Shown here: positions 1-64,000 of the stretch, piece after piece
How positions within the stretch are numbered: the stretch's first letter is position 1
How the letters are laid out: every line of letters begins with the position of its first letter
DNA from: Escherichia coli
GTDB taxonomy: Bacteria > Pseudomonadota > Gammaproteobacteria > Enterobacterales > Enterobacteriaceae
Assembly (NCBI RefSeq): GCF_048403405.1
Contig: NZ_CP183129.1
DNA length: 64,000 bases
Strand: one strand, 5' to 3'
The notes under the pieces: generated by a model
What the model was told of the DNA's origin: nothing
Database searches by the model: none
The model's input: the letters and a program-made list of their open reading frames with translations, nothing else
Position numbers and translations under genes: made by a program

Positions 1-1
1 C

Positions 2-214
2 GCGATTATTAAACGTTTACCGGGGGCAGCGGAAGCGACTTTGCCGTTGCAATCAAGTGGAGGGGCAGGTGAACGCTGGTGGTTTCTGAATGGCGAACCG
101 CTAACTGAACGCGGGCGCAACGTGACCCTGCATTTGACGGACAAAGGCGATTATCAATTGCTGGTGATGGATGAGGTGGGGCAAATAGCAGCAGTGAAAT
201 TTGTCATGCAATAG
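2..214 (+). CDS. pbpC: penicillin-binding protein 1C, 3' end (partial, continues upstream of window)
   Basis: Open frame from window edge ending at TAG 212-214 (...VGQIAAVKFVMQ*); position upstream of ndk matches E. coli gene order. Confidence 0.55.
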   Translation, partial: AIIKRLPGAAEATLPLQSSGGAGERWWFLNGEPLTERGRNVTLHLTDKGDYQLLVMDEVGQIAAVKFVMQ

Positions 215-362
215 TCTGTTTTGTCCCTGATTGTTGCTTAAACTAGGTTTATTTTAAAAAAATGTTACCTTCATCAATAGTCAACGGCCCTGTTGCTCAT
301 TATAATCCGCGCCATCTCGTACGCTGGTACAGACAACAACAGAACAATTTACAGAGGTAAAA

Positions 363-794
363 ATGGCTATTGAACGTACTTTTTCCATCATCAAACCGAA
401 CGCGGTAGCAAAAAACGTCATAGGTAATATCTTTGCGCGCTTTGAAGCTGCAGGGTTCAAAATTGTCGGCACCAAAATGCTGCACCTGACCGTTGAACAG
501 GCTCGTGGCTTTTATGCTGAACACGATGGAAAACCGTTCTTTGATGGTCTGGTTGAATTCATGACCTCTGGCCCGATCGTGGTTTCCGTGCTGGAGGGTG
601 AAAACGCCGTTCAGCGTCACCGCGATCTGCTGGGCGCGACCAATCCGGCAAACGCACTGGCCGGTACTCTGCGTGCTGATTACGCTGACAGCCTGACCGA
701 AAATGGTACCCACGGTTCTGATTCCGTCGAATCTGCCGCTCGCGAAATCGCTTATTTCTTCGGCGAAGGCGAAGTGTGCTCGCGCACCCGTTAA
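363..794 (+). CDS. ndk: nucleoside diphosphate kinase
   Basis: 143-aa [18 protein letters not shown]...; matches the E. coli Ndk sequence as I recall it. Confidence 0.95.
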
Positions 795-854
795 TAATTT
801 CGTAAATGCCGCGTGCAAACGTGGCATCCGTGCGCCAGAATTTGTACAATGCAG

Positions 855-897
855 CGCCCCCGGACGAGCAGCCGCTCACCGGGGCGTTTCTTTTTTC
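855..897 (+). terminator. putative rho-independent terminator downstream of ndk
   Basis: GC-rich inverted repeat cgcccccgg...ccggggcg followed by tttcttttttc. Confidence 0.5.
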
Positions 898-943
898 AAC
901 CCTCCAGGGGCCATAACGTGTAATAACGAGGCCGGAATAGCAT

Positions 944-2098
944 ATGTCTGAACAATTAGTCACACCTGAAAACGTCACCACGAAAGATGGAAAAATCAAC
1001 CTGCTGGATCTCAACCGTCAGCAGATGCGGGAGTTTTTTAAAGATTTAGGTGAAAAACCCTTCCGCGCCGATCAGGTGATGAAGTGGATGTATCACTATT
1101 GCTGCGACAACTTTGATGAGATGACCGACATCAACAAAGTGTTGCGCGGCAAACTGAAAGAGGTGGCGGAGATCCGCGCACCGGAAGTGGTTGAAGAACA
1201 GCGTTCATCTGACGGCACCATTAAATGGGCAATTGCCGTTGGCGATCAGCGCGTCGAAACGGTGTATATCCCGGAAGACGACCGTGCCACGCTCTGCGTC
1301 TCTTCGCAGGTGGGGTGTGCGCTGGAGTGTAAATTCTGTTCCACCGCCCAGCAGGGCTTTAACCGCAACCTGCGGGTATCGGAAATTATCGGCCAGGTGT
1401 GGCGTGCAGCGAAAATCGTCGGCGCAGCAAAAGTCACCGGTCAGCGTCCAATCACTAACGTAGTGATGATGGGCATGGGCGAGCCGCTGCTCAACCTGAA
1501 CAATGTCGTTCCGGCGATGGAAATCATGCTTGATGATTTCGGTTTTGGCCTGTCTAAACGTCGCGTGACGCTTTCCACTTCCGGTGTAGTTCCGGCGCTG
1601 GATAAACTGGGCGATATGATCGACGTTGCACTGGCAATTTCCCTGCACGCGCCGAACGACGAAATTCGTGACGAAATTGTGCCGATCAACAAAAAGTACA
1701 ATATCGAAACGTTCCTTGCTGCGGTACGCCGTTATCTGGAGAAATCCAACGCCAATCAGGGCCGAGTCACTATTGAATACGTGATGCTTGACCACGTTAA
1801 CGACGGCACTGAACACGCGCACCAACTGGCGGAGCTACTGAAAGATACGCCGTGTAAGATCAACCTGATCCCGTGGAACCCGTTCCCTGGCGCGCCGTAT
1901 GGACGCAGTTCGAACAGCCGTATCGACCGTTTCTCAAAAGTGCTGATGAGCTACGGTTTCACCACTATTGTGCGTAAAACTCGTGGTGATGATATCGATG
2001 CTGCCTGTGGTCAGTTGGCGGGCGATGTTATCGACCGTACGAAACGTACCCTGCGTAAACGGATGCAGGGTGAAGCCATCGATATTAAAGCGGTCTGA
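944..2098 (+). CDS. rlmN: 23S rRNA/tRNA adenine C2-methyltransferase RlmN (radical SAM)
   Basis: 384-aa ORF with radical-SAM Cys motif (CALECKFC); conserved position after ndk. Confidence 0.95.
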
Positions 2099-2103
2099 TA
2101 GCC

Positions 2104-2147
2104 ATTACGCCACGGTTACTTTATGTACCGTGGCGTAATCTTTTATG
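2104..2147 (+). terminator. rho-independent terminator after rlmN
   Basis: 13-bp perfect inverted repeat attacgccacggt/accgtggcgtaat followed by cttttatg. Confidence 0.6.
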
Positions 2148-2382
2148 AATGAAGTATTAAGTTGCAATTGTCTGGTCAATATTAACGGTGCGTTTTTGCT
2201 GACTTTAAGGCAGTATGTAACGATGCAACAGTAAGTTAGCCTTAGTGAATGTGGGCTTTGTCACGAGCACACAGACGGTCTTATACTGTATGATAACGGT
2301 TAACTTAACGGATGTTTCGCGGTGTGGGTGAGCATGATGGTTCACCGGCATCTCAATTCTCATTTAAACGTACCTGCAGCGA

Positions 2383-3396
2383 ATGAATACTGAAGCCACG
2401 CACGACCAAAATGAAGCACTTACTACCGGCGCTCGCCTGCGTAATGCTCGCGAACAACTAGGACTTAGTCAGCAGGCCGTTGCCGAGCGACTTTGCCTGA
2501 AGGTTTCCACGGTACGCGACATTGAAGAAGATAAGGCACCCGCCGATCTTGCTTCAACATTCCTGCGCGGATATATCCGCTCTTATGCGCGTCTGGTACA
2601 TATTCCAGAAGAAGAACTGCTGCCAGGGCTGGAAAAGCAGGCTCCACTTCGGGCTGCAAAAGTTGCGCCGATGCAGAGTTTTTCCCTCGGTAAACGCCGC
2701 AAAAAACGCGACGGCTGGCTGATGACCTTCACCTGGCTGGTGTTGTTTGTGGTTATCGGCCTGAGCGGTGCCTGGTGGTGGCAAGACCACAAAGCTCAGC
2801 AGGAAGAGATCACCACTATGGCCGATCAATCTTCGGCGGAATTGAGCAGTAATAGCGAGCAGGGGCAGAGTGTTCCGTTAAATACGTCGACAACTACAGA
2901 CCCGGCTACAACGTCCACGCCGCCAGCGTCTGTGGATACTACCGCAACCAACACGCAAACACCTGCCGTAACTGCGCCAGCACCAGCTGTTGATCCGCAA
3001 CAGAATGCGGTTGTTTCGCCTTCGCAGGCAAATGTTGATACCGCCGCGACCCCGGCACCAACGGCAACAACAACGCCAGATGGTGCTGCGCCGTTGCCAA
3101 CCGATCAGGCTGGCGTGACCACGCCGGCGGCTGATCCGAATGCGCTGGTGATGAACTTTACTGCCGATTGCTGGCTGGAGGTCACTGATGCTACCGGTAA
3201 AAAACTGTTTAGCGGGATGCAGCGTAAAGACGGTAATTTGAATTTAACCGGCCAGGCACCGTATAAACTGAAAATTGGTGCGCCAGCCGCAGTACAGATC
3301 CAGTATCAAGGGAAACCTGTCGATCTGAGTCGTTTTATCAGAACTAACCAGGTTGCGCGTCTGACCCTCAATGCCGAACAATCACCGGCGCAGTAA
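2383..3396 (+). CDS. rodZ: cytoskeleton protein RodZ
   Basis: 337-aa ORF; N-terminal HTH, TM segment, Pro/Thr-rich linker; matches E. coli RodZ N-terminus. Confidence 0.9.
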
Positions 3397-3422
3397 CAGA
3401 CGGGTAACGCGGGAGATTTTTC

Positions 3423-4541
3423 ATGCATAACCAGGCTCCAATTCAACGTAGAAAATCAACACGTATTTACGTTGGGAATGTGCCGATTGGCGATGGTGCT
3501 CCCATCGCCGTACAGTCCATGACCAATACGCGTACGACAGACGTCGAAGCAACGGTCAATCAAATCAAGGCGTTGGAACGTGTTGGCGCTGATATCGTCC
3601 GTGTCTCAGTACCGACGATGGACGCGGCAGAAGCGTTCAAACTCATCAAACAGCAGGTTAACGTGCCGCTGGTGGCTGACATCCACTTCGACTATCGCAT
3701 TGCGCTGAAAGTAGCGGAATACGGCGTCGATTGTCTGCGTATTAACCCTGGCAATATCGGTAATGAAGAGCGTATTCGCATGGTGGTTGACTGTGCGCGC
3801 GATAAAAACATTCCGATCCGTATTGGCGTTAACGCCGGATCGCTGGAAAAAGATCTGCAAGAAAAGTATGGCGAACCGACGCCGCAGGCGTTGCTGGAAT
3901 CCGCCATGCGTCATGTTGATCATCTCGATCGCTTGAACTTCGATCAGTTCAAAGTCAGCGTGAAAGCGTCAGACGTCTTCCTCGCTGTTGAGTCTTATCG
4001 TTTGCTGGCAAAACAGATCGATCAGCCGCTGCATCTGGGTATCACAGAAGCCGGTGGTGCGCGCAGCGGGGCGGTTAAATCCGCCATTGGTTTAGGTCTG
4101 CTGCTGTCTGAAGGCATTGGCGACACGCTGCGCGTATCGCTGGCGGCCGATCCGGTTGAAGAGATCAAAGTCGGTTTCGATATTTTGAAATCGCTACGTA
4201 TCCGTTCGCGCGGGATCAACTTCATTGCCTGCCCGACCTGTTCGCGTCAGGAGTTTGATGTTATCGGTACGGTTAACGCGTTGGAGCAACGCCTGGAAGA
4301 TATCATCACTCCAATGGACGTTTCGATTATCGGCTGCGTGGTGAATGGCCCAGGTGAGGCGCTGGTTTCTACACTCGGCGTCACCGGCGGTAACAAGAAA
4401 AGCGGCCTCTATGAAGATGGCGTGCGCAAAGACCGTCTGGACAACAACGATATGATCGACCAGTTGGAAGCACGCATTCGTGCGAAAGCCAGTCAGCTGG
4501 ACGAAGCGCGTCGAATTGACGTTCAGCAGGTTGAAAAATAA
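3423..4541 (+). CDS. ispG: 4-hydroxy-3-methylbut-2-en-1-yl diphosphate synthase (IspG/GcpE)
   Basis: 372-aa [26 protein letters not shown]...; C-terminal CPTCSR Fe-S motif. Confidence 0.95.
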
Positions 4542-4651
4542 TAACGTGATGGGAAGCGCCTCGCTTCCCGTGTATGATTGACCCCGCATGGCTCCCGAAA
4601 CATTGAGGGAAGCATTGAGGGTTCATTTTTATATTCAGAAAGAGAATAAAC

Positions 4652-5926
4652 GTGGCAAAAAACATTCAAGCCATTCGCGGCATGAACGATTACCTGCCTG
4701 GCGAAACGGCCATCTGGCAGCGCATTGAAGGCACACTGAAAAACGTGCTCGGCAGCTACGGTTACAGTGAAATCCGCTTGCCGATTGTAGAGCAGACCCC
4801 GCTATTCAAACGTGCGATTGGTGAAGTCACCGACGTGGTTGAAAAAGAGATGTACACCTTTGAGGATCGCAATGGCGACAGCCTGACTCTGCGCCCTGAA
4901 GGGACGGCGGGCTGTGTACGCGCCGGCATCGAGCATGGTCTTCTGTACAATCAGGAACAGCGTCTGTGGTATATCGGGCCGATGTTCCGTCACGAGCGTC
5001 CGCAGAAAGGGCGTTATCGTCAGTTCCATCAGTTGGGCTGCGAAGTTTTCGGTCTGCAAGGCCCGGATATCGACGCTGAACTGATTATGCTCACCGCCCG
5101 CTGGTGGCGCGCGCTGGGTATCTCCGAGCACGTAACTCTTGAGCTGAACTCTATCGGTTCGCTGGAAGCACGAGCCAATTACCGCGATGCGCTGGTGGCA
5201 TTCCTTGAGCAGCATAAAGAAAAGCTGGACGAAGACTGCAAACGCCGCATGTACACTAACCCGCTGCGCGTGCTGGATTCAAAAAATCCGGAAGTGCAGG
5301 CGCTTCTCAACGACGCTCCGGCATTAGGCGATTATCTGGACGAGGAATCTCGTGAGCATTTTGCCGGTCTGTGCAAACTGCTGGAGAGCGCGGGGATCGC
5401 TTACACCGTAAACCAGCGTCTGGTGCGTGGTCTGGATTACTATAACCGTACCGTTTTCGAGTGGGTGACTAACAGTCTCGGCTCCCAGGGCACCGTGTGT
5501 GCAGGCGGTCGTTATGACGGTCTGGTGGAACAACTGGGCGGTCGTGCAACACCGGCTGTCGGTTTTGCGATGGGCCTCGAACGTCTTGTATTGTTAGTAC
5601 AGGCCGTTAATCCGGAATTTAAGGCCGATCCTGTTGTCGATATATACCTGGTGGCTTCAGGTGCTGATACACAATCTGCGGCTATGGCATTAGCTGAGCG
5701 TCTGCGTGATGAATTACCGGGCGTGAAATTGATGACCAACCACGGCGGCGGCAACTTTAAGAAACAGTTTGCCCGTGCTGATAAATGGGGGGCCCGCGTT
5801 GCTGTGGTGCTGGGTGAGTCTGAAGTGGCTAACGGCACAGCAGTAGTGAAGGATTTGCGCTCTGGTGAGCAAACGGCAGTTGCGCAGGATAGCGTAGCCG
5901 CGCATTTGCGCACGTTACTGGGTTAA
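4652..5926 (+). CDS. hisS: histidine--tRNA ligase
   Basis: 424-aa ORF, GTG start, [18 protein letters not shown]...; class II aaRS motifs. Confidence 0.95.
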
Positions 5927-5943
5927 GGAAGGAGAAGGACAGC

Positions 5944-6564
5944 GTGGAAATTTACGAGAACGAAAACGACCAGGTTGAAGCGGTTAAACGCTTTTTTGCT
6001 GAAAATGGCAAAGCCTTGGCTGTTGGGGTGATTTTGGGCGTTGGTGCACTGATTGGCTGGCGCTACTGGAACAGCCATCAGGTTGATTCTGCACGCTCCG
6101 CTTCTCTTGCCTATCAAAATGCGGTTACCGCAGTGAGCGAAGGCAAACCGGATAGCATTCCGGCGGCGGAAAAATTTGCTGCTGAAAATAAAAATACTTA
6201 TGGTGCGCTGGCTTCTTTGGAACTTGCGCAGCAATTTGTTGACAAAAATGAACTAGAGAAAGCTGCCGCCCAGTTACAACAGGGGCTGGCAGACACGAGC
6301 GATGAAAATCTCAAAGCCGTGATAAATCTGCGTCTTGCTCGCGTTCAGGTACAGCTCAAGCAGGCTGATGCCGCGCTGAAAACCCTTGATACCATCAAAG
6401 GTGAAGGGTGGGCTGCCATTGTTGCCGACCTGCGTGGTGAAGCATTGCTGAGCAAAGGTGATAAGCAAGGTGCGCGTAGTGCATGGGAAGCAGGCGTGAA
6501 AAGCGATGTTACTCCGGCACTGAGCGAAATGATGCAGATGAAAATTAATAATTTGTCCATCTGA
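5944..6564 (+). CDS. yfgM: ancillary SecYEG translocon subunit YfgM
   Basis: 206-aa ORF, GTG start, N-terminal TM helix; conserved position between hisS and bamB. Confidence 0.85.
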   Translation: MEIYENENDQVEAVKRFFAENGKALAVGVILGVGALIGWRYWNSHQVDSARSASLAYQNAVTAVSEGKPDSIPAAEKFAAENKNTYGALASLELAQQFVDKNELEKAAAQLQQGLADTSDENLKAVINLRLARVQVQLKQADAALKTLDTIKGEGWAAIVADLRGEALLSKGDKQGARSAWEAGVKSDVTPALSEMMQMKINNLSI

Positions 6565-6574
6565 GAGGGACCCG

Positions 6575-7753
6575 ATGCAATTGCGTAAATTACTGCTGCC
6601 AGGACTGCTTTCCGTTACCCTTTTAAGCGGCTGTTCGCTGTTTAACAGCGAAGAAGATGTGGTAAAGATGTCCCCATTGCCAACCGTTGAAAACCAGTTT
6701 ACGCCGACCACGGCGTGGAGCACTTCCGTTGGTAGCGGCATTGGCAACTTCTATTCCAATCTTCATCCGGCACTGGCGGACAACGTTGTCTATGCAGCGG
6801 ACCGCGCTGGTTTAGTAAAAGCGCTGAATGCGGATGATGGCAAAGAAATCTGGTCTGTCAGCCTGGCCGAGAAAGATGGCTGGTTCTCTAAAGAGCCTGC
6901 ATTACTTTCTGGCGGTGTGACCGTGTCTGGTGGGCATGTCTACATTGGCAGCGAAAAGGCGCAGGTTTACGCGCTGAATACCAGCGATGGTACTGTGGCA
7001 TGGCAAACTAAAGTCGCGGGTGAAGCACTTTCGCGTCCGGTGGTCAGCGACGGTCTGGTGTTAATCCACACCAGTAACGGTCAGTTACAAGCGCTGAACG
7101 AAGCTGACGGCGCTGTCAAATGGACAGTTAACCTCGATATGCCTTCGCTCTCTTTGCGTGGCGAGTCTGCGCCGGCAACGGCTTTTGGTGCGGCCGTCGT
7201 GGGTGGCGATAATGGTCGCGTCAGCGCAGTGCTGATGGAACAGGGCCAGATGATTTGGCAGCAGCGTATTTCCCAGGCGACCGGTTCAACCGAAATTGAC
7301 CGTCTGAGCGATGTTGACACGACTCCCGTCGTTGTTAACGGCGTTGTTTTCGCGCTGGCCTATAATGGTAACCTGACGGCGCTTGATCTGCGCAGCGGTC
7401 AGATTATGTGGAAACGCGAACTGGGTTCGGTGAATGATTTCATCGTCGACGGCAACCGCATCTATCTGGTCGATCAAAATGACCGGGTGATGGCGTTGAC
7501 CATTGATGGCGGCGTTACGCTGTGGACACAAAGCGATCTGCTGCATCGCCTGCTGACTTCTCCGGTGCTGTATAATGGCAACCTGGTGGTAGGTGACAGC
7601 GAAGGTTATCTGCACTGGATTAACGTCGAAGATGGTCGTTTCGTTGCCCAGCAAAAAGTTGATAGTTCCGGTTTCCAGACTGAACCGGTTGCCGCTGACG
7701 GCAAACTGCTGATCCAGGCAAAAGACGGAACTGTGTACTCTATTACACGTTAA
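6575..7753 (+). CDS. bamB: outer membrane protein assembly factor BamB (lipoprotein)
   Basis: 392-aa ORF with lipoprotein signal (LLSGCSLF) and repeated beta-propeller-like segments. Confidence 0.9.
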   Translation: MQLRKLLLPGLLSVTLLSGCSLFNSEEDVVKMSPLPTVENQFTPTTAWSTSVGSGIGNFYSNLHPALADNVVYAADRAGLVKALNADDGKEIWSVSLAEKDGWFSKEPALLSGGVTVSGGHVYIGSEKAQVYALNTSDGTVAWQTKVAGEALSRPVVSDGLVLIHTSNGQLQALNEADGAVKWTVNLDMPSLSLRGESAPATAFGAAVVGGDNGRVSAVLMEQGQMIWQQRISQATGSTEIDRLSDVDTTPVVVNGVVFALAYNGNLTALDLRSGQIMWKRELGSVNDFIVDGNRIYLVDQNDRVMALTIDGGVTLWTQSDLLHRLLTSPVLYNGNLVVGDSEGYLHWINVEDGRFVAQQKVDSSGFQTEPVAADGKLLIQAKDGTVYSITR

Positions 7754-7775
7754 TCGTCTCTGTCGTTCACTTTGA

Positions 7776-7811
7776 AAACGGCTCCTGGACAGGGGCCGTT
7801 TTCCTGTTTTT
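7776..7811 (+). terminator. rho-independent terminator after bamB
   Basis: Near-perfect 12-bp stem aaacggctcctg/caggggccgttt followed by tcctgttttt. Confidence 0.6.
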
Positions 7812-7870
7812 AACAACGACACGAATATAGCGTGCGTTGTCTGATGATTTATAAAAATGAGGCTTTAAAC

Positions 7871-9343
7871 ATGGTACCTGTGGTCGCGCTTGTCGGGCGC
7901 CCTAACGTAGGAAAATCCACGTTATTTAACCGTCTAACTCGCACCCGAGATGCGCTGGTTGCGGATTTCCCGGGTCTGACTCGTGACCGTAAGTACGGTC
8001 GTGCAGAAATTGAAGGCCGTGAGTTTATCTGCATTGATACCGGCGGGATTGATGGCACAGAAGACGGTGTAGAAACTCGCATGGCGGAACAGTCGCTGCT
8101 GGCGATTGAAGAAGCGGACGTCGTACTGTTTATGGTGGATGCGCGCGCGGGCCTGATGCCGGCGGATGAAGCGATTGCTAAACATCTGCGCTCCCGTGAA
8201 AAACCGACCTTCCTGGTGGCAAACAAAACTGACGGTCTGGATCCCGATCAGGCAGTGGTTGATTTCTACTCGCTTGGTTTAGGGGAAATCTACCCGATCG
8301 CCGCGTCTCACGGTCGTGGCGTATTAAGTCTGCTGGAGCACGTGCTGCTGCCGTGGATGGAAGATCTCGCACCGCAAGAAGAAGTCGACGAAGACGCCGA
8401 ATACTGGGCGCAATTTGAAGCAGAAGAAAACGGCGAAGAAGAAGAGGAAGATGACTTCGACCCGCAAAGTCTGCCAATCAAACTGGCGATTGTGGGGCGT
8501 CCGAACGTAGGTAAGTCTACACTCACTAACCGTATTCTTGGTGAAGAGCGCGTTGTTGTTTACGACATGCCTGGCACGACGCGTGACAGCATCTACATTC
8601 CAATGGAGCGCGATGGACGTGAGTATGTACTCATTGACACCGCTGGCGTACGTAAACGCGGCAAAATCACCGATGCTGTAGAGAAATTCTCGGTAATCAA
8701 AACGTTGCAGGCCATTGAAGATGCCAACGTGGTGATGTTGGTGATTGACGCCCGCGAAGGTATTTCCGATCAGGATCTCTCGCTGCTGGGCTTTATTCTC
8801 AATAGTGGGCGCTCACTTGTCATTGTGGTGAATAAGTGGGATGGCCTGAGCCAGGATGTGAAAGAGCAGGTGAAAGAAACGCTGGACTTCCGTCTGGGCT
8901 TTATCGATTTTGCTCGTGTGCACTTTATCTCTGCCTTGCACGGCAGTGGTGTTGGTAACTTGTTTGAATCAGTGCGTGAAGCGTATGACAGCTCCACCCG
9001 TCGTGTGGGGACCTCTATGCTGACGCGCATCATGACGATGGCTGTTGAAGATCACCAACCGCCGCTGGTACGCGGTCGTCGTGTGAAGCTGAAATATGCC
9101 CACGCCGGTGGTTATAACCCGCCGATTGTGGTGATTCATGGTAACCAGGTGAAAGACCTGCCTGATTCCTACAAGCGTTACCTGATGAACTACTTCCGCA
9201 AATCGCTGGACGTAATGGGATCGCCGATTCGTATTCAGTTCAAAGAAGGGGAAAACCCGTATGCGAACAAGCGTAATACCCTGACGCCAACCCAGATGCG
9301 CAAGCGTAAGCGCCTGATGAAGCATATCAAGAAAAGTAAGTAA
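7871..9343 (+). CDS. der: ribosome-associated GTPase Der (EngA)
   Basis: Two tandem GTPase domains (GRPNVGKST twice); start chosen at ATG 7871 ([16 protein letters not shown]), the six-frame ORF extends to 7832. Confidence 0.9.
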
Positions 9344-9405
9344 TCACTTATCTGGTTTCCCTTTCCACACGGAGAGGGAAACCGAATAACACGCGAGGAG
9401 TATTT

Positions 9406-9621
9406 ATGGCACTCAACTGTCCAACCTGCAAAACCCCTCTCGAACGCAATGGCGAGACTGCCCACTGTGCAACTTGCGACAAAGACTTTACCGTCCAGGC
9501 ACTTTGCCCTGAGTGTCATCAGCCGTTACAAGTGTTAAAAGCTTGTGGTGCTGTGGACTATTTTTGCCAACATGGGCACGGTTTAATATCTAAAAAACGC
9601 GTTGAATTTGTTATTGCTTAA
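9406..9621 (+). CDS. yfgJ: zinc-ribbon protein YfgJ
   Basis: 71-aa ORF with two CxxC pairs (CPTCK...CATCDK, CPECHQ); conserved position after der. Confidence 0.8.
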   Translation: MALNCPTCKTPLERNGETAHCATCDKDFTVQALCPECHQPLQVLKACGAVDYFCQHGHGLISKKRVEFVIA

Positions 9622-9830
9622 TATCATGTGAATATATTGTTTTATCATTTATATTTAATATGTGAATGGTAAAACAATCTGTTATTAGTGGAATAACTAA
9701 TGTAATTGAGTGAAATCACTAATTTAAATAATTAAGAATATATTTATTCTTTATGACATGCCTTTCTGAATAATCAGGGATACAATATTAAAGCTTATTT
9801 TTGACTGTATCATTGTCACAGGGAAAGTGC
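9622..9830 (+). promoter_or_regulatory. strongly AT-rich intergenic/promoter region upstream of sinH-like gene
   Basis: About 200 bp of roughly 75-80% A+T immediately after core gene yfgJ; typical of horizontally acquired, H-NS-type silenced promoters. Confidence 0.4.
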
Positions 9831-12008
9831 ATGCTGCGATGGAAACGCTGTATTATTCTAACATTTATCTCTGGTGCTGCTTTCGCGGCACCAGAGATAA
9901 ATGTTAAGCAAAACGAATCGTTACCTGATTTAGGTAGCCAGGCAGCACAGCAGGATGAACAAACCAACAAGGGTAAATCGCTGAAAGAGCGCGGAGCCGA
10001 TTACGTCATCAACTCCGCCACGCAAGGGTTTGAAAACTTGACCCCTGAGGCGCTGGAATCTCAGGCCAGAAGCTATCTGCAAAGTCAAATCACCTCAACC
10101 GCACAATCTTATATTGAAGACACACTCTCTCCCTACGGTAAGGTCCGTTCGAACCTCTCCATTGGCCAGGGCGGCGATCTGGATGGCAGTTCCATCGATT
10201 ATTTTGTTCCCTGGTACGATAATCAAACCACTGTTTATTTCAGTCAATTTTCTGCGCAGCGAAAAGAAGATCGTACAATCGGGAATATTGGTCTTGGGGT
10301 AAGACATAATTTTAATGAATGGTTATTGGGTGGAAATATATTTTATGATTATGATTTTACCCGAGGACATCGCCGTTTAGGTTTAGGCGGCGAAGCGTGG
10401 ACTGATTATTTAAAATTCTCTGGCAACTATTATCATCCGCTTTCTGACTGGAAAGACTCTGAAGATTTCGACTTTTATGAAGAACGCCCTGCGCGCGGCT
10501 GGGATATTCGTGCCGAAGCCTGGTTACCTTCTTATCCGCAACTGGGAGGCAAAGTTGTCTTCGAGCAATATTACGGCGATGAAGTCGCCCTTTTTGGTAC
10601 GGATAATTTGGAGAAAGATCCCTACGCGGTAACACTTGGACTGAATTATCAACCGGTGCCATTACTAACCGTTGGGGCGGACTATAAAGCGGGGACCGGA
10701 GATAACAGCGATGTCAGCATTAATGCCACTCTTAATTATCAGTTCGGCGTTCCGCTAAAAGATCAATTGGATAGCGATAAAGTGAAAGCGGCTCACTCGT
10801 TGATGGGCAGTCGTCATGATTTTGTTGAGCGTAATAACTTTATTGTTCTGGAATACAAAGAAAAAGATCCGCTTGATGTCACCCTGTGGTTAAAAGCGGA
10901 TGCCACCAACGAGCACCCTGAGTGCGTCATTAAGGACACTCCCGAAGCGGCCGTCGGGCTGGAAAAATGTAAATGGACCATTAACGCGCTTATCAACCAC
11001 CACTACAAAATTGTCGCTGCGTCATGGCAGGCGAAAAACAATGCTGCCCGCACGCTGGTTATGCCGGTTATCAAAGAGAATACCCTGACAGAGGGTAACA
11101 ATAACCACTGGAACCTGGTGCTGCCCGCCTGGCAGTACAGCTCTGACAAAGCCGAACAAGAAAAACTCAATACCTGGCGAGTACGTCTGGCACTGGAAGA
11201 TGAAAAGGGTAACCGACAGAACTCTGGCGTGGTGGAAATCACCGTTCAGCAGGACCGTAAAATAGAGTTGATTGTTAATAACATCGCGAACGTGCCGGAA
11301 GAGAACAACCACAGCCACGAAGCCAGCGCTCAGGCAGATGGCGTTGATGGTGTGGTGATGGATCTCGATGTAACCGACAGCTTTGGCGATAACACCGACC
11401 GCAATGGCGATGCGCTGCCGGAAGATAACCTCACGCCGCAGCTTTACGACGCGCAGGACAAACGAGTGACGTTAACCAACAAGCCTTGCTCGACCGACAA
11501 CCCCTGCGTTTTTATCGCTAAACAAGATAAAGAAAAGGGCACTGTCACCCTCTCCAGTACCTTACCCGGCACCTATCGCTGGAAAGCAAAAGCTGCGCCC
11601 TACGACGACAGTAACTATGTGGATGTCACTTTCCTCGGGGCAGAAATTGGTGGGCTAAATGCATTTATCTATCGTGTGGGGGCAGCTAAACCCAGCAACC
11701 TGATAGGTAAAGATAAAGAACCGCTGCCGCTCAACAACACTTATCGATTTGTTTTGTGGCGTGACAGCAATAAAGACGGTGTCTTCCAGCAGGTCGAAAA
11801 ACTGACTGACGAAGAGATGGCGCAGTACGACTACAAGTGGGAATTTACCGGCAAGAGCATCAATGGTGAAGTGGGTGCACAGGCGAACACTTCCAATGAG
11901 GACATTGTGATTCCGGCCACTAACCGCGAAGCAGCGCAAACCTATGGCGCACAAGCGGGAGATGGCTTGCAGGGATACGGTTTACGCGTGCTGTATACCA
12001 AAAAATAA
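9831..12008 (+). CDS. sinH: intimin/invasin-like inverse autotransporter adhesin (SinH-like)
   Basis: Signal peptide, N-terminal beta-barrel-like region rich in aromatic/Gly beta-strands, C-terminal passenger; start at ATG 9831 (track ORF starts at TTG 9801). Confidence 0.75.
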   Translation: MLRWKRCIILTFISGAAFAAPEINVKQNESLPDLGSQAAQQDEQTNKGKSLKERGADYVINSATQGFENLTPEALESQARSYLQSQITSTAQSYIEDTLSPYGKVRSNLSIGQGGDLDGSSIDYFVPWYDNQTTVYFSQFSAQRKEDRTIGNIGLGVRHNFNEWLLGGNIFYDYDFTRGHRRLGLGGEAWTDYLKFSGNYYHPLSDWKDSEDFDFYEERPARGWDIRAEAWLPSYPQLGGKVVFEQYYGDEVALFGTDNLEKDPYAVTLGLNYQPVPLLTVGADYKAGTGDNSDVSINATLNYQFGVPLKDQLDSDKVKAAHSLMGSRHDFVERNNFIVLEYKEKDPLDVTLWLKADATNEHPECVIKDTPEAAVGLEKCKWTINALINHHYKIVAASWQAKNNAARTLVMPVIKENTLTEGNNNHWNLVLPAWQYSSDKAEQEKLNTWRVRLALEDEKGNRQNSGVVEITVQQDRKIELIVNNIANVPEENNHSHEASAQADGVDGVVMDLDVTDSFGDNTDRNGDALPEDNLTPQLYDAQDKRVTLTNKPCSTDNPCVFIAKQDKEKGTVTLSSTLPGTYRWKAKAAPYDDSNYVDVTFLGAEIGGLNAFIYRVGAAKPSNLIGKDKEPLPLNNTYRFVLWRDSNKDGVFQQVEKLTDEEMAQYDYKWEFTGKSINGEVGAQANTSNEDIVIPATNREAAQTYGAQAGDGLQGYGLRVLYTKK

Positions 12009-12062
12009 GATTGGCGTAAGGCCAGTCGGCCAGTCGCTGAAGGTTCATTAAGGAGAGCATCA

Positions 12063-13040
12063 ATGAAGCAGGATAAAAGACGCGGTCTGACCCGGATCGC
12101 ATTGGCGCTGGCACTGGCAGGTTATTGTGTGGCACCTGTGGCGCTGGCGGAAGAAAGCGCCTGGGTCGACAGCGGCGAAACCAATATTTTCCAGGGAACC
12201 ATTCCGTGGCTCTATTCGGAAGGGGGAAGCGCTACGACAGATGCCGACCATGTAACGTTGACTTCAGATCTAAAAGGCGCTCGCCCGACAGGTAGTGAAA
12301 CGGACAAGCGTCTTTACTCGGGTGATAAATTAACCGTAAGTTGGGAAATTGGTGATACCGAAGGCGACGTGGATCTTGGGGGATTGGGCGATAACGCAAA
12401 GACTATCGATACTATCCGCTGGATGAGCTACAAGGACGCTCAGGGTAACGATCCAAAAGAGCTGGTAACGAAGGTGACCAGTTACACCCTTACCGATGCC
12501 GACCGTGGTCGTTATATCGGTATTGAAATTACGCCAACCACGCAGACCGGTACGCCAAACGTCGGGAATGCGCTGCATCTTTATGACATTTCCACTGCCA
12601 GCGGCGGCGGAAGCGACAGCGACAACGTTGCGCCAGGGCCGGTGGTTAACCAGAACCTGAAAGTCGCCATCTTTGTTGATGGTACCAGTATCAACCTTAT
12701 CAACGGCAGCACGCCAATCGAACTTGGCAAAACCTACGTGGCCAAACTGTACTCGGATGAGAACAAAAACGGCAAGTTTGATGCGGGTACCGATGCTGAC
12801 GTTACCGCCAATTATGACTTCCGTTGGGTACTTTCTGGCAGCAGCCAGCAGCTCGGCACCTCGGGTGGTATCGTTAACTCAAGCTTCGATAATAACAATC
12901 TGGTCATCCCTGCGACCAACGAAGACGCCAGAACCAACCTTAACGGCCCTGCGCGCGATGGTAAAGAAGCTCTTACCATCCCGACCAACGGCGACGGGGT
13001 ACAGGGGTACAAACTTCACATTATTTACAAACACAAATAA
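12063..13040 (+). CDS. sinI: SinI-like secreted protein
   Basis: 325-aa ORF with signal peptide and strong RBS aaggagag; N-terminus resembles RatA N-terminus, C-terminal ~100 aa resemble SinH C-terminus (VIPATN...DG.QGY motif). Confidence 0.7.
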   Translation: MKQDKRRGLTRIALALALAGYCVAPVALAEESAWVDSGETNIFQGTIPWLYSEGGSATTDADHVTLTSDLKGARPTGSETDKRLYSGDKLTVSWEIGDTEGDVDLGGLGDNAKTIDTIRWMSYKDAQGNDPKELVTKVTSYTLTDADRGRYIGIEITPTTQTGTPNVGNALHLYDISTASGGGSDSDNVAPGPVVNQNLKVAIFVDGTSINLINGSTPIELGKTYVAKLYSDENKNGKFDAGTDADVTANYDFRWVLSGSSQQLGTSGGIVNSSFDNNNLVIPATNEDARTNLNGPARDGKEALTIPTNGDGVQGYKLHIIYKHK

Positions 13041-13051
13041 CGCGTACTCAG

Positions 13052-13116
13052 CAGCATTCCCGCAAGGGAATGCTGTTTCCGCATATTTTGCTTAATCCCG
13101 GATTAAGCAAAATATG
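13052..13116 (+). promoter_or_regulatory. hairpin plus 35-bp perfect palindrome between sinI and ratA
   Basis: cagcattccc-gcaa-gggaatgctg hairpin, then catattttgcttaatc-ccg-gattaagcaaaatatg perfect inverted repeat. Confidence 0.4.
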
Positions 13117-13160
13117 TTGATGCGACAAGCGTCCGTTTAACAACCGGTGGAGTTTCTGTC

Positions 13161-16100
13161 ATGTCCCTGACCCTGAATAAAATCCTTGTGTTATGCGCAT
13201 TGCTGATAAGCGCAATGCTGCCTGGGTGGTCATGGGCAGAATCTGCATGGCAAGACTCTTCAGATACGGTCGGCGAATTTAACGGTACCGTGCCCACCGC
13301 CGACAGTGCCAGCATACCCGTCTACCAGGGCAGTGTCTTTCTGGATCCTGCAAAGACGCATGAGGTAGCGTTTACCGCTAAACCGAGTGAATTCAGCGCG
13401 GATATTAGCGTCTCTAAATTGCTCGTCACCAATCCGCAAGACAGAGAAGGCGATATCATTTCCACCCCACGTTGGGAAAACCAAACGCCACCGACAGTAT
13501 CTTTAGTTTGGGCGGATGCCGCGACGCCGGACACCTTACTGGACCCACAGCCAGTCGCAGATCGCTCGTTTTGCGCTCAGGGACTTGCCGGGCGTTCGCT
13601 GGTCGCCTGGGCGCAGCCTGATCCCCAACAGACCATGCCGCTGTTATATTTACTCACCTCGACGGGCTATCCCTATGAAAGTGTTCTGACGCTCGCCGAT
13701 CAGAAAGTGACGCTGAAGATTGCGCCCGCGCAGGGTGACCTTATTTCCGTCAGCGCCGCGGGCTATGACGAATCCTCCGGTGCGGCGAAAACGACGGTTG
13801 GCGGCAGTATCACGTTAACGGTCACCACCAAAGATTGCGTCGGTAATGTTGTGGGGAATATTCCTTTTGTTATCAAACGCAAAGATGCTGAAAACCGCCA
13901 GGGTGTGGTGAACAATACTGCGCCGGTAAAACTGGGCACGACCGAATTAACCACCACCGCGACGGAATATCGTGGTACTACCGATGCGAATGGTGTTGCC
14001 ACGGTTACGGTCACCCAGGCCAACGGCCCTGGTGTAAAAACGCCGTTGGTCGCGAGCCTTGCGGGTATTGCTCAGGCCAGTGAAACGGCAGTGATCTTTA
14101 CCGTCCTCACCAGCCCGGATGTCCCGCAGGCTACAATGTGGGGTCATATGCCCGATACGCTGAAGGCCCGTGATTACACTTTTAGTCGACCAAAACTGGC
14201 GGCGGAAGTCGATAATGAAGACGGTACGGTTAACGATCACAATGAAACCTGGTCCACCTTTACCTGGAGCGGCGCGGATAAACATTGCGACATTTTGCCC
14301 GGAATGCGTCAGTTCGGTGCGCTGGCGACGGTGGTGCCAACGTCAGTGCAGGATGTGGCTGGTTGGCCGATGCAGGGTAATTTCTACTGGTCATCACTGG
14401 CGGGGATGAGTGGCCAGCACCATGCGGCGGATGTTTCGAACCGCAGCGAAGCGCAAAAACCGGACGATACGACGTTTATTGTGAGCTGTGTCGATAAAGA
14501 AGCGCCCGATGTTGAACCGAAGCTGGTACTGACGCCGGGCAGTTATGATTCGACGATAAAAGCGATGAAAGTAAAGGTGGGGGAAGAGGCTTCTTTACGC
14601 CTGACGATTACCGATAGCAAGAACAACGATCAGCCGCTGGCGTACTACTACTTTTCGCTGCATCTGGATGACGGCGTTAACCGTAAGAATCAAACTGACA
14701 CCGCGTGGCAGGCGAATCCGGTACAAATAGCGGGCGGCAGTAATGTCCATCAGGTTGACGCGCATACCTATGAAGGGATCACTGATGCTAACGGAGAGGC
14801 CTCTCTGACGCTGACCCAGCCAGGCGGTGTGGGGGTGAAAACTCACATCACCGCGAGAATGCGCAGCGATTTTACCGCCTCGGATGAGAAAGACGTTATT
14901 TTTACGGTGATCACCAGCCCTGATTCCGACAAAGCGCGGATGTGGGGACATATGTTGGGCATTATTGAAGCGAATAATATCTTTAAACGCCCACGGCTGG
15001 CGGATGAAACCGACAACGAACTGGGAGCAGTGCGGGAAAATAACGAAGACTGGGCGCTGTTTGATCAGAATAGCAGTATGCAGGCTGAGTGTGGTTTAGG
15101 TCATATTCCGAGCCAAAGCTCATTGCACAGTTTGTTTGCCGCACATCCAGCCAATGTCATCGGCACCGAATATGGCTGGCCAACGTTGCAAAAAGCGTAT
15201 CTTAGTGCGGTGGAAGAGACGTCGCACGCGTCGGTGAACCTGGCCACGGGCAACATCGACACCTATTCCGGCTTTAAGCAAAACTACCTTTCTTGTTCGG
15301 GCAATGAGATGGTCGCCCAGATTGCTGCGACCACCGATCATGATGTTTCCACAAGCAGCAGAGCGCAGGCTAAAGTGGGTGAAACGATTACCATGACGGT
15401 ACGCACCTTTAATGCCTTGAATAATGCGCCCGTGCCGTATACCGCGTTCACCATCACTAAAGATATGGGGAAAAATCGTCAGGGGCAGAGCACGGGTTTC
15501 GATGATCCAACCCGCGGCGCAATCGAGATGAATGGCACGCTCTACGGAACATCGCAACCGTCTTTAGTCTATGCAGGTACTACGGATGCGCAGGGTTTTG
15601 CTACTGTGGAAATTAAGCAACCGCAAGGTGTGGGCTTAGCGACGCCGCTGAATATTGCGCCTGTAAACTCCTATATTCCCAATACTGTTAATTACAATGT
15701 GATTTTCACTACGCTCACCAGTCCGGATGCGGTTGGCGCGCAGATGTGGGGGCATATGGATGAGACGATTACCGTCGATGCATTAACCTTTGCCCGACCC
15801 CGGCTGGCTGCGGAAGTGTCCAGCCCGGACGGCACATTAACGGAAAATAACGAAGTGTGGTCGCGCGTTAGCCAGGCCAACACTTCCAGCACCAGTAAAG
15901 GTGGCTGTGGTGCCAATATGCTCCCACGCCGTTCCCAGCTTAACGCGCTCTATGATGCTAACAGCGGTAACGCCGTTCAAACGGTACACGGTTGGCCAAC
16001 GCAGCGTCAGCCCTACTGGAGCAGTTCGCCCGCGGATCAGGTGCCGCATTACTACACCATAGCCCTCAACGATGGCGCGCGGACCGTTGGCGGTAGCACG

Positions 16101-19100
16101 GCGGTTTATGTCAGTTGCCTGACGACGGCTAACAATCCTGCCAGCAGCATTACGCTGGAAGTGGTGGACCCGGCGCAGTGGAACGCGGCAGCAAATGCGG
16201 CGAAGCTGAAAAAAGGCGAAACGCTACAGGTGAAGGTGACGGTAAAAGATGCTCAGGGCAATCCATTGGGTGATATGCCTTTTACGCTGAAGCGTGGCGA
16301 TGGTTATACCCGATCAAACGAAAAACACATTGCCGGTAGCGGTGATGCGCTGGTTGCGCCGGTTGTGATCAATAGTGGCCTGGCGGATGAAACTTCGCTC
16401 AATGATACCGCCGCAGCATACAGCGCGATGACCGGTAGCGATGGCACTAAAATTCTCACTATTACCCGCCCGGATACCCATGGCACAAAAACGTCGCTGA
16501 CCGCCGCGCTCTATTCAGACACAACGAAAAAAGCGACCCTCGATACCATTTTTACCGTTGTCACCAGCCCAGACAGCAATAAAGCGAAAATGTGGGGGCA
16601 TATGCCGGAAACGGTGACGGCTGCGGATGGAACGGTCTTTAAACGCCCATTATTGTTGAAAGAGTTATCCAGTACGTCGGGTCGAACAGCGATTGCAGAA
16701 GATAATGAGGACTGGGCGCAATTTACCCAAACTCAGGCGACAAGCACATCCTCTAATGGTTGTGGTAGTGAATATGTTCCCTCTCAGGCCGGGCTGGAGT
16801 CATTGTATGAAGCCAACCGCGGCAATGCGATGAAAACGGTTCAGGGCTGGCCCGTCGCCTCAAGTTACCTTACCAGCACGACAGGCAGCAGTAGTCTGGA
16901 ACAGCGTGACTTAAAGGCCGTCAATCTCAGTTCAGGCACCAGTTCGATAATTCCATCGGCCACAAAAGAACTGCTTACCTGCCAGACGACGCCGATCGTC
17001 AAGGCTAGCCAAATCGTTCTTGAGGCTGCGGACCCCACAAAATTTGACAGTACGAATAATGTTGTCAAAGCGAAAAAAGGGGAAGAAGTCGTGGTTCGCG
17101 TGACCACTAAAGATTCGCAGGGTAACCCGGTGGGAAATACCGCGTTTACGCTTAAACGTAACCTTAGCGTCAATCGGGCAAATGCGTCTACAACGGTGAC
17201 AGCAGGCGCGCTCATCGTGACGGATGCCTGGGGTAACACGCAGAGTAATTTTTCCTCAACAACAGCACTGATTTATGGCGTTACCGGCGCAGATGGTACG
17301 ACAACACTTGCACTGAAACAGGACAATACCACGGGTTTAAAAACCGAACTGACCGCCATGCTGGATACAGATAATAACGTAAAATCAATGCTTCCGGTGG
17401 TCTTTACGGTGATAACCAGCCCCGATACCCCTAAAGCAAAATTCTGGGGGCATATGGCCGAAACGATGACCGGTGCTGGCGGGCTTATTTATAAAAGACC
17501 GTTATTGCAAGATGAGCTTTCCGTTACAACCAGTCGAAGCTCTTTTCAGGAAGATGGAGAGAGCTGGTCACTGTTCTCGCCGGACCAGTCGAACAACACA
17601 TCTGTAAATGGTTGCGGTGCAGGATATGTCCCGGTTGAAAGTGAGCTGGAGTCACTGTATGCCGATGAAGGTTACGTGCCAATACATGACGTTACGGGAT
17701 GGCCTGTATCACGCGCCTATATCTCCAGTACGGTTGTTGCCTATTACACTCAAACATTTAATTTTAAAGCGGTTTCGTTAAAAACGGGTGATGGAACGGA
17801 GGTCATGTCAAGCAGTATAGGACTGCTAAGTTGTCGGGCTACCCCAGTGGCGGTGACCAGCCACATTATTGTTGAAGCGAACGATGCGACACAATTTGTC
17901 AAAGTTGACGAAACCCTCAGCGCACTAAAACGGAAAAAAGGTGACGACGCGGTGATTCGCGTGGTGACAAAAGATGCGCAGGGAAATGTCGTACCAAATG
18001 TTCCGTTTATTCTCAAACGTGAAGGATCGACAAATCGCCAGAATGTACAGTTGTCGAACAGAACTATCACTGTAATCAACGCTGCGGGAACGTCGGCAAG
18101 AGTGGATACTCCATCAATCTCCCTTTATGCGGTGACAGGTGCAGACGGGACAGCCACGTTTACGGTAAAGCAGGATGATTCTATAGGCCTGGTAACCAAT
18201 GTGTACGCTCAGGCCTATCAGTCGAGCCTGGAATCCAACAAATTACCCGTGATGTTTACCGTGATAACCAGCCCGGATACCCCCCTGGCAAGTTACTGGG
18301 GGCATATGGCGGAAACGTTCACTACGCGTTCTGGTACTGCCTTCAAACGCCCCTTACTCTCTGCTGAAAGATCGTCGGGCCAGTCGTTTATAGAAGACAA
18401 TGAAGAGTGGGCCGTGTTGAGATCGGCAACAAAGGGGGATATCGATAAAAGCGGGTGCGATGTACATTATCAACCACTGTTAAGCGAACTACAGGCATTG
18501 TACGACGAACACCCAAGTCGTGCGATAAAGACCGATCTGGGTATTCCGGTAAATAGCTACTGGTGGGCTTACGACATGGTGGCATATGCGGGTAACTGGT
18601 ACGATCAATATATTTATCTGTTAAATGGATCAAGTGGAAGAGCGTCTTCAACCACCTCGGCATTAATGCTGTGCCTGGTAAACCCTCATCCAGAGGCGGC
18701 TTCTATTGAAATGACCTCAACGGCGGAGGATGCAACGAAAACGGCCAGCAATGATGGCAGGCCCAGCGCAACAGCGAAGAAGGGAGAGGTTATCCCGATG
18801 ACTGTTACGGTGCGAGATAGCGCAGGCAATCCACTGCCAGGTGCCAGCTTTAACCTTAAACGAGGAACTGCGCTGAACCGCGCTAAAGCTGCGTACGATG
18901 CCTCTGCAGATGATCTTACCATCATACCTGTGGAACCTACTGGGGTAACGTCAATCTTGTATGGGGATGGGACGCAGGCTCTTCTGAAGACAGGGAGCGA
19001 TGGTAAAGCTACGTTTGAGGTCAGCCAGAATAGCAGTTATGGGCTGTCAACGCCGCTCAGCGCAGAACTCATGCGCGATACCTCGAAAAGCGTCACGCTG

Positions 19101-21203
19101 GATGTCATTTTCACGGTGATAACCAGCCCGGATTCGCCAAAAGCGAAATACTGGGGCCATATGCCGGAAACGTTTACCAGTTCGGCAGGCGTGACCTTCA
19201 AGCGCCCATTACTGGCAGCGGAAGCGACTACGGGGAGCTCGGTAAACGGTAATAATGAGACATGGTCATATATATATAGTACTCAAAAAGCGACGGCAGA
19301 TTGTTCGCTGGAATATCAACCGCGCCTCAGCGAATTGCAGGGGTTATATGACGATCACCCAAACGGGGCGTTAACGAAAGATCTGGGGTTGCCGATAGCG
19401 TCAGGAAACTGGTGGATTTATGAATTGCTTAACTCCAATGGTAGCTCCTGGTATTACCAGGTCTTTAACCTAAGTACGGGACGAGCATCATCCGCACTCT
19501 CTCCGGTTGCTCTAATGCTCTGCCTGGCACAGCCTCACTCTAAGCCGTCAAGCGTTACCCTGACTTCAATAGCATTTGATGAGACGAGAACCGCAAGTAA
19601 CGGCGGTACACCTTCGGCATCGGCGAAAAAGGGCGAGACAATCCCGTTAGTCGTGACAGTAAAAGACCAAAATGGCAACCTGCTGAGTGGCGAGAGCGTG
19701 ACGCTTCAGCGGGCACAGGCGAAAAGTCGTTCAGGAATTAGGCCCTCATCGTCGGCAGATGATCTTATTGTAGATGTCATCACACCGACAGCGGTCAGCA
19801 TTCCCTTTACTCAGGATACGGCAAAATGGCTTGGCTTTACCGGCAGTGATGGCACAGTGACGTTCAATGTTACGCAAAACGCCACCACCGGCCTGGCAAC
19901 GCCGTTTACGGTCTCGCTTGCACAAGATCCGCAGATCACGTCAAACCTGGACCTGATATTTACCGTGGTCACCAGCCCTGACTCCCTGGATGCCAACTAC
20001 TGGGGCCATATGCCAGAAACGGTGACAGCGGCAAATGGAACCGTCTTTGAACGACCGAAATTGTGGAAGGAACTGCCATCGACCTCCGGGGTAAATAAAA
20101 CCAATAACAATAATGAGGACTGGCCCTATTTTTCGTCAACCACTAAAGCAAATTCCAGCCTCAGCCCTTGTGAGGAAGCCCGGCAACCGTTGCTCAGCGA
20201 TATGAAGTCACTGTATCAACGTTATCCCAATAACACCCTTACGACGGAAACTGGCTGGTCAGTTTATTATTACTGGTGGGCGCAGGATAAGACTACAGAT
20301 GGTAAAAATCAGTCGCTCAATATGAAAGATGGCACAACGACATTGAATGGTAATGCCGCTTATCAGGCGTGTCTGGTGTCTGCGCGCGCGACGGTTTCCA
20401 GCGTCACACTGACCTCAACAGCGTTTGATGCTGACAGCCAGGCGGCGAAAGTGAAAAAAGGCGAAGCCATGCCCGTTACCGTGACGGTGAAAGACAGCGC
20501 CGGGAATACGGTACCGAATGTGGAATTTACTTTGAAACGTGGCGATGCATCGCCGCGTAACGCTGGGGCGACGTTGTATGGTGATGTGGTGGCGATGGAC
20601 GATCTCATCGTTCAGCCGTTATCTGGTTCGGCTGTTACGCTGAGTGAAAGCGGTAATACCATTAGTGGCATGACAGGCGCGGATGGGACGGCAAGTTTTA
20701 CGCTCCGCCAGGATAATACCCCTGGTTATAAAACGCCACTGACGGTTACTCTGGCTAATTACGCTTCCGCGACAGACACGCTGGACGCTATTTTTACGGT
20801 ACCAACCAGCCCGAATGTTTCCTCGGCGCACTTTTGGGGACATATGGCAGACACTGTAGTGGTGAATGGTAAATCGCTACATCGACCGTTGTTAACGACA
20901 GAATTGCCGTCCGGGGCTAATCCCGTATCCTCACCGATTATTAACTACGAAAACTGGGCTTCTGCACATATCATTGATGCCAGTAAATGGGATATTGCAA
21001 GGCAGTGTGGCAGCATAGAAAATGCACCGACATACAATGAATTAGAGTTGTTGCACACTGTTTTTAATTCACTGGGATGGCCGTCTTCACCAAGTTTTCC
21101 TTATTTGTCCTCTCAACAGTGTGGGATGGACGAAGGCACTGGAGCACAGGATTGTAGTATCACGCTAATGAATAAACCGGGTCTGGTGACCTGCTTCCAG
21201 TAA
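13161..21203 (+). CDS. ratA: giant repeat-containing surface protein (RatA-like)
   Basis: 2680-aa uninterrupted ORF with signal peptide and about 9 tandem ~283-aa repeats each carrying FTV(I/V)TSPD...WGHM. Confidence 0.8.
14050..20900 (+). repeat. tandem ~850-bp coding repeats inside ratA-like gene
   Basis: TSPD...WGHM motif recurs at approx. 14.10, 14.91, 15.72, 16.56, 17.41, 18.26, 19.12, 19.97, 20.80 kb. Confidence 0.75.
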
Positions 21204-21235
21204 CCAGCATGGCGCATCTGGCGTGGCCTGGGAGC

Positions 21236-21262
21236 CAGTGCCGGATGCGATGCTGGCGCATC
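21236..21262. repeat. REP-like palindromic element between convergent ratA and xseA
   Basis: gccggatgcgatgctggcgcatcttatgg resembles the enterobacterial REP consensus (GCCGGATGCG...CTTATC). Confidence 0.3.
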
Positions 21263-22669
<1,407 letters not shown>

Positions 22670-22728
22670 TTATTCAGTCGATAGTAACCCGCCCTCCGGG
22701 GATAGCAAGCATTTTTTGCAAAAAGGGG

Positions 22729-22757
22729 TAGATGCAATCGGTTACGCTCTGTATAAT
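22729..22757 (+). promoter_or_regulatory. putative guaB promoter (-10 TATAAT at 22752-22757)
   Basis: Perfect TATAAT hexamer about 45 bp upstream of guaB ATG in the xseA-guaB divergent region. Confidence 0.4.
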
Positions 22758-22800
22758 GCCGCGGCAATATTTATTAACCACTCTGGTCGAGATATTGCCC

Positions 22801-24267
22801 ATGCTACGTATCGCTAAAGAAGCTCTGACGTTTGACGACGTTCTCCTCGTTCCTGCTCATTCTACCGTTCTGCCGAATACTGCTGACCTCAGCACCCAGC
22901 TGACGAAAACTATTCGTCTGAATATCCCTATGCTTTCCGCAGCAATGGATACCGTAACGGAAGCGCGCCTGGCTATTGCTCTGGCTCAGGAAGGCGGTAT
23001 CGGCTTTATCCACAAAAATATGTCCATTGAACGCCAGGCGGAAGAAGTTCGCCGTGTGAAAAAACACGAATCTGGCGTGGTGACTGACCCGCAGACTGTT
23101 CTGCCAACCACGACGCTGCGCGAAGTGAAAGAACTGACCGAGCGTAACGGCTTTGCGGGCTACCCGGTCGTTACCGAAGAAAACGAACTGGTGGGTATTA
23201 TCACCGGTCGTGACGTACGTTTTGTTACCGACCTGAGCCAGCCGGTTAGCGTTTACATGACGCCGAAAGAACGTCTGGTCACCGTGCGTGAAGGTGAAGC
23301 CCGTGAAGTTGTGCTGGCAAAAATGCACGAAAAACGCGTTGAAAAAGCGCTGGTGGTTGATGACGAATTCCACCTGATCGGCATGATCACCGTGAAAGAT
23401 TTCCAGAAAGCAGAACGTAAACCGAACGCCTGTAAAGACGAGCAAGGCCGTCTGCGTGTTGGTGCAGCGGTTGGCGCGGGTGCGGGTAACGAAGAGCGTG
23501 TTGACGCGCTGGTTGCCGCAGGCGTTGACGTTCTGCTGATCGACTCCTCTCACGGTCACTCTGAAGGCGTTCTGCAGCGTATCCGTGAAACTCGTGCTAA
23601 ATATCCGGATCTGCAAATCATCGGCGGCAACGTGGCAACAGCTGCGGGGGCACGCGCTCTGGCAGAAGCTGGTTGCAGCGCGGTTAAAGTCGGCATTGGC
23701 CCTGGCTCTATCTGTACGACTCGTATCGTGACTGGCGTAGGTGTTCCGCAGATCACCGCCGTTGCTGACGCCGTAGAAGCCCTGGAAGGCACCGGTATTC
23801 CGGTTATCGCTGACGGTGGTATCCGTTTCTCAGGCGATATCGCCAAAGCTATCGCCGCAGGTGCAAGCGCGGTAATGGTGGGTTCCATGCTGGCGGGTAC
23901 TGAAGAATCTCCGGGTGAAATCGAACTCTACCAGGGCCGTTCTTACAAATCTTACCGTGGGATGGGCTCTCTGGGTGCGATGTCCAAAGGTTCTTCTGAC
24001 CGTTACTTCCAGAGCGACAACGCTGCCGACAAACTGGTGCCGGAAGGTATCGAAGGTCGCGTGGCCTATAAAGGTCGCCTGAAAGAGATCATTCACCAGC
24101 AGATGGGCGGCCTGCGCTCCTGTATGGGCCTGACCGGCTGTGGTACTATCGACGAACTGCGTACTAAAGCGGAGTTTGTACGTATCAGCGGTGCGGGCAT
24201 TCAGGAAAGCCACGTTCACGACGTGACCATTACTAAAGAGTCCCCGAACTACCGTCTGGGCTCCTGA
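22801..24267 (+). CDS. guaB: IMP dehydrogenase
   Basis: 488 aa from ATG 22801 ([21 protein letters not shown]...); CBS pair and catalytic Cys loop ([11 protein letters not shown]); track ORF extends upstream to 22732. Confidence 0.95.
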
Positions 24268-24335
24268 TTCTCTTCGCCCGACTTCATGTCGGGCGATTTA
24301 TATTATCTGTTTCACTTGCCTCGGAATAAGCGTCA

Positions 24336-25913
24336 ATGACGGAAAACATTCATAAGCATCGCATCCTCATTCTGGACTTCGGTTCTCAGTACACTCAACT
24401 GGTTGCGCGCCGCGTGCGTGAACTGGGTGTTTACTGCGTACTGTGGGCGTGGGATGTGACAGAAGCACAAATTCGTGACTTCAACCCAAGCGGCATTATT
24501 CTTTCCGGCGGCCCGGAAAGCACCACCGAAGAAAACAGCCCGCGTGCGCCGCAGTATGTCTTTGAAGCAGGCGTACCGGTATTCGGCGTTTGCTATGGCA
24601 TGCAGACCATGGCAATGCAGTTGGGCGGTCACGTTGAAGCCTCTAACGAACGTGAATTTGGCTACGCGCAGGTTGAAGTCGTAAACGACAGCGCACTGGT
24701 TCGCGGTATCGAAGATGCGCTGACTGCAGACGGTAAACCGCTGCTCGATGTCTGGATGAGCCACGGCGATAAAGTTACCGCTATCCCGTCCGACTTCGTC
24801 ACCGTAGCCAGCACCGAAAGCTGCCCGTTTGCCATTATGGCCAACGAAGAAAAACGCTTCTACGGCGTACAGTTCCACCCGGAAGTGACTCACACCCGCC
24901 AGGGTATGCGCATGCTGGAGCGCTTTGTGCGTGATATCTGCCAGTGTGAAGCCCTGTGGACGCCGGCGAAAATTATCGACGACGCTGTAGCTCGCATCCG
25001 CGAGCAGGTGGGCGACGATAAAGTCATCCTCGGCCTTTCTGGTGGCGTGGATTCCTCCGTAACCGCAATGCTGCTGCACCGCGCTATCGGTAAAAACCTG
25101 ACTTGCGTATTCGTCGACAACGGCCTGCTGCGTCTCAACGAAGCAGAGCAGGTTCTGGATATGTTTGGCGATCACTTTGGTCTCAATATTGTTCACGTTC
25201 CGGCAGAAGATCGCTTCCTGTCAGCGCTGGCTGGCGAAAACGATCCGGAAGCAAAACGTAAAATCATCGGGCGCGTTTTCGTTGAAGTATTCGATGAAGA
25301 AGCGCTGAAACTGGAAGACGTGAAGTGGCTGGCGCAGGGTACTATCTACCCTGACGTTATCGAATCTGCGGCGTCTGCAACCGGTAAAGCACACGTCATC
25401 AAATCTCACCACAACGTGGGCGGCCTGCCGAAAGAGATGAAGATGGGCCTGGTTGAACCGCTGAAAGAGCTGTTCAAAGACGAAGTGCGTAAGATTGGTC
25501 TGGAGCTGGGCCTGCCGTACGACATGCTGTACCGTCATCCGTTCCCGGGACCAGGCCTTGGCGTTCGTGTTCTGGGTGAAGTGAAGAAAGAGTACTGTGA
25601 CCTGCTGCGCCGCGCTGACGCCATCTTCATTGAAGAACTGCGTAAAGCGGGCCTGTACGACAAAGTCAGCCAGGCGTTCACCGTCTTCCTGCCAGTACGT
25701 TCCGTTGGCGTAATGGGCGATGGTCGTAAGTATGACTGGGTTGTCTCTCTGCGTGCTGTCGAAACCATCGACTTTATGACCGCACACTGGGCGCATCTGC
25801 CGTACGATTTCCTCGGTCGCGTTTCCAACCGCATTATCAATGAAGTGAACGGTATTTCCCGCGTGGTGTATGACATCAGCGGCAAGCCGCCAGCTACCAT
25901 TGAGTGGGAATGA
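24336..25913 (+). CDS. guaA: GMP synthase (glutamine-hydrolysing)
   Basis: 525-aa ORF; N-terminal glutamine amidotransferase (GVCYGMQ), ATP-PPase SGGVDSSV motif. Confidence 0.95.
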
Positions 25914-25960
25914 TTAACAGCTAACTCATAGCAAATCATTCCTATTCAGATGCCAACTCA

Positions 25961-25992
25961 ACCCTCTGTTTTTGCAGAGGGTTTTTGTTTTT
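25961..25992 (+). terminator. rho-independent terminator of guaBA
   Basis: ccctctg-loop-cagaggg hairpin followed by tttttgttttt. Confidence 0.8.
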
Positions 25993-26105
25993 ATGTATTC
26001 ATTTCTATTCACTCTACACCATATTTTTCGGCGGTACAGGTGACGGTATTACCTTAAAGGTATACTCTCATACCGTCATGAAAATGGTTTCTATACGGGT
26101 GAATT

Positions 26106-27356
26106 GTGCTTACCGATACAAAATTAAAAAACCTCAAGCCGCAGGACAAACTGTACAAGGTCTCCGATCGTGACGGGCTGTATGTAGCTGTGCTTACGTC
26201 AGGCACGGTCTCGTTTCGCTATGACTACCGTATCAACGGTCGCCGCGAAACACTGGTAATCGGGCAGTATGGGCGTGACGGTATCAGCCTGGCAGAAGCG
26301 CGAGAAGAACTGATTGCTGCAAAGAAGCTGCTTAAAGCAGGCCAGTCACCGGCTGCGGCTAAACGTGACGGTATCAAAAAGATTCGTGGTGCCGAGACGT
26401 TTGCGGTACATACCGACAGTTATATGAAACATGTCATCCTGGCTGACAGTACCCGCGCAATGAAGCAGGCGGTGATCGACCGTGACATACTTCCGGTTCT
26501 TGGCAACAAAATGATGACTGAAATTACCACATCGATGGTTCGTGATTTGTGTGACCGGATTGTCGAACGCGGTGGTCGGGCAACAGCAGTGCAGGCCAGG
26601 GAGATCATCAGCAGCGTATACCGTCACGCCAATGACCGTGGTCATGGTTTGTTTAATCCTGCGGCTGACATTAAACCTTCGTCTATCGCCATATTTAAAC
26701 CACGAGAGCGAACACTGACGCCAGAAGAAATTGGCCTGTTCTTCCGCACGCTGGATGCCATTGGTGCTATGGGCACTATGAAAATGGCTTTAAAGCTGGT
26801 GCTTATCACTATGGTTCGTAAAGGCGAATTCACCAATGCAACGTGGGACGAAATAGATTTTAAAAAATGGACATGGACAATTCCTTCAGACCGCATGAAG
26901 GGAAGCCGGGCGCATGTTATTTACCTGCCTAAACAGGCACAGGATATATTGGTCGGGTTGCAGATGTGCGCTGGTGGAAGTGAATATCTGGTTCCTGGTC
27001 GTTACAACTTCCGGAAGCCATTATCTAATGCCGCGCTGAACTCTCTGATCGACAGAACGGTGAAAATAATAAATGAAGATGGTGAGCATATTCAGGACTT
27101 CACCGTACATGATATGCGCCGTACAGCCAGTACGTTGTTGCATGAGGCTGGTTATCCTTCAGACTGGATTGAAAAGGCTCTGGCACATGAGCAGAAAGGT
27201 GTGCGCGCCGTATATAACAAAGCGGAATACGCCAGACAGCGCGCCTACATGTTGCAGCAGTGGGCCGATATGATTGATTCCTGGATTGACGGGGAGCATA
27301 CGGATCTGATTCCGTTCTCCCCGTCGAAGTTTGAGAAGTGGATGGCGGGAGAATAA
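26106..27356 (+). CDS. int: tyrosine integrase (P4-like family), prophage left end
   Basis: 416-aa ORF, GTG start; N-terminus MLTDTKLKNLKPQDKLYKVSDRDGLY typical of P4-type integrases; C-terminal catalytic region (HDMRRTASTLL...Y). Confidence 0.9.
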   Translation: MLTDTKLKNLKPQDKLYKVSDRDGLYVAVLTSGTVSFRYDYRINGRRETLVIGQYGRDGISLAEAREELIAAKKLLKAGQSPAAAKRDGIKKIRGAETFAVHTDSYMKHVILADSTRAMKQAVIDRDILPVLGNKMMTEITTSMVRDLCDRIVERGGRATAVQAREIISSVYRHANDRGHGLFNPAADIKPSSIAIFKPRERTLTPEEIGLFFRTLDAIGAMGTMKMALKLVLITMVRKGEFTNATWDEIDFKKWTWTIPSDRMKGSRAHVIYLPKQAQDILVGLQMCAGGSEYLVPGRYNFRKPLSNAALNSLIDRTVKIINEDGEHIQDFTVHDMRRTASTLLHEAGYPSDWIEKALAHEQKGVRAVYNKAEYARQRAYMLQQWADMIDSWIDGEHTDLIPFSPSKFEKWMAGE

Positions 27357-27359
27357 CGT

Positions 27360-27554
27360 TTAATAGTTCTGCTGATTTTCTTCCATCTCGGCTTCTGCTG
27401 CCAGTGATTCAATTTTGTCTGCGAATATTGCTGACAGCGTTGCAAATTCAGCATCAGTGACAGCGGGAATTGGAACAAACCTGATCCCGCTGTGTGCAAG
27501 CATGTTTGCAGTTTCAAGGCATTTCCTTAAATCTGCTGGTGATGCCCTGTTCAT
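27360..27554 (-). CDS. small hypothetical protein, translationally coupled to methyltransferase
   Basis: 64-aa ORF (MNRASPADLRK...) whose ATG overlaps the methyltransferase TGA (ATGA overlap). Confidence 0.4.
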   Translation of the reverse strand: MNRASPADLRKCLETANMLAHSGIRFVPIPAVTDAEFATLSAIFADKIESLAAEAEMEENQQNY

Positions 27555-28201
27555 GCTGCACGCTCCCGCCCCTGGTTGTCTGTTGGTGACAGCGGAGCAT
27601 TGCTGAATGCATTTGTTAATTCGGCAATATCCAACGCGTATCCAGGGTGTAGTTGCACTGCCGGGTCTTCGCACTGATTACCCCAAACATCGAAGCCATG
27701 AGACGTCTGGCGGGCGAACAGTTCAATGCGAGAAACATCGCCTAACAATTGCACAAGTTTTTCACGAACAATATCTGGTTTTCTTGAATGCTCAAGCCGC
27801 GGTGCGGTAAATGACTGAACGATCCCTGCATTAATGCGCGTAGGTAGTTTTCCCTTTACTGCAAACAGGCAATCTTCACTATTGGCGCGAGTCATGTGTC
27901 CCATACCCATAACCAGTTTATCTGGTTGTCGACTACCACATTTTATCCACGTGAAGCCCTTCATGGTCATCAGACGGAATCCCCAGACTTCAACAACTTT
28001 TAGTGCTTCGAGTGGTTGTGTTGGCACCCACCACATGGCCAACAGACAGTTTTCATCGGCCAAATCCCACACAGGAAGGCGGCAGATATCCAGCACACTC
28101 ATAACCGGGTATTTAAAACCGGCACCGCGATTACCATCTGCGGCTTTGTCCCGGTATACCCAGGGTGGATCTGCATAGATTAGTGTGTATTTCTTAGTCA
28201 T
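27551..28201 (-). CDS. DNA N6-adenine methyltransferase, MT-A70-like (orphan, no restriction partner seen)
   Basis: MTKKYTLIYADPPWVY... DPPW catalytic motif near N-terminus, ~215 aa; start at ATG 28201. Confidence 0.7.
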   Translation of the reverse strand: MTKKYTLIYADPPWVYRDKAADGNRGAGFKYPVMSVLDICRLPVWDLADENCLLAMWWVPTQPLEALKVVEVWGFRLMTMKGFTWIKCGSRQPDKLVMGMGHMTRANSEDCLFAVKGKLPTRINAGIVQSFTAPRLEHSRKPDIVREKLVQLLGDVSRIELFARQTSHGFDVWGNQCEDPAVQLHPGYALDIAELTNAFSNAPLSPTDNQGRERAA

Positions 28202-28493
28202 AAACCACCCCACAACATCCTATGCCGCTATAGTCGCCACGGCGAAGGCCGTTACCTTTTGTGATACATTGGTCCCTGCGAACCGCGATCCTTGCACGCT
28301 CAACATCACCAGAAGCAACATCCATACACTGAAGCCAAAGGTGGGCGGCAATGCGGAACTGCCCTTTTTTCTCTCTTTCAATCGCGCGTTTTTCGATCTC
28401 TATCGCCGCAGGAGTAACGGCAACAACCTTTGAAGGGCTGCGCATTGAAACCTTGTTCATGTGATATTTTTCAAGTCGGCTTAACTTTCTCAC
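28194..28493 (-). CDS. hypothetical small protein (possible regulator)
   Basis: 99-aa ORF; no confident family assignment; true start may be internal. Confidence 0.35.
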   Translation of the reverse strand: MRKLSRLEKYHMNKVSMRSPSKVVAVTPAAIEIEKRAIEREKKGQFRIAAHLWLQCMDVASGDVERARIAVRRDQCITKGNGLRRGDYSGIGCCGVVYD

Positions 28494-28602
28494 TTAATCC
28501 AACCCTCTCTGAAAATTAATGCCAGCAGATAAAGCCATGCTGAAACAGAGGCCAGGAATAAGTACCATCCTGACCATTTGCTCCAGTGCCTTAGCAGCAC
28601 AC

Positions 28603-28851
28603 TCATTCCGCGTTGCTCACGGGACGATATACACGTTGCTGAACAGGAGGTTTTTTACCCTGGAACTCTGCCGGGCTTGCTGCATGACGTTCATCAAGCC
28701 AACGCTCAACTTCATCACGGTTCCATGCGCAGCGTTTATCGGTGATATACCAGCGTTTAGGAAATTCCCCTGCGCGCTCCATACGGTCGATAGTGCTCCA
28801 TGACAGTGGAACCACCGCCAGGAGTTCCTTCTTACCTAATGCACCTTTCAT
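28603..28851 (-). CDS. AlpA-family phage transcriptional regulator / excisionase-like HTH protein
   Basis: 82-aa ORF with LSWSTIDRMERAGEFPKRW motif typical of AlpA/Xis-type HTH proteins. Confidence 0.65.
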   Translation of the reverse strand: MKGALGKKELLAVVPLSWSTIDRMERAGEFPKRWYITDKRCAWNRDEVERWLDERHAASPAEFQGKKPPVQQRVYRPVSNAE

Positions 28852-28900
28852 AAATACCTCTCTTGGTTGCAGTGCGGCGCGCGTGGCGCCGCGGTGGTGG

Positions 28901-29782
28901 TTACATAGATGTTTCGTTTAATTCTTCCCGACGAACGCTGTAAACGTCGGTGGCTTTTGCCAGCAGTTCGTCATCATCTGAAAGTTTTTGTGCAATGTAT
29001 TTGTAAGCCTTATCCAGTTCGGAGACAGTGCTGTAATTCATCGCTGCGCTGGTAAAGGCCATCAGCATTTCTTCTGGATCACGGCTATCCGCTTTACGCG
29101 TTTGCTCATCAGGCTTTTTCACTGGTTTAGCGTTGATCAGACTGTTCATTCCCGCAGCAGTAGTTGTTTGCGGAGTAATGTCTCGCTCAACGCGCGGTGC
29201 CGTTTCCTGTAATTCGTCAGGGGTGTAAACACCGAGAAGTACATCAGGAGCGTGCAGGCGAGCCCATCGTTTCGTGCAAAGATAGGCAAGTTGCTGGCGC
29301 GGATCCTGTTCCCACAATGGAGAGTTACGCACTCCGGCTTGCGCCATACTGATGGTAAGCTCACGGGGTTCTGCTTCTCCTTTAAGAACTGCTGACACAG
29401 TTACCGTCAGATTCGGTGATTTATCTGTTTTGCCGTTAACATTCGACCAGTCACCGCTCCAGCGATAATTCAGGCGTGTCGCTAGCAGGCTGGAAGAGGA
29501 TACGACCGCGTTTACCAACTGTGCTTCGTAGCCTAACGTTCCGTTTACCACATGCGTTTTCTGCGCCACGGCGAAAGGGTTCATTCCCCACTGTGCCGCC
29601 TGCATGGTCACCGCCAGGCAATCGGCAGGTTTGCCTTCAAGATGTTTCGGCACAGTCGCTTTGCTTTGTGACATCAACTCCGCGAAACGCACCAGTTGAT
29701 TCATGCCCTCGGGGCTGAAGATTGCCGCAGCAGTGCCTACAGTTGCGCCTGGTTGTGATGTGATTGCGATATCATTGCTCAT
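28901..29782 (-). CDS. RecT/Redbeta-type single-strand annealing protein (probable)
   Basis: 293-aa ORF directly downstream of and 4-bp overlapping an exonuclease gene; composition and size of RecT-like SSAPs. Confidence 0.6.
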   Translation of the reverse strand: MSNDIAITSQPGATVGTAAAIFSPEGMNQLVRFAELMSQSKATVPKHLEGKPADCLAVTMQAAQWGMNPFAVAQKTHVVNGTLGYEAQLVNAVVSSSSLLATRLNYRWSGDWSNVNGKTDKSPNLTVTVSAVLKGEAEPRELTISMAQAGVRNSPLWEQDPRQQLAYLCTKRWARLHAPDVLLGVYTPDELQETAPRVERDITPQTTTAAGMNSLINAKPVKKPDEQTRKADSRDPEEMLMAFTSAAMNYSTVSELDKAYKYIAQKLSDDDELLAKATDVYSVRREELNETSM

Positions 29783-30600
29783 ACGTACATATCCTGTTTA
29801 CGTGCCCAGTCAGGGCGTTTAATAATTTCCACTCCGCCCCATTCATCGTTGATGCGGCATTCGTGATAGGTATTCAGATCCCGGCGGAACAGAGCGTGCC
29901 CGGCATCGACATCTGGCGCATCCAGCTCGAACACGCGTACCGGATACCGACCACAATCAATGCTTTCGCTCACGGCAAGAAAGAAAAAACCATGCGGCTG
30001 ACCAGTAACCCTCATTGCGCCTTCGCGGTACATTGCGTCCTGCACGTGGTAGCGGAATTCCTCGATGTGGCGTGCAAAACGGTCCATATCTGCAACCTTT
30101 TTCACGTCGACGATCACGTTGTGCTCGTTCAGCCATTTGTCTGGACGAATTCGGCACAACTCACCCGTCTCTTCATCATTCCAGTACATTGATGCTTCGC
30201 AGTAACCAGGTGCTTCCAGCATCCAGCGTGCCGCCGGGTGAGCCATTGCGCTATCACGCATCAGCTCCAGTTTCCGCCACTGCTCGGCATCAAGTACCGT
30301 AATCCCCATATCCGCCACATCACGAAGAAATGCCTCTTCGTCAGCTTTACCTTGTTTCGTCCGACGATCGAATTTCGGTGAAACAATGAAGCGTTTGTCG
30401 AACTCTCCAGGCTCCAGAAGCAGACAGTGCAATGCGGTTCCCATATCCAGTGCAGACTTTTTCTCTTCGTCTTCTGGTGCTGCCTGAACCCATTTAAGAA
30501 GCGCCGGATTCTTGGCAACCATGTCTAGTTGCGACTTACTCACTCCGTCACCGGCGTGGTAGTCTTCGTTGCTGATGTCGAAATAAATTCCCGGTTTCAT
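29779..30600 (-). CDS. PD-(D/E)XK exonuclease (YqaJ/RecE-like)
   Basis: 273-aa ORF with D...E.K-type nuclease core (VIVDVKK); paired with the SSAP gene. Confidence 0.65.
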   Translation of the reverse strand: MKPGIYFDISNEDYHAGDGVSKSQLDMVAKNPALLKWVQAAPEDEEKKSALDMGTALHCLLLEPGEFDKRFIVSPKFDRRTKQGKADEEAFLRDVADMGITVLDAEQWRKLELMRDSAMAHPAARWMLEAPGYCEASMYWNDEETGELCRIRPDKWLNEHNVIVDVKKVADMDRFARHIEEFRYHVQDAMYREGAMRVTGQPHGFFFLAVSESIDCGRYPVRVFELDAPDVDAGHALFRRDLNTYHECRINDEWGGVEIIKRPDWARKQDMYV

Positions 30601-30896
30601 GCCGCGTCCCTCTGTCCATCAAGCTGATCCGCCAGATCCCAGCGGGCGATAATTGCCATTGCCTCTCGCCGGTAGGCATCCATCAGTTCTTCGAACTCAG
30701 GGCTGTCTTTAGCAGCCTCCAGTACTTCCTGACGAACGCCTTTGCCTGTTACAACGTCGAAAGTTGAGGACAGTTGATGAAGTCGGATGCTCTCAATCAG
30801 TTCAACTTGTCGGTCATATAGCTGTTCTGACAGGCGGTAGTCCTTGTCGAATGCCAGCATGATTTTTTGAAGATTTTTCTGCTGATTAACGTTCAT
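30597..30896 (-). CDS. hypothetical early-left protein
   Basis: ORF overlapping the exonuclease start; start likely ATG 30896 (MNVNQQ...). Confidence 0.45.
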   Translation of the reverse strand: MNVNQQKNLQKIMLAFDKDYRLSEQLYDRQVELIESIRLHQLSSTFDVVTGKGVRQEVLEAAKDSPEFEELMDAYRREAMAIIARWDLADQLDGQRDAA

Positions 30897-31070
30897 TATC
30901 AGCCCTCCCATATCTCGTTATCGTTGGCCACATCGCGAGCTTCTTTGCTGACGAAAGCCCACTTAATGCCTTCCTGTAAGGTGCGGAACTTCCAGCTCAT
31001 GAATCCGCATGCAGTAACGCAGTACCAACCGTTGATGATTTTCCACTGCATAACTTGTTACCTCGGTCTG

Positions 31071-31147
31071 TTACCGTTGAGGTAATGATTATGCGTATCT
31101 GGTTTGATGTCAATAGATATGAGTTAAAAAAATTACCCAACAGGTAA
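31071..31147. promoter_or_regulatory. OL-like operator pair: two perfect TTACC-N5-GGTAA palindromes
   Basis: TTACCGTTGAGGTAA at 31071-31085 and TTACCCAACAGGTAA at 31133-31147, between the repressor terminator and the leftward early genes. Confidence 0.55.
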
Positions 31148-31155
31148 TCTAACAG

Positions 31156-31184
31156 GCAATAAAAAAGCCGCCATGAGGCGGCTT
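31156..31184 (-). terminator. rho-independent terminator downstream of repressor gene
   Basis: aagccgcc-atga-ggcggctt hairpin with a run of A on + strand (U-tract on - strand). Confidence 0.65.
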
Positions 31185-31204
31185 ACTTGCTGAAAACTAT
31201 AGTT

Positions 31205-31789
31205 TTATTGTTTGTTTTTTTCGTTCTGGTTGATGACAAATTCAATGTAACTTTCGATCTTTGCTTTCTCGGTTTCGGGTAACAATGCGTAGCGCGAGCG
31301 GTCATAGTTGATAGTCGCAGGGTCGTGCGGGTGAATCAGTAATTCATAGCCATGACGCCCGAATGCGGATGCAACATTCTCCAGGGTGGAAATGGAAACG
31401 CTGACCTCATTGTTTAACAGGCGGCTGATTGTCACCTGGGCGACGCCGGATGCGCGGTGTAGTTTTCCCTGCGTTGAAAGGTCGCGGCTTTCGCTCATCC
31501 AGCGTTCCAGGTTGTGAGCAGCCAGCTGACCTATATCACTCGGGCCGACAGGCTGAAAACCTTCCTGAGAAAGCGAGCGATCGATATCAAGCCAGTTACG
31601 GGGTTTATTGGCGGCAGCTTCAATTTTTCGCGCAACCTGGTCGCCGATAACCTTCTTGCCAAGAGCCCAGCGGTTTACCAGATTTGCCTGAGTTCCAAGT
31701 TTTTCTGCCATCCGCGTCTGAACACCATTGAATTCACGGTCGATCAAGTCGTTGAGATTTTGCCTGCGGACGTCCTGGATACTTTTCAT
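31205..31789 (-). CDS. prophage repressor candidate, tandem HTH (XRE-type), no LexA-like peptidase domain
   Basis: 194-aa ORF divergent from cro-like gene; two HTH-like segments (TRMAEKLGTQANLVNRWALGKK and ASGVAQVTISRLLNNE); no Ser-Lys autocleavage domain recognisable. Confidence 0.65.
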   Translation of the reverse strand: MKSIQDVRRQNLNDLIDREFNGVQTRMAEKLGTQANLVNRWALGKKVIGDQVARKIEAAANKPRNWLDIDRSLSQEGFQPVGPSDIGQLAAHNLERWMSESRDLSTQGKLHRASGVAQVTISRLLNNEVSVSISTLENVASAFGRHGYELLIHPHDPATINYDRSRYALLPETEKAKIESYIEFVINQNEKNKQ

Positions 31790-31844
31790 TTTCTGGAAAA
31801 TCGCCTCATATATGAATCAGTAGATGATTCAATTTAAAGCAATA

Positions 31845-31908
31845 TTACCCAACAGGTAAATGCACCTCATAGGTAACTATCCTTGATTTTTGTTACCTTA
31901 TGGGTGAA
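31845..31908. promoter_or_regulatory. OR-like operator cluster: one perfect and two imperfect TTACC-N5-GGTAA sites
   Basis: TTACCCAACAGGTAA 31845-31859 (identical 15-mer to OL site), gCACCTCATAGGTAA 31862-31876, TTACCTTATGGGTgA 31894-31908, between repressor and cro-like starts. Confidence 0.55.
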
Positions 31909-31943
31909 TATTTATTATCTGAAATAAATATCAGGCAATAGCT

Positions 31944-32174
31944 ATGAGCGATAACGGACATTTCGATTTCAAAAAGCACTGGCTTGCACTTACTCCGGAC
32001 GAGCGTGAAGCCTTCGCACAGGAAGCCGGAACGACGAGTCACTATATCCAGACTCACTTAACAGGTAAGCGCAAAATGCCAGGTAAGGTATTGATGGATG
32101 GGCTTTTTAAAGCCTGTAAAACAAGACAATGGCTGCGCTCAAAAGCAGAACTGGCATACTTCTTCTACTCATGA
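31944..32174 (+). CDS. Cro-like DNA-binding protein
   Basis: 76-aa ORF divergent from repressor across the operator cluster. Confidence 0.6.
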   Translation: MSDNGHFDFKKHWLALTPDEREAFAQEAGTTSHYIQTHLTGKRKMPGKVLMDGLFKACKTRQWLRSKAELAYFFYS

Positions 32175-32196
32175 TATCCAGCTACAACCCTCTGTA

Positions 32197-32220
32197 GACC
32201 GCCACCCGGCGGTCTTTTCA
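32197..32220 (+). terminator. rho-independent terminator after cro-like gene (tR1-like position)
   Basis: gaccgcc-accc-ggcggtc followed by ttttca; imperfect operator gTACCTCAAAGGTAA follows at 32230-32244. Confidence 0.6.
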
Positions 32221-32340
32221 TATCTATTCGTACCTCAAAGGTAATAAAAAACCAAATCTGGTTGATCAAATTTTCCAATTGTGCAAAAATAGCCAATATC
32301 AATAACAAAAAGGTGCGGAAAAATTGAAGATAGTAACCAG

Positions 32341-32536
32341 AATGGAGGCCGCAAAAGCCGGGTTAAATCGCTATTTCACAGGAAAGCGGTGCCGTCACGG
32401 CCATCTCTCTGAAAGGTATGTTCTGAACGGAACATGTGTTGAATGTGCAATGAATAGCGCCAACCGCCATCGTAATGAATTTGCTTGTGCACTAAAGAGT
32501 GCAAGAGGGGAAACCTATGGCAAGCAGCTGGATTAA
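32341..32536 (+). CDS. small zinc-binding protein in cII-like position
   Basis: About 65 aa from ATG 32341 with CRHGH...CVEC cysteines; between cro-like and O-like genes. Confidence 0.4.
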
Positions 32537-33347
32537 GGTTGAAGTTATCACTCCTGATAAACCTGAAATTTTTCAGATAGCAGAAATTCTGGGTATTGAT
32601 CCAGATGCTGTTCTTGGAAAGCTGGTTCGTATATGGGCATGGGCTGACCAGCAAACAATAGACGGTAACGCTGGCAGCGTTACAAAAGGAGTACTTGATA
32701 GACTCGCTTTTATTACAGGATTTGCTGACGCCCTCATTAGCGTCGGATGGCTTGCTTATCATGACGGCAAACTAATTCTTCCAAACTTTGAGCGACACAA
32801 TGGAGAATCATCGAAAAAACGTGCACTTACGAATAGAAGAGTGGCAGAGCATCGAAAACGAGTAACGCAAAAAGTAACGCCAACAGCGTTACAAAAGGAG
32901 TTACCAGAGGAAGAGGAAGAGGAAGATATATATAAAACCCCACACATAGCGCACGTGCGCGAGAGTGCTCCGACCAGTGAGTCGAGTGGTACGCCGTTGC
33001 AGGCAGCAGAACCTGCATCCCTGGATGGCCTGAGTGAACCCATCGGGAAATTTCCGATGACCGATGGCTGGCATCCGTCGCCGGATTTTCGACGGCGTGC
33101 TGCGCTGTGGGGAACGGCCCTGCCGGAACCGGAATTTACACCTGCTGAACTTGCTGCATTCCGGGATTACTGGATGGCTGAGGGCAAAGTGTTCACGCAG
33201 GTTCAGTGGGAACAAAAATTCGCCAGGCACGTAAATCATATCAGGGGAAAATCAAAAAACGCCGGGAAAAGCGATGAGCTTGACTGGAATAACACTGACT
33301 GGATAGAAGGGGTGTGGGATGAAATCAACTCCAGAACTTCTCAATGA
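32517..33347 (+). CDS. replication initiation protein (lambda O-like position)
   Basis: 276 aa from ATG 32517; acidic linker EEEEEEDIY; immediately upstream of and overlapping a clear lambda P homolog. Confidence 0.55.
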
Positions 33348-34095
33348 GTACGATCGCTTACGTGAGCATGGTGTTGCTGTGCATGAAGAGCGGCGTGACA
33401 GCAATGGCAAAAAGGAGCAGGTCGCTAGAATTTTCAATGAACTATTTGTCCAGTTACAGGCTGCATTTCCCGCAAGCGTTTCGACCATAAGGGAGCAGAA
33501 CAAACTTAATGAATTCCGTAAGCAATGGATGCTTGCGTTTCTGGAGAATGGGATCACAACAATGGAACAGGTTAACGCTGGTATGCGCCACGCCCGCGCC
33601 AGTGAGTCTCCGTTCTGGCCGTCGCCAGGGCAATTTATCAAGTGGTGTAAAGACAGCAAGATGGTTCTTGGCGTCACCATTGACGATGTGATGGCGGAGT
33701 TTCACCGGTACAGCAAGGAAAAAAGTTTATATCCTGGTGGTCCCGAAAGATTCCCGTGGCGGCATCCGGTTATGTACTGGGTCGTATGTGATACCCGCCG
33801 TGCAATGTATCAGCGCCAGCTTAGCGAGATTGAAGTTGAGAAACACGCGCGCAGGCTGCTCGATGATTGGGCGAAAAAGGTGGCTTCCGGGCAGCAGATA
33901 CCCGATCCGGTGATCAGCATACAGGCAAAGCCAGAACCCATGAGTACGCCTCCGGACACAGGGAGAGACGTTTACCACCCGCCAGGGCGAAGTTTCGGGT
34001 GCATGCCTAACGCCGCCACCCTTGGGGGAATAACACCGGCTCAGTGGCTGATGGAGGAATACAGGCGGGGAAAGGCGGCAGGATTTATCAAGTAA
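33319..34095 (+). CDS. replication protein P-like helicase loader
   Basis: Long collinear similarity to lambda P as recalled ([14 protein letters not shown]...[37 protein letters not shown]). Confidence 0.85.
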
Positions 34096-34132
34096 TACCA
34101 GCGCGATAGCGCATTTTTTTACGCCTTGATAA

Positions 34133-34209
34133 TTACCTGCAGGGTAACAAAATATTCTAAACTCTATTGATTTCGTGTCTTATGTGGTTTTTAATTACCT
34201 CAGAGGTAA
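34133..34209. promoter_or_regulatory. two perfect TTACC-N5-GGTAA palindromes upstream of the 34213 gene
   Basis: TTACCTGCAGGGTAA 34133-34147 and TTACCTCAGAGGTAA 34195-34209; the second overlaps the RBS; ATGTGGTT motif at 34181-34188. Confidence 0.5.
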
Positions 34210-34212
34210 ATC

Positions 34213-34557
34213 ATGAGAAAACAGATACAGGCTCTTGGTCGACTCAAAACAGGCCAGATGAACAAAACAGAATCTGCGTATTGCCAGCACCTTGAGCTGC
34301 GTAAACGTGCAGGGGAAATCGCCTGGTATCGATTCGAGGGTATCAAGCTGCGGTTAGCTGACAACACGTTCTATACGCCCGATTTTGCTGTGATGCTCGC
34401 CACCGGCGAGATGGAACTGCACGAAGTGAAAGGTTTCTGGACCGACGACGCTAGGGTGAAAACCAAAGTCGCCGCAGATCAGTATCCGTTCCGAATCATC
34501 GGGGTAACGGTTAAACCAAAGAAAGCAGGTGGTGGCTGGAACATCGAAGAGTTCTGA
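34213..34557 (+). CDS. hypothetical phage protein (DUF1064-like, possible small nuclease)
   Basis: 114-aa ORF; resemblance to a conserved lambdoid small-protein family recalled from memory, unverified. Confidence 0.5.
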   Translation: MRKQIQALGRLKTGQMNKTESAYCQHLELRKRAGEIAWYRFEGIKLRLADNTFYTPDFAVMLATGEMELHEVKGFWTDDARVKTKVAADQYPFRIIGVTVKPKKAGGGWNIEEF

Positions 34558-34609
34558 ATCGACGATCTTTTTAGTTATCAATGTAATCAATAAGTTATGT
34601 GGATAAGCG

Positions 34610-35239
34610 ATGGTAAAGATGGAAAGTAATATCAAAGGGTTAGTTGCCGCCGGGCATGAGATGGCTTCGGAACTGAAAGCTGAATGTGGTGCCGTTGATA
34701 TGCGTAGTGTGGCAAAGCTGCTCAGCGATTTGGCAACGCAACTGGAAGTGCAACTGGTGCGTGCTAATGCGCTGGCCGAAGACCAACAGAGAGCGATTGA
34801 GTCAATTAAGCAGGCTGATTCGGCTGTTAAGTTGGCACACAAGAAGTTTTCGGAGCTGGCAGCGGAGAATGCGGCACTGAAGGCTGCGCACCCTCAACCA
34901 TTCGGACCTGAGATGATGAAGGCTCTTGATGCGTATGAGAAGTATCAGGATGAAGTGCCGGAGACTGGGATGCTCAATGCATTTTTCATCTTGCGCGACA
35001 GTATCCGTGTTGACACCCCAGCCACCGATGCTTTCCTGGCTGAAGTGCGGGCGCAGGGCGTGGATGCTGCTATAGAAGCTGCAAAAAATCTGGTGGCCCA
35101 AGAATATGAGTATAAGGATTTCAAAGCGGCGCAGAGTGATTGCTGTATGCACCCTGGTTCAGATCTGGTAGGGAAGGTTGAAATGACTGAGTGGTTAGTT
35201 GACTTTGCTGCCCAGCTTCGCAAAGGAGGCAACCAGTGA
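34610..35239 (+). CDS. hypothetical phage protein
   Basis: 209-aa ORF, coiled-coil-like Ala/Glu-rich N-terminus. Confidence 0.5.
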   Translation: MVKMESNIKGLVAAGHEMASELKAECGAVDMRSVAKLLSDLATQLEVQLVRANALAEDQQRAIESIKQADSAVKLAHKKFSELAAENAALKAAHPQPFGPEMMKALDAYEKYQDEVPETGMLNAFFILRDSIRVDTPATDAFLAEVRAQGVDAAIEAAKNLVAQEYEYKDFKAAQSDCCMHPGSDLVGKVEMTEWLVDFAAQLRKGGNQ

Positions 35240-35763
35240 GCAAGATTGACTATCAGGCACTGCGTGAAAAGGCAGAGAAAGCAACGTGTGGTGTGTGGTC
35301 GCTCGAATATGGAGAGGGACGATTTGATGGTGATGATGCGCTAATTCATCGTGAAGTTGCTGGATATATTCCCATTTGCAGAATTGAAGGAGCGCATCCT
35401 GAAAGCGGTTTCGATGAAGATTTCCAAACTGAACAGCAGGCCAATGCTGAATTCATCGCCGCAGCCAATCCGGCTACTGTGCTGGCGCTTCTGGATGAAC
35501 GGGAAAGAAACCAGCAATACATCAAACGCCGCGACCAGGAGAACGAGGATATTGCGCTAACGGTAGGGAAGCTGCGCGTTGAGCTGGAAGCCGCAGAGAA
35601 GCGCATAGCAGAACTGGAAGCGCGGGAAATACTGCTCCCTGAACGTAGCAGCATGCTTCATCGAACAGATTTTCACGATGATTACCAAACGGTAATGGCA
35701 TACAAAGTTTCTGAAGTCATCGATGCAATCCGCGCTACTGGCATTCGCATCAAAGGAGAGTGA
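35236..35763 (+). CDS. Ea22-like family protein
   Basis: 175-aa ORF beginning MSKIDYQALREKAEKATCG, as in Ea22-like proteins of E. coli prophages (memory-based). Confidence 0.55.
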   Translation: MSKIDYQALREKAEKATCGVWSLEYGEGRFDGDDALIHREVAGYIPICRIEGAHPESGFDEDFQTEQQANAEFIAAANPATVLALLDERERNQQYIKRRDQENEDIALTVGKLRVELEAAEKRIAELEAREILLPERSSMLHRTDFHDDYQTVMAYKVSEVIDAIRATGIRIKGE

Positions 35764-35765
35764 CG

Positions 35766-36121
35766 TGGAAATAAATCCAGAAGATGAGTTAAGCAATATC
35801 GTTTTATTTCCGGTAAAAGAGGATGACCCACGTAATCAGGTTAATTTTCTTTATGAGCCATCGGAAAGACCATACTGCCATCACGCTTCTGTCCGGGTTG
35901 ACGAAAAAGAGCGTCAGGTCCGCTGTAAAATCTGCGGTGCAGTTGTGGAGCCGTTTGACTGGATGCTCTCTGTGGCGAAAAGAGAAACCAGACTGGCAGA
36001 TGATGTAAGGCTATTGCGCCAGGAGGAACAGGAAAGGCGGAAAAATATAGAAAAGTTAATTCAGATTGAGCGTAACGCGAAAGCGCGGATACGCAGGGCG
36101 ACAAAATCCAGAACTGAATAA
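35766..36121 (+). CDS. hypothetical zinc-ribbon protein
   Basis: ORF with CHH...CKICG motif; GTG start assumed. Confidence 0.4.
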
Positions 36122-36216
36122 TTAAATTTAGCACTGTTAAAAATTTTATCCTTAACCGGAGGGATTTCTGCACCCTCAGAACATCAGGAGGCCGCCCGAA
36201 AGGGCGGTAATGAAAA

Positions 36217-36981
36217 ATGACTGAATTAACAAAAGAGCAATTAATCGAAGAAGCCAAATTAAAAATAGCGATTGCGAAATGCCACACGAATTCAGGGATG
36301 GCACGGGTAGAGGGTGAGTTATTCAAAATTGCACTGGCATCGCTGGAAGCAGATCCAGTTGCTTATATTTTCAAACATCCGGCCGGGAAATTATTCTGGG
36401 CTTTGACGGATGAAAGCAATAAAGAGCAATCGGACGTTATTCCTGTTTATGCCGCCCCTCCAGTGCCAGTAGTACCTGAAGAAAAACCAATGCCTAACCC
36501 TCTTAAAATGTACGCGGTCGATGCTGTTGCCGCTATTGCAGAGGTGAGAGGCTGGAACGCCTGCCGCGCCGCCATGCTTCAGGCCGAACCTGTAAGTAAT
36601 AGTGATGAGTTACCGCTGGACTATCTGCAAGGACACAAAGACGGCCTGGAGTGGGCTGCACAATTGGCAGAAGCCAATCATCCGCAAACAGGTGACTGGT
36701 TGTACGACGACCCAATCGATCTTGCCAGGGCGATTCGCAAAGGTCCTGATATGCCTACTGTTCAGGCTGGCAACTATCCGGTAACTCCGGATGGTTGGAT
36801 AAGCTGTAGTGAGCGAATGCCCGCTCAAGATGATTGGATTTTAATTTATTCAAAGCACGGCGAGTATATGGCAGGACAGGTACAAGGGGAATACGTGGAG
36901 TTGAGCGACGGCACTTTATCGTGGTTAGGGAACGCCTTGTACTGGATGCCTCTACCGGAACCGCCGCAGGAGGTTAATTGA
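36217..36981 (+). CDS. hypothetical phage protein with DUF551-like C-terminus
   Basis: 254-aa ORF; C-terminal W...LYWMPLPEPP signature seen in DUF551 prophage proteins (memory-based). Confidence 0.55.
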   Translation: MTELTKEQLIEEAKLKIAIAKCHTNSGMARVEGELFKIALASLEADPVAYIFKHPAGKLFWALTDESNKEQSDVIPVYAAPPVPVVPEEKPMPNPLKMYAVDAVAAIAEVRGWNACRAAMLQAEPVSNSDELPLDYLQGHKDGLEWAAQLAEANHPQTGDWLYDDPIDLARAIRKGPDMPTVQAGNYPVTPDGWISCSERMPAQDDWILIYSKHGEYMAGQVQGEYVELSDGTLSWLGNALYWMPLPEPPQEVN

Positions 36982-37265
36982 TGGTCTCCTTCGCGAAATA
37001 TACGATTATTGACTGGATAGCATTCATTCAGGTTTTGCTCATCTGGTTTTATATGGCTTACAGGAGTGGACAGTGGATTGTCAGTGTAGCCTGTAGCAAT
37101 GGATGGCGTTGGTGGAACCGAAAGAATAAAAAAGCGCTGGCCTTGGCTTCGTTTTACGAAGCATTCAATCTTAACAGTCTTCAGCCTGGTTCTGTCGTTG
37201 TAGTCACCACTCAAAGCGGCATGACGATACAAATTCACAAGCCAAAGGAGGAAGGTCGTGGCTAA
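36981..37265 (+). CDS. small membrane protein
   Basis: Hydrophobic segment IIDWIAFIQVLLIWFYMAY; about 94 aa. Confidence 0.4.
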   Translation: MVSFAKYTIIDWIAFIQVLLIWFYMAYRSGQWIVSVACSNGWRWWNRKNKKALALASFYEAFNLNSLQPGSVVVVTTQSGMTIQIHKPKEEGRG

Positions 37266-37539
37266 CCTGCAACTTGCCGTTAAAGGTGAATACTTCGATG
37301 CCATGATTCGCGGGGAGAAAACGGAAGAGTATCGCCTGTGTAATGACTACTGGAATAAGCGAATTATGTTCCGCGAGTATGACCGCCTGATTATCACAAA
37401 GGGATATCAGAAGCGCGACGATTCCAGCCGCAGAATTGACGTCCCGTATGACGGATATGAAATCAAGACAATCACACATCCGCACTTCGGCGATAAACCG
37501 GTAAAGGTGTTCGCTATAAAGGTGAATATTGATGGCTAA
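37258..37539 (+). CDS. ASCH-domain-like protein
   Basis: 93-aa ORF MANLQLAVKGEYFDAMIRGEKTEEYR typical ASCH N-terminus (memory-based). Confidence 0.55.
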   Translation: MANLQLAVKGEYFDAMIRGEKTEEYRLCNDYWNKRIMFREYDRLIITKGYQKRDDSSRRIDVPYDGYEIKTITHPHFGDKPVKVFAIKVNIDG

Positions 37540-37870
37540 ATCAGCAGCAGAGCGCAAAGCCGCGCAGCGCGCTCGGCAGTCCGCCGCCGGTGAGCGCAAA
37601 ATTGAACTGGTGCTGGATAAGCAGGAGCAGGAAATGCTGGCGCGGAACTGCGCCGCCCGGCGCCCTGGTCACGATCCCTATGAAATGGCCGAGTACATCG
37701 CGCTGCTGATCCGCCAGGATGATGCACGTGTGCGCGGGCGTATAAAATCGATCAGTAGAAAACGTTGCGGTAAGTGCGGCGAGAGAGTTCCAGTTAATTC
37801 ATGTCCGTGTAATGGTGACTCGCAATGCTGGGTGACTAAAGGCTGGCATGAAACGAAATTAATAGTGTGA
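37529..37870 (+). CDS. hypothetical protein with C-terminal Cys cluster
   Basis: 113-aa ORF; CGKCGERVPVNSCPCNGDSQC; stop codon lies inside the TGTGACATGTCACG palindrome. Confidence 0.45.
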   Translation: MMAKSAAERKAAQRARQSAAGERKIELVLDKQEQEMLARNCAARRPGHDPYEMAEYIALLIRQDDARVRGRIKSISRKRCGKCGERVPVNSCPCNGDSQCWVTKGWHETKLIV

Positions 37871-37920
37871 CATGTCACGAGTAGATTATGCATGATGAAT
37901 TTGATGGGTTTTGAATACTG

Positions 37921-37946
37921 CCGCCAACTATGGCGGCTTTATTTTG
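37921..37946 (+). terminator. rho-independent terminator before terminase operon
   Basis: ccgcca-acta-tggcgg followed by ctttatttt. Confidence 0.6.
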
Positions 37947-37956
37947 CATGGTACTA

Positions 37957-37971
37957 TTACCACAACGGTAA
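37957..37971. promoter_or_regulatory. perfect TTACC-N5-GGTAA palindrome upstream of terS
   Basis: TTACCACAACGGTAA 18 bp upstream of the terS ATG. Confidence 0.5.
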
Positions 37972-37988
37972 CTATTACCACGGTGGTT

Positions 37989-38585
37989 ATGATGCCTGCT
38001 GAACCTAAAACCTATAAACGCAAATCAACGCAATTTAAGCCGCTCACAGCAATGCAGGAGGCTTATTGCCAGTCATACATCAAAACGCCTGAAAACCAGA
38101 CTCAGGCAGCGATTAACGCAGGATTCTCCCCAAATACAGCGGCAGTTAAAGCCAGTGTCATGATGCGCGATGAACGCATTCAAAAACGGATTGCCGAGTT
38201 GATGGAGGAGCGCAACAAACGAATGCGCGTCAGTGCTGATTACGTTCTCATGCGCCTGGTGGAGATCGACCAGATGGACGTGATCGATATCCTCAACGAC
38301 GATGGGAGCCTTAAACCAATCCGCGAGTGGCCGAAAATCTGGCGCACTACGCTTAGTGGCTTTGATCTGTCATCGACCATCATGAACATGAACGAGGATT
38401 CGATAGAGACAATCCTCAAAAAAATTAAATGGCCTGACAAGGTGAAGAACCTCGAACTGATTGGTAAGCACGTCGACGTCAACGCATTCAAAGAACGCCT
38501 GGATGTTAATGTGAATGTGACAATTGCTGATCGCATAGCGGCAGCCAGGAAGCGACTCAAAGAACGTCAGGATGGTAATCAGTGA
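37989..38585 (+). CDS. terminase small subunit
   Basis: About 198 aa immediately upstream of and overlapping terminase large subunit; basic N-terminus, HTH-like segment. Confidence 0.7.
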   Translation: MMPAEPKTYKRKSTQFKPLTAMQEAYCQSYIKTPENQTQAAINAGFSPNTAAVKASVMMRDERIQKRIAELMEERNKRMRVSADYVLMRLVEIDQMDVIDILNDDGSLKPIREWPKIWRTTLSGFDLSSTIMNMNEDSIETILKKIKWPDKVKNLELIGKHVDVNAFKERLDVNVNVTIADRIAAARKRLKERQDGNQ

Positions 38586-40057
38586 CAGATACAGCGTTAT
38601 CTCCTGAAGAGCAGTTGATCGAGGATATTGCAGGGTTTACTCACGATCCGCTTGGTTATGCCCTCTATGCGTTCCCGTGGGGGGAAGAGGGTACTGAACT
38701 GGCACATGCTACCGGCCCACGTCAGTGGCAGGCTGATGCGTTCCGAGAGATACGTGATCACCTGCAGAATCCAGAGACGCGCTATCAGCCGCTTATGCTG
38801 GCACGCGCTTCTGGTCACGGTATTGGTAAATCCGCATTCATCTCAATGCTGATCAACTGGGGCATGTCCACTTGCGAGGATTGTAAGGTCGTGGTGACCG
38901 CCAACACCGACAACCAGCTACGAACGAAGACCTGGCCGGAAATTATCAAGTGGTCAAACCTTGCTATCACGAAAGACTGGTTTACCTGTACCGCTACCGC
39001 GATGTACAGCAATGACCCTGGGCACGACAAGCGGTGGCGCGCTGACGCAATCCCCTGGTCTGAGCACAACACTGAGGCGTTCGCGGGACTACACAACGAG
39101 CGCAAACGCATCATCGTGGTGTTTGATGAAGCGTCGAACATTGCGGATCTGGTGTGGGAAGTTGCCGAGGGTGCGCTTACGGACGAAGACACCGAAATCA
39201 TCTGGGTGGCGTTCGGGAACCCGACGCGTAACACCGGGCGTTTCCGTGAGTGTTTCCGCAAGTACAAACACCGCTGGAAGTGTGCGCAGATTGACAGCCG
39301 GACGGTGGAAGGCACCAACAAACAGCAGTTGCAGAAATGGGTTGATGACTACGGGGAAGACAGCGACTTCGTTAAAATCCGTGTGCGCGGCATATTCCCT
39401 GATGCATCTGAATTGCAGTTTATTCCTACCGGTCTTACTGACGAGGCAATGAAACGGGTGGTAACTGCTGCGCAGGTGGCACATGCTCCGGTGATAATCG
39501 GCGTTGACCCTGCATACTCCGGTGTTGATGACGCGGTGATATACCTGCGGCAGGGGCTGCACAGTAAGGTGCTGTGGACCGGCAACAAGACCATTGACGA
39601 TCTGATTATGGCAAAGCGTATCGCTGACTTTGAAGACCAGTATCAGGCTGACGCGGTGTTCATCGACTTCGGTTACGGAACCGGTTTGAAGTCAATCGGT
39701 GACGGCTGGGGTCGTACATGGCAACTTGTTCCGTTCGGCGGTGCGTCCACTGACCCGCAGATGCTTAACAAGCGTGGGGAGATGTTCAACTCATGTAAGA
39801 CATGGCTGAGGCTGGGCGGCATGCTGGATGACCAGGAAACAGCAGACGACCTGTCGGCGGCAGAGTACAAAGTTCGTGTGGACGGTAAAATCGTTATCGA
39901 ACCGAAGGAAGATATCAAAGAGCGTCTTGGGCGTTCGCCGGGTAAAGGCGATGCGCTACTGCTGACGTTTGCTTTCCCTGTGTCGAAGCGTCTGCGAATT
40001 CCTGGGCAGCAGAACCAGCAAGGCAAGGCCATCACAGATTATGACCCGTATGCTTAA
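38582..40057 (+). CDS. terminase large subunit
   Basis: 491-aa ORF with Walker A-like GHGIGKS and ATPase/nuclease two-domain size. Confidence 0.85.
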   Translation: MTDTALSPEEQLIEDIAGFTHDPLGYALYAFPWGEEGTELAHATGPRQWQADAFREIRDHLQNPETRYQPLMLARASGHGIGKSAFISMLINWGMSTCEDCKVVVTANTDNQLRTKTWPEIIKWSNLAITKDWFTCTATAMYSNDPGHDKRWRADAIPWSEHNTEAFAGLHNERKRIIVVFDEASNIADLVWEVAEGALTDEDTEIIWVAFGNPTRNTGRFRECFRKYKHRWKCAQIDSRTVEGTNKQQLQKWVDDYGEDSDFVKIRVRGIFPDASELQFIPTGLTDEAMKRVVTAAQVAHAPVIIGVDPAYSGVDDAVIYLRQGLHSKVLWTGNKTIDDLIMAKRIADFEDQYQADAVFIDFGYGTGLKSIGDGWGRTWQLVPFGGASTDPQMLNKRGEMFNSCKTWLRLGGMLDDQETADDLSAAEYKVRVDGKIVIEPKEDIKERLGRSPGKGDALLLTFAFPVSKRLRIPGQQNQQGKAITDYDPYA

Positions 40058-40108
40058 TCCGCTGGTGGGGATAATGTCGTTGATATCCTCTGATGAGGAT
40101 AAAACAAA

Positions 40109-40133
40109 GCCAGCTCATCGGCTGGCTGTTTGT
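40109..40133. terminator. bidirectional terminator between terL (+) and gp49-like gene (-)
   Basis: agccagc-tcatc-ggctggct hairpin with T-rich flanks on both strands. Confidence 0.5.
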
Positions 40134-40147
40134 GACATGTCACGGTG

Positions 40148-40504
40148 TTATTGCTCGCTTAGCTTCTGCTTCAGCAAGTAACCTTCGAGCATCCAGATTT
40201 TGTTTACAGCATTCTGCCGGGCAATCTTCCGACCAATTTCTGCATCAAAGTTTTCCGGGCTTGCACAGGCGCTCTCTCCGGTGACGGTGAAGCCATTCTT
40301 CAGCACCAGTACGCAGAAAGTAAGGAGGTCTGTAGATTTATGCGCTGTCCACGCATCGCCAATGCCCATATTGGCGGCACGAATACCGTCATAAGCAGTA
40401 AAGAAATGCTCTTCAAGAATGATGCTTTCGATATATTGGGGCGTAACTCGCGGTGCCGTTTTGCCTTTCTCAACGATTTCTTTTTCGATTTGCTGGTCGT
40501 TCAT
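40148..40504 (-). CDS. Gp49-like phage protein
   Basis: 118-aa ORF; resembles the N15 gp49-like family as recalled. Confidence 0.5.
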   Translation of the reverse strand: MNDQQIEKEIVEKGKTAPRVTPQYIESIILEEHFFTAYDGIRAANMGIGDAWTAHKSTDLLTFCVLVLKNGFTVTGESACASPENFDAEIGRKIARQNAVNKIWMLEGYLLKQKLSEQ

Positions 40505-40702
40505 AATCTCACCTTAAAAAAATGCCCGGCGAACCGGGAGAACTGGAAGCAATGAGTTATGCCTTCCGTGGCTGTACGGGTTTACAGCATGAAGTCATCG
40601 CAATGGCGTCCTGCTGTAAAAAGGGCGGTGATAGTCCTTCAAGGGAAACCATCACCGCCAAGCCCCTGGAACTTCTGGCATCACGGTCCTTAGGCGTGAT
40701 TC

Positions 40703-40779
40703 TGGCGTGGCATGCAGGATTCGAACCTGCGACCAACCGCTTAGAAGGCGGTTGCTCTGTCCAACTGAGCTAATGCCAC
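40703..40779 (-). tRNA. tRNA-Arg (anticodon UCU), phage-encoded, CCA end encoded
   Basis: Reverse complement GTGGCATTAGCTCAGTTGGACAGAGCAACCGCCTTCTAAGCGGTTGGTCGCAGGTTCGAATCCTGCATGCCACGCCA folds as cloverleaf; anticodon loop CTTCTAA; T-arm GGTTCGAATCC; close to E. coli argU. Confidence 0.85.
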
Positions 40780-41101
40780 AACGCTGAGAGCACTTAGCCT
40801 GTTAAGGCGCCACACTTTGTCGCGGCTCCATAAATGCTCTCATCGTTGCACCCTCGTCTCTTCCGAGGCGTCACACCGAATCGCCGGGATGGTGAATCCC
40901 CGTGCGCGGAATAAAACCGCTCGACTTGCACATTCCGGCTACCTGGTTCGTTTGCCCGAGCAAGTGAGGGTGCCCCTTAAACGTATCCAGACCGCTATCG
41001 ACGCATGTGCCATACACCGTACTGCTCAAAATAAAAGCTCACCCCACCTGTTCAATTTAACGACAAGCCAGTCAGGTTAATAACCGGAATGAACTCTTTA
41101 C

Positions 41102-41116
41102 TTACCTGAAGGGTAA
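41102..41116. promoter_or_regulatory. perfect TTACC-N5-GGTAA palindrome upstream of head gene cluster
   Basis: TTACCTGAAGGGTAA; ATGTGGTT motif at 41160-41167. Confidence 0.5.
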
Positions 41117-41205
41117 TAATTGTGCGTTAAATGTCAACCACCTACGATAAATAAATCATATGTGGTTAAATTGGTAATAATTTAATTGCGTACGGAGTCA
41201 TTGAT

Positions 41206-41412
41206 ATGTGCATGGGTAGCTCACCATCAGTGCCTGCAACACCAGAAGTTCAGGCAGCACCACAGGAGCAGGATGCCGCCGTTGTTGATGCCCGCGACGA
41301 AGAAACACGTCGCCGTCGCGCTGCTGCTGGTCGTAGTTCTACGCTGCTTACCGGTTCTCAGGGCGACACATCAACCGCTAATACCAGCGGTAAAACGCTG
41401 CTTGGTCAGTAA
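41206..41412 (+). CDS. small virion-associated protein candidate (T7 gp6.7-like size and composition)
   Basis: 68-aa ORF beginning MC, Ala/Thr/Ser-rich, directly upstream of portal; analogy only. Confidence 0.35.
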   Translation: MCMGSSPSVPATPEVQAAPQEQDAAVVDARDEETRRRRAAAGRSSTLLTGSQGDTSTANTSGKTLLGQ

Positions 41413-41426
41413 CCGGAGTCATTGAA

Positions 41427-43106
41427 ATGGCGGAAACAACTAAAGAGCGATTGAACAAACAGTTCGCACAACTTGAAAGCGAGCGTCAGTCGTTCGAGCC
41501 GCACTGGCGCGAGTTGAGTGATTACATCAACCCGCGTGGTTCCCGCTTTCTGACTTCTGAGGTCAACCGTAACGATCGACGCAATACACGCATTATTGAT
41601 TCGACCGGGACTATGGCGGCGCGCACTCTCGCCAGCGGCATGATGTCAGGCATCACAAGCCCCGCGCGTCCGTGGTTTCGCCTGGCTACGCCTGATCCTG
41701 AAATGATGGATTATGGCCCTGTTAAGTTGTGGCTTGAGGCGGTGCAGAACCGCATGAACGATATGTTCAATAAGTCGAATCTCTATCAGTCGCTGCCGCA
41801 GTTATACGGAAGCCTCGGCACATACAGCACTGGTGCAATGGCAGTGCTGGAGGATGACGAGGACATTATTCGCACAATGCCATTCCCGATAGGCAGTTAC
41901 TACCTAGCTAACTCACCTCGTGGCAGTGTGGACACCTGTTTTCGCAAGTTCTCTATGACTGTTCGTCAGCTTGTTCAGGAGTTCGGGCTAAATAACGTCA
42001 GCGAATCCGTAAAAAGCATGTGGGAAAGCGGAACCTACGAGAAGTGGATTGAAGTGATGCATTCGGTTTACCCGAACATTGACCGCGATACATCGAAGCT
42101 GGATAGCAAGAACAAGCCATTCAAATCGGTTTATTACGAGGTTGGTGGCGATAACGACAAGTTGTTGCGTGAGTCCGGATTCGATGAGTTTCCAATTATG
42201 GCTCCGCGCTGGGAAGTTAACGGCGAAGATGTTTATGGATCATCATGCCCGGGTATGCTGGCGCTTGGACCTGTTAAGGCATTGCAGCTTCTCCAGAAGC
42301 GCAAGTCGCAGATCATCGACAAAGTGACAAACCCTCCGATGGTTGCCCCTACCACTCTCAGAACACAGAGTGTTTCGTTACTTCCTGGTGGCGTCACATA
42401 CGTAGATCAACTGACTGGACAGGAAGGATTAAGGCCTGTTTATCAGGTTAACCCTAACACTGCGGATTTAATCAGCGACATCCAAGATACGCGGCAGACC
42501 ATCAACAGCGCCTACTTTGTCGATCTGTTCATGATGTTGCAGAACATCAATACCCGCTCGATGCCTGTTGAAGCGGTGATCGAAATGAAAGAAGAAAAAC
42601 TTCTGATGTTGGGGCCGGTTCTGGAGCGTCTGAACGACGAATGTCTTAATCCTCTCATTGACCGCGCTTTCTCGATGATGGTGCGTAAAAACATGCTGCC
42701 GCCACCGCCTGACGCGATGGAAGGCATGCCCCTGAAGGTCGAATACATTTCCGTCATGGCTCAGGCGCAGAAGTCTATCGGCCTGTCCAGTCTGGCGTCC
42801 ACGGTTAACTTCATTGGTCAACTTGCGCAAGCGAAACCAGAAGCTCTCGACAAACTCAATGTTGATCAGGCGATCGATGCATTCGCTGATATGTCCGGAG
42901 TGTCTCCAACCGTCATTGTTCCGCAGGAACAGGTTGAGCAGGCTCGCCAGCAACGGGCACAGCAGCAACAGCAGCAACAAATGATGGCGATGGGAATGGA
43001 GGCGGCACAGGGCGCCAAGACGCTAAGCGAAGCTAAAACTTCGGATCCGAGTGTTTTGTCAGCTATGGCGAATGCAGTTAGTGGTCAGGGTGGGCAATCA
43101 CAATGA
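41427..43106 (+). CDS. portal (head-to-tail connector) protein, podovirus type
   Basis: 559-aa ORF; Gln-rich C-terminal tail (QQRAQQQQQQQMMAMGMEAAQG) as in T7-type portal proteins; position after terminase. Confidence 0.8.
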   Translation: MAETTKERLNKQFAQLESERQSFEPHWRELSDYINPRGSRFLTSEVNRNDRRNTRIIDSTGTMAARTLASGMMSGITSPARPWFRLATPDPEMMDYGPVKLWLEAVQNRMNDMFNKSNLYQSLPQLYGSLGTYSTGAMAVLEDDEDIIRTMPFPIGSYYLANSPRGSVDTCFRKFSMTVRQLVQEFGLNNVSESVKSMWESGTYEKWIEVMHSVYPNIDRDTSKLDSKNKPFKSVYYEVGGDNDKLLRESGFDEFPIMAPRWEVNGEDVYGSSCPGMLALGPVKALQLLQKRKSQIIDKVTNPPMVAPTTLRTQSVSLLPGGVTYVDQLTGQEGLRPVYQVNPNTADLISDIQDTRQTINSAYFVDLFMMLQNINTRSMPVEAVIEMKEEKLLMLGPVLERLNDECLNPLIDRAFSMMVRKNMLPPPPDAMEGMPLKVEYISVMAQAQKSIGLSSLASTVNFIGQLAQAKPEALDKLNVDQAIDAFADMSGVSPTVIVPQEQVEQARQQRAQQQQQQQMMAMGMEAAQGAKTLSEAKTSDPSVLSAMANAVSGQGGQSQ

Positions 43107-43399
43107 CAGATTACGAAGATGATCAACTGAAAGAAGAAAACGCCCGTAAGCAACGTGACATGGCACAGCGTGAAATTGATGACATTCGCTTTGTCATGAG
43201 CAGTGAACAGGGGCGTCGCGTTGTCTGGTCGGTGCTGGAGAAAGGCCGTGTGTTTTCCGCTATCTCACCGATGGACGCTATGGCAATGGCATTTAATGAG
43301 GGGCAACGCAATCTGGCGCTGGAACTGTTTCAGCGCGTTATGGCGCATTGCCCTGAACAGTATTTGAAGATGGCCAAAGAGGCCAGTGAACAGGAGTGA
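43103..43399 (+). CDS. hypothetical head-module protein
   Basis: 98-aa ORF, ATGA overlap with portal stop. Confidence 0.45.
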   Translation: MTDYEDDQLKEENARKQRDMAQREIDDIRFVMSSEQGRRVVWSVLEKGRVFSAISPMDAMAMAFNEGQRNLALELFQRVMAHCPEQYLKMAKEASEQE

Positions 43400-43401
43400 T
43401 C

Positions 43402-44097
43402 ATGAATTTATTTGAGCGTTTGCTGTATCGCCGTCTTTGCAATGAGCAACCAGTCGATGGTGGAGCAGCTCCGGCTGCGTCAGAACCGTCAGCGCCTGCA
43501 GGTGATAACCCTGCTCCAGTTGGTGATCCATCACAACCGGAAGGTGATAAGCCACAACCTGTTGCTGATGGCGATAAACCTGCTGATGACAAAAAGCCTG
43601 AAAACGATAAGCAGGATGAAAAAAAGGACGGCGATAAACCAGAGGGTGCGCCTGAGAAGTACGAGTTTCAGGCTGCCGAAGGCGTAGAGCTGGATACAGA
43701 AGCGTTGAAGGAATTCGAGCCGGTGGCGCGAGAACTAAACCTGACCAACGAGCAAGCGCAAAAGCTGGTTGATGCTTATCCGAAGATTCTGGCAGGTGTT
43801 CAGCAGCGCCAGGCAGAAGCCTGGCAGAAAACAACCGAGCAGTGGGCTGCGGATGTAAAAGCTGACAAAGAAATCGGTGGCGACAAGTTGATTTCTAACC
43901 TTAGCGCCGCACAGCGTGCGCTTGACCAGTTCGGGACACCTGAACTCAAAGAATATCTGAACACCACCGGGCTGGGTAATCACCCTGATCTGGTCAAAAC
44001 GTTCGTGAAAATCGGAAAGGCGATGTCTGAAGATGGCATGGTCACCGGTGGTAATGAAGGCCAGCGTAGTGCGGCCGAAGTGCTCTATGGCAAATAA
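43402..44097 (+). CDS. scaffolding protein candidate
   Basis: Acidic, Pro/Asp/Lys-rich low-complexity N-terminal half, helical C-terminal half; between portal and capsid genes. Confidence 0.55.
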   Translation: MNLFERLLYRRLCNEQPVDGGAAPAASEPSAPAGDNPAPVGDPSQPEGDKPQPVADGDKPADDKKPENDKQDEKKDGDKPEGAPEKYEFQAAEGVELDTEALKEFEPVARELNLTNEQAQKLVDAYPKILAGVQQRQAEAWQKTTEQWAADVKADKEIGGDKLISNLSAAQRALDQFGTPELKEYLNTTGLGNHPDLVKTFVKIGKAMSEDGMVTGGNEGQRSAAEVLYGK

Positions 44098-44105
44098 GAG
44101 AGGAA

Positions 44106-45098
44106 ATGACAATGGCTGTTAAAGGCTTAACTGCGCTAACGCTGGCTGACTGGGGTAAGCGCGTCGATCCAAACGGGAAAGTCGATAAGATTATCGAGCT
44201 TCTCGGTCAAACTAACCCGATCCTTCAGGATATGCCTTTTGTCGAAGGGAACCTTCCTACCGGACACCGAACCACCATTCGTTCTGGTTTACCTTCAGCT
44301 ACCTGGCGTTTGCTGAACTATGGTGTACAGCCAAGCAAATCAACCACAGTGCAGGTCACCGATTCCGTTGGCATGCTGGAAACCTATGCTGAAGTCGATA
44401 AGTCACTGGCTGATCTGAACGGTAATACCGCCGAATTCCGCCTGTCTGAAGACCGCGCATTTATTGAAGCGATGAATCAGCAGATGGCGCAGACACTGTT
44501 TTATGGTGATTCCAGCGTTAACCCTCAGCAGTTTATGGGACTGTCCTCCCGCTATTCCAGCCTGTCTGCGGGTAATGCTCAGAACATCATTGATGCTGGT
44601 GGCACGGGTACAGATAACACCTCAATCTGGTTAGTGGTGTGGGGCGAAAACACCGTGCATGGCATCTTCCCGAAAGGGCAGAAGGCTGGCATCCAGATGG
44701 AAGATAAAGGCCAGGTGACACTGGAAGATGCGAATGGCGGCAAGTACGAAGGCTACCGTACCCATTACAAATGGGACAACGGACTTGCTCTGCGTGACTG
44801 GCGTTATGTTGTTCGCATTGCAAACATCTATGTCAGCAATCTTTCAGAACCTTCCTCTGCCGCAAATATTGCGAAGTTGATGGTTAAAGCACTGCATCGC
44901 ATTCCAAATCGTGGCATGGGTCGCCCGGTGTTCTACATGAACCGCACTGTAGGCCAGGCTCTTGATCTGCAATCTCTGGAGAAAACATCTCTGGCGATCA
45001 GCGTAAAAGAGACAGAAGGCGAGTGGTGGACTTCATTCCGTGGTGTACCAATCCGTGAAACTGATGCGCTTCTGGAAACAGAAGCCCGCGTGGTGTAA
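44106..45098 (+). CDS. major capsid protein
   Basis: 330-aa ORF in canonical position after scaffold; size as in podovirus MCPs; followed by strong terminator. Confidence 0.75.
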   Translation: MTMAVKGLTALTLADWGKRVDPNGKVDKIIELLGQTNPILQDMPFVEGNLPTGHRTTIRSGLPSATWRLLNYGVQPSKSTTVQVTDSVGMLETYAEVDKSLADLNGNTAEFRLSEDRAFIEAMNQQMAQTLFYGDSSVNPQQFMGLSSRYSSLSAGNAQNIIDAGGTGTDNTSIWLVVWGENTVHGIFPKGQKAGIQMEDKGQVTLEDANGGKYEGYRTHYKWDNGLALRDWRYVVRIANIYVSNLSEPSSAANIAKLMVKALHRIPNRGMGRPVFYMNRTVGQALDLQSLEKTSLAISVKETEGEWWTSFRGVPIRETDALLETEARVV

Positions 45099-45149
45099 CG
45101 CCTGTTATTAACCTGTGGGTCGTAACAGACCCACTAATGGAGAAAGAAG

Positions 45150-45587
45150 ATGATCACCGACAAACTGTTGATGTTCTCCGAAGCTCAGGCGGTTACGAAT
45201 ACCGCGGCTTCTACTGACGTAATCGATCTCGGTCCAATTGACGGAAAACGTCGTGATATCGGCGTGGGTTACTCGCTTGAGTTTTGGGCGCTGGTTAACA
45301 CAGCCGCCGCGGCAAGCGGTGATGCAACTGTAAACATCCAGTTGCAGACGAGTGAGAATAACAGCTCTTGGACCACTATTTATGATAGTGGTGCGTTGGC
45401 AAAGGCCACCCTGACAGCAGGTAAGCGAGTTGTTTCTGCAAAGGTGCCAGCCGGTGTTCTGCGATATCTGCGTGTTAACTACTCCGTCGCAACTGGCCCA
45501 CTAACGGCTGGCGAATTCACTGCGGGTATCAGTCTTGATGTTGATGCCAATACGCCGTATCCGATCCGCTCAAAAGTAACTGGTTAA
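45150..45587 (+). CDS. hypothetical capsid-associated protein (possible decoration protein)
   Basis: 145-aa ORF immediately after the capsid gene. Confidence 0.4.
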   Translation: MITDKLLMFSEAQAVTNTAASTDVIDLGPIDGKRRDIGVGYSLEFWALVNTAAAASGDATVNIQLQTSENNSSWTTIYDSGALAKATLTAGKRVVSAKVPAGVLRYLRVNYSVATGPLTAGEFTAGISLDVDANTPYPIRSKVTG

Positions 45588-45588
45588 G

Positions 45589-45933
45589 GTGATATCGATG
45601 TCAGGTGAGAAACCAAGATACCGCGTTCTGCGCCTCTCTCATATCCATAACACTCTGTGGCCTGAGGGGGCAGAAATCGAATACGAAGGTGAGCCTGGTA
45701 GCGCACTGGAACCTGTTAACGATGCAGCCAGACAGGCAAAAGCAAATGTAGCAGGAAAGGTGTCTATGGCAGCAACCAGCACCAAAATCATCAACGATGT
45801 GTCAGATGATGGTGAACTGGATAAGCTCCGTGAAGAGTACGAATTGCTCTTTAACGAGAAGCCACACCATAACGCTAAAGCCGAAACGCTCCGCGAGAAG
45901 ATCGCAGATAAGCGTAAAGAACTGGGCGTGTAA
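45589..45933 (+). CDS. hypothetical head-module protein
   Basis: 114-aa ORF. Confidence 0.4.
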   Translation: MISMSGEKPRYRVLRLSHIHNTLWPEGAEIEYEGEPGSALEPVNDAARQAKANVAGKVSMAATSTKIINDVSDDGELDKLREEYELLFNEKPHHNAKAETLREKIADKRKELGV

Positions 45934-45949
45934 GCCTCGCGAATCCGAC

Positions 45950-45972
45950 AAGGGGCTTCGGCCCCTTTATTG
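45950..45972 (+). terminator. rho-independent terminator after capsid genes
   Basis: aggggc-ttcg-gcccct followed by ttatt. Confidence 0.7.
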
Positions 45973-45977
45973 CAGGA

Positions 45978-46307
45978 GTGTATATGGAACTCGTAAACCT
46001 CAAAACCGGCACTGACAGCTACCAGGATGAGAGCGGAGAAGCCAGAACTCGTGATGAATACCCGTGGGGGCTGTGCATCACTCTTAATAACGACACATTG
46101 AATAAGCTGAAGGCGCAACCTCAGGGCGTCGGAACAGAAGTGATGATAACTGCAAAGGCTGTTATTCGAGGCCTGTCTGCCAGAGAAACTGACGATGGTG
46201 TTAATCGCAGCGCCGATCTGCAGATCACTGATATGGCGATCGCTCCTGTTTCCGGGGATGTAGAAAAATCAGCGGCTGAAACTCTGTACGGCAATGGGGG
46301 TGAGTAA
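45978..46307 (+). CDS. hypothetical virion protein
   Basis: 109-aa ORF preceding tail-tube genes. Confidence 0.4.
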   Translation: MYMELVNLKTGTDSYQDESGEARTRDEYPWGLCITLNNDTLNKLKAQPQGVGTEVMITAKAVIRGLSARETDDGVNRSADLQITDMAIAPVSGDVEKSAAETLYGNGGE

Positions 46308-46912
46308 TGGCCTCTGTAGTAGAGATCTGCAATCGTGCGCTGTCCAATATTGGCAATAGCCGCAGCATTAACAGCCTGACGGAAGCCAGCAAGGAAGCGG
46401 GGGAATGTTCGCTGCACTTTGAGGCCTGCCGTGATGCTGTGCTTTCTGATTTTGACTGGAACTTTGCTACCAAACGCGTGGCGCTTGCAGATACGAGCAA
46501 TCCACCGCCTGACTGGGAATATGCGTATCAGTACCCGTCCGATTGTCTGCGCATTACTGAAATTATGCTTCCTGGTGTACGCAATCCAACAGCAGCAATG
46601 CGTGTTCAGTACGAAGTTGGTGCAGACACCAACGGAACAGGAAAATTGATCTACACAGACCAGCCGCAGGCATGGCTCAAGTATGTCTCTCGCGTTACAG
46701 ATGTGAACATGTTTGATGCCATTTTTATGGAGGCGTTGGCTTGGCGTCTTGCGGCAGCTATTAACATGGCGCTGACTGGGAATGCAGACCTCGGTACGTT
46801 TGCCCTCAATATGTACAATCGCGTGATTCTTAGTGCTGGCTCGCATAGCCAGAATGAATCACAGGAACCACAGCCACCGGTTGACGAGTTTACCATTGCG
46901 AGGTTGTCCTGA
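46307..46912 (+). CDS. tail tubular protein A-like (gp11-like)
   Basis: 201-aa ORF, size and position as T7 gp11; overlapping start/stop with neighbours. Confidence 0.5.
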   Translation: MASVVEICNRALSNIGNSRSINSLTEASKEAGECSLHFEACRDAVLSDFDWNFATKRVALADTSNPPPDWEYAYQYPSDCLRITEIMLPGVRNPTAAMRVQYEVGADTNGTGKLIYTDQPQAWLKYVSRVTDVNMFDAIFMEALAWRLAAAINMALTGNADLGTFALNMYNRVILSAGSHSQNESQEPQPPVDEFTIARLS

Positions 46913-49383
46913 TGGCTATCAGTTGGATCCAGCCCAGCTTTGCCGGTGGTGAGATTGGACCGTCGTTGTACGGTCGTATCGACATGGCGAAGTACCAGGT
47001 GGCATTGCGCAAGTGCGATAACTTTATCGTGCGGCAGTATGGCGGCGTTGAGAATCGACCTGGTACGCGTTTTATCGGTGCCGCCAAATACCCAAATCGG
47101 AAATGCCGCCTGATCCCGTTCCAGTTCTCGACGGTTCAGACCTATGCTCTGGAGTTCGGGCACCAGTACATGCGCGTTATCAAAGATGGTGCGTTGGTGC
47201 TGAACAGCAGCAATGTTATTTATGAAATTGCCACGCCATATACTGAAGCCGATCTGTTCCGAATTAAATTCACGCAAAGCGCCGACGTGCTTACGCTGGT
47301 TCACCCGGCATACCCGCCGAAAGAGTTGCGCCGCTACGCGCATGACAACTGGCAACTGGTTGATGTGGTAACGAAGAACGGGCCATTTGAAGATATCAAT
47401 ATTGACGAGTCAGTGACGGTTTATGCCAGCGCCAGCACCGGGGCAATTACGTTAACGGCAAGCGCCTCTATTTTTGGCGCGGAGCAGGTAGGCAAATTGT
47501 TCTATCTGGAACAGCCTGCAGTGGATTCAGTGCCGGTATGGGAAACCAGTAAGAGTACGTCGATTGGCGATATTCGCCGTGCAGGCAGTAACTACTATCG
47601 CGCCGTTACAGCAGGCAAAACAGGCACTTTGCGCCCTTCGCATACAGAAGGCACATCATGGGATGGCTGGGGCGGATCCGGTGATGATGATACTGGCATT
47701 GAGTGGGAGTATCTGCACAGTGGGTTTGGCATTGCCCGTATCACTGCTGTAAACGGCACTACTGCAACTGCCGAGGTGATTTCCTATATCCCTTCGCAGG
47801 TCGTTGGCGAGGATAATGCCAGCTATAAATGGGCTAAATATGCCTGGAACAGTGTTAATGGTTATCCTGGCACTGTTGTTTATTATCAACAACGTCTTTA
47901 CTTCGCCGCATCGACTGCGTTCCCTCAGACTATCTGGACCAGCCGTACCGGGGATTATAAGGATTTTGGCAAAAGCAATCCTACGCAGGATAACGACAGA
48001 ATTATCTACACCTATGCCGGGCGTCAGGTTAATGAGATCCGCCACCTGATTGATGTTGGTTCGCTGGTGGCGCTGACTTCCGGAGGTGAGTACGTCATCA
48101 CCGGCGACCAGAACAAAGTGTTAACCCCATCATCATTTGCATTCAGCTCTCAGGGGTCAAATGGCTCAAGCAACGTCCCACCAATTGCTGTGGCGAATAT
48201 TGCTCTGTTCGTCCAGGAGAAAGGCAGTGTTGTCCGTGATCTGGCCTACTCATTCGATGTTGACGGCTATCAGGGGAACGACCTTACTATCCTTGCCAAT
48301 CATCTTTTTCAGAAGCACAGCATTGTTGACTGGTGCTTCTCGATTGTCCCTTACTCCAGCGCATTCTGCATTCGTGATGACGGTAAATTATTGGTAATGA
48401 CCTATCTGCGTGATCAGCAGGTTTTCGCATGGGCACCACAATCCAGTACCGGAAAATATGAAAGCACATGCAGTATCAGCGAAGGCAATGAAGATGCGGT
48501 GTATTTCGTCGTTAACCGAACCGTTAACGGGCAAACAGTGAGATACATCGAGAGACTGTCCAGCCGTTTATTTACCAGCGATGAAGATGCTTTCTTTGTT
48601 GATTCTGGCCTTAGCTATGATGGAAGAAATACGTCTGACAGAACGATGATCATCACTGGTGGTTCTGGCGAATGGGATTACCGCGCGGAATATACAATCA
48701 GTGTTTCTGGTGGTGCGTACTTCACCAGTAGTGATGTCGGCGCGCAACTACAGTTCCCTTATACCGGAACGGATCCTGATACTGGCGATGAAGTGTCAAA
48801 AGAATTACGTTGCGACATTATTTCTGTAACCAGCAATACCGCTGTAGTGGTTCGTCCTAACAGGAACGTCCCGCCATCCCTCAGGAATGTGGCCACCACG
48901 AACTGGCAGATGGCGCGCCGGGCATTTGGCGGCTTGTCTCATCTTGAAGGTCAGACCGTAAACATTCTCTCTGATGCGAACGTGGAACCACAGAAAGTGG
49001 TTTCCGGAGGTGCCGTCACGCTGGAATCTCCGGGGGCTGTAGTGCACATCGGCCTGCCAATAACTGCTGAATTCGAAACACTGGATATCAACATTAACGG
49101 ACAGGAAACGCTGCTGGACAAAAAACAGGTGATCCCCTCCGTTACTCTGGTTGTGAATGCCAGTCGCGGCATCTGGGCGACTACGCCCGGCGGTAAATGG
49201 TACGAATATCCACAGCGTGAATTCGAGTTCTACGATGATCCTGTTGATGATGCTACCGGAAAAGTAGAAGTGAAACTGGACAGTAACTGGGGCAAAAACG
49301 GACGTGTAAAAATCCGTCAGCTTGATCCGTTGCCGCTGTCTGTTCTTGCCGTTATTCCTCGCCTTACTGTTGGGGGATTCTGA
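46912..49383 (+). CDS. tail tubular protein B-like (gp12-like)
   Basis: 823-aa ORF following the gp11-like gene, size as T7 gp12. Confidence 0.55.
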   Translation: MAISWIQPSFAGGEIGPSLYGRIDMAKYQVALRKCDNFIVRQYGGVENRPGTRFIGAAKYPNRKCRLIPFQFSTVQTYALEFGHQYMRVIKDGALVLNSSNVIYEIATPYTEADLFRIKFTQSADVLTLVHPAYPPKELRRYAHDNWQLVDVVTKNGPFEDINIDESVTVYASASTGAITLTASASIFGAEQVGKLFYLEQPAVDSVPVWETSKSTSIGDIRRAGSNYYRAVTAGKTGTLRPSHTEGTSWDGWGGSGDDDTGIEWEYLHSGFGIARITAVNGTTATAEVISYIPSQVVGEDNASYKWAKYAWNSVNGYPGTVVYYQQRLYFAASTAFPQTIWTSRTGDYKDFGKSNPTQDNDRIIYTYAGRQVNEIRHLIDVGSLVALTSGGEYVITGDQNKVLTPSSFAFSSQGSNGSSNVPPIAVANIALFVQEKGSVVRDLAYSFDVDGYQGNDLTILANHLFQKHSIVDWCFSIVPYSSAFCIRDDGKLLVMTYLRDQQVFAWAPQSSTGKYESTCSISEGNEDAVYFVVNRTVNGQTVRYIERLSSRLFTSDEDAFFVDSGLSYDGRNTSDRTMIITGGSGEWDYRAEYTISVSGGAYFTSSDVGAQLQFPYTGTDPDTGDEVSKELRCDIISVTSNTAVVVRPNRNVPPSLRNVATTNWQMARRAFGGLSHLEGQTVNILSDANVEPQKVVSGGAVTLESPGAVVHIGLPITAEFETLDININGQETLLDKKQVIPSVTLVVNASRGIWATTPGGKWYEYPQREFEFYDDPVDDATGKVEVKLDSNWGKNGRVKIRQLDPLPLSVLAVIPRLTVGGF

Positions 49384-49847
49384 TGATCGACGTTCAAATT
49401 ATTCCCGCTACCGAAGAGCATCTTCAGATGATTTTGCCGGATGTTCGTCAGGCTGATATTGACGAACTGTATGCGGTATCGCTGATGACTACCGAAGATG
49501 CGCTGCGTGTTGGTCTGCGTACTGCGACTATGGCCTGGTCAGGATTTGCGAACGGAGAACTGGTAACCATGTTTGGCGTATCTCCGGCGTCAATGATCGG
49601 TGGCAATGGTACGCCCTGGCTGGTAGGAACCAGCCGTATTGAAAAATATCAGAAGACATTTCTTCGCCACTGCCGCCCTGTATTGCAGCAGATGCTGGCA
49701 GTTTATCCGCGCCTGGAAAACTACGTCGACGAGCGAAACCATGTTGCCAAAGCATGGCTGCACTGGCTTGGATTCAGGCTTGAAGAAGCCGCGCCTTATG
49801 GTGCTCTTGGTCTTAATTTCCACAGATTTCACATGGAGAGAAAATAA
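49383..49847 (+). CDS. hypothetical virion protein (gp13-like position)
   Basis: 154-aa ORF. Confidence 0.4.
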   Translation: MIDVQIIPATEEHLQMILPDVRQADIDELYAVSLMTTEDALRVGLRTATMAWSGFANGELVTMFGVSPASMIGGNGTPWLVGTSRIEKYQKTFLRHCRPVLQQMLAVYPRLENYVDERNHVAKAWLHWLGFRLEEAAPYGALGLNFHRFHMERK

Positions 49848-50422
49848 TGTGCGATCCGGTTATTGCTGGTGGCGCAATGCTCGCCATGAGTGGCATTCAG
49901 GCATACACCCAGTACCAACAGGGAAAGTATGCCTCGAAGGTTGCAGAAGCGAACGCAGATATAGCCACAGCTCAGGCAAATGATGCAATAAACAGAGGTA
50001 ACGCTGAAGCTGAGCAACGACGCAGAGAGACCCGACAGCGGCTTGGTACACAGGCGGCGACAATGGGGGCTACCGGCGCTGATTTATCTACAGGTAACGC
50101 GCTGGATATATTTGGCGACACTGCCCAGTTTGGCGCTCTTGATTCGCTGACGACGGTGAATAACGCGCAACGCGAGGCTTACGGTTATCAGGTTCAGGCT
50201 GCCAACTATAAAGCAGAAGCCAGTTCAGCCCGTAAACAGGGGAATGTAGGAGCAGCAACAACATTGCTCACTGCGCCTCTGAAGGCATACGGTGCGTACC
50301 AGATGTTTGGTGGGACGTGGAGTCCGTTCTCTAAAGGAAGTACATCTAGTGGTGGGACGCCAATGTTATCTAACTCAGGTTTTATGAATTCTGACTCCCG
50401 ATTCAAAATAGGAGGTTACTGA
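49847..50422 (+). CDS. internal virion protein (gp14-like)
   Basis: 191-aa ORF starting MC, Ala/Gln-rich, size and composition like T7 gp14. Confidence 0.5.
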   Translation: MCDPVIAGGAMLAMSGIQAYTQYQQGKYASKVAEANADIATAQANDAINRGNAEAEQRRRETRQRLGTQAATMGATGADLSTGNALDIFGDTAQFGALDSLTTVNNAQREAYGYQVQAANYKAEASSARKQGNVGAATTLLTAPLKAYGAYQMFGGTWSPFSKGSTSSGGTPMLSNSGFMNSDSRFKIGGY

Positions 50423-53169
50423 TGCCTGTTGTTCCTACTACATCCGGACGTCAGGTGCAAAGTCGTGGTGTGCAAACCGGTGGTTTTCAGATCTTCGATG
50501 TTCCTCAAGCAGATCAGGTGCTGGCGAATGTCGCAGATCAGTATGCGGTGGCATATGGTGAAGCCAGGCAGAAAGCGAATGTTGCTATGGCCCAGGAGGC
50601 GTTACTGCAATTTAACCAATTTGCAGATGACCAGATTAACAACCCTGAAAGTGGGCTGATTTCTAAACAGGGTAAAAACGCTCTTGGTCAGAGTGACGCT
50701 GTTATGAAAAATATGCAGGAAAGGGCTCAGGCATTATTAGGCTCAATTCCTGAAAGTGAGGAAAGGAATAAATTATCCTTTCAACTCCAGCAGTCTATGC
50801 AGTCTTATTACAATCAGGCACGTCGATATGAAGTTGGGCAGTTTCAGCAATTCCAAGATCAAACGTATTTGTCAGGAAATGCATTGGCTGTCACTCAGTC
50901 TGCGGGGCTATATAGCGATAACCAAGCATTTGTCGATTTAGCCAAGCAGCGATTTGAATCTATTGATCAATACGCTGATGCGCATGGGCTTCCTGATGAG
51001 TGGCGTGTTCAGCAGAAAACTCAGCTCAAGGAACAAATGGGGCAGCAAGCATGGATAGGAAATATCGCTCAAAAATACAACGAGTTTCTTCAGGTTAATG
51101 GAGAGCCAGGGGATCTTGATGGTGTGAGTCGTGCAATATCACATGGTAATTCATTGGATGCTCGTGGTTTACGTAATAATAACCCTGGTAATATTGAAGC
51201 GAGCAAATCTAACCCGTGGGAAGGTCAGATCGGTAGCGATGGACGTTTTGCAACGTTTGCTACCCCTGAGCATGGAATCCGCGCGTTGGGTAAAAATATG
51301 TTGTCTTACCAGCGTCAAGGCTATGACACCGTTAGCGAGATTGTTAATCGCTATGCTCCGGCTAGTGATGGTAATAATACTGATGCTTATATTAGGGCAT
51401 TGTGTGGTGAGCTTGGTGTTGGGGAGAATGATCAGCTTGATATCTCTAACCCAAAGACACTAGCTGCTTTATGTGCTGGGATTATTAAACACGAAAATGG
51501 CAGTATGCCTTATAGCACCGAACAGCTTGAAACTGGTATCTCGGCAGCCCTTGGTCTAACTAACCTTGATTCACCTAAGCGTTATACAGGCAATGCGGCA
51601 TTTGATGCTATGAGCCCTCAAATGCAAATACAGGCATTGAGGCAGGCTAATGAGCTGAGAAATCAGTACCGCCAGCAGTATGCGGACCAGCTTAGCACCG
51701 TAGTTAAAGATGCATATTCAGCCCTTGATGAAGGATTGAAACCTGAGAAGTTACCTTCTGAGGACGATTTTATCCGGGCCAATGGTCCGCGCATTGGCGC
51801 TATGAAGTGGAAGGATATGCAGGCGCAGATACAATATGGAGGTGTCATTGGTGCCGCTAAAGACCTCACTCCAGAAGGACGACAAGACATTCTTGAACGT
51901 TTACGTCCACAGGATCCAAACGCTCCTGGATTTGCAGCTAACCAGCAACGCTGGGAGAAAATGCAGGCCAAATTTAAAGAGATGGATAGGGAGTGGGAGA
52001 TTCAGCAGGGAAGAAACAGGTTCGTGTCTTCAATGCAAAATAACTTCCCGCTGGACCCGAACGACAAAAACAATCAGGCAGCGGTAGACCGTTATTTCGC
52101 GCAGGATATCGCGCCTTCGTTTTCCATATCTGATCCGCAGAGCATCAATACACTGGTCACCGTCACAACTAAAAGCGGCATGATACCAACTCAGGTTAAA
52201 ACAATGCTTAACAGTGGAGCAACATCAAGAGATCCTGCGCTGGTTGTCCCGATGGCAAAATTCTACGGTCAGTTATTCGATAATAATCCGGCGGCAGCGG
52301 CAACACTTGATAAAAGTACGATGGCATTTTACGGCAAGGTTTACGATTATTCCCGCGCTGGCGTGCCGGAGGATAAGGCTGTTGATATGGCTTACAGCCA
52401 GGTGTTCCAACAGGATGACCGAATGAAACAGATGCTTTCCACTGCCATGCGAGACAAAAAATATGTCGCGGCGAGGGCAACTGCTGCACAAAATAACGCC
52501 AGCAGTCTGACTTCCTTTGGTTCGTGGTCTCCGGATATTACCGATCCAGGAAAATCAAATGCGGCCTATCAGCGAGATTACCAGACAATTTACGATGCTA
52601 ACTTTGTACAGACAGGTGGCGATGCAGAACAGGCTGAGAAAATGACCAATGCCATGATCAGAACCACCTGGGGAGTTTCTACGGTTAATGGCAAAGCAGA
52701 GGTTATGAAGTATGCACCTGAGGCATTGTACGGAGTAAATAATGGTGCTGGTAACTGGATACAGGGGCAGTGGGAGCAGGAAAAACGCGAGCTTAAATCA
52801 AAATCCTTTGGCGGTCCTCGCAGTGATACGGACTTAATACTTGTTTCTGATGGCCTTACGGCAAGGGATAGGAGTTATGCTGTTATGGTTTTACAGCCTG
52901 ACGCAAACGGAGCGATAGAACCGAGAAATTATATTGGAGAAAATGGTCTCCCTGTTCGTTTCAAGCCGGATCAGCTGACATCTCCAATGTACAGGCAAAC
53001 CATTAAGTTCCAGCAACAGCGTGTTGATGAGGCTAGAGTGCGGAGAGAAGGCAATCCGCTGCCGCAGTTCAGCAATAAAGATGGATATACTCCTCCAGAT
53101 CTGACCAAACCATTCGGTTATGGTTCAGCCAATTACCTTCCGAGCAATATATACGCAGGGGGCAAATAA
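50422..53169 (+). CDS. internal virion/ejection protein (gp15-like)
   Basis: 915-aa ORF in the core-protein position; contains a conserved-looking segment GLRNNNPGNIEASKSNPWEGQ...GIRALGKNM. Confidence 0.5.
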   Translation: MPVVPTTSGRQVQSRGVQTGGFQIFDVPQADQVLANVADQYAVAYGEARQKANVAMAQEALLQFNQFADDQINNPESGLISKQGKNALGQSDAVMKNMQERAQALLGSIPESEERNKLSFQLQQSMQSYYNQARRYEVGQFQQFQDQTYLSGNALAVTQSAGLYSDNQAFVDLAKQRFESIDQYADAHGLPDEWRVQQKTQLKEQMGQQAWIGNIAQKYNEFLQVNGEPGDLDGVSRAISHGNSLDARGLRNNNPGNIEASKSNPWEGQIGSDGRFATFATPEHGIRALGKNMLSYQRQGYDTVSEIVNRYAPASDGNNTDAYIRALCGELGVGENDQLDISNPKTLAALCAGIIKHENGSMPYSTEQLETGISAALGLTNLDSPKRYTGNAAFDAMSPQMQIQALRQANELRNQYRQQYADQLSTVVKDAYSALDEGLKPEKLPSEDDFIRANGPRIGAMKWKDMQAQIQYGGVIGAAKDLTPEGRQDILERLRPQDPNAPGFAANQQRWEKMQAKFKEMDREWEIQQGRNRFVSSMQNNFPLDPNDKNNQAAVDRYFAQDIAPSFSISDPQSINTLVTVTTKSGMIPTQVKTMLNSGATSRDPALVVPMAKFYGQLFDNNPAAAATLDKSTMAFYGKVYDYSRAGVPEDKAVDMAYSQVFQQDDRMKQMLSTAMRDKKYVAARATAAQNNASSLTSFGSWSPDITDPGKSNAAYQRDYQTIYDANFVQTGGDAEQAEKMTNAMIRTTWGVSTVNGKAEVMKYAPEALYGVNNGAGNWIQGQWEQEKRELKSKSFGGPRSDTDLILVSDGLTARDRSYAVMVLQPDANGAIEPRNYIGENGLPVRFKPDQLTSPMYRQTIKFQQQRVDEARVRREGNPLPQFSNKDGYTPPDLTKPFGYGSANYLPSNIYAGGK

Positions 53170-56100
53170 TGCCGATATATGAACAGGATCCTAAAGAGTT
53201 GCTTGGCGAGGATATTCAGCAAATAGCAGCACCTGATGACAGTAATTTCTATATGGAAACACCTTCTTTGCTTTCTGCTGTGAACCCATTTACCAGTGAT
53301 CAACGCGTTCAAAGGTCTAGACAAGCAGCATTTCGTATAGATAACACGCTGGGTAGCTTTATTGCCAGTGCTCCTTTCAGTCAGTTTGACAGGGTTGAAG
53401 GATATAACCCATTTGATAACGATGCAGCAGATATTAAAGGCTATGAAGATTTTGCAGATTCGTTTATCAACTCCGGTTCGCATGAAGAAACAATGGCAAT
53501 TAAACATCGAATCGATCAGCAGAGAGCTGACATGGAATACAATTCAGGCTTGGGATTTGCTGGTACAGTCTCTTCTGTAGCAATGAGATTAGCAGATCCA
53601 TTCAATGCGATTTCTATGTTTATTCCGTTCGGCGCTGTCGTTCGTGGCGGTCGTATTGCAGAAACAGCCGGACGTTTTGCTTTAGCCAATGCTGCTGGCA
53701 GTGTTGCTTCAGAGGCCGCATTGCAGGCCACTCAGGAAGCTCGCTCACCGATGGAGAGCGTATCGAACGTTGTTGTTGATGCTCTCGTTGGTGGGATCCT
53801 TGGTGCTGGTGCACAGCTACTTGCTGGACCTAGCGCGCGCGAGGCAGTGGTTAACTCAGTAGGTAATCATTTGCGAGGTATGGATTCTCCTCAAAGCATT
53901 GGTGCAGCTCAGGTTTTCAATACCACACTCGATCAGGAACAGCTTGCTGGACTTGGACTTGCTAACAAAACGTTGAGTGTCACTCCTGCTGGCCGCTTGG
54001 CGCAATCACCATCTCTTGTTTCCCGTCAGATTAACCAGCAGCTTGCCGAAAATAACTATTTCTTCGCCAAAAATGATGAGGGGTTGGCTACGTTTACGGC
54101 AGTCGAGACTAAGATTAAGCAATACGACGCCATGCTTTATAAGCAGATGGAAGCTACTCGTGATGCTTACCAGCAGTACAGCAAATCTGTCAGCGCCCGC
54201 GGCGTGAAGAGGATGAACTTTATTGATTTCAATGAAGCTGTTGGCATGGCTATGCGCCGTGGTGATCAGAGTGATATTCCTGAGGTTTCACAAGCAGCCG
54301 CCAGAATCCGCCCCATTTTTGAGACCACAAAAGCCCGTATGCAGGAATTGGGGATCCTTCCTGAGGATATCGATGTCGTGACGACGAAGAGTTATCTTCC
54401 CCGCATTTATAAGTTCGATAAGATACTTTCCGACCGCACTGAATTCAGAGGGCGAATTGCCAACTGGATACAAGGGATTAGTGCCAAAGGTGCTGACAAA
54501 GCAGGTCAGCGAATTGAAAAGATAAATTCATTGCTAAAAACTGCAGAGGAATCAGCACCGCGCGCTGATGCTCTCGCTAGTGAAATCGCTGAAGCGGAGA
54601 AATGGTCTGGTAAAAAAATTCTACTCATGGAAGAACTGGATAAACGAAATAAGCTTATATCTCAGGAGACTGACACACAGGCGCGTCTTACAAGAATAGA
54701 AAAAGAGTTGGCCGAGACTTCATCAGAAAAACTTCAGGCAAGAATGATGAAAGAAAGCTCTGACCTTAAAACACGCCTTGATGATATAGCGCAGGCAAAG
54801 AGTGAGCTTCCTGTCTATCAGCGCCATATGGAGTTGCTGGATAATCCACGGAAATATCGTTCTGAGCTTCGCCGACTGCAAAAACGGGCAAATTCAACCA
54901 CAAGGCTGAATGCAAGCCGCGAGCGAGCACTGAAGCAGATGGAGCCTCTATCCCGAGAGGAAGCAGAGGACGCTGCTGACGAGATCGTGAATAAAATAAT
55001 AGGCGCACCTTCCGGGCTTGTACCAGCCGATATTATCCCAGAGAGACTCGTTGGTCGGGCTGGTTTCACTAAAAGCCGAACGCTGCTTATTCCTGATGAG
55101 CGTATAGAAGATTTTCTTGAATCAGATGTTAACTACATCATGGAAAGTTATCTCCGGCAGGTGGCACCAGAAATTGAGCTGACTGCGCAGTTTGGCCGTA
55201 AAGATATGGGGGAGCAAATCCGTCAGGTTAGTGAGGAATATACCCGGCTAATAAAAGAGGCTAAAACACCTAAACGACGTGCAGCTCTTGAGAAGCAACG
55301 GGAGGCTGATATTAGGGATATTACGGCTATGCGTGACCGACTGCTTGGTACTTACGGCGCACCTCAAGATCCACGCAGTTTCTTTGTTCGTGCCGGGCGA
55401 GTTGCTAGGAATATTAACTTCCTCCGTTTGCTTGGTGGAATGACCGTCTCCGCTGCAACTGATCTGATGCGACCGATGATGCAGCATGGCCTGAGAAAAT
55501 CTCTCGGACCAATGGTAAGCATGCTTAAAAATATGGACTCAGTGAAAATTGCAACCAGGGATTTGCGAGAAATGGCAGTTGGGCTTGATTATGTCCTGTC
55601 TACGCGCACAAAGGCTATAGCGGATCTTACTGACCCCTATAGCCGGAGAAGCGCCGCTGAGCGAGGTCTGAACTGGATGACGCAGAAATTCGGTAACTGG
55701 ACGCTGATGAATCAGTGGAACAGCGCACTTAAATCATGGTCTGGGATGATAGTGCAGTCGAGGATACTTGACGCGGCTCGCCAAGTTTCTGCTGGTGGCA
55801 CGCTCTCCAAAAGTGAAATGCGGAAGATGGCACAGGTCGGCATCAATGAAGATGTTCTGCGCCGAATCGGGGAGCAATTCGGGAAGCACGGAGAGGATAT
55901 GGACGGGCTGTTAACCGGGCATAGTCATCTGTGGGATGACCGTTTCGCTAGAGAGATTTTCCAGTCTGCAGTGCTGAAAGATGTAGACTCAGTGATTGTA
56001 ACGCCTGGCGTAGGTGATACACCGCTGTTTTTTAGTAAAGAAGGCTGGAAGATGATCACGCAGTTCAAAACGTTTATCTTCGCACAGCATAACAGGGTGC

Positions 56101-56558
56101 TAGTATCTGGTATCCAGCAGGGCGATGCTGCATTCTATCTTGGTGCGCTTGGCACGATTGCGCTTGGCTCAATGGTCTATATGATGAAACAGAAGTTAAG
56201 CGGTCGCGATATCGACTACAGCTGGAATAACCTTGTGAAAGAGGGGATCGACCGGGGCGGAATGCTTGGCTGGCTCTCTGAGCCGCTGAATACCGTTGAG
56301 AACATAAGCGGCGGTAGGTTTGGTCTTGGCGCGATGTTTGGTGCGCCTCCGGTATCAAGGTTTCAGAGTCGTAATGCTATTGGTGCTTTACTTGGTCCTA
56401 CCTTTGATCTTGGCGGTGATGCCGCGACGGTTGCAAATGGTGTACTTAACGGAGAATTTGACAGCCAGCAAACCCACGCTGTCCGTAAAATGCTACCTTT
56501 TCAGAATCTGTGGGCGATATCACCATTACTAAATAAAGTTGAAGAGCAGATGAAATAG
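53169..56558 (+). CDS. internal virion/ejection protein (gp16-like)
   Basis: 1129-aa ORF, largest core protein, precedes tailspike region. Confidence 0.5.
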   Translation: MPIYEQDPKELLGEDIQQIAAPDDSNFYMETPSLLSAVNPFTSDQRVQRSRQAAFRIDNTLGSFIASAPFSQFDRVEGYNPFDNDAADIKGYEDFADSFINSGSHEETMAIKHRIDQQRADMEYNSGLGFAGTVSSVAMRLADPFNAISMFIPFGAVVRGGRIAETAGRFALANAAGSVASEAALQATQEARSPMESVSNVVVDALVGGILGAGAQLLAGPSAREAVVNSVGNHLRGMDSPQSIGAAQVFNTTLDQEQLAGLGLANKTLSVTPAGRLAQSPSLVSRQINQQLAENNYFFAKNDEGLATFTAVETKIKQYDAMLYKQMEATRDAYQQYSKSVSARGVKRMNFIDFNEAVGMAMRRGDQSDIPEVSQAAARIRPIFETTKARMQELGILPEDIDVVTTKSYLPRIYKFDKILSDRTEFRGRIANWIQGISAKGADKAGQRIEKINSLLKTAEESAPRADALASEIAEAEKWSGKKILLMEELDKRNKLISQETDTQARLTRIEKELAETSSEKLQARMMKESSDLKTRLDDIAQAKSELPVYQRHMELLDNPRKYRSELRRLQKRANSTTRLNASRERALKQMEPLSREEAEDAADEIVNKIIGAPSGLVPADIIPERLVGRAGFTKSRTLLIPDERIEDFLESDVNYIMESYLRQVAPEIELTAQFGRKDMGEQIRQVSEEYTRLIKEAKTPKRRAALEKQREADIRDITAMRDRLLGTYGAPQDPRSFFVRAGRVARNINFLRLLGGMTVSAATDLMRPMMQHGLRKSLGPMVSMLKNMDSVKIATRDLREMAVGLDYVLSTRTKAIADLTDPYSRRSAAERGLNWMTQKFGNWTLMNQWNSALKSWSGMIVQSRILDAARQVSAGGTLSKSEMRKMAQVGINEDVLRRIGEQFGKHGEDMDGLLTGHSHLWDDRFAREIFQSAVLKDVDSVIVTPGVGDTPLFFSKEGWKMITQFKTFIFAQHNRVLVSGIQQGDAAFYLGALGTIALGSMVYMMKQKLSGRDIDYSWNNLVKEGIDRGGMLGWLSEPLNTVENISGGRFGLGAMFGAPPVSRFQSRNAIGALLGPTFDLGGDAATVANGVLNGEFDSQQTHAVRKMLPFQNLWAISPLLNKVEEQMK

Positions 56559-56559
56559 G

Positions 56560-57411
56560 ATGAAAAAAATAAATTTGTTTTTTGGCATAGTGCTTTCAAT
56601 AGTCTCTGTAAATCCTACAGCTGCCAGTTCATTGCAATGCAATAAGGATAACTTTGATGCATGCAAAACGTGCGAACAATTATCAAAGGCTATCGACTTA
56701 AAAGAACCTAATCGTGGCGATTACTATAGAGGGGCTTTATGGAATGGGCTTTACGCCTCTTATGTAATTAATTGCCCTGTGGTTGCAGAGAAGTTACTGA
56801 GCCATGGTGCTATACCATCATATGGCGGATATATGGGGTCTATGGGGGCGGTTCTGACAGGAAAATGGCCTCATAACAATGAATCAATAAATCTTTCATG
56901 GGCAGATTTGCTTATAAAACATGGATTTGATGTTAATAGGCATACGGGGAATTATAAATCAGCTACTGAAGTATGGGCTATAGATAAAAAACAGATTGAA
57001 TATAAGTCAGTTTTTGACAAGTTAATTCAATCCAGCGAAGTAAAACCACTCGATCCTTCAAGAAATTTAGAATGGTGTGCGTCTGAAGGGTATCGCTCAG
57101 TTGTCGTTTATTCCCTTAACTCATGTATAGAAAATGCTATAAAACGTTTGGATGACGGTGTTTCTTCAGCGTCTGATATTTCATCAGCAGCCGTAAATTC
57201 CTGTACTAGCGATGTAGAAAATTTCAATAAGCATTTGGCATGCAAAGCAGCTGTTAAAGAAAACTCTGATAAAGAGAGAAGCAACGTTTACCAGTTATTA
57301 ACCAGTGATAGTCAAATGAATAAAAATGTTATTGATATGCTGAAGGAAAGAAATATTGAAACGGTTCTTGAATTTAGAGCTGAAAATCGATCAGCGAAAA
57401 CTGCACAGTGA
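56560..57411 (+). CDS. secreted moron protein, low GC, possible ankyrin-like repeats
   Basis: 283-aa ORF with signal peptide MKKINLFFGIVLSIVSVNPTAAS; markedly AT-rich relative to flanking late genes; weak ankyrin-like segments (VAEKLLSHGA, ADLLIKHGFDVN). Confidence 0.55.
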   Translation: MKKINLFFGIVLSIVSVNPTAASSLQCNKDNFDACKTCEQLSKAIDLKEPNRGDYYRGALWNGLYASYVINCPVVAEKLLSHGAIPSYGGYMGSMGAVLTGKWPHNNESINLSWADLLIKHGFDVNRHTGNYKSATEVWAIDKKQIEYKSVFDKLIQSSEVKPLDPSRNLEWCASEGYRSVVVYSLNSCIENAIKRLDDGVSSASDISSAAVNSCTSDVENFNKHLACKAAVKENSDKERSNVYQLLTSDSQMNKNVIDMLKERNIETVLEFRAENRSAKTAQ

Positions 57412-57418
57412 TCAAACA

Positions 57419-57442
57419 GGCCGCTTTCGCGGCCTTGTTTTT
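57419..57442. terminator. terminator hairpin (ggccgctttcgcggcc + T-run), copy 1
   Basis: ggccgctttcgcggcc followed by ttgttttt; identical hairpin recurs at 60670. Confidence 0.7.
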
Positions 57443-57601
57443 AACGAATGCCACCGCCGCCAGGGCGGGAATCCGCAGAACGCCCACCGCAGCGGGAGCC
57501 GTCAGCGGCAGTATCGCTGTCGTGCTGACAACGACCGGCAAAGGCCTGAGTTGAAGCTACCAGAGACAACAAAACGAACAGTGCAGCAAATGCTTTTTTC
57601 A
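57441..57601 (-). CDS. small secreted peptide (hypothetical)
   Basis: 53-aa ORF MKKAFAALFVLLSLVASTQA... with signal peptide; short, weak RBS. Confidence 0.3.
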
Positions 57602-57673
57602 TTGTGAAATTTCCATCTATAAGCCACCTCAATGTGGCGTCAATGAGTGTAGCACTGACTTTTGTTTCGTCCA

Positions 57674-57697
57674 CAAAAAAGCCCGCAGCGCGGGCTT
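57674..57697 (-). terminator. rho-independent terminator after small membrane protein gene
   Basis: agcccgc-agc-gcgggct hairpin with A-run on + strand (U-tract on - strand). Confidence 0.6.
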
Positions 57698-57929
57698 ACT
57701 TTTCTTCAGGTTTGTTGTCTTCAGATTTCTTCTTGATGCTTGGTTTTTGTCTAAGACCGAAAATACCAGCCACTGCAACAACTGTACCGATCACTGTGCC
57801 AGCTAGAACTTCATGACCTGTTAAACCTAATAATGTTGCACAAGCTACTGTAAAAATAGTTGCACTCAGGCCAAACCACTGCCCACGTTTATCTCTATTA
57901 ATAGCCCCGTCAAGTGCCTTTTCCTCCAT
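57696..57929 (-). CDS. small two-TM membrane protein
   Basis: 77-aa ORF; hydrophobic segments WFGLSATIFTVACATLLGL and VIGTVVAVAGIFGL; Lys-rich C-terminus. Confidence 0.45.
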   Translation of the reverse strand: MEEKALDGAINRDKRGQWFGLSATIFTVACATLLGLTGHEVLAGTVIGTVVAVAGIFGLRQKPSIKKKSEDNKPEEK

Positions 57930-58169
57930 TTTCTGGCGGTGAGCAAACTCCTTCTCCGTCAGCTGGAAGATGCGTTCGGGGGCATCAGGTAAAATATCCT
58001 GATACCCGCGAAGCAGATAGGGGGAGGAAGCGGACCCTGAAACGCATGGTGAGCGACAACTATCTCCTGAATTTCAGGGCGATCAAGAACTCTTGTGAAG
58101 GCATCTGGGTGTTGAATGATCTCGTTACTTAGCCCTTCCTCAACTTCCTCGAACTCAGTTTCTTCGTTA

Positions 58170-58496
58170 TCACTTGGTTGCCCAATAGATTTTTGCATAT
58201 TTGTCGAAGGACATTCCTTTAGCTTCTGGTTTTCCTCTTGCATTTGAGTTTTTCCCTGTCACTATTGCCCATTTTCCGCCAGCAGGCGCTGCAATTTTTT
58301 TTCCGTTCTTTACTATATATTCAGCATAAACACGATTTTCTGACCGTCTGAGATCGTCTCCGACCATATTCATGTCTCTTGATATAACTTTGACGACAGA
58401 GTCTCGGTTTAAAGCCTTGGCATAGTTGGAGCCAGGAACGATACCCAAAGGGGTGCCAGACTCTATAGCCAGCTCCTTGACATATCTTCTGCTCAT
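58170..58496 (-). CDS. hypothetical protein (possible small DNA-binding protein)
   Basis: 108-aa ORF from ATG 58496 (MSRRYVKELAIESG...); a perfect TTACC-N5-GGTAA site lies 22 bp upstream. Confidence 0.4.
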   Translation of the reverse strand: MSRRYVKELAIESGTPLGIVPGSNYAKALNRDSVVKVISRDMNMVGDDLRRSENRVYAEYIVKNGKKIAAPAGGKWAIVTGKNSNARGKPEAKGMSFDKYAKIYWATK

Positions 58497-58517
58497 ATGA
58501 ACCTCAACCAATCGACT

Positions 58518-58532
58518 TTACCAATCGGGTAA
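58518..58532. promoter_or_regulatory. perfect TTACC-N5-GGTAA palindrome
   Basis: TTACCAATCGGGTAA upstream of the 58496 gene. Confidence 0.5.
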
Positions 58533-58617
58533 TTTTAAACATGAGTATAATGCTTTTAACTGCAACGAGTGTAAACAATTATTGATAATTGTAGGCACAT
58601 CCCTGTGCCGCCGCCCG

Positions 58618-59310
58618 TCAGAAGAACCCTGCTTTGTCGTTGATGTACTCCGCGTGCGTCTGGATATCACGCAGGCATTTGCTCACACCGACGATGTAGC
58701 AGAACATGGTGGTCAACTCCGCCGCCGCGCCCGATACGTCGTGCCCGTCTTCCTGTAACTGGTTTAGCAGATTCATCAGCAGTGAGTTCTCCGTCAGGCC
58801 GAGAACACCAGACGGCGAATGAATCAGGCTGCGGTAGCCGGGCTTCAGTGGGGCGCTGTAGGTTTTGTTCTCTACCTTCATTGCCTGCATCACTGCTGAT
58901 GCTGTGGCGTTGGCTACCTGGTCGGCAACCATCTTTATGCGTTCTTCCTGCGGGAGCGAGTTTTTAATGTAACTTCCGGTGCGGCGGATCTGAGGAAGAA
59001 CCTCACCTGTAACCCATTCAAGAAATCTGAATGCTCTCGTTCCCTCAGTCATTGCCTCTTTGCAACGCAGAATAAGGATGTAGAGACCTGATTCTGAAAC
59101 GATGGATAGTTCTTGTATTCCACCAGGGGTCTGTATTGAATACAGCCCCTTTTTGTTCCAGCCTTTTTTATCAAGTTTTCTCGCTTGTGTAACATCAATA
59201 TTCAAAGCATTGCACACATCTTTGGTGACAAACCAAGGTTCTCCGTCAATCATGAACATACGGATCTGGCAGGATGACTCAAAGGAAAAGATGGAAGGTT
59301 TGGTATTCAT
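58618..59310 (-). CDS. antirepressor, Bro-N domain plus C-terminal antirepressor domain
   Basis: N-terminus MNTKPSIFSFESSCQIRMFMIDGEPWFVTKDVCNALNI is a Bro-N/KilA-N-type signature; C-terminal domain has a paralog at 60693-60950. Confidence 0.7.
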   Translation of the reverse strand: MNTKPSIFSFESSCQIRMFMIDGEPWFVTKDVCNALNIDVTQARKLDKKGWNKKGLYSIQTPGGIQELSIVSESGLYILILRCKEAMTEGTRAFRFLEWVTGEVLPQIRRTGSYIKNSLPQEERIKMVADQVANATASAVMQAMKVENKTYSAPLKPGYRSLIHSPSGVLGLTENSLLMNLLNQLQEDGHDVSGAAAELTTMFCYIVGVSKCLRDIQTHAEYINDKAGFF

Positions 59311-59577
59311 AGCGATCACCTTTGTAGTTAGGTTAATCACCACCGCTGAGACCAATCAGATGGTGGTGAACTGTGCAGAGTTGGTCTTACCGGCTACAAA
59401 GGAACCCGGCGCACCTTTCGGTGCCCCCACACAGCCCACCATAGAATAGGTGCGCTTTACACATAAAAAAACCGCTTATGCGGCATATGTGCCTCTGTAG
59501 TAATCCGGGAGACCAATCCCGGCACTGGATTTTGCCAGTGCCCGATTACTATGGCACAAGAGGAGTGCAATGTAAAT

Positions 59578-59592
59578 TTACCGAAAAGGTAA
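59578..59592. promoter_or_regulatory. perfect TTACC-N5-GGTAA palindrome about 270 bp upstream of antirepressor
   Basis: TTACCGAAAAGGTAA. Confidence 0.5.
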
Positions 59593-59753
59593 TAATAAAT
59601 GCATAACTCACGTTATTTCAACCCTATATGGTTTGATTTATCCCATTTCAGAAAATACCTGCCTATTTTTTTGCCAGTATGCGTATACTTTCGATAGAAT
59701 GTTTACCCTAGAGGTAGTTGGGGGTGCCCGTGAACACGAAGAGAGCTACAGTA

Positions 59754-60173
59754 ATGCAGCATTTGAGGAAATCAGAAAAAAATAAAGACCATGAAATATT
59801 GAGTAAGGCCATTGTTCGGGCTTCCAATAATACTGTTATACCTCATGCTGAAGAGTCTGGACAGAAATTTCTTATTCGGTATTTCACTGAAAATAGTGCA
59901 GTTGAGGAGATTTTAAAACATCAGGGAGGGGAATTTAAATGTGGAAAACTGGCAGATTATGTTCGTCGTGAAACGTCTGAACAAGAAGTATATTATGCTG
60001 ATATTAATCATAAGTCAGGTGTGAAAATTGTAATAGGCTATTACACAACTCCCAAAAATGTTATGCATGAGGTCCCAAAGATGTCCGTCGAGAAATCTCA
60101 TGCAATCTCGCGCAGGATGTTTGCACGCACTGCCGAAGATATGGCTCAGGAGCTCTACGACGATGCTGAATAA
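59754..60173 (+). CDS. hypothetical protein, candidate partner of YafO-like toxin
   Basis: About 140 aa from ATG 59754; stop overlaps the start of the downstream gene (ATGCTGAATAA); low GC. Confidence 0.5.
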   Translation: MQHLRKSEKNKDHEILSKAIVRASNNTVIPHAEESGQKFLIRYFTENSAVEEILKHQGGEFKCGKLADYVRRETSEQEVYYADINHKSGVKIVIGYYTTPKNVMHEVPKMSVEKSHAISRRMFARTAEDMAQELYDDAE

Positions 60174-60668
60174 ATTCCAGGGGTTGGTTCACCCTGGAAT
60201 TTTTGGGAAGGACCCTGAGCTAATACCTATCAAAAACGCGTTCATAGATCACTGGCGCTACGGTCATCATAAGGATTTCGGAAAGGACACTCTGTTTCGG
60301 GATCCACCGAAAGAAATGCTGGAATATCACATACGCCACGTTCACGTAAACATCGGAAACTATACTGACAAGTTTGGTGAGAGCGGTACGGACAATGCTG
60401 GAAAAACTGGGCGTCTGGGAAGAAAGACAAGACCACTAACAAGCATAAAAAGATCCCAACCAGTGACGTGTATGTGATTTATCTGGTCACATCTGAACGC
60501 CATGCCTTCCTTCTGGATTATTGGGATGAACCAGCACATAAGACAGTAGAAATTGACGAGCAGAAGCAAAAATTAGTTGTCGAGTGTGACAGAATTTTGC
60601 GGCTGAAAAAGTTAGAATCCATGCCGCGCGATGCTAGTTTGTGGGACCCAGAATTTTACGACTGTTAA
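60163..60668 (+). pseudogene. YafO-like toxin gene interrupted by a frameshift (or sequencing error)
   Basis: N-terminal part in one frame (to 60477: ...FGKDTLFRDPPKEMLEYHIRHVHV) and C-terminal part in another (60381-60668: ...VYVIYLVTSERHAFLLDYWDEPAHK) both resemble E. coli YafO as I recall it; frames overlap 60381-60477. Confidence 0.45.
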
Positions 60669-60669
60669 T

Positions 60670-60694
60670 GGCCGCTTTCGCGGCCTTTAAATTT
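60670..60694. terminator. terminator hairpin (ggccgctttcgcggcc), copy 2
   Basis: Identical 16-bp hairpin to 57419-57434, followed by tttaaattt. Confidence 0.65.
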
Positions 60695-60950
60695 ACCGGG
60701 TTTGTTTTCGTAATTGTTCGGCACAATAGTCGAGATGTGTTTGCAGATCCCGCATAGACATCTGTGAGCTGGTGACGTAGTTAATCAGTGCAGTCAGTTC
60801 GGCAAGTGGGCCATCGACATTAAATCCATCCTTATCGAGATCCCGGAGTAATTTCATCAAGTGCGATCCCTCCACCAGTGACCTGACGCCTCCCGGCGTG
60901 TGAATCCTTTCGGTAAATCCGTCTTCCAGTGGATAGTGATACTGCTGCAT
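60693..60950 (-). CDS. free-standing antirepressor C-terminal-domain paralog
   Basis: About 85 aa from internal ATG (MQQYHYPLEDG...); shares L..LL..L..DG..V.G..AELT.....Y.......RD.QTH..Y pattern with the C-terminus of the 58618-59310 antirepressor. Confidence 0.5.
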   Translation of the reverse strand: MQQYHYPLEDGFTERIHTPGGVRSLVEGSHLMKLLRDLDKDGFNVDGPLAELTALINYVTSSQMSMRDLQTHLDYCAEQLRKQTR

Positions 60951-61026
60951 CTTATCTTCTCCATGCAATAACTGTATGTTTATACAGTAACAAATAATTT
61001 GTTTGCTATCCAGCACGTTTTGCAAA

Positions 61027-61041
61027 TTACCTGAAAGGTAA
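61027..61041. promoter_or_regulatory. perfect TTACC-N5-GGTAA palindrome between ant-C paralog and tailspike
   Basis: TTACCTGAAAGGTAA; ATGTGGTT motif at 61074-61081. Confidence 0.5.
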
Positions 61042-61145
61042 TATCTATTCGTATTTACAGCCTTTCTATCCATATGTGGTTTTTCAGGTAATAGAATAAC
61101 CAGATATGCGGCGCAACGGGTGCTGCGACTATCTGGAGATTTAAC

Positions 61146-63797
61146 ATGACGGTCTCAACCGAAGTTGACCACAACGAATACACTGGTAACGGAGCTACGA
61201 CATCATTTCCGTATACCTTCCGTATTTTCAAAAAATCCGACCTGGTTGTTCAGGTGTCTGACCTGAACGGGAACGTAACAGAATTGGTTCTGGATACTGA
61301 CTACACAGTAACCAATGCTGGAGGATATAATGGCGGTAATGTAATTCTGTCGAAGGCGTTGGCTAACGGTTATCATATTTCTATATCACGAGAGCTCCCG
61401 GTTACGCAGGATACTGATTTGCGTAATCAGGGTAAGTTCTTCGCTGAGGTACATGAAGACGCGTTCGATAAACTGACAATGCTTATTCAAAAGTGTTTTT
61501 CATGGATGAGGTTAGCACTTATAAAACCAAGCATTCTGGCTAACTATTATGATGCAAAAAATAATAAGATATCAAATCTAGCAAATGCCACTGACAGAAA
61601 CGATGCTGTCAATAAAGGTTATGTTGATGATCTTTTTACTGGAGGTGTAACGCCTACACCTAACAGCGTTAAAAACGATATTTTTACAAATCACCAAAGA
61701 AAGATTGTAGCTACGATGCCGCTTCTTTTTCCTGAATATGATGCGATTATGGCTGCTAACCCGTCAGCAACTTATATGTATCCTCAAGGATTCTGCGTTA
61801 GCGAAGATTTGATATACATCACTTATCCATTTGAGCCTAAACAGACGAATAATGTCGTCGCAGTATTTAACATATCTGGTATTTATCAAGGTTATTTCTA
61901 TGTTCAGGCTGGCGGCCCAGGCTTCGCTGCTGAAGGAATCGTGGTTACGTCAGACTATGGCCCCAAAAAAATGTTTGTTGGTCACACAAACGGAATACTG
62001 CGTGAATTTAATATGGAGGGGGCATTATACGGAAGCAATCTGCCTCTTGTACAAAACCATGATGTTGGATTATTCAACCAGTTCAGCTACAGAAGAGGTA
62101 TATGGCTCGTTGAGCAGAATGCGCCAGAAGTAGGACAGAAAATCACAAGAACTGTACTTGCAGTGTTCGACAGTGGTTTCAATCGCCTGTCAACTATAAC
62201 GCTGCCGTTACATGATGTTGGGTATGTAACTAAAAGCACCTCACCTTATGCGCCTTATTTCAACAAGCGTCAGGGTATTGCGGTAGGTGATAACTACTTT
62301 GTCTGCGGCTATGGCGGCTTCATAGCTGATGGGGCAGGAAGCGCAGGATATAACGAATATCAGGGCAGCAAAGTTTTTAACCCTGACGGTACAAAGCGAA
62401 CTGAATCAATGCTTCATCCTCAGGCCATGATGGATTTAATGAAAGCCGCAGGATTGAACGTCACTCGCATAGAAAATGAAGGCGTTTGTGTTTCTCAGGA
62501 TGGAAAATCCATTTATTCACTTTACATTCATCAGGAAAGAACTGGCTCTGAACCTTACAATTCAGGTTTGGTTATTTTCGAAGATTTCTCCACTGATAAA
62601 GATGCTATCGATTTTACACCTGCATCCAGGCTTTACCGCGGATTTGATATCGATCACGCGAGCATTGGGGTATATCCCCGTAGTGCGAAGGGGATTGTTA
62701 ACCCTGTAGATGGTACGTTGTTCACTAACATGACTGAAATTCTTCGCTATATGCAGGAGATGAGTCAGAAGGCATTTAATTTTTACACAGGGACTGTCAG
62801 CATTGCTGATATATCTGGCGTGGCAATCCCTTCCAGCACATATGTTGAAATACTGAATGCGAATAATCAGACTTTTATAGTCAACTATTATTCATCTGAT
62901 AGTGGTATTAGTTATTTGGTTGCAACTAATCCTTCTGGTGACTTTGTATTTGTGCGCCAGCGACCGGCACAGTGGGCATCTAACTTAACCATTCAGCAAA
63001 ACGCAGATCCTGATACAAACCAATTAAACCGCATCACTGCATCATCATATGCCGGTGCAACTACAAACTCTCAGAAAATATTGGTCCTTGACCAGCAGGC
63101 TACAGCTAGCGCAAATAGCTTGGTATTGGGCGGTAGTTCTTCTGTGTTTAGGTCTGCCACCACGGTGGATATTGCATGCAACAGCGACCCGACAGCATTG
63201 GGAGGAACCATACGCTGGCGGTTTTATGATACAGGTCTTCGCCCGTTTGCTGACAATACCTATAATTTTGGTCAGGCATCGTTTCGTATTAAAGACGCCT
63301 ACTTTGCAAATGCCCCAACCGTTTCATCAGATGCCACGCTGAAAACCAATCCCGAGGCAATATCAGATTTAAGTGAAATGCTTTCTTCTGATAGAGACAG
63401 CATTCTTGATGCCTGGGGCGATATTTCTGTTGTGGCGTATCGATGGCTCGACGCTATATCCATGAAGGGCGATGGTGCCAGATGGCATTTTGGCGTCATG
63501 GCTCAGCAGGTAAGGGATGTATTCTTGGCGCACGGAATTGATGGAACCAGATTTGGCCTTCTTTGCTATGACGAGTGGGATGATATTTTTGAGCCGGTAA
63601 TCGCGACTAAAGAGATTACCGATACGTCTGGTGAGTTGGTCACCGTCGAATATGACACCGGAGAACAGAGGCTGGTTAAAAAAGCGGGTAGTTCATGGGG
63701 TATACGGCCTGACCAGTGCGCTTGGCTTGAGGCTGCATATCAGCGCCGTCGATGCGATCGTATTGAAGAGCGACTCGAACTATTGGAATCAAAATAA
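61146..63797 (+). CDS. tailspike/tail fiber with N-terminal podovirus adaptor domain and C-terminal intramolecular chaperone (peptidase S74-like) domain
   Basis: 883-aa ORF; N-terminus resembles T7 gp17 N-terminal domain pattern; C-terminal ~130 aa resemble self-cleaving chaperone domains of endosialidase-type tailspikes. Confidence 0.8.
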   Translation: MTVSTEVDHNEYTGNGATTSFPYTFRIFKKSDLVVQVSDLNGNVTELVLDTDYTVTNAGGYNGGNVILSKALANGYHISISRELPVTQDTDLRNQGKFFAEVHEDAFDKLTMLIQKCFSWMRLALIKPSILANYYDAKNNKISNLANATDRNDAVNKGYVDDLFTGGVTPTPNSVKNDIFTNHQRKIVATMPLLFPEYDAIMAANPSATYMYPQGFCVSEDLIYITYPFEPKQTNNVVAVFNISGIYQGYFYVQAGGPGFAAEGIVVTSDYGPKKMFVGHTNGILREFNMEGALYGSNLPLVQNHDVGLFNQFSYRRGIWLVEQNAPEVGQKITRTVLAVFDSGFNRLSTITLPLHDVGYVTKSTSPYAPYFNKRQGIAVGDNYFVCGYGGFIADGAGSAGYNEYQGSKVFNPDGTKRTESMLHPQAMMDLMKAAGLNVTRIENEGVCVSQDGKSIYSLYIHQERTGSEPYNSGLVIFEDFSTDKDAIDFTPASRLYRGFDIDHASIGVYPRSAKGIVNPVDGTLFTNMTEILRYMQEMSQKAFNFYTGTVSIADISGVAIPSSTYVEILNANNQTFIVNYYSSDSGISYLVATNPSGDFVFVRQRPAQWASNLTIQQNADPDTNQLNRITASSYAGATTNSQKILVLDQQATASANSLVLGGSSSVFRSATTVDIACNSDPTALGGTIRWRFYDTGLRPFADNTYNFGQASFRIKDAYFANAPTVSSDATLKTNPEAISDLSEMLSSDRDSILDAWGDISVVAYRWLDAISMKGDGARWHFGVMAQQVRDVFLAHGIDGTRFGLLCYDEWDDIFEPVIATKEITDTSGELVTVEYDTGEQRLVKKAGSSWGIRPDQCAWLEAAYQRRRCDRIEERLELLESK

Positions 63798-63894
63798 GAC
63801 CAAATTTAGGTAATTATTATCCGTAAATGGTTTATTGTGTATGATGGACCTCATCTTCTAAGGGGGTTTTTATGCACAATAAACGGTGGTTACC

Positions 63895-64000
63895 ATGAAT
63901 GGCACGGTTACGGCGGATTCACTGAATCAAGGGTTAAGCTTGGGTGCGCTGGCCTCTGTCGTCTACGGCGTTCCGCCAGAGGTGGCTCTCGGTGCTCTGG
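63895..64000 (+). CDS. hypothetical protein, 5' end only (continues beyond window)
   Basis: ATG at 63895 opens a frame (MNGTVTADSLNQGLSLGALASVVYG...) running to the window edge. Confidence 0.3.
   Translation, partial: MNGTVTADSLNQGLSLGALASVVYGVPPEVALGAL

Follow-up and report, generated by a model that had tools for sequence, protein, structure and literature searches.

The window analysed here, a stretch of 64,000 nucleotides from Escherichia coli, contains a series of virion genes that includes the following:

46912 to 49383, + strand: gp12-like tail nozzle, 823 aa (PDB 8ck1_A "Tail Nozzle", E = 1.7e-214; phrog_376, tail protein)
49847 to 50422, + strand: gp14-like internal virion protein, 191 aa (phrog_418 "internal virion protein", E = 1e-72)
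50422 to 53169, + strand: gp15-position internal virion (ejection) protein, 915 aa (ORF matched by phrog_1044 over its whole length)
53169 to 56558, + strand: gp16-like internal virion protein, 1129 aa (phrog_342 "internal virion protein with endolysin domain")

The assignment of the gp12-like nozzle fixes the gene order as T7-like: tail tubular A, nozzle, and gp13-, gp14-, gp15- and gp16-like genes. The gene for the 915-aa protein lies downstream of the nozzle, gp13- and gp14-like genes and upstream of the large gp16-like gene. In E. coli SCU-101, PGAP annotates the upstream orthologue, directly before the gp15-position gene, as "virion core protein, T7 gp14 family". The NCBIfam scan of the five operon proteins gave zero matches. 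Escherichia phage EC.W1-9 encodes a "hypothetical protein" with 100% identity to the 915-aa protein, whose gene is best read as originating from a temperate podovirus prophage resembling epsilon15 and TL-2011b.

The preliminary description had taken the 915-aa product for a gp15-like podovirus core protein. This is supported by its gp15 slot in a T7-like operon, and its predicted structure is compatible with it. The full-length AF2 model (mean pLDDT 83.8) is almost wholly helical, with the hydrolase domain described below as an internal cassette, and chains of T7 gp15 are its four best Foldseek matches in the PDB. Comparison of T7 gp15 with the scaffold of the 915-aa protein revealed no sequence-level similarity. 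A hydrophobicity scan of the protein found zero hydrophobic segments (maximum KD19 0.74) and no signal or transmembrane segment. The neighbouring 1129-aa gp16-like protein contains two hydrophobic segments, and phrog_342 aligns with it only from profile column 192 onward. Neither Pfam SLT nor the Enc34-type HMM detected a muralytic domain in this neighbour, and nothing was found for it among the PDB sequences.

Within the 915-aa protein, attention had been drawn to a segment suspected of being a compact, conserved and cell-wall-active domain. The segment is real: positions 51166-51361 of the window (+ strand) translate exactly into GLRNNNPGNIEASKSNPWEGQIGSDGRFATFATPEHGIRALGKNMLSYQRQGYDTVSEIVNRYAP, a stretch of 65 aa that corresponds to residues 249-313 in the ORF at 50422..53169. 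Its conservation is borne out by the homologues, but it covers just the N-terminal half of a domain of ~130 aa. The borders were thus drawn too narrowly, and the predicted catalytic residue Glu358 falls 3' of the end coordinate 51361. The domain and its surroundings are as follows:

51100 to 51159, + strand: N-side linker from scaffold to domain, residues ~227-246 (pLDDT 58-67 in blocks 231-250, and <50 at 240-244)
51160 to 51555, + strand: Enc34-type (PHA02564) putative peptidoglycan hydrolase domain, conserved core, residues ~247-378
51175 to 51192, + strand: NNNPGN signature motif, residues 252-257
51352 to 51354, + strand: Tyr311, equivalent of the substrate-positioning aromatic Trp79 of Enc34 (alignments to 7q47 and five-way alignment)
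51388 to 51390, + strand: Tyr323, equivalent of Enc34 Tyr95
51493 to 51495, + strand: Glu358 of the HENG motif, corresponding to Enc34 Glu131 (alignments to 7q47 and ORF39)
51556 to 51615, + strand: C-side linker from domain to scaffold helices, residues ~379-398 (no regular secondary structure at 377-391; a long helix from 399)

In an alignment of 260 homologues the N-side linker region is unconserved and family conservation stops at ~378. The suspected wall-active domain can be identified, from sequence and structure matches, as a predicted Enc34-type (PHA02564) peptidoglycan hydrolase, a family with muralytic members. The HMM- and structure-based search that had been proposed for the segment matched 7Q47 and 9VVP by sequence, and 7q47 by Foldseek. 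With phmmer against PDB sequences, the matches were 9vvp_L (Gp29; E = 5.2e-35) and 7q47_A, which is the Enc34 endolysin's catalytic domain (E = 3.7e-15; query 247-362 against chain residues 7-136). The alignment with the catalytic domain of Enc34 ORF39 gave 41% identity, and the Enc34-type family HMM matched residues 241-405 (E = 8e-74). An AF2 model of the isolated domain (pLDDT 91) is all-helical, has 7q47 as its sole Foldseek match, and as a predicted structure is superposable on the all-helical fold of 7Q47. An assignment of 7Q47 to the Pae87/PF11860 muramidases was rejected: Pae87 is found under 7Q4S and 7Q4T, and 7Q47 is the Enc34 endolysin. Muralytic activity has been demonstrated experimentally for the Enc34 endolysin ORF39deltaC (PMC8943055) and for M4LysdeltaTMD, from the endolysin of Salmonella phage BSPM4 (PMC7143992). 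Our literature search on 9VVP and 8CK1 found nothing relevant, and a search on Enc34 and ejection found no paper tying the Enc34-type domain to ejection proteins.

The domain is widespread. Residues 241-407 are matched by 11,820 representatives of 50% identity clusters at E<=1e-3 (5,538 at E<=1e-10), and the Enc34-type domain is present in 808 phage records. Among the 144 best cluster representatives, 68 share the layout of the 915-aa protein. When the C-terminal scaffold was used as query, the word-indexed homologue search returned 9 proteins, and those of 713-745 aa share the C-terminal half only. Residues of the segment that are at least 90% conserved in the 260 homologues are R248, G249, R251, N252-N257, W266, G268, D273, F279, G285, A288, Y296, G300, T303, A312 and P313. 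Conservation in the family peaks at NNNPGN (97-100% per position), which is invariant in a five-way alignment of the 915-aa protein, Enc34 ORF39, epsilon15 gp15, LM33_P1 gp43 and a Klebsiella orthologue. Tyr323 is 98% Tyr in the 260 homologues and invariant in our alignments, and Glu358 is Glu in ~100%. As read from these alignments, the catalytic signature of the family and 20 or more near-invariant residues are present in the domain.

Comparison with the Klebsiella phage orthologue indicates, at the level of substitutions, that the gene, including the domain, is under strong purifying selection. The segment is 94% identical as protein while its synonymous sites are saturated; dN/dS of the whole gene is 0.08, and dN of the domain is 0.073, again with saturated synonymous sites. 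Chance or composition might in principle mimic such conservation, as might a gene overlapping in another frame or strand, and ORFs do overlap here at 51131..51463 (+, other frame) and 51663..51971 (-). This explanation is ruled out by E values of 1e-15 to 1e-35 against solved structures, by the thousands of homologues, by the lack of PHROG matches for the overlapping ORFs and by the low dN/dS in the annotated frame, and we give it practically no chance.

Possibly, the domain is a catalytically weak or inert module that binds peptidoglycan, and anchors or places the periplasmic tunnel on it without cutting the wall. The Enc34 domain has a large, branched and conserved binding groove (PMC8943055), which would suit binding, and the lytic transglycosylase of T7 gp16 is required under some conditions only (review PMC8954989); mutants in T7 gp16 reportedly infect later or less well in the cold or when the cells are in stationary phase and highly cross-linked (Moak and Molineux 2000, cited in that review). 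Moreover, the Trp79 equivalent is Tyr311 in this phage, unlike in Enc34 and all close relatives of the 915-aa protein, which have Trp at this position. Yet Tyr occupies column 311 in 17% of the 260 homologues (W 80%, F 2%), so the aromatic is retained, and the GH73 and GH23 homologues need only "a matching aromatic residue" at the Trp79 position (PMC8943055). The retention of Glu358, Tyr323, HENG, NNNPGN and the other near-invariant residues, together with the strong purifying selection on the domain, also argues against an inert binder, and we regard this alternative as quite unlikely. Glu131 of Enc34 is the proposed catalytic residue, assigned by superposition and without mutagenesis (PMC8943055).

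An enzyme could still act at another stage, as the phage's endolysin or a second endolysin at late lysis. In Enc34 and Chi-like phages the Enc34-type domain serves as the genuine endolysin, both phrog_1044 and phrog_873 are labelled "endolysin", and RefSeq gives the same name to TL-2011b gp37. However, Enc34 ORF39 (Hafnia phage; PDB 7Q47; Cernooka et al. 2022, PMC8943055) and M4Lys are endolysins of ~240 aa that have a transmembrane domain at the C-terminus and belong to the lysis cassette, whereas the 915-aa protein carries the domain as an internal cassette and is encoded in the structural operon. Relative to Enc34 ORF39, a loop of ~14 residues after HENGS is missing and Tyr replaces Trp79. 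Because the domain is internal, the protein lacks a hydrophobic segment and the gene lies between gp14- and gp16-like genes, the 915-aa protein shares the domain of the Enc34-type endolysins but is not one of them. The gene has no adjoining holin or spanin, and the helical product matches T7 gp15 in Foldseek. In addition, identical or related phages have a complete and separate holin-endolysin-spanin cassette: EC.W1-9 encodes holin, endolysin and endopeptidase, and E. coli SCU-101 encodes holin, GH19 and DUF2514. A role in late lysis is therefore very unlikely.

The chemistry of the domain deserves separate consideration. In epsilon15 gp15 and the gp16 homologues of Kayfunavirus it has been annotated as a lytic transglycosylase (GH23/SLT-like) rather than an Enc34/GH73-like hydrolase. 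The GenBank label of epsilon15 gp15, "putative lytic transglycosylase", stems from an HHpred match to SltB, and several Kayfunavirus records read "peptidoglycan lytic exotransglycosylase". GH23 and GH73 are both distant relatives of the Enc34 fold (PMC8943055), and a single catalytic Glu fits either chemistry. Contrary to these labels, Pfam SLT (PF01464) has no match at E<=1 in the 915-aa protein, nor any in epsilon15 gp15 or LM33_P1 gp43, although the same scan does detect T7 gp16 and TL-2011b gp37. The ES, GLMQ and AYNxG motifs are missing from the domain, and its catalytic Glu would lie near the C-terminal end, a permuted helix order compared to GH23 (PMC8943055). LC-MS of M4Lys products indicated GlcNAc release and suggested N-acetylglucosaminidase plus endopeptidase activity (PMC7143992). 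Overall, lytic transglycosylase chemistry seems unlikely.

Gp15 of Salmonella phage epsilon15 (842 aa; relatives phiV10 and SPN1S) is homologous to the 915-aa protein over residues 1-516, with 44% identity. It has the Enc34-type domain at an equal position (245-407) and in the same gene order. It differs in its non-homologous C-terminal half, in the Trp kept at the 311 position, and in being followed by gp16 (634 aa) and gp17 (918 aa) instead of a single 1129-aa protein. By comparison, gp37 of Escherichia phage TL-2011b (905 aa) is a full-length homologue with 29% identity (88% over the first 60 residues) and shares the flanks and the operon. In the place of the domain, it has a Pfam SLT/GH23 domain (PF01464) with ES, GxxQ and AYNWG motifs, and the Enc34-type HMM gave no match to it. 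Judged from these assignments, the SLT of TL-2011b and the Enc34-type domain in the same slot are a non-orthologous cassette replacement. In the alignment with TL-2011b, identity is 24% in the cassette and 23-24% in the scaffold. Identity thus fails to separate the two, and therefore the swap rests on the HMM and motif assignment.

The arrangement shares the gp14-15-16 operon logic of T7 (PDB 7K5C, 6YT5, 7EYB, 9JYY), in which a muralytic domain carried by the virion serves at injection (review PMC8954989). In T7, however, the enzyme is an SLT on the N-terminus of gp16, and gp15 (747 aa, the periplasmic-tunnel protein) has no enzyme domain. The gp16 homologues of Kayfunavirus (LM33_P1 gp43, 1295 aa; Gp29 of PDB 9VVP, 1295 aa) are ejection proteins of T7-like phages and carry an Enc34-type domain with ~50% identity to ours. 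There it sits at the extreme N-terminus, replacing the T7 SLT, whereas here it lies inside the gp15 homologue. In 9VVP, the partner of Gp29 is Gp28, a T7 gp15 homologue. Wall-hydrolase domains are well known to swap between gp16 and gp15 homologues, and SP6 gp36, K1E gp35 and phiKMV gp36, gp15-position proteins with lysozyme domains, offer a precedent for a muralytic gp15 (review PMC8954989). SP6 gp36 was rejected as a carrier of the Enc34-type domain: it gave no match to the Enc34-type HMM and has a GH24 Phage_lysozyme (PF00959) near its C-terminus instead (residues 770-905).

The explanation that we favour, with considerable confidence, is that residues ~247-378 are an intact peptidoglycan glycosidase domain of the Enc34 type (PHA02564), held between flexible linkers in a gp15-position ejection protein and predicted to act as a virion-borne wall hydrolase at the injection stage. 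It is grounded in the identity of the domain, its fold, catalytic signature and purifying selection, the gene order, and the SLT in the same slot of a homologue. That the 915-aa protein is part of the virion, when it acts, which bond it cleaves and that it is active at all are extrapolated from this ground. The protein would be packaged in the capsid alongside the gp14- and gp16-like proteins and, upon adsorption, be expelled via the tail into the periplasm. The small, all-helical domain could refold there and cut glycan strands locally, with Glu358 as putative acid catalyst and Tyr323 and Tyr311 positioning the substrate. The local cut would perforate the wall, and the trans-envelope DNA conduit could assemble through the opening. 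Wall cutting would then be carried by the gp15-like protein here and by gp16 in T7, and lysis at the end of infection would be left to the separate holin-endolysin-spanin cassette. Tyr311 in place of the Trp of close relatives, the "endolysin" label in PHROGs and the unsettled bond specificity of the family were counted against this explanation.

The arrangement of the 915-aa protein is already known in kind and poorly labelled in databases; it is no new kind of system. Labels range from "hypothetical" (GenBank, PGAP) to "endolysin" or "head protein" (PHROGs, RefSeq) and "lytic transglycosylase" (epsilon15 and Kayfunavirus records). This inconsistency arises because Pfam and NCBIfam hold no model of the domain, which is also why the preliminary description could not name the family. 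Our Pfam scan of protein and domain gave nothing but a sub-threshold GA_3 match. The main value of the present analysis hence lies in annotation, namely the correct family label, that of an Enc34-type hydrolase cassette in ejection proteins. In addition, the Enc34-type, SLT and GH24 domains, in gp15 or gp16, provide a natural cassette-swap set to study wall breaching by podoviruses, and the family supplies more small domains as candidate muralytic agents against Gram-negative peptidoglycan.

A more speculative extension, which we think rather unlikely, is that the internal gp15 slot is a hot-swappable muralytic cassette, filled by an Enc34-type domain here and in epsilon15 and by an SLT in TL-2011b. 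With the enzyme on this multi-copy subunit of the periplasmic tunnel and not on gp16, six to eight active sites might ring the conduit, and the domain might cut the wall as well as clamp the tunnel to it. Should the Enc34-type domain be a hydrolase without lytic transglycosylase chemistry, the choice of cassette would alter the muropeptide products at entry.

The 65 residues singled out in the preliminary description are the exact translation of window positions 51166-51361 (+), and correspond to residues 249-313 of the 915-aa protein encoded by the ORF at 50422..53169 (+). Their conservation is genuine. A phmmer search against all PDB chain sequences gave two matches in total, 9vvp_L 'Gp29' (E 5.2e-35, query 247-399) and 7q47_A 'Endolysin' (E 3.7e-15, query 247-362), the latter being the catalytic domain of the Hafnia phage Enc34 endolysin ORF39. 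With residues 241-407 as query, exhaustive HMMER searching recovered 11,820 representatives of 50%-identity clusters at E<=1e-3, of which 5,538 reached E<=1e-10, while tblastn found the domain in 808 phage records. Relative to the orthologue of Klebsiella phage ST512-KPC3phi13.3, dN/dS of the 915-aa gene was 0.08, and the segment showed 94% protein identity with saturated synonymous sites. The domain is intact and under purifying selection. Pfam and NCBIfam searches gave no match for it, which explains why the segment was left without a name in the preliminary description, in PGAP and in GenBank. Two overlapping ORFs in other frames or strands over the 915-aa gene did not match any family either.

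A profile- or structure-based search had been proposed for this protein, and both PDB sequences and Foldseek led to 7q47. A 57-sequence alignment was used to model residues 241-407 with AlphaFold2; the model had a mean pLDDT of 91 and matched 7q47 as its sole PDB hit (Foldseek E 8e-10, TM 0.72; next E>1). Sequence matches and modelled fold thus point to an Enc34-type domain as the cell-wall-active domain that had been suspected. Such domains are all-helical, highly diverged relatives of the GH73/GH23 lysozyme fold (PMC8943055). The expected compact domain is indeed present, but the flagged coordinates cover only its N-terminal half and leave out the codon of the catalytic Glu:

Positions of the domain in the window (+ strand)
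51160-51555, Enc34-type domain, conserved core at residues ~247-378
51166-51361, segment flagged from the sequence
51352-51354, codon of Tyr311
51493-51495, codon of the catalytic Glu358

The extent of the core follows from column statistics of 260 homologues, in which Glu358 of the HENG motif was ~100% conserved, Tyr323 98%, and the NNNPGN motif (residues 252-257) 97-100%, with Trp (80%) or Tyr (17%) at position 311. The proposed Enc34 signature consists of Trp79, Tyr95 and Glu131 (PMC8943055). In a direct alignment of the 915-aa protein with Enc34 ORF39, epsilon15 gp15, LM33_P1 gp43 and the Klebsiella orthologue, these residues aligned with Tyr311, Tyr323 and Glu358, and hence the catalytic Glu and the conserved Tyr are retained. 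Tyr311 differs from the Trp found in Enc34, epsilon15 gp15, LM33_P1 gp43 and the 89%-identical Klebsiella domain; the step from TGG to a Tyr codon takes two base changes.

In line with the earlier reading as a gp15-like core protein, gene order around 50422-53169 is T7-like:

Structural genes around the 915-aa gene
start 46307, tail tubular A-like, 201 aa
start 46912, nozzle, 823 aa (PDB 8ck1_A, E 1.7e-214)
start 49383, gp13-like, 154 aa
start 49847, gp14-like, 191 aa
start 50422, domain-carrying protein, 915 aa
start 53169, gp16-like, 1129 aa

PGAP names the gp14-like orthologue upstream 'virion core protein, T7 gp14 family'. The four best Foldseek matches of the full-length model came from the core and ejectosome structures 7k5c, 9jyy, 7eyb and 6yt5 (E 3.8e-5 to 1.5e-3), and a check of the chains identified all four as T7 gp15. 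Synteny makes a gp15-position ejection protein well supported; homology to T7 gp15 is no more than probable. A scan for hydrophobic segments found none in the 915-aa protein; the gp16-like protein has two. The latter protein (53169-56558, +) owes its PGAP name 'DUF919 family protein' to a marginal match of residues 530-575 to this nucleopolyhedrovirus Pfam family (23.4 bits vs cutoff 21), probably a helical or low-complexity artefact that makes the name misleading.

The slot that holds the domain is a putative muralytic cassette. TL-2011b gp37 (905 aa) aligns over the entire length of the 915-aa protein with 29% identity (88% in the first 60 residues), yet the same slot is filled by a Pfam SLT (GH23 lytic transglycosylase) domain with ES, GxxQ and AYNWG motifs. 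The Enc34-type HMM, run on a panel of ejection proteins, matched as follows:

Matches of the Enc34-type HMM
915-aa protein, residues 241-405
epsilon15 gp15, residues 245-407
LM33_P1 gp43, residues 2-137
Enc34 ORF39, residues 4-178

It did not match T7 gp15 or gp16, TL-2011b gp37 or gp38, or the gp13-, gp14- and gp16-like proteins of the window. The gp16-like protein also lacks an SLT match, and its alignment with phrog_342 ('internal virion protein with endolysin domain') starts only at profile column 192; therefore, the sole lysin domain of the ejection operon resides on the gp15-position protein. In Kayfunavirus, by contrast, it is the gp16 homologue (LM33_P1 gp43, 1295 aa) that begins with the Enc34-type domain. 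Gp29 of PDB 9vvp, also 1295 aa long, carries the domain at residues 3-150 and is partnered by Gp28, a homologue of T7 gp15. SP6 gp36, also in gp15 position, has a GH24 lysozyme domain instead, located close to the C-terminus. Among the best 144 cluster representatives, 68 resemble the 915-aa protein in having an internal domain (start at 200-420, protein >=650 aa), 23 are small stand-alone proteins, and in 12 the domain lies at the N-terminus of a large protein.

The scaffold is modular too, since its similarity to three Pectobacterium/Brenneria proteins (P0268-P0270, 713-745 aa; ~50% identity) is confined to residues ~510-913, the C-terminal half; the N-terminal half of these proteins is unrelated and has no NNPGN motif. 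In the phage collection, the domain also occurs in Mu-like Pseudomonas phages (DMS3, D3112, MP38; 'putative structural protein') and microviruses ('P5-like structural protein'), and proteins with it in bacterial genomes bear the names 'structural protein P5' or 'virion protein'. Papers on Stenotrophomonas T6SS effectors and on gut varidnaviruses cite 7Q47.

In PHROGs and RefSeq, the family goes under the label 'endolysin', which might suggest that the 915-aa protein lyses the host. However, Escherichia phage EC.W1-9, in which this gene is 100% identical, encodes a holin-endolysin-endopeptidase cassette of its own, and the related E. coli SCU-101 prophage carries two holins together with a GH19 endolysin and a spanin-like DUF2514 gene. 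The phage thus has a separate lysis cassette, whose equivalent here would fall just past base 64000, beyond the window, and the 915-aa protein is very unlikely to be the endolysin.

As a gp15-position ejection protein, it would be packaged in the virion, expelled via the tail after gp14 and refolded in the periplasm. Flexible linkers, modelled as a low-confidence stretch at ~227-246 on the N side and an unstructured one at ~377-391 on the C side, tether the domain to the helical scaffold. On their own, the domains of Enc34 ORF39 and of M4Lys, the Salmonella phage BSPM4 endolysin, degrade Gram-negative peptidoglycan (PMC8943055, PMC7143992), and LC-MS of M4Lys indicated N-acetylglucosaminidase and possibly also endopeptidase activity (PMC7143992). 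In the periplasm, the domain of the 915-aa protein would cut glycan strands locally with Glu358, so that a gp14-gp15-gp16-like conduit could cross the wall, a role that would be analogous to that of the lytic transglycosylase domain of T7 gp16 (PMC8954989).

Published work already covers the domain family, its structure and the principle that lysin domains move between gp15 and gp16 homologues. In the searchable literature we found no explicit assignment of 'transglycosylase' domains of the epsilon15-gp15 or Kayfunavirus-gp16 type to the Enc34 family, and the main use of our finding lies in annotation. Table 1 of the review PMC8954989 gives gp11 (229 aa), gp12 (499 aa) and gp13 (708 aa) as epsilon15 ejection proteins. 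This row looks inconsistent with GenBank AY150271 (7001-14189), where gp11 (201 aa) is the homologue of tail tubular A and gp12 (825 aa) that of the nozzle, and gp14, gp15 (842 aa, Enc34-type domain) and gp16/gp17 are syntenic with T7 gp14/15/16.

Relative to the Klebsiella orthologue, the 915-aa gene is a recombination mosaic. Identity is ~30% in residues 1-60, 60-80% in 61-240, mostly 87-100% in 241-780 and 53% in 811-840; synonymous sites are saturated to residue ~378, with dS 0.9 in 401-915. By contrast, TL-2011b gp37 shares 88% identity with residues 1-60 although it is distant elsewhere. The gene lies in a prophage. Of 5,426 complete E. coli genomes, 46 contain the 24-kb structural region with a coverage of >=80%. 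Despite the full identity of the 915-aa gene to that of EC.W1-9, an 883-aa tailspike/tail-fibre ORF (61146-63797, +) stands where EC.W1-9 has a 624-aa 'eliminase', apparently through an exchange of the receptor-binding protein. The prophage also contains a tRNA-Arg (anticodon TCT; 40703-40779, -) located between its terminase and portal genes, a feature likewise annotated in the SCU-101 prophage.

Follow-up and report, generated by a model that had tools for sequence, protein, structure and literature searches.

The 4.6-kb block of mixed gene orientation at positions 56560-61145 of the window (64,000 nucleotides of Escherichia coli contig NZ_CP183129.1) is very probably the secondary-immunity (antirepressor, immI-like) region of a Uetakevirus prophage at guaA, combined with a cargo hotspot. 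The region is built of parts that have already been described, namely an SOS-controlled antirepressor and a second one under small-RNA control, and around these parts it is also the main cargo hotspot of the epsilon15/phiV10-like phage group.

Setting and composition of the island

The host element is an epsilon15/phiV10-like temperate podovirus (Uetakevirus) prophage integrated at guaA, as mapped from the near-identical prophage of strain Ecol_881, and more than 20 complete E. coli genomes together with phage EC.W1-9 are 99.5% identical to the region. The island lies between the gene for the internal virion (core) protein (DUF919, 1129 aa; 53169-56558) and the tailspike gene (61146-63797), with the length and mixed gene orientation given in the initial annotation. 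The gene list of that annotation is also borne out for the signal-peptide protein A, the 53-aa signal-peptide protein B, the Bro-N protein E, the two-gene pair F-G (annotated YafO-like) and the antirepressor C-domain paralogue H, while its 'two-TM membrane protein' (57696-57929) and 'acidic small ORF' (57959-58243) are the two halves of one frameshifted DUF2335 gene. The IsrK-like RNA gene, the C4-like RNA gene and the perfect LexA box described below were absent from that first reading. The block had been called AT-rich, which holds for genes A (37.0% GC) and F (39.4%), the only clearly AT-rich ones, but not overall: the island has 44.0% GC against 43.7% in the tailspike gene (48.0% in the DUF919 gene and 48.5% in the whole prophage), and gene B reaches 57%.

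The window contains ten perfect copies of the palindrome TTACC-N5-GGTAA, where chance would give 0.01, and an identical palindrome in the epsilon15 record bears the depositor's annotation 'protein_bind repressor, lysogeny'. Three perfect copies, at 58518, 59578 and 61027, are in the island; others occupy OL-like and OR-like positions beside the repressor gene and further promoters. The palindrome count of three for the island units stands, but the copies are sited at promoters, not at gene ends. Neither does each gene have its own terminator, since the island holds four hairpin terminators. One of them (57418-57435) ends the late operon and possibly also gene B on the other strand, and its 18-nt core is repeated exactly at 60670-60687; the second (57679-57697) is bidirectional and follows gene C; the third is the IsrK terminator (59471-59484), and the fourth (60670-60685) follows G, between the convergent genes G and H.

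Two predicted antirepressors and their putative regulators

Gene H (60693-60950, minus strand, 85 aa; phrog_450) encodes an antirepressor Ant of the SPC32H/epsilon15 gp19 type. None of the small proteins had been considered confidently assignable, which is wrong for H, as it matches the crystallised SPC32H antirepressor (PDB 5d50_E, 'Anti-repressor protein', E = 1.4e-46), and likewise for the Bro-N protein E, which is 80% identical to the tested antirepressor ORF4 of ZX5. Functional assignments were obtained for H and E, not for the cargo genes A, B, D-C and F-G. H is 83% identical to epsilon15 gp19 and adjoins the tailspike gene in every relative examined, and the repressor gene of the window (31205-31789) matches the repressor chain of PDB 5D50 (E = 4e-42). 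Ant works as a tetramer: it binds two dimers of Rep and breaks up the tetramer that Rep forms (summarised in PMC9638917). A perfect LexA box (CTGTATGTTTATACAG, 60972-60987) starts 37 nt upstream of the H start codon and is kept at the same position in phiV10, TL-2011b, Ecol_881, IHE3034, epsilon15 and ZX5. A predicted repressor operator (TTACCTGAAAGGTAA, 61027-61041) lies between the divergent H and tailspike genes, and the equivalent epsilon15 site carries a repressor-binding-site annotation; in seven phages or prophages, both a perfect LexA box and an operator are kept in front of H. Kim and Ryu reportedly found in 2013 that ant of SPC32H is under LexA control. In the mechanism that we propose, DNA damage would remove LexA, Ant (H) would be made, Rep would be bound and its DNA-binding tetramer broken up, and the prophage would be induced.

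Gene E (58618-59310, minus strand, 230 aa) combines an N-terminal Bro-N domain (Pfam, 4.2e-13; phrog_130 and others, 'anti-repressor Ant') with an Ant-type, putatively repressor-binding C-terminal domain, which matches PDB 5d50_E (E = 9e-14) and is 43% identical to H. E is thus a predicted second antirepressor. Overexpression of its ZX5 homologue ORF4 lowered lysogeny and brought the prophage titre down about 1000-fold (PMC9782041).

How might this second antirepressor be controlled? The operon, which runs on the minus strand, would consist of a promoter with a Rep operator, an IsrK-like small RNA with its terminator, a C4-like RNA and E, in this order. The promoter (59578-59621; TTGAAA-18-TATTAT at 59621-59592) has its -10 element abutted by the operator TTACCTTTTCGGTAA (59592-59578), and in five relatives from three genera an operator is found 33-36 nt upstream of isrK. 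The IsrK-like RNA (59465-59541, minus strand; Rfam RF01394, 74.7 bits, gathering score 50) has its own terminator inside the leader of E (59484-59471), and it contains the upstream C4 targets b1 (59516-59510) and a1 (59500-59492); the model RF03163 c4-a1b1 scores 39.9 bits on this region, below its gathering score of 46.7. The C4-like antisense RNA (59359-59446, minus strand; RF01695, 78.6 bits, gathering score 45) has the loops a' (CCUUUGUAG, 59402-59394) and b' (AGACCAA, 59387-59381). The downstream targets, read from the sequence on the same strand, are b2 (UUGGUCU, 59355-59349) and a2 (CUACAAAGG, 59327-59319), the latter of which spans the Shine-Dalgarno sequence of gene E. The loops are complementary to the targets, with duplexes of -26 to -28 kcal/mol for cognate and -19 to -21 kcal/mol for non-cognate pairs. 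C4 and both downstream targets change together in all 33 typed islands, the IsrK targets agree with C4 in the 28 of them where they are readable, and three a/b combinations occur. The isrK-C4 tandem is also placed upstream of an antirepressor gene in phiV10, TL-2011b, IHE3034, a Klebsiella phage and Enterobacter phage Tyrion. Since the C4 loops can pair with b2 and a2, the sites that cover the ribosome-binding site of E, C4, presumably processed from the operon transcript, should block translation of E; because b1 and a1 are further possible partners of these loops, the short IsrK RNA should compete for C4.

Cargo slots and the state of the cargo genes

The survey covered 80 IMG/VR loci with an H gene of at least 98% identity to that of the window. 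The distance from the core gene to H was measurable in 73 of them, and these together with the window gave 68 distinct islands. Their lengths range from 199 to 5186 bp (median 2957) and they carry about 69 ORF families; the named relatives PAS61 and TL-2011b have islands of 0.65 and 5.9 kb, respectively. Variable cargo, as expected of a hotspot, is thereby confirmed (0.2-5.2 kb among the distinct islands), while the accompanying assertion that a tail fiber gene usually comes right after the core gene fits none of the epsilon15-like phages examined. The occurrence of A, D-C-B and F-G is independent of one another across islands, and they may be regarded as occupants of three slots.

The first slot would be the end of the late operon, where an envelope-targeted protein is encoded in nearly every case; immediately behind the core gene, cargo was envelope-targeted in seven of the seven families seen. 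Here it is taken by gene A (56560-57411, plus strand, 283 aa; phrog_6118), probably the last gene of the late operon because it starts 1 nt after the DUF919 stop codon. Its product combines a Sec-type signal peptide with an ankyrin-repeat-like N-domain and a helical C-domain. No sequence match was found for it in Pfam, NCBIfam, PADLOC or PDB; its AF2 model has a pLDDT of 90, Foldseek finds ankyrin proteins weakly in the PDB (E of at least 0.02), and its relatives in AFDB bear the name of ankyrin-repeat proteins (Morganella, 42% identity, E = 2e-21). In the form of secreted proteins or lipoproteins of about 160 aa, the N-domain is found widely, and the C-domain occurs in just two other 50%-identity clusters.

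The second slot would lie behind a conserved promoter with a Rep operator, and is filled here by D, the DUF2335 gene C, and then B. The operator TTACCAATCGGGTAA (58518-58532) is directly 3' of the -10 element of the leftward D-C promoter (58532-58575). Gene D (58170-58496, minus strand, 108 aa; phrog_10654), without a Pfam match, leads the D-C operon and overlaps with the beginning of C (57696-58243, minus strand), a membrane protein of 182 aa when intact; Pfam DUF2335 matches an intact homologue with E = 3.4e-15. Gene B (57441-57602, minus strand, 53 aa; phrog_14503) encodes a signal peptide, after which the mature part of about 31 aa is rich in Gly and contains two Cys; it is labelled 'membrane associated protein, moron' in PHROGs and 'transmembrane anchored protein' in public records, and is present in 41 of the 68 distinct islands. 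D, C and B move together as a cassette. Because this cassette, with the same palindrome in it, is also found in an unrelated prophage, the binder of the 58518 site may be encoded by the cassette itself, for example by D.

The third slot would be divergent from the isrK promoter and contains the YafO-like pair. A promoter-like site (TTGCCA-18-TAGAAT; 59671-59717, plus strand) is followed by the one-mismatch operator TTACCCTAGAGGTAG (59703-59717, plus strand), which is kept in one E. coli locus (L014) and absent from two Klebsiella loci (L016, L017). Gene F (59730-60173, plus strand, 147 aa), a putative antitoxin-like partner of G, belongs to a family with a hypervariable N-terminal part of about 110 aa and a nearly invariant C-terminal part of 37 aa, and AF2 is confident solely for two C-terminal helices. 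Gene G (60163-60668, plus strand) is distantly YafO-like, would be 168 aa when intact and overlaps F by 11 nt. Is this pair a working type II toxin-antitoxin system of the YafO kind, in which G is a ribosome-dependent mRNA interferase and F its antitoxin, serving prophage stabilisation or abortive infection apart from the immunity circuit? We give this a little less than an even chance. G bears the PGAP name of a YafO-family toxin; its similarity to K-12 YafO is weak but collinear (BLASTP E = 0.002; hhalign E = 0.005 over 110 columns), and one of the 14 sequences of its family has PF13957. The gene overlap and the strict adjacency of F-like and G-like genes in E. coli and Klebsiella prophages would fit such a system, as would the mostly disordered body, conserved C-terminal helical hairpin and acidic tail of F, which many antitoxins share. 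However, G itself has no match in Pfam, NCBIfam or PDB, and the hhalign probability is only 7%; F, for which Pfam and PDB gave no match, shows no similarity to YafN. Besides, the pair is always divergent from an antirepressor promoter, so that a regulatory role in immunity may apply, and no toxin could be made from the window because G is frameshifted.

Indeed, C and G each seem to be inactivated by a 1-nt deletion in this copy. In C, the deletion falls in a G-run at about 58020-58024, as seen by alignment to a relative (L001), and gives ORFs of 94 and 77 aa; in G, it breaks the frame at about 60391/60392. In each of the close relatives examined, the two genes are unbroken (C in loci L001 and L004-L006). 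It is unlikely that both frameshifts arose from errors of sequencing or assembly and that the island is actually intact. The C deletion does lie in a G6 homopolymer, where sequencing errors typically arise, and at least one assembly that has the same 94-aa product (L100) contains many further broken genes. But the deletion in G is outside any long homopolymer, the three indels in 15 kb relative to Ecol_881 are all in the island, 10 kb of virion genes being free of them, and the exact 94-aa product has been recorded from 15-17 contigs, among them contigs of short-read assemblies with intact neighbour genes.

Could the block instead be a set of autonomous morons, expressed in the lysogen and together forming an undescribed system of defence, anti-defence or superinfection exclusion? 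The region is a true cargo hotspot, its post-core cargo resembles known exclusion proteins in being envelope-targeted, A and F are AT-rich, and two different YafO-like gene pairs recur as cargo. B in particular, with its moron label, has upstream a TTGACG-N17-TATAGA-like promoter sequence, read by eye, with no operator nearby, and for this reason appears to be the best candidate for expression in the lysogen, from a putative promoter of its own. Nevertheless, we consider such a system improbable. The initial description of the island as lysogen-expressed is doubtful, as the operator stands at the promoters of three units and a one-mismatch copy at that of a fourth, and because of these operators all four units are predicted to be off in the lysogen. 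PADLOC defence models matched none of the eight island proteins and nine of the ten alternative cargo families gave no match, the tenth having only a marginal TIR-like match (E = 0.006). Moreover, what is conserved at the core of the island is a pair of antirepressors with their regulators, two cargo genes are frameshifted in the window, and A, D-C-B and F-G do not travel as one system. An antirepressor region with exchangeable cargo is the reading that we prefer.

Comparison with known immunity regions

The isrK-C4-E operon would follow the same control logic as immI of P1 and P7 and isrK-anrP of Gifsy-1. In Gifsy-1, IsrK is complementary to a processed downstream RNA, STnc1160 (PMC4825925), and in P1 both C1 and C4 RNA are needed for full repression of ant (PMC8198154). 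Unlike P1, which has the icd ORF between the RNA and the antirepressor gene, and Gifsy-1, which has orf45 there, the window has no such ORF before E, and therefore the coupling step probably differs from both. The same place in TL-2011b holds an arc-sar-ant set of the P22 type. P22 itself carries sieA and immI (mnt-arc-ant) at the equivalent place.

The late end of the prophage and its probable operator

The late end of a temperate podovirus prophage occupies 49.8-64 kb of the window, where a T7 gp14-like core protein gene is followed by the gene for a transglycosylase-type internal protein of 915 aa, and then by that for a DUF919 internal virion protein of 1129 aa (53169-56558). The 4.6-kb island (56560-61145) begins directly after it and runs up to the tailspike gene (61146-63797). 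For this phage group, the region is best seen as its antirepressor/secondary-immunity module, put together from parts known from other systems, namely the SPC32H Rep-Ant pair, the P1 C4 RNA, the Gifsy-1 IsrK RNA and the epsilon15 operators. Judged from its sequence, it is also best described as having three slots, which hold inserted, uncharacterised cargo that would mostly be wired to the operator of the prophage repressor (Rep) and would not be free-running. An apparently anonymous island becomes in this manner a readable circuit, in which two predicted antirepressors have one repressor-binding domain in common. The island is 99.5% identical to those of phage EC.W1-9 and of more than 20 complete E. 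coli chromosomes, and parts of it are shared by phiV10, TL-2011b, ZX5 and other members of Uetakevirus. In strain Ecol_881, a whole near-identical prophage adjoins guaA, and possesses an integrase gene, a repressor gene, replication genes and a lysis cassette.

Did the island arrive as a single piece of low-GC DNA, as the initial annotation of a moron island would imply? Its description of mixed gene orientation and its gene list were broadly right, while its account of base composition, of a two-TM and an acidic ORF, and of the two-gene toxin-like pair had to be corrected. GC content is low only in genes A (37.0%) and F (39.4%); that of the island overall is 44.0%, and its neighbours show 43.7% (tailspike gene) and 48.0% (DUF919 gene). 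A single low-GC acquisition is ruled out by the unevenness of GC along the island, from 37 to 57%, and by the independent occurrence of A, of the D-C-B genes and of the F-G pair in relatives.

As for the surroundings of the island, the tailspike DNA common to complete E. coli genomes is limited to the N-terminal ~115 codons, so that matches end at around 61500 and leave out 61500-63797. The receptor-binding part matches phrog_1171, which points to a rarer tailspike specificity on a common chassis. A tRNA gene is located inside the prophage (40706-40779, minus strand), and its equivalent in Ecol_881 is annotated as tRNA-Arg. The chromosomal part of the window carries the host sRNA gene sroE (4541-4632, 108 bits).

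Chance alone would give 0.01 copies of the palindrome TTACC-N5-GGTAA in the window; there are 10, and all of them are within the prophage. At an OL-like position, just past the end (3') of the repressor gene, a leftward promoter has a copy on either side; at an OR-like position, between the repressor gene and a cro-like gene, there are a perfect copy and one with a single mismatch; further copies precede a RuvC-like gene and the terminase gene, and one is in the tRNA region. In the island, perfect palindromes at 58518, 59578 and 61027 are placed at or just after the -10 element of leftward promoter regions, which belong to the D-C operon, to the operon of the Bro-N protein gene E, and to the region upstream of gene H, respectively, and a one-mismatch copy at 59703 follows the -10 element of the F-G promoter. 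Are they terminators or operators? Terminators are ruled out by the absence of a T-run and by the placement at or just after -10 elements, and are also contradicted by the OL-like and OR-like copies and by the GenBank record of epsilon15, which labels the same ATTACC-N5-GGTAAT sites as "protein_bind: repressor, lysogeny", including one between gp19 and the tail fibre gene. The palindromes are thus taken as operators because of their -10 placement and the epsilon15 repressor annotation, and therefore the units behind them are predicted to be shut off by the prophage repressor.

The operator is dispersed over the whole prophage, with perfect copies outside the island at 31071, 31133, 31845, 34133, 34195, 37957 and 41102, and one-mismatch sites at 26049, 31893, 32230 and 37975; the integrase gene is among those with the operator upstream. 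Such scatter is closer to the situation in phage P1, with its many dispersed C1 operators, than to an OL/OR pair of lambda type. In addition, three rightward intergenic regions, among them the one that directly precedes the tailspike gene, share a motif ATGTGGTT(TTT) (34182, 41158 and 61072), each time with a TTACC or GGTAA half-site 2-7 nt after it. The motif may belong to a phage promoter or to a second protein-binding site, and in the epsilon15 record the corresponding position carries an annotated IHF site.

Two predicted antirepressor genes and an RNA leader

Gene H (60693-60950) encodes an antirepressor of 85 aa, residues 2-84 of which align with residues 3-85 of chain E of PDB 5D50 ("Anti-repressor protein") at E = 1.4e-46, and the window repressor (31205-31789, minus strand) matches chain A of the same structure (5d50_A) at E = 4e-42. 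Ant of SPC32H is described to act as a tetramer, which binds two dimers of Rep and disassembles the Rep tetramer (PMC9638917). The two window proteins also have counterparts in epsilon15, since the repressors are 42% identical, and H is 83% identical to gp19. H is mostly called a hypothetical protein in public annotations in spite of its match to a crystallised antirepressor. The H start codon is preceded by a perfect LexA box (CTGT-N8-ACAG, CTGTATGTTTATACAG, 60972-60987), which begins 37 nt upstream, and by the Rep operator, which begins 91 nt upstream; both are conserved in phiV10, TL-2011b, Ecol_881, IHE3034, epsilon15 and ZX5. H is predicted to respond to DNA damage by way of LexA. The ant gene of SPC32H is likewise said, by Kim and Ryu in 2013, to be under LexA control.

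Gene E (58618-59310) encodes a protein with a Bro-N domain and an Ant-type C-terminal domain. The latter shares 43% identity with H, and its match to 5d50_E has an E value of 9e-14. E is also 80% identical to ORF4 of ZX5, whose overexpression reduces prophage titre about 1000-fold (PMC9782041). E thus appears to be a second antirepressor, presumably under RNA control. Its 270-nt leader contains two RNA genes above Rfam gathering thresholds. One is IsrK (59541-59465; RF01394, 74.7 bits against a gathering threshold of 50), which has a terminator of its own, a hairpin at 59484-59471 followed by a U7 run, and the other is the C4 antisense RNA (59446-59359; RF01695, 78.6 bits against 45), matched over the full length of 1-87; the c4-a1b1 target model scores 39.9 bits, below its gathering threshold of 46.7. 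The C4 loop segment a' CCUUUGUAG (59402-59394) is complementary to a2 CUACAAAGG (59327-59319), which includes the Shine-Dalgarno sequence of E, and also to a1 CUACAGAGG inside IsrK (59500-59492). The second loop segment, b' AGACCAA (59387-59381), is complementary to UUGGUCU both at b2 (59355-59349) and at b1 in IsrK (59516-59510). Gene E starts 49 nt past the C4 match in the same operon; between the C4 end (59359) and the E start codon (59310) there is no icd-like or orf45-like ORF, and the interval offers only an in-frame TTG extension of E itself.

The same arrangement is found among relatives. The IsrK-C4 tandem precedes an antirepressor gene in phiV10, TL-2011b, IHE3034, a Klebsiella phage and Enterobacter phage Tyrion, in all five with the operator 33-36 nt upstream. 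Across relatives, site a is either the CCUUUGUAG/CUACAAAGG pair or the CCUUUUAG/CUAAAAGG pair, site b is either AGACCAA/UUGGUCU or ACGCCAA/UUGGCGU, and three of the four combinations were seen. The C4 loops agree with both downstream targets in all of the 33 typed islands, and the target copies in IsrK agree too wherever they are readable (28/28); cognate duplexes are ~7 kcal/mol more stable than non-cognate ones. E is predicted to be gated by a P1-type antisense RNA with at least three specificity classes. Such a circuit would explain how close Uetakevirus prophages of E. coli, Klebsiella and Enterobacter could be induced, and how these prophages might cross-talk or stay heteroimmune. Small "proteins" or misc_features stand over the IsrK and C4 genes in public annotation and in simple ORF calls, for example an "ash family protein" in ZX5 (L013, 1779-1892) and "similar to SF0880" in phiV10 (L002, 5834-5901), and three ORF families of the island survey (2, 16 and 20) are such calls.

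Cargo slots and their occupants

How variable is the cargo? The prediction that this is a hotspot with variable cargo was borne out by a survey of 80 IMG/VR loci in which H has an identity of 98% or more. How far H is from the core gene was measurable in 73 of them, and these together with the window gave 68 distinct islands of 199-5186 bp with ~69 ORF families, a number that includes some spurious ORFs over RNA genes. Slot 1, where the late operon ends ahead of its terminator, is occupied in 53 of the 68 islands, by A in the window; seven families were seen in it, and each of them has a signal peptide, a lipobox or a transmembrane segment at the N-terminus. Slot 2 is located behind a conserved promoter with a Rep operator, and holds D and the DUF2335 gene C, then B, in the window, a 210-aa protein in IHE3034 and a different YafO-like pair in TL-2011b. 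Slot 3, divergent from the isrK promoter, holds the F-G pair. Three cargo slots with predictable regulation are useful for mining prophages for exclusion or defence genes, and cargo behind a repressor operator is not to be assumed to be expressed in a lysogen. The suggestion that the island carries defence cargo gained no support from PADLOC-DB v2, which gave no match for any of the eight island proteins. Of 10 alternative cargo families, nine had no PADLOC match either and the tenth gave a marginal TIR-like one (E = 0.006). An NCBIfam scan of all eight proteins returned no matches, A, D, F and G had no match in Pfam, and sequence searches of A, F and G against the PDB gave nothing meaningful. 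An identical 18-nt terminator core GGCCGCTTTCGCGGCCTT is present after A (57419-57436) and after G (60670-60687); the two copies bracket 3.2 kb of the island, and the repeat could serve as a recombination joint for module exchange.

The product of A gave a confident AF2 model (pLDDT 90) with an ankyrin-like N-terminal domain and a helical C-terminal domain. Fold search with this model brought up DARPins and ARC domains of tankyrase at a probability of ~0.99, with E values of at least 0.02 and a TM score of ~0.5 on the target. A itself has no Pfam match; its relatives in AFDB are named ankyrin-repeat proteins and are uncharacterised.

The two-TM protein and the acidic ORF of the initial annotation turned out to be two halves of one frameshifted gene. 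The intact homologue of C in Ecol_881 matches Pfam PF10097 (DUF2335) at E = 3.4e-15 and has C-terminal transmembrane helices, and the window copy is split by a 1-nt deletion in a G-run at ~58020. G is likewise broken by a 1-nt deletion at ~60391/60392 into ORFs of 139 and 66 aa, and both genes are intact in all the close relatives examined. Are these frameshifts sequencing errors? Over 15 kb, the window and Ecol_881 differ by three indels; the island has all three, while 10 kb of virion genes are free of them, and the exact 94-aa frameshift product recurs on 15-17 other contigs, some of which have intact neighbouring genes. Errors at both sites are judged less likely given the confinement of indels to the island and this recurrence; it is for the same reasons more likely that the frameshifts are real, and that C and G are inactivated in the window copy. 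The G6-to-G5 allele of the DUF2335 gene (~58020-58024; comparison loci L100-L104) is found in islands with differing neighbour cargo, which suggests repeated homopolymer slippage or spread of a dead allele by recombination.

The D-C-B cassette, together with its promoter and perfect palindrome, has an 89% identical copy at the end of an unrelated prophage, seen in the comparison loci L105-L109 from E. coli chromosomes (locus ~2660-3830, near mltF-tadA-yfhB-murR-like genes). Its neighbours there are invertible tail fibre genes of myovirus type and a Gin/Cin-type invertase gene.

In E. coli and Klebsiella alike, a G-like gene (168 aa) always has an F-like gene ahead of it, which it overlaps by 11 nt, and in every case the two are transcribed divergently from an antirepressor gene. 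Intact G has no Pfam match even at E <= 10, and one 66%-identical homologue has a precomputed match to PF13957; comparison with K-12 YafO gave E = 0.002 by BLASTP, and E = 0.005 with a probability of 7% by hhalign. G thus seems only distantly YafO-like. Like the type II toxin-antitoxin system YafN-YafO of K-12, the pair has the layout of a two-gene operon of overlapping genes with the toxin-like gene second, and G shares with YafO the FG(K/R)D..L and H.H motifs in a weak collinear similarity. Unlike YafO, which has 132 aa, G has 168 aa, fails the Pfam YafO model and is frameshifted in the window. F (59730-60173) was rejected as a YafN homologue, since the sequences are not similar, and is also unlike YafN in its hypervariable N-terminal region. 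In the F family, the C-terminal 37 residues are nearly invariant, while the N-terminal ~110 are hypervariable and form a possible sensor or specificity region; at least three unrelated types of N-terminus occur. The AF2 model of F has a pLDDT of 52.7, with only the C-terminal tail folding with confidence, and for this reason was not used for a fold search.

What might such cargo do behind Rep-operator promoters? One reading, which we consider improbable, is that it acts as a "repressor-loss alarm", set off when the repressor is lost. Alarm cargo would then include the D-DUF2335-B cassette, which is portable and bears its own operator even in an unrelated prophage, and YafO-like pairs with their partner protein of hypervariable N-region. 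Such genes would be silent as long as Rep is active and would fire on its inactivation, for example when a superinfecting relative supplies its antirepressor or when induction begins, and the outcome might be exclusion, abortive infection or host shut-off. If true, this would tie accessory genes for toxins or membrane proteins to prophage immunity in a manner that is so far undescribed.

Relation to known immunity modules

The nearest known system is found around H. As in the Rep-Ant pair of SPC32H, an epsilon15-like Salmonella phage (PDB 5D50, 5D4Z), H and the window repressor match both chains and a LexA box is present at the H promoter, and as in epsilon15 the gene adjoins the tailspike gene, in the position of gp19. 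Unlike SPC32H, the window prophage has a second protein with a Rep-binding domain, E, which is fused to Bro-N and predicted to be RNA-controlled; epsilon15 does not have E.

The leader of E is comparable to immI of P1/P7, which consists of the c4 antisense RNA, icd and ant1/2 under the C1 operator Op51, and in P1 full repression of ant requires both C1 and C4 RNA (PMC8198154). As in P1/P7, where RNase P releases C4 from its precursor, a C4-family RNA is predicted to come from the same transcript as the antirepressor gene, its two loops are complementary to an upstream target pair and to a downstream pair over the ribosome-binding site, and the promoter of the operon has an operator of the main repressor. 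Variants of loop and target go together as in the heteroimmunity classes of P1/P7; the arrangement has the immI pattern, and fits Gifsy-1 too. Unlike immI, the window operon lacks an icd-like ORF translationally coupled to the antirepressor gene, and the a2 target thus covers the antirepressor's own Shine-Dalgarno sequence. The antirepressor is also of a different kind, with Bro-N and an SPC32H-type domain, and the phage is an integrating podovirus, not a plasmid myovirus. Like isrK-orf45-anrP-isrJ of Gifsy-1 in Salmonella, where IsrK is complementary to the processed downstream RNA STnc1160 (PMC4825925), the window has an sRNA of the IsrK family, ended by a terminator of its own, ahead of an antirepressor gene, and the read-through transcript is predicted to carry a processed RNA complementary to IsrK. 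Unlike Gifsy-1, it has neither isrJ nor orf45, an ORF that IsrK turns on for translation and that is coupled to the antirepressor gene, and no counterpart of the downstream outcome in Gifsy-1, the AntQ antiterminator, was identified in the window.

The place of the island recalls another module. In P22, the immI/sieA region has the order of gene 16, sieA, mnt, arc, and ant with the sar RNA, then the tailspike gene 9. Unlike P22, the window prophage would exert control through Rep operators, LexA and the C4/IsrK RNAs, not through Arc, Mnt and sar, which were not found in the window (no sar match and no Arc-like ORF). TL-2011b (L003, 2769-6110) has a P22-type arc-sar-ant set in the same slot (Rfam sar, 44.8 bits); there, the set stands beside an isrK-C4-Bro-N set, and an SPC32H-type ant adjoins the tailspike gene. 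The likeness to P22 is one of position, between the last ejection or internal protein gene and the tailspike gene, and one of role, in which antirepressor control is combined with exclusion or cargo genes.

Follow-up and report, generated by a model that had tools for sequence, protein, structure and literature searches.

Why does a prophage carry the same terminator-like hairpin twice, about 3.25 kb apart, and does this identity record the recombination that assembled the genes in between? The question arose from the initial annotation of the window, i.e., the whole stretch of 64,000 nt of Escherichia coli DNA analysed here, which holds an epsilon15/phiV10-like (Uetakevirus) prophage. An exact search confirmed the reported pair, placing GGCCGCTTTCGCGGCC at 57419-57434 and 60670-60685, both on the + strand and the only two copies in the whole window; no further match with up to two mismatches was found in it (0.02 expected from shuffles). 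The identity covers 18 nt (…CCTT, GGCCGCTTTCGCGGCC(TT)) at a spacing of 3,251 nt and is the sole perfect repeat of at least 14 nt within 56-62 kb, the flanks of the two hairpins being unrelated outside these 18 nt. Also as described, the hairpins directly follow the secreted-protein gene and the YafO-like gene, as hairpin 1 starts 7 nt past the stop codon of the 283-aa signal-peptide ORF (56560-57411) and hairpin 2 starts 1 nt past that of the YafO-annotated frame (end at 60668). The features of the region are the following:

53169-56558, + strand: last large gene of the virion operon, 1129 aa (RefSeq name DUF919 family protein in FDAARGOS_497 and APEC O18)
56560-57411, + strand: slot-1 accessory gene, 283 aa, with signal peptide (ORF list)
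57419-57444, + strand: hairpin 1 plus T-tract, TTGTTTTTAA, predicted intrinsic terminator ending the virion operon and slot 1
57441-57602, - strand: gene for a small secreted or membrane-anchored protein, 53 aa (ORF; 162-nt CDS annotated in relatives)
57679-57697, both strands: bidirectional terminator-like hairpin AAGCCCGC-AGC-GCGGGCTT (scan of both strands; -12.9 kcal/mol)
57696-58244, - strand: DUF2335 membrane-protein gene (split ORFs; the intact 182-aa relative matches PF10097)
58171-58511, - strand: hypothetical gene of the leftward operon, about 108-113 aa (ORF; annotated in relatives)
58618-59355, - strand: Bro-N antirepressor gene (Pfam PF02498, E = 2e-13; start annotated in relatives at about 59311)
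59359-59554, - strand: P1-type RNA control region of the antirepressor (Rfam)
59359-59446, - strand: C4 antisense RNA (RF01695, 78.6 bits; gathering score 45)
59465-59541, - strand: isrK-like RNA (RF01394, 74.7 bits; gathering score 50)
59502-59554, - strand: a1/b1 target (RF03163, 39.9 bits, under the gathering score of 46.7)
59622-59641, + strand: left border of slot 2, AACCCTATATGGTTTGATTT (alignment with phiV10 and 118UI)
59671-60668, + strand: slot-2 cassette with promoter-like site, antitoxin-like gene and YafO-annotated toxin gene (ORF list, scan)
59671-59700, + strand: promoter-like site (10/12 matches; such sites are regionally no commoner than in shuffles)
59730-60173, + strand: antitoxin-like gene (ORF list)
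60163-60668, + strand: YafO-annotated toxin gene (name from RefSeq)
60670-60695, + strand: hairpin 2 plus tail, TTTAAATTTA, closing slot 2, 7 nt from the convergent stop codon of the p24-like gene
60693-60950, - strand: p24/epsilon15 gp19-like gene, 85 aa (ORF list; phage annotation)
61146-63797, + strand: tailspike gene (ORF; annotated as tail fiber or tailspike in relatives)

Both hairpins were detected by a terminator scan, and both passed its tail criterion. Each has a stem of six G/C pairs and a 4-nt loop with a U-rich tract on its 3' side, and is placed, in matching orientation, downstream of a gene; the gaps between convergent genes that hold them are 29 nt (copy 1) and 24 nt (copy 2) long. 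Folded without flanks, the hairpin reaches -11.6 kcal/mol on the + strand; on the - strand, where GAAA forms the loop, it reaches -12.5 kcal/mol. With their flanks, hairpins 1 and 2 reach -16.5 and -14.3 kcal/mol, respectively. Of the two U-tracts, the one behind hairpin 2 (UUUAAAUUU) is the weaker, being interrupted by AAA. At the position of copy 1 in phiV10 (DQ126339, 19505-19522), the same sequence is annotated as a terminator, an annotation that is itself a prediction. A terminator role is also favoured by one relative (L194), in which an upstream a>g change is paired with a G>C change in the 3' arm to give a shifted, bulged helix, although a weaker one (-7.8 vs -11.6 kcal/mol). The pair resembles Rho-independent terminators in its G/C stem-loop and T-tract right behind a stop codon; it differs from ordinary ones in being used twice in one phage, with an invariant stem and a weaker second tail.

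We infer termination at both copies, and with it an insulating role, which the initial annotation had offered as one of its two explanations; insulation by predicted termination is plausible given the geometry of the hairpins and the phiV10 annotation. Each copy would close a rightward accessory slot at its meeting point with a leftward gene. Hairpin 1 would end transcription of the virion operon and slot 1, keeping antisense transcripts out of the RNA-controlled antirepressor operon, and its minus-strand form, with the GAAA tetraloop, may help to end the leftward operon too. Hairpin 2 would end the YafO cassette and so prevent an antisense run through the p24-like gene into the tailspike and lysis genes, the tailspike gene being the first that read-through from slot 2 can reach.

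The bracketed interval had been described as moron cargo, which holds for only part of it. About two thirds is the phage's own leftward antirepressor operon, with C4/IsrK control according to the Rfam matches. Two promoter-like sites on the - strand (59621-59592 and 59576-59548) lie in this region, and the last gene of the operon, that of the 53-aa protein, converges on hairpin 1. The AAGCCCGC-AGC-GCGGGCTT hairpin is located within the operon, and the DUF2335 gene is frameshifted by a 1-nt deletion near 58019 in comparison with EC.W1-9 and FDAARGOS_497. In phage ZX5, overexpression of the Bro-N protein ("ORF4 anti-repressor") shifts the phage toward lysis (PMC9782041). A C4-family antisense RNA was found upstream of the antirepressor gene, as in P1-type immI, and the matches to both the C4 and isrK families upstream of a Bro-N antirepressor gene recall P1/P7 immI and Gifsy-1 IsrK; here, in contrast, the arrangement belongs to a podovirus and sits between the virion operon and the tailspike gene. 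This likeness applies to what lies between the hairpins, not to the hairpins themselves. Beyond hairpin 2, the p24-like protein is homologous to the C-terminal domain of the antirepressor (43% identity to the C-terminus of the Bro-N protein, E = 1e-20).

What does look like moron cargo is the YafO cassette and the 283-aa gene, the latter outside the interval. Morons have been reviewed as autonomous promoter-gene-terminator units in prophages (PMC3594210), and the YafO cassette is alike in its promoter-like site, two genes, own predicted terminator and presence in some relatives. It is patchy among close phages and has a discrete insertion point: it was found in 38 of the 5,426 complete E. coli genomes, and also in EC.W1-9, and is absent from the phiV10-type relatives phiV10, ZX5 and phiv142-3; its borders are defined. 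It differs from morons in that most of the interval is the antirepressor operon, and in that the terminator is not specific to the cassette, as the same stem closes other slot-2 cargos; in relatives, the slot-2 position shows this stem with the loop TCTT or TCTA behind a different cargo gene. The left border AACCCTATATGGTTTGATTT repeats, in degenerate form, the 3' end of the p24-like gene, whose full version stands after hairpin 2. The G+C content of the cassette was 0.38-0.48, compared with 0.41-0.47 nearby. Its YafO-annotated gene is frameshifted by a 1-nt deletion near 60391; the intact 168-aa relative matched no YafO family profile in Pfam or NCBIfam, and the protein shows 32% identity to a YafO-annotated protein of TL-2011b. 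As for slot 1, the 283-aa gene has a G+C content of 0.35-0.41 against about 0.47-0.53 nearby, its protein has no family match in Pfam or NCBIfam, and the slot holds other genes in relatives (p21, orf12-like or Arc/Ant).

Comparison with relatives showed that the hairpin is conserved where its neighbours are not. It stands exact behind differing upstream genes in phiV10, TL-2011b, phiv142-3, Tyrion (from Enterobacter) and a Klebsiella phage, and with the same stem and the loop AATA in Salmonella epsilon15-like phages. Three layouts were found in 72 loci gathered through the p24-like protein, the hairpin not being used for selection: 41 loci have hairpin 1 alone, 25 have the full pair, and 6 have one hairpin beside p24, with the entire interval missing. 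The loops of the two hairpins differ in all 25 two-hairpin relatives sampled, mostly TTTC versus TCTT, so the identical pair of the window is a minority state. Single-step loop intermediates (TTTT, TCTC) were not seen among the relatives compared.

The single-hairpin forms join the left flank of copy 1 straight to the right flank of copy 2. In the isolated phage PAS61, a phiV10-type left flank leads through the hairpin into the right flank of the window's hairpin 2; the YDC107 prophage has the same layout, and the join was also found in at least 13 IMG/VR loci. Homology of the single-hairpin forms to the window begins exactly at 60670, and these forms carry either loop variant. Left flanks of the same types occur with either type of right flank and with either loop (TTTC or TCTT), and altogether at least six left-flank types combine with at least four right-flank types around one stem. 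The window itself matches the haplotype of EC.W1-9 as far as the hairpin-2 loop (60677/60679) and that of APEC O18 from 60689 onward, which puts a breakpoint between 60679 and 60689, inside the 3' arm of hairpin 2. In about one third of 60 records, spread-sampled from 529 E. coli records, the break was exactly at the 5' edge of the hairpin. In addition, relatives carrying Ant retain about 20 nt from the 3' end of the slot-2 cargo gene immediately before hairpin 1, a remnant whose score was equalled by 5 of 5,000 shuffles.

Joined flanks and a breakpoint within copy 2 therefore indicate that the hairpins are related copies acting as recombination joints, and we consider it likely that both are copies of one lineage-conserved Rho-independent terminator that also serves as a short-homology joint between modules. 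Of the duplication or recombination footprint initially proposed, the recombination history stands, marked by the single-hairpin joins and the haplotype switch in the 3' arm of copy 2. The emphasis on identical terminators needs qualifying: identical loops are exceptional. We infer the direction of events from sequence comparison as follows. The two copies may descend from the single hairpin of phages without the antirepressor module and would have been brought into one genome by recombination between phages, after which modules would be exchanged, converted or deleted at the joint; since the stem is invariant, its 16-18 bp could serve as the short homology. The identical pair of the window would then be a minority haplotype derived from exchange or gene conversion inside hairpin 2. 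RecE/RecT-type proteins are encoded by phiV10 and 65FD. Against this account, a search of the 5,426 complete E. coli genomes did not turn up the exact deletion product that the window should yield (283-aa gene, hairpin, copy-2 right flank). Nor did any relative found carry the YafO or 243-aa cargo in slot 1, the parent form assumed in the proposed origin of hairpin 2.

Conserved junction sequences are also a theme of the classic lambdoid phage literature. Conserved boundary or linker sequences at the module junctions of temperate phages have been proposed as recombination hotspots (discussed in PMC10408124), and here too a short conserved island between alternative, non-homologous segments joins varied left and right partners, with recombinant breakpoints inside it (in the window and at the PAS61 junction). 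The difference is that this island is a terminator hairpin of only 16-18 bp, with crossovers on either side of its loop. Against a role as a joint, the gaps holding the hairpins are only 24-29 nt long, and selection that keeps genes intact would likewise leave surviving junctions at the hairpin or close to it, with no homology-guided crossover.

Could unrelated terminators have settled independently on the same favoured G/C stem and tetraloop, leaving the identity historically uninformative? The sequence is certainly generic. At least 120 species-representative bacterial genomes contain the 18-mer, compared with about 9 expected by chance (2 × 298 Gb / 4^18), and none of these occurrences has Uetakevirus flanks among the matches listed; the 16/18-mer is also present in at least 120 unrelated viral contigs. 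In many Enterobacterales it forms the ppiD-ybaV terminator, a version with one mismatch being present in 5,414 of the 5,426 E. coli genomes, and in Citrobacter it is found downstream of argG. The hairpin is thus, literally, the widespread host terminator that the initial annotation had named as the finding that would undo its proposal, and with so often reused a sequence, identity alone is no proof of common descent. What sustains the recombination reading is solely the evidence from flanks and synteny, rather than the hairpin identity itself. Convergence accounts poorly for single-hairpin relatives that are continuous with copy 1 leftward and with copy 2 rightward, for loop variants that both shift between backgrounds, and for a likeness that, in Ant-type relatives, reaches some 20 nt leftward beyond the hairpin. 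Moreover, Enterobacterales representatives carry the 18-mer in only one or two copies per genome among the matches listed, so the chance of a second, independent copy within 3 kb of one phage is estimated at roughly 1%. Independent convergence is disfavoured, and we regard it as unlikely.

Another possibility is that the hairpin, with the adjacent 12-bp palindrome GTGACATGTCAC present in most relatives, itself promotes exchange, as a cruciform or replication-slippage hotspot, by template switching, or as a preferred substrate of RecET or a nuclease. Cassette swaps would then be far commoner than at ordinary 16-bp homologies and would follow an integron-like cassette logic, giving a podovirus with a small integron-like system that needs no dedicated integrase. 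The breakpoints lie within 6-9 nt of the arms on either side of the loop, the same stem ends each rightward cassette, RecET genes exist in the lineage, and the palindrome is kept beside hairpin 1 across genera and recurs beside other terminators. However, it is missing at the window's hairpin 1 and in both hairpin-2 contexts, no dedicated recombinase gene is annotated between the virion end and the tailspike in the relatives examined, and the integrase and RecET genes of the lineage sit elsewhere in the genome. Inspection revealed no integron-type core sites or extrahelical bases in the 16-nt perfect hairpin, and passive short homology with selection for intact genes gives the same pattern, so that an active site seems rather unlikely. 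Very unlikely, in turn, is that the hairpins are mainly mRNA 3' stabilisers, processing sites or a protein-binding site rather than terminators. The AAA in the tail of hairpin 2, the stable C(GAAA)G tetraloop of the minus-strand form, and an invariant stem with variable loops, which sequence-specific recognition could explain, would suit such a role; but stop-codon adjacency, T-rich tails and orientation matching the upstream genes all fit an intrinsic terminator, as do the housekeeping-gene terminator of the same sequence and the phiV10 annotation, and no Rfam family spans the hairpins.

An integron attC or other site-specific site was considered as a class in its own right and rejected, there being on inspection no R''/L''/L'/R' cores or extrahelical bases, and no local recombinase annotation in the relatives examined. 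The likeness to attC lies in successive cassettes each ending in a similar inverted repeat, whereas here there is no integron integrase, there are no R/L cores, and the element is a 16-nt perfect stem-loop rather than one of 57-141 bp.

If both hairpins are indeed a conserved terminator and module joint, a terminator of 16-18 bp may be at once a transcriptional boundary and a seam at which modules, including the antirepressor region and a toxin cassette, are gained, swapped and lost. This would be useful for annotating epsilon15/phiV10-like prophages, present in roughly 10% of complete E. coli genomes, would help to predict accessory genes that travel together, and suggests insulated insertion points for phage engineering. 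No general concept is changed, as terminator-bounded morons and conserved junction sequences are already established, and the hairpin-joined modules are a tidy but ordinary example of phage genome shuffling.

The initial annotation had described an identical hairpin at both ends of a set of accessory genes, and this was borne out: GGCCGCTTTCGCGGCC is found on the + strand at positions 57419–57434 (hairpin 1) and 60670–60685 (hairpin 2), with a spacing of 3251 nt, an identity between copies extending to 18 nt (…CCTT), and unrelated sequences outside it. The pair is the sole perfect repeat of at least 14 nt within 56–62 kb, and no third match with two or fewer mismatches was detected in the 64 kb window, where shuffled sequences predict 0.02, a value that together with the comparative evidence rules out a chance repeat. 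A REP/BIME-type host repeat was also ruled out, as no further copies were found anywhere in the window, of which 27 kb is host DNA, and the element is just 16–18 nt long. Both copies lie in gaps of 24–29 nt separating convergent genes: a 283-aa signal-peptide ORF (56560–57411) has its stop codon 7 nt before hairpin 1, and hairpin 2 begins 1 nt past that of the YafO-annotated frame, which ends at 60668. A consensus scan called both copies terminator-like, with a fold energy of −11.6 kcal/mol for the hairpin alone and of −16.5 and −14.3 kcal/mol with flanks; no Rfam family matched either hairpin.

The right part of the window corresponds to an epsilon15/phiV10-like (Uetakevirus) E. coli prophage, matched at 99.4% over 56.4–61.3 kb by phage EC.W1-9 and in patches by phiV10, TL-2011b, ZX5, phiv142-3, and others. 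Its genes are arranged as follows:

Rightward: virion operon, whose last gene encodes a 1129-aa DUF919 protein
After the virion operon: 283-aa low-G+C gene, then hairpin 1 (57419–57434)
Leftward: operon of a small membrane protein, a DUF2335 protein, a hypothetical protein, and a Bro-N antirepressor
Rightward: cassette of a promoter-like site, an antitoxin-like gene, and the YafO-annotated gene, then hairpin 2 (60670–60685)
Leftward, after hairpin 2: p24/gp19-like gene, then the tailspike gene

The 283-aa gene has a markedly low G+C content (0.35–0.41 over 56350–57400), and a separate promoter for it is not evident because its start lies only 2 nt past the stop of the virion gene before it. 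The hairpin is also preceded by the stop codon and 3′ flank of this gene in a Klebsiella-type context (L119). Neither Pfam nor NCBIfam gave a match for the 283-aa, small membrane, antitoxin-like, or YafO-annotated proteins. With respect to EC.W1-9, FDAARGOS_497, and others, frameshifting 1-base deletions were found around 60391, splitting the YafO-annotated toxin gene into ORFs of 139 and 66 aa, and around 58019, in the DUF2335 gene; both genes are either pseudogenes here or affected by sequencing errors.

Hairpin 1 is a conserved feature of the lineage. The same 16-mer is annotated as a terminator at the same place in phiV10, and TL-2011b, phiv142-3, Enterobacter phage Tyrion, and a Klebsiella phage carry it without mismatch, each with a different upstream gene. 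Most relatives have a perfect 12-bp palindrome, GTGACATGTCAC, 1–3 nt before hairpin 1, a position from which it is absent in the window. This sequence, conserved between phages of E. coli and Salmonella and the sole 12-bp palindrome repeated in the window, was found at 37867–37878 and 40132–40143, as well as at 2262 and 19493 in phiV10 and 19880 and 39566 in phage 65FD, one copy immediately preceding the small terminase gene and one lying directly after the terminator of the large-terminase gene. At the hairpin 1 position, the IMG/VR locus 2778261673_000008 (L194) carries the variant GGGCCGCTTTCGCGCCC, in which an a>g change immediately upstream is paired with G>C in the 3′ arm to give a shifted, bulged, and weaker helix, the only compensatory-looking stem change observed. 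In addition, the IMG/VR locus 3300045988_096329 contains, besides its normal hairpin 1 (loop AAAA), an inverted copy of the entire block comprising the Ant end, the palindrome, the hairpin, and the small membrane gene, 1085 nt upstream of the p24 end; the block has moved as one unit.

Hairpin 2 is the border of an accessory-gene position (slot 2) rather than an appendage of the YafO gene. In TL-2011b and in E. coli 118UI, VE-V11-M, and 2013C_3678, the cargo of slot 2 is instead a gene for a 243-aa hypothetical protein. The stem and right flank that come after it are unchanged, with TCTT or TCTA as the loop; phiV10-type phages have neither cargo nor hairpin at this point. At the left border of slot 2 (59622–59641), the sequence at the p24 3′ end (60696–60712) recurs in degenerate form, AACCCTATATGGTTTGATTT, so that cargo and hairpin 2 are flanked by an imperfect direct repeat. 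No homology was detected between the Ant protein, encoded before hairpin 1 (slot 1) in some relatives, and the 243-aa protein of slot 2. In relatives with Ant, similarity to the 3′ terminus of the slot-2 cargo gene is confined to a remnant of about 20 nt directly preceding the palindrome and hairpin 1, with a score matched in 5 of 5000 shuffles.

Eighty relative loci were gathered through the p24-like protein, blind to the hairpin, and 72 of them were informative: 41 had hairpin 1 only, 25 had both hairpins, and 6 had a single hairpin directly between a slot-1 gene and p24. The latter layout was also found in the isolated phage PAS61, the YDC107 prophage, and the Salmonella epsilon15-like phages VB_ST_E15 and 65FD (loop AATA). 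In single-hairpin loci, homology to the window starts exactly at 60670, and in PAS61 a phiV10-type left flank is followed by the palindrome, the hairpin, and the right flank of the window's hairpin 2. The antirepressor interval is therefore dispensable, being present or absent precisely between the hairpin positions.

Flanks and synteny support exchange at or in the hairpin; the identity of the two copies, which the initial annotation had read as a possible footprint of duplication or recombination that assembled the cargo, proves nothing by itself. Left flanks of the p21, orf12-like, and Ant types were each found with both kinds of right flank. Among 60 records sampled across a set of 529 from E. 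coli, the break falls exactly at the hairpin's 5′ edge in about one third. The loop of hairpin 1 is almost always TTTC, that of hairpin 2 is TCTT in all 25 sampled two-hairpin relatives, and single-hairpin forms have either (three of each in the sample); these loops differ at two positions, and single-step intermediates were not seen among the sampled loci. As the loops differ in most two-hairpin relatives, the identical pair of the window is probably a derived state of one YafO haplotype. The YafO cassette is associated with TTTC in the window, EC.W1-9, and FDAARGOS_497, and with TCTT in APEC O18 and two IMG/VR loci. The window follows the EC.W1-9 haplotype through the hairpin 2 loop (60677 and 60679); from 60689 it follows that of APEC O18, so the switch lies in the 3′ arm or the following three T. 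Exchange or gene conversion inside the hairpin is the best explanation for the identical pair.

Our reading is that both hairpins descend from a single ancestral one and, most simply, recombination between a one-hairpin phage and a single-hairpin phage would have put them together. The assumed parent, with the YafO cassette or the 243-aa cargo in slot 1, was not found in the phage collection, and all E. coli matches to the YafO cassette with at least 80% coverage of a query that included 220 nt of slot-2 left flank were in slot 2. The L194 locus resembled such a parent, but it has only a variant hairpin 1 not recognized by the search pattern. Against our reading speaks the absence of the window's exact deletion product: the end of the 283-aa gene, the hairpin, and the right flank of copy 2 were covered in full by no record in 5426 complete E. 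coli genomes.

The sequence itself is widespread. The 16-mer is present in at least 120 viral contigs, around half of the 120 IMG/VR contigs listed being unrelated to Uetakeviruses, and the 18-mer in at least 120 species-representative bacterial genomes, where about 9 would be expected by chance according to our own arithmetic, with Uetakevirus flanks in none of those listed. A recurrent site of the 18-mer is the ppiD-ybaV terminator of many Enterobacterales, exact in Citrobacter, Enterobacter, Klebsiella, Serratia, Dickeya, and others, and present in E. coli as a one-mismatch form, GGTCGCTTTCGCGGCC, in 5414 of 5426 genomes; in E. coli 90-3040, this housekeeping ppiD terminator is followed by TTTTCC. 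The initial annotation had set a ubiquitous host terminator at unrelated loci against its proposal, and since the same hairpin occurs at many such loci this is literally the case; the recombination argument rests on flanks and synteny.

The DNA between the hairpins had been regarded as moron cargo, which may hold for the YafO cassette, the only part with a moron-like architecture as defined in PMC3594210, but not for most of the interval. Rfam identified on the minus strand a C4 antisense RNA (59359–59446, 78.6 bits), an isrK-like RNA (59465–59541, 74.7 bits), and an a1/b1 target match that, at 39.9 bits, falls below the gathering score (46.7), all of them (59359–59554) directly upstream of the Bro-N gene. 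This is a control region of the P1-immI/Gifsy-1-IsrK type in a podovirus prophage, so that an antirepressor operon under P1-type RNA control makes up most of the interval. In the sister phage ZX5, the overexpressed Bro-N antirepressor drives the phage toward lysis (PMC9782041). The YafO cassette was found in 38 of the 5426 genomes; the YafO name comes from RefSeq, and an intact relative also lacks Pfam or NCBIfam matches.

The hairpin pair is thus real and non-random, a conserved probable terminator that recurs and doubles as a recombination seam, and it represents a clear example of known principles and no new kind of element. We take both copies to be intrinsic terminators, and the weak tail of hairpin 2 speaks against this combined reading. 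From the geometry, hairpin 1 would stop transcripts of the virion operon and slot 1 from running antisense into the antirepressor operon, and hairpin 2 would keep cassette transcripts from extending antisense across p24 and into the tailspike and lysis genes; on the opposite strand, the GAAA-loop form of hairpin 1 and a bidirectional hairpin at 57679–57697 may end the leftward operon. Most simply, the role of the hairpin in recombination would be passive, through short homology together with selection that keeps genes intact where the gaps are very short, with phage RecE/RecT-type proteins as possible catalysts; an active, structure-driven joint is less likely.

Finally, an operator-like inverted repeat, TTACC-N5-GGTAA within AATTTACCGAAAAGGTAATA, was found at 59575–59594 and 61024–61043, upstream of both leftward units, which suggests a common regulator for the antirepressor operon and the p24-like gene. 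The 85-aa p24/gp19-like protein (60693–60950, minus strand) is homologous to the C-terminal domain of Bro-N (58618–59355, minus strand), with 43% identity (E = 1e-20), and the Ant protein of TL-2011b ends in this same domain.

Follow-up and report, generated by a model that had tools for sequence, protein, structure and literature searches.

The window analyzed here is a stretch of 64,000 nucleotides from Escherichia coli (assembly GCF_048403405.1, contig NZ_CP183129.1). It contains an accessory immunity region on a prophage of the phiV10/ε15 type (Uetakevirus) that is integrated at guaA. Prophages of this kind are common: of 5426 complete E. coli genomes, 558 contain related sequence. The region comprises a small antirepressor gene (ant), a gene encoding a larger Bro-N/Ant-fold fusion, a leader with predicted small RNAs in front of the latter and a toxin-antitoxin module, whereas the repressor gene (rep) lies elsewhere in the window (Table 1). 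The 1.1 kb between the two antirepressor genes is the toxin-antitoxin insertion, which was found in 39 of the 558 related E. coli genomes and is absent from phiV10, ZX5 and SPC32H. A 1-bp deletion near 60391 shifts the frame of its YafO toxin gene relative to the intact EC.W1-9 copy. Hairpins similar to the one between the ant and YafO genes are located 3' of ant in SPC32H and 3' of the Bro-N gene in phiV10.

Table 1. Features of the immunity region and of rep (positions are those of the window)
Feature	Position	Strand	Basis
ant, 85-aa stand-alone antirepressor, ortholog of SPC32H Ant	60693-60950	-	PDB, PHROG, identity
LexA (SOS) box TACTGTATAAACATACAGTT, core CTGT-N8-ACAG at 60972-60987	60970-60989	-	exact core match
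GC-rich hairpin GGCCGCTTTCGCGGCC between the convergent ant and YafO genes	60670-60685		terminator scan
Bro-N/Ant-fold fusion antirepressor, 230 aa	58618-59310	-	Pfam, PHROG, PDB, model
Bro-N domain of the fusion	~58993-59265		
Ant-like domain of the fusion	~58636-58866		
Predicted sigma-70 promoter, TTTACA, 17 nt, TG-CATAGT	59548-59576	-	promoter scan
IsrK-like small RNA with a1, b1 and intrinsic terminator	59465-59541	-	RF01394, terminator scan, pairing analysis
a1 (in IsrK), UUGGUCU	59510-59516		
b1 (in IsrK), CUACAGAGG	59492-59500		
IsrK intrinsic terminator, GCCGCATAAGCGGT then T7	59471-59484 plus U7 run		terminator scan
C4 antisense RNA	59359-59446	-	RF01695, pairing analysis
b' (second-hairpin loop of C4), CCUUUGUAG	59394-59402		
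a' (C4 junction), AGACCAA	59381-59387		
Predicted target region of C4	59319-59369	-	inverted repeat, pairing, fold
Hairpin tcaccacc/ggtggtga displaying a2	59362-59369/59337-59344		
a2, UUGGUCU	59349-59355		
b2, CUACAAAGG, overlapping the Shine-Dalgarno and ending 8 nt before the ATG at 59310	59319-59327		
Inserted toxin-antitoxin module	59754-60669	+	RefSeq naming
139-aa upstream gene of the module	59754-60173		
YafO-family toxin gene of the module	60163-60669		
rep, 194-aa repressor with two helix-turn-helix domains	31205-31789	-	5D50 chain A, Pfam
Putative Rep operator ATTACCTGAAAGGTAAT, gap between ant and the divergent tail-fibre gene	61026-61042		perfect 17-bp palindrome
Putative Rep operator TTTACCGAAAAGGTAAT (+ strand), abutting the leader promoter -35	59577-59593		motif search
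Third putative Rep operator, core 58518-58532	58517-58533		motif search
Putative operators flanking rep	31070, 31132, 31844		

The PDB entries 5D50 and 5D4Z belong to the Rep-Ant switch of Salmonella phage SPC32H (Uetakevirus), 5D50 being the Ant-Rep complex. Ant of SPC32H is reportedly controlled by LexA, displaces Rep from the operators by binding to it (Kim & Ryu 2013; Kim et al. 2016) and works as a tetramer. The 85-aa protein encoded by ant in the window aligns over its full length with 5D50 chain E (E=1.4e-46, residues 2-84 on 3-85 of 86), matches PHROG 450 (E=7e-48) and is 86.7% identical to the product of the SPC32H gene annotated 'ant'. Its only PHROG matches were 450, 15539 and 1760, and its only PDB match was the Ant chain of 5D50. 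Judged from these alignments, the small protein is a full-length ortholog of SPC32H Ant and not a truncated copy. The LexA box of ant ends 21 nt 5' of the ATG. It is kept in phiV10, ZX5 and SPC32H with differing interior bases, and in a Klebsiella phage it carries one mismatch, located in the left half-site. On the side of the Bro-N fusion gene, a stretch of 11 kb contained no LexA box. The promoter hexamers of ant are ambiguous and about 40 bp separate the LexA box from the putative Rep operator upstream of it, so that control of ant by Rep is less certain than its control by LexA.

The fusion protein carries a Bro-N domain (PF02498) on residues 16-106 (E=4.2e-13, Pfam) and matches PHROG 130 ('anti-repressor Ant') and, over residues 147-228, PHROG 450. 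Its C-terminus aligns with 5D50 chain E (E=9e-14, residues 149-225 on 3-79) and also with the 85-aa protein, to which residues 149-222 show 32 identities in 74 positions (43%, residues 2-75, E=1e-20, BLASTP). This pairwise alignment confirms the homology of the two C-terminal regions claimed in the initial annotation. Residues 147-230 of the fusion have a pLDDT of 82 in the AlphaFold model, and a Foldseek search of that model against the PDB returned only 5D50_G and 5D50_H (probability 1.00, TM 0.60-0.73, with an E-value of only 0.02). The C-terminal domain is thereby modeled as the Ant fold, which is helical with a long C-terminal helix. The entire large-antirepressor cassette is absent from the Salmonella relatives and the C-terminal domain of the large protein is disrupted in phiV10; the large protein is therefore more likely an accessory antirepressor.

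The palindrome in front of the fusion gene lies 268 nt from the ATG, and the leader, taken as 237 nt, folds at -99.4 kcal/mol (z = -5.9 vs shuffles), in agreement with the structured leader of about 270 nt described earlier. The predicted leader promoter sets the transcript start at about 59541, which is the first base of the IsrK-like RNA. This RNA scores 74.7 bits with RF01394 (gathering score 50), and the C4 RNA that follows scores 78.6 bits with RF01695 (clan CL00128, gathering score 45) over the full model (1-87) and carries the CACCACCA motif at its 3' end. The family RF03163 (c4-a1b1) reaches 39.9 bits on the leader, which is under its gathering score of 46.7, and the same bases pass as isrK.

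The element a' of C4 pairs with both a1 and a2 through 7 bp each. The loop b' is complementary to b2 at 9/9 positions and forms 9 bp with b1, including one G-U pair. When the full leader is folded to minimum energy, the cis partners of a' and b' are a1 and b1. The IsrK-C4 tandem is present in seven other phage loci, among them Gifsy-1, and across the eight loci the a' types co-vary with a1 and a2; a1 and b1 co-vary too. In seven of these loci no helix in the row is longer than the cognate ones, b'-b2 and b'-b1; the exception is VT2-Sakai, in which no b'-b2 helix rises above background. Only 48 nt separate C4 from the ATG of the antirepressor. No icd-like open reading frame is present between them, and b2 is the antirepressor's own Shine-Dalgarno. 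The 8-bp inverted repeat singled out in the initial annotation is present (59369-59362/59344-59337) but it is not an independent element, since the C4 closing stem has the 5' arm of this repeat as its 3' strand, and a2 is displayed in the loop of the repeat. The proposed RNA-level control of the antirepressor is upheld by the two family scores and by the complementarity of the C4 loop to the Shine-Dalgarno. Its likeness to the control of P22 ant, in which an opposite-strand antisense RNA (sar) overlaps the ant ribosome-binding site, did not hold: the regulators and their targets lie on the same strand, as in P1 c4 and Gifsy-1 IsrK, and a permissive Rfam scan of 58000-61500 gave no match to the sar family at E<=1.

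The repressor encoded by rep aligns over its full length with 5D50 chain A (E=4e-42), and is 100% identical to the repressors of ZX5 and phiV10 and 42% identical to SPC32H Rep. Pfam detected only helix-turn-helix families in Rep and no peptidase domain (Peptidase_S24); as it is without a self-cleavage domain, DNA damage cannot directly inactivate it. The palindrome TTACC-N5-GGTAA occurs in 10 exact copies in the window (vs 0.01 expected), and its 17-bp form, ATTACC-N5-GGTAAT, at 17 sites with <=2 mismatches (vs 1.8 expected). Both antirepressor genes are preceded by it, as had been noted, with copies at 59578-59592 and 61027-61041. The operator near ant has the same sequence and position in SPC32H. 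The geometry of operator, -35 and -10 at the leader promoter is identical in the locus of the Klebsiella phage ST512-KPC3phi13.3, and phiV10 has the palindrome at the equivalent position with a differing -35-region sequence. The third operator lies directly downstream of the fusion gene, after a predicted promoter at 58547-58575, and precedes the next minus-strand genes, one at 58170-58496 and one of the DUF2335 family. Non-Uetakevirus hosts of the RNA cassette lack the palindrome, which is thus a property of the phage and does not come with the cassette. In SPC32H it occurs at 18 sites (vs 1.0 expected), again on both sides of rep, and on account of this clustering in both phages the palindrome is most likely the Rep operator.

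That the palindrome serves another phage regulator, such as a Cro-like protein or a late-gene activator, is quite improbable. Further copies stand in front of the terminase, head and integrase genes, which would fit a global activator, but rep is flanked in both phages by two to three copies per side, the classic OL/OR pattern, and a 17-bp dyad suits helix-turn-helix dimers. The stretch NLVNRW in the N-terminal helix-turn-helix domain is identical in the two Reps, which have the same operator motif at 42% overall identity, and a Cro-type protein would be expected to share the operators of the repressor anyway. The initial annotation had further suggested that the short protein, as a truncated paralog with only the C-terminal domain, could act as a dominant modulator or decoy of the large antirepressor. 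The two proteins do have one domain in common, the same palindrome stands before both genes, and mixed oligomers are conceivable, SPC32H Ant being reportedly a tetramer. The suggestion is nevertheless very hard to sustain, as the short protein is full length against the crystallized Ant and, among the matches listed, stands without a large paralog in 12/12 of the group's Salmonella phages. Its conservation among phages of E. coli, Salmonella and Enterobacter is 83-100%, far above the C-terminal domain of the large protein, to which it is 43% identical; its gene has a LexA box of its own, and the domain that is broken in phiV10 is that of the large protein.

The Ant domain of the fusion, at 43% identity to Ant, is divergent, and the fusion might for this reason target another repressor. 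It could have been imported with the mobile IsrK-C4 cassette and hit the repressors of other prophages, in cross-talk or anti-immunity only, or its Bro-N domain could act on DNA. Unrelated groups of phages, including Stx phages, SfV, APSE and Gifsy-1, account for 225 phage records in which the cassette precedes an antirepressor-type gene. Trans-acting antirepressors against foreign repressors are documented in Salmonella (PMC3121763), and phiV10 survives despite its disrupted domain. An action other than on the phage's own Rep is unlikely, however, because the C-terminal domain has specifically the SPC32H-Ant fold and occurs alongside a 5D50-type Rep. In the phage collection, every record in which a second place with an Ant domain was seen had the stand-alone Ant gene as well, and the records with Ant homologs are nearly the same set as those with Rep homologs. 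Furthermore, in ZX5, whose Rep is identical, overexpression of the fusion lowered the lysogen titre 1000-fold, from 10^9 to 10^6 (PMC9782041).

The preferred reading, which we consider quite probable, is that the locus encodes two antirepressors with a common Rep-binding Ant fold, each under a different input, with ant governed by LexA and the Bro-N fusion gated by RNA. Both genes would be silent in the lysogen. Cleavage of LexA would free the ant promoter, with its LexA box and its putative Rep operator (61026-61042), so that ant would act as the SOS trigger. On the model of SPC32H, Ant would then bind Rep and strip it off its operators. A transcription lock on the fusion gene would be formed by the Rep operator adjoining the -35 hexamer of its promoter, and an RNA lock by the 231-nt leader, a three-part cassette of the P1-immI/Gifsy-1 type. 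The intrinsic terminator of the IsrK-like RNA would halt most transcripts, and C4 would block translation by placing a' on a2 and b' on b2, the ribosome-binding site. The decoys a1 and b1 of IsrK could counteract C4, by analogy with the action of IsrK on the C4 region in Gifsy-1. During the SOS response, inactivation of Rep by Ant would open the leader promoter and allow the second antirepressor to be made, which could reinforce induction, serve as an anti-immunity factor on infection, or both. That Rep occupies the operators, that events follow this order and that there is a feed-forward step is inferred; where the transcript begins, how much of it reads through the terminator and how C4 is processed are likewise predictions for this locus. 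The SOS signal, via Ant, and the balance of IsrK and C4 might converge on Rep as a feed-forward or commitment circuit, and mixed oligomers of Ant and the Bro-N/Ant fusion are possible.

The components of the locus all come from families already described, and little is changed in principle. The locus is a worked example of how temperate phages build induction circuits from interchangeable modules, which include a repressor-binding domain that occurs by itself or joined to Bro-N, an IsrK and C4 cassette that is portable and a LexA box of the host. Any phage could put its own operator before the cassette. Telling the SOS trigger from the RNA-gated accessory matters for the prediction of prophage induction, e.g., during antibiotic treatment.

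Several known systems resemble parts of this locus. The immI region of P1/P7 (Citron & Schuster 1990) is summarized as an operator-controlled promoter followed by a1/b1, the c4 antisense RNA, a2/b2, icd and ant (PMC7313666, PMC12197685). Like it, the present locus has a C4 family RNA with regulator and targets on the same strand, probable a1/b1 elements upstream, an antirepressor downstream and a putative repressor operator at the promoter, and it too has two short complementary elements, one of them over a ribosome-binding site. The present locus differs from P1/P7 in that it has no icd-like gene, the target being the antirepressor's own ribosome-binding site, and in that a1/b1 ends in an intrinsic terminator, which gives a separate small RNA. 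The Ant of P1 is unrelated to the antirepressor here, which consists of Bro-N and the Ant fold.

The isrK-orf45-anrP-isrJ locus of Gifsy-1 (Hershko-Shalev et al. 2016) has the same arrangement of IsrK, about 25 nt, the C4 region and then the antirepressor, and also an intrinsic terminator with presumed read-through. In Gifsy-1, the homologous isrK promoter drives the antirepressor (280 units vs 3 without the promoter), and the action of IsrK on the C4 region was shown in trans (PMC4825925). The published compensatory pairs G28-C162 and G31-C159, which were tested genetically (PMC4825925), map exactly onto a1-a' when counted on the sequences. The Gifsy-1 model contains a 45-codon open reading frame (orf45) whose stop overlaps the antirepressor start, so that translation is coupled (PMC4825925). 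This frame is not conserved here: from the conserved AUG at C4 position 5 the reading frame spans 28 codons and ends 45 nt short of the ATG, and the coupling step therefore cannot carry over. Across the eight loci, the frame from the same AUG ranges from 15 to >64 codons, the latter without a stop inside the analyzed region. The present locus also differs in that it has no isrJ, a different C-terminal domain of the antirepressor and a promoter with the Uetakevirus operator. IsrK may be the a1/b1 element with a terminator, and 'orf45' may be the C4 RNA, with two AUGs at C4 positions 5 and 17; IsrK would then activate by titrating C4 and not by an ORF-specific mechanism. The IsrK paper (PMC4825925) cites neither c4 nor P1; no statement of the equivalence was found in the literature searched, and the APSE paper treats the families separately. 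If it is true, two separately studied systems become one with a simple testable model. The joint proposition that two Ant-fold antirepressors converge on one Rep and that the Gifsy-1 IsrK locus is the P1 c4 device is tentative, and the balance is somewhat against both parts holding together.

In E. coli phage ZX5 (vB_EcoP_ZX5, PMC9782041), the ORF4 'anti-repressor' is 80% identical to the fusion overall and 100% identical in its C-terminal half, and the two phages also agree in the genomic position, in the leader and in the small ant gene. ZX5 differs in its C4/IsrK, which is of another specificity type (a' = ACGCCAA), and in being without the toxin-antitoxin insertion. The available part of the ZX5 paper names only ORF4, ORF12 and ORF21 as lysogeny-related genes (PMC9782041), and the term LexA has no occurrence in the paper. 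In the ZX5 record the small gene is a hypothetical protein, and a CDS for an 'ash family protein' covers the C4 region.

Tum of phage 186, AntC of N15 and GfoA/GfhA/GftA of Gifsy are likewise LexA-repressed small proteins that inactivate a non-cleavable repressor (PMC3121763). A sequence relation between these and the small protein was not detected in PHROG and PDB searches. In SPC32H, Ant and Rep are the orthologs of the small protein and of the repressor, ant likewise adjoins the tail-fibre/tailspike gene with ATTACC-N5-GGTAAT and a LexA box upstream, and the operator is dispersed over the genome in a similar way. The two switches differ in Rep, which is only 42% identical, as against 87% for Ant. 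SPC32H is without a second Ant-fold gene, the IsrK/C4 cassette and the toxin-antitoxin insertion, and the Uetakeviruses of E. coli, Klebsiella and Enterobacter may have gained, on top of an SPC32H-type switch, a second Ant-fold antirepressor that is gated by RNA and not by LexA.

A Bro-N antirepressor gene is present as initially annotated (Bro-N domain, residues 16-106), and its product shares a C-terminal domain with the product of the small gene, ant. Pairwise alignment of residues 149-222 with residues 2-75 of the 85-aa protein gave 43% identity (E=1e-20). Along its entire length, the small protein matches (E=1.4e-46) the "Anti-repressor protein" (86 residues) in PDB 5D50, which is the Rep-Ant complex from Salmonella phage SPC32H, and it shows 86.7% identity to the product of the SPC32H gene annotated ant. 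The small protein is no fragment, and the proposal that the short gene is a truncated decoy is not supported. The C-terminal domain of the large protein also matches the 5D50 Ant chain (E=9e-14). A structure model of residues 147-230 (pLDDT 82, built from a 21-sequence alignment) matched only 5D50 Ant chains in the PDB, with TM of 0.60-0.73 and a probability of 1.00. In Pfam, no family covers this domain in the large protein, and the sole match of the small protein was a spurious one (DUF724, E=0.005). PHROGs places the C-terminal domain of the large protein in family 450 ("unknown function") and also inside several "anti-repressor" families.

ORF4 of phage ZX5 (vB_EcoP_ZX5) shares 80% identity with the large protein, rising to 100% in the C-terminal half, and the Rep of ZX5 is identical to that of the window. 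In the ZX5 paper, overexpression of ORF4 dropped the lysogen titre from 10^9 to 10^6 (PMC9782041). Together with the 5D50 Ant match, these data identify the large protein as a Bro-N/Ant-fold fusion whose antirepressor role is experimentally supported in a near-identical phage. It appears to be an accessory gene. Salmonella members of the phage group carry the stand-alone Ant gene only, and E. coli, Enterobacter and Klebsiella members usually contain two or three Ant-domain genes. The Bro-N gene of phiV10 (locus L002, about 3140-3190) has a 16-bp deletion relative to the window (missing bases, tctgctaaaccagtta), and the resulting frameshift removes the Ant-like domain, so that two products are annotated, p23 (194 aa) and p22 (29 aa). 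A protein search with the fusion C-terminal domain alone returned 17 short proteins (54-104 aa), among them free forms of this Ant sub-type in Klebsiella and Raoultella; it missed all known fusions and is therefore unusable for counting fused versus free forms.

The ant ATG is preceded, at a distance of 21 nt, by a perfect LexA core (CTGT-N8-ACAG), and 17 of the 20 positions of the box, counted by hand, agree with the consensus TACTGTATATATATACAGTA. The box is kept in phiV10, ZX5 and SPC32H while its interior differs, a pattern that speaks for selection acting on the half-sites. SPC32H resembles the window in having the palindrome, a TTGCA-type hexamer and the LexA box in the same order. Two candidate hexamer pairs for the ant promoter, TTGCAA-17-ACAAAT beside the operator and TAGCAA-18-TATAAA overlapping the LexA box, both stayed below the threshold of the promoter scan. 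In SPC32H, Ant is reportedly under LexA repression, Rep is said not to be cleaved during SOS, and an Ant tetramer reportedly binds two Rep dimers and frees them from DNA. The tetramer mechanism of Ant is summarised in PMC9638917. LexA control of the Bro-N gene was rejected; the 64 kb contain three CTGT-N8-ACAG sites, none of them near this gene.

The leader of the fusion gene, for which a structured RNA and RNA-level control had been suggested, has a strong predicted fold (z = -5.9) and contains the IsrK and C4 RNAs. RNA-level control is thus supported, whereas the likeness to P22 antisense control did not hold, as the Rfam scan gave no match to sar. The c4-a1b1 model scored 39.9 bits over the first two IsrK hairpins, under its gathering score. 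The palindrome abuts the -35 hexamer of the predicted leader promoter, and the terminator scan found an intrinsic terminator at the end of IsrK. The IsrK-C4 tandem, with a spacing of ~25 nt, also occurs in phiV10, Klebsiella phage ST512-KPC3phi13.3, Hafnia phage yong2, APSE-1, VT2-Sakai, SfV and Gifsy-1, and related leaders were found in 225 phage records by blastn. Both RNAs had already been recorded upstream of a Bro-N gene in the APSE genome paper. Protein annotations ("ash family protein", "immunity region") overlie IsrK/C4 in several phage records, including ZX5 (L010, 1720-1833), yong2 (L005, 988-1671) and SfV (L009, 825-1661). These are probably spurious or N-terminal over-extensions of the downstream gene.

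Coordinates of genes, leader elements and 17-bp operator-like sites in the window
Feature	Position	Strand	Sequence or score	Remark
Bro-N/Ant-fold fusion gene	58618-59310	-		230 aa
ant	60693-60950	-		85 aa
rep	31205-31789	-		194 aa
IsrK RNA	59465-59541	-	74.7 bits (gathering score 50)	Rfam
C4 antisense RNA	59359-59446	-	78.6 bits (gathering score 45)	Rfam
Predicted leader promoter	59576-59548		TTTACA, 17 nt, TG-CATAGT	start at first IsrK base
a1	59510-59516		UUGGUCU	loop of second IsrK hairpin
b1	59492-59500		CUACAGAGG	IsrK linker
b'	59394-59402		CCUUUGUAG	loop of C4 hairpin
a'	59381-59387		AGACCAA	junction of C4
a2	59349-59355		UUGGUCU	loop of downstream hairpin
b2	59319-59327		CUACAAAGG	covers Shine-Dalgarno sequence
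17-bp site	26048			before integrase gene
17-bp sites	31070, 31132			just downstream of rep; 62 bp apart
17-bp sites	31844, 32229			between rep and Cro-like gene; after Cro-like gene
17-bp sites	34132, 34194			before next early block; 62 bp apart
17-bp sites	37956, 37974			before terminase gene
17-bp site	41101			before head genes
17-bp sites	58517, 59577, 59702, 61026			antirepressor region

Pairing was searched as ungapped helices between unpaired elements only. This replaced whole-RNA duplex prediction, which, owing to the similarity of the stems, gave unrealistically long duplexes of C4 with IsrK or the downstream region. Element a' is the complement of a1 and also of a2, over 7 bp in either case. 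Element b' is complementary to b2 at 9/9 bp, in a helix that stops 8 nt short of the AUG; its match with b1 is 9 bp long and includes one G-U. Over eight loci (the window and the seven phages with the tandem), the a and b elements change together; three a types occur (GACCAA, CGCCAA and GUCUCAA), and the b types number six or more. In 7/8 rows of an all-against-all table, the longest helices were the cognate ones, b'-b2 and b'-b1; the exception is VT2-Sakai, which lacks a b'-b2 helix above background. This trans co-variation is the pattern expected of a working c4-type system. Such co-variation is the known basis of P1/P7 heteroimmunity (PMC12197685). The 8-bp hairpin of the initial annotation is kept in 7/8 loci; APSE-1 and Gifsy-1 each show a single substitution in an arm. 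Because the hairpin uses the 3' strand of the C4 closing stem as its 5' arm, with a2 as its loop, the two structures exclude each other. Matches to b2 with at most one mismatch comprise only b1, b2 and b' itself inside the locus, and over the window they are at chance level (12 vs 11.6 expected), with no sign of further C4 targets.

In Gifsy-1, the isrK promoter drives the antirepressor gene anrP (280 units vs 3 without the promoter), the message is mostly untranslated, and IsrK in trans lifts translation ~140-fold (PMC4825925). By counting on the Gifsy-1 sequence (L008, 1195-1435, against window 59310-59541), C4 positions 5 and 17 coincide with the two AUGs of "orf45", the first at nt 107 and the second at nt 119. 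The published compensatory pairs, isrK-G28/orf45-C162 and isrK-G31/orf45-C159, both fall within the a1-a' helix. By these correspondences, the published IsrK-orf45 interaction is the a1/b1-C4 interaction; c4 and P1 are unmentioned in the Gifsy-1 paper (PMC4825925). The Rfam families isrK (RF01394) and c4-a1b1 (RF03163) model the same bases but do not share a clan. The orf45-type reading frame is not conserved, ranging over the eight loci from 15 to more than 64 codons (no stop within the analysed region). In the window it has 28 codons and stops 45 nt ahead of the antirepressor ATG, so that the translational-coupling step of Gifsy-1 cannot apply; a mechanism in which b' directly masks the Shine-Dalgarno sequence can.

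The palindrome TTACC-N5-GGTAA stands ahead of both genes as described (59578-59592 and 61027-61041), with a third copy in the locus at 58518-58532. The window contains 10 exact copies (0.01 expected), and the 17-bp form occurs with at most two mismatches at 17 sites (1.8 expected); four further two-mismatch sites, including 5713, 15387 and 53132, may be chance matches. The same pattern is found in SPC32H (18 sites vs 1.0 expected), with three sites on each side of rep. Rep matches the Rep chain of 5D50 (E=4e-42) and has two helix-turn-helix regions and, in Pfam, no peptidase domain. It is 42% identical overall to SPC32H Rep, and both contain NLVNRW in the N-terminal helix-turn-helix domain. 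Phages outside Uetakevirus that bear the RNA cassette lack the palindrome. Judging by position, the palindrome is therefore best read as the Rep operator and probably as the Cro operator too. The Ant-Rep binding pair is conserved unevenly from the E. coli to the Salmonella phage, at 87% identity for Ant and only 42% for Rep, with the operator motif kept in both. Operator pairs are spaced exactly 62 bp start to start both in the window and in SPC32H (L012, 33603/33665 and 35971/36033), which suggests a fixed geometry for Rep tetramer binding.

The locus belongs to a ~38-kb prophage inserted just after guaA in the E. coli chromosome. The prophage contains, in order, integrase, leftward early genes, repressor, Cro-like gene, replication genes, terminase and virion genes, the antirepressor region, a tail-fibre gene and lysis genes. 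The 2.9 kb around the locus show 99.1% identity to Escherichia phage EC.W1-9, and parts show 91-96% identity to phiV10, vB_EcoP_ZX5, TL-2011b and other ε15-like podophages (genus Uetakevirus). Related sequence was found in 558/5426 complete E. coli genomes. Klebsiella phage ST512-KPC3phi13.3 (L004, 306-2191) has the same layout, namely tail-fibre gene, small Ant, an unrelated 85-aa gene, operator, IsrK, C4 and antirepressor gene. Its C4 is of the window's specificity type (identical a' and b'), although its Rep is only 45% identical. The block ATTCTATTACC..AAACC..ATATG.AT between operator and tail-fibre gene (61043-61100) is unchanged across five phages of three host genera. Within it are one operator half-site and, on the + strand, a TAGAAT -10-like hexamer, and the block may be a promoter or control site of the tail-fibre gene. 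A tRNA lies between the terminase and head genes (40706-40779, -); tRNA-Arg is annotated at the equivalent place in a near-identical prophage and in SPC32H. Upstream of the prophage, at 4541-4632 (+), is the host small RNA sroE.

In ZX5 and phiV10, the operator and IsrK promoter directly adjoin the ant stop codon, and ant-promoter transcripts could in principle read into the cassette. In the window, ant is set apart from the cassette by 1.1 kb of + strand DNA encoding a 139-aa protein and a YafO-family toxin (60163-60669, +). This insertion is present in 39/558 matching genomes, a carrier being a matching genome that covers at least 80% of the query. The 139-aa gene is intact, whereas in the toxin gene a 1-bp deletion near 60391 shifts the frame by comparison with EC.W1-9, whose 168-aa copy is intact; this could reflect a pseudogene or a sequencing error. 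The best promoter-like site of the toxin-antitoxin pair is TTGCCA, 18 nt, TAGAAT on the + strand. Directly 3' of it, TTTACCCTAGAGGTAGT matches the Rep operator with two mismatches, the two elements together lying at 59671-59718; the module may be under Rep control, or TTTACCCTAGAGGTAGT may be the antitoxin's own operator.

In a lysogen, ant would most likely be kept off through LexA and probably also Rep, and the cassette promoter through Rep. Escape transcripts would mostly end at the IsrK terminator, and C4 would cover the ribosome-binding site of those that read through. After DNA damage, LexA cleavage would allow Ant to be made and Rep to be disassembled, opening all Rep-controlled units including the cassette. 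Abundant IsrK (a1/b1) would then compete for C4, permitting translation of the Bro-N/Ant-fold protein, and this second antirepressor would add to the inactivation of Rep. When an immune cell is infected, the protein may serve as an anti-immunity factor, which is the annotation of the Bro-N gene product in phiV10. There is good support for what each part is; the sequence in which they act and the feed-forward step are inferred.

Every component comes from a described family, and near-identical phages have already been sequenced and partly characterised. Two points are worth more than the rest of the locus: the sharing of a domain between two differently wired antirepressors, and the equivalence of IsrK/orf45 with a1b1/C4. 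In acting, to judge from the positions of its sites, on many dispersed transcription units, Rep would be nearer to P1 C1 than to lambda CI.
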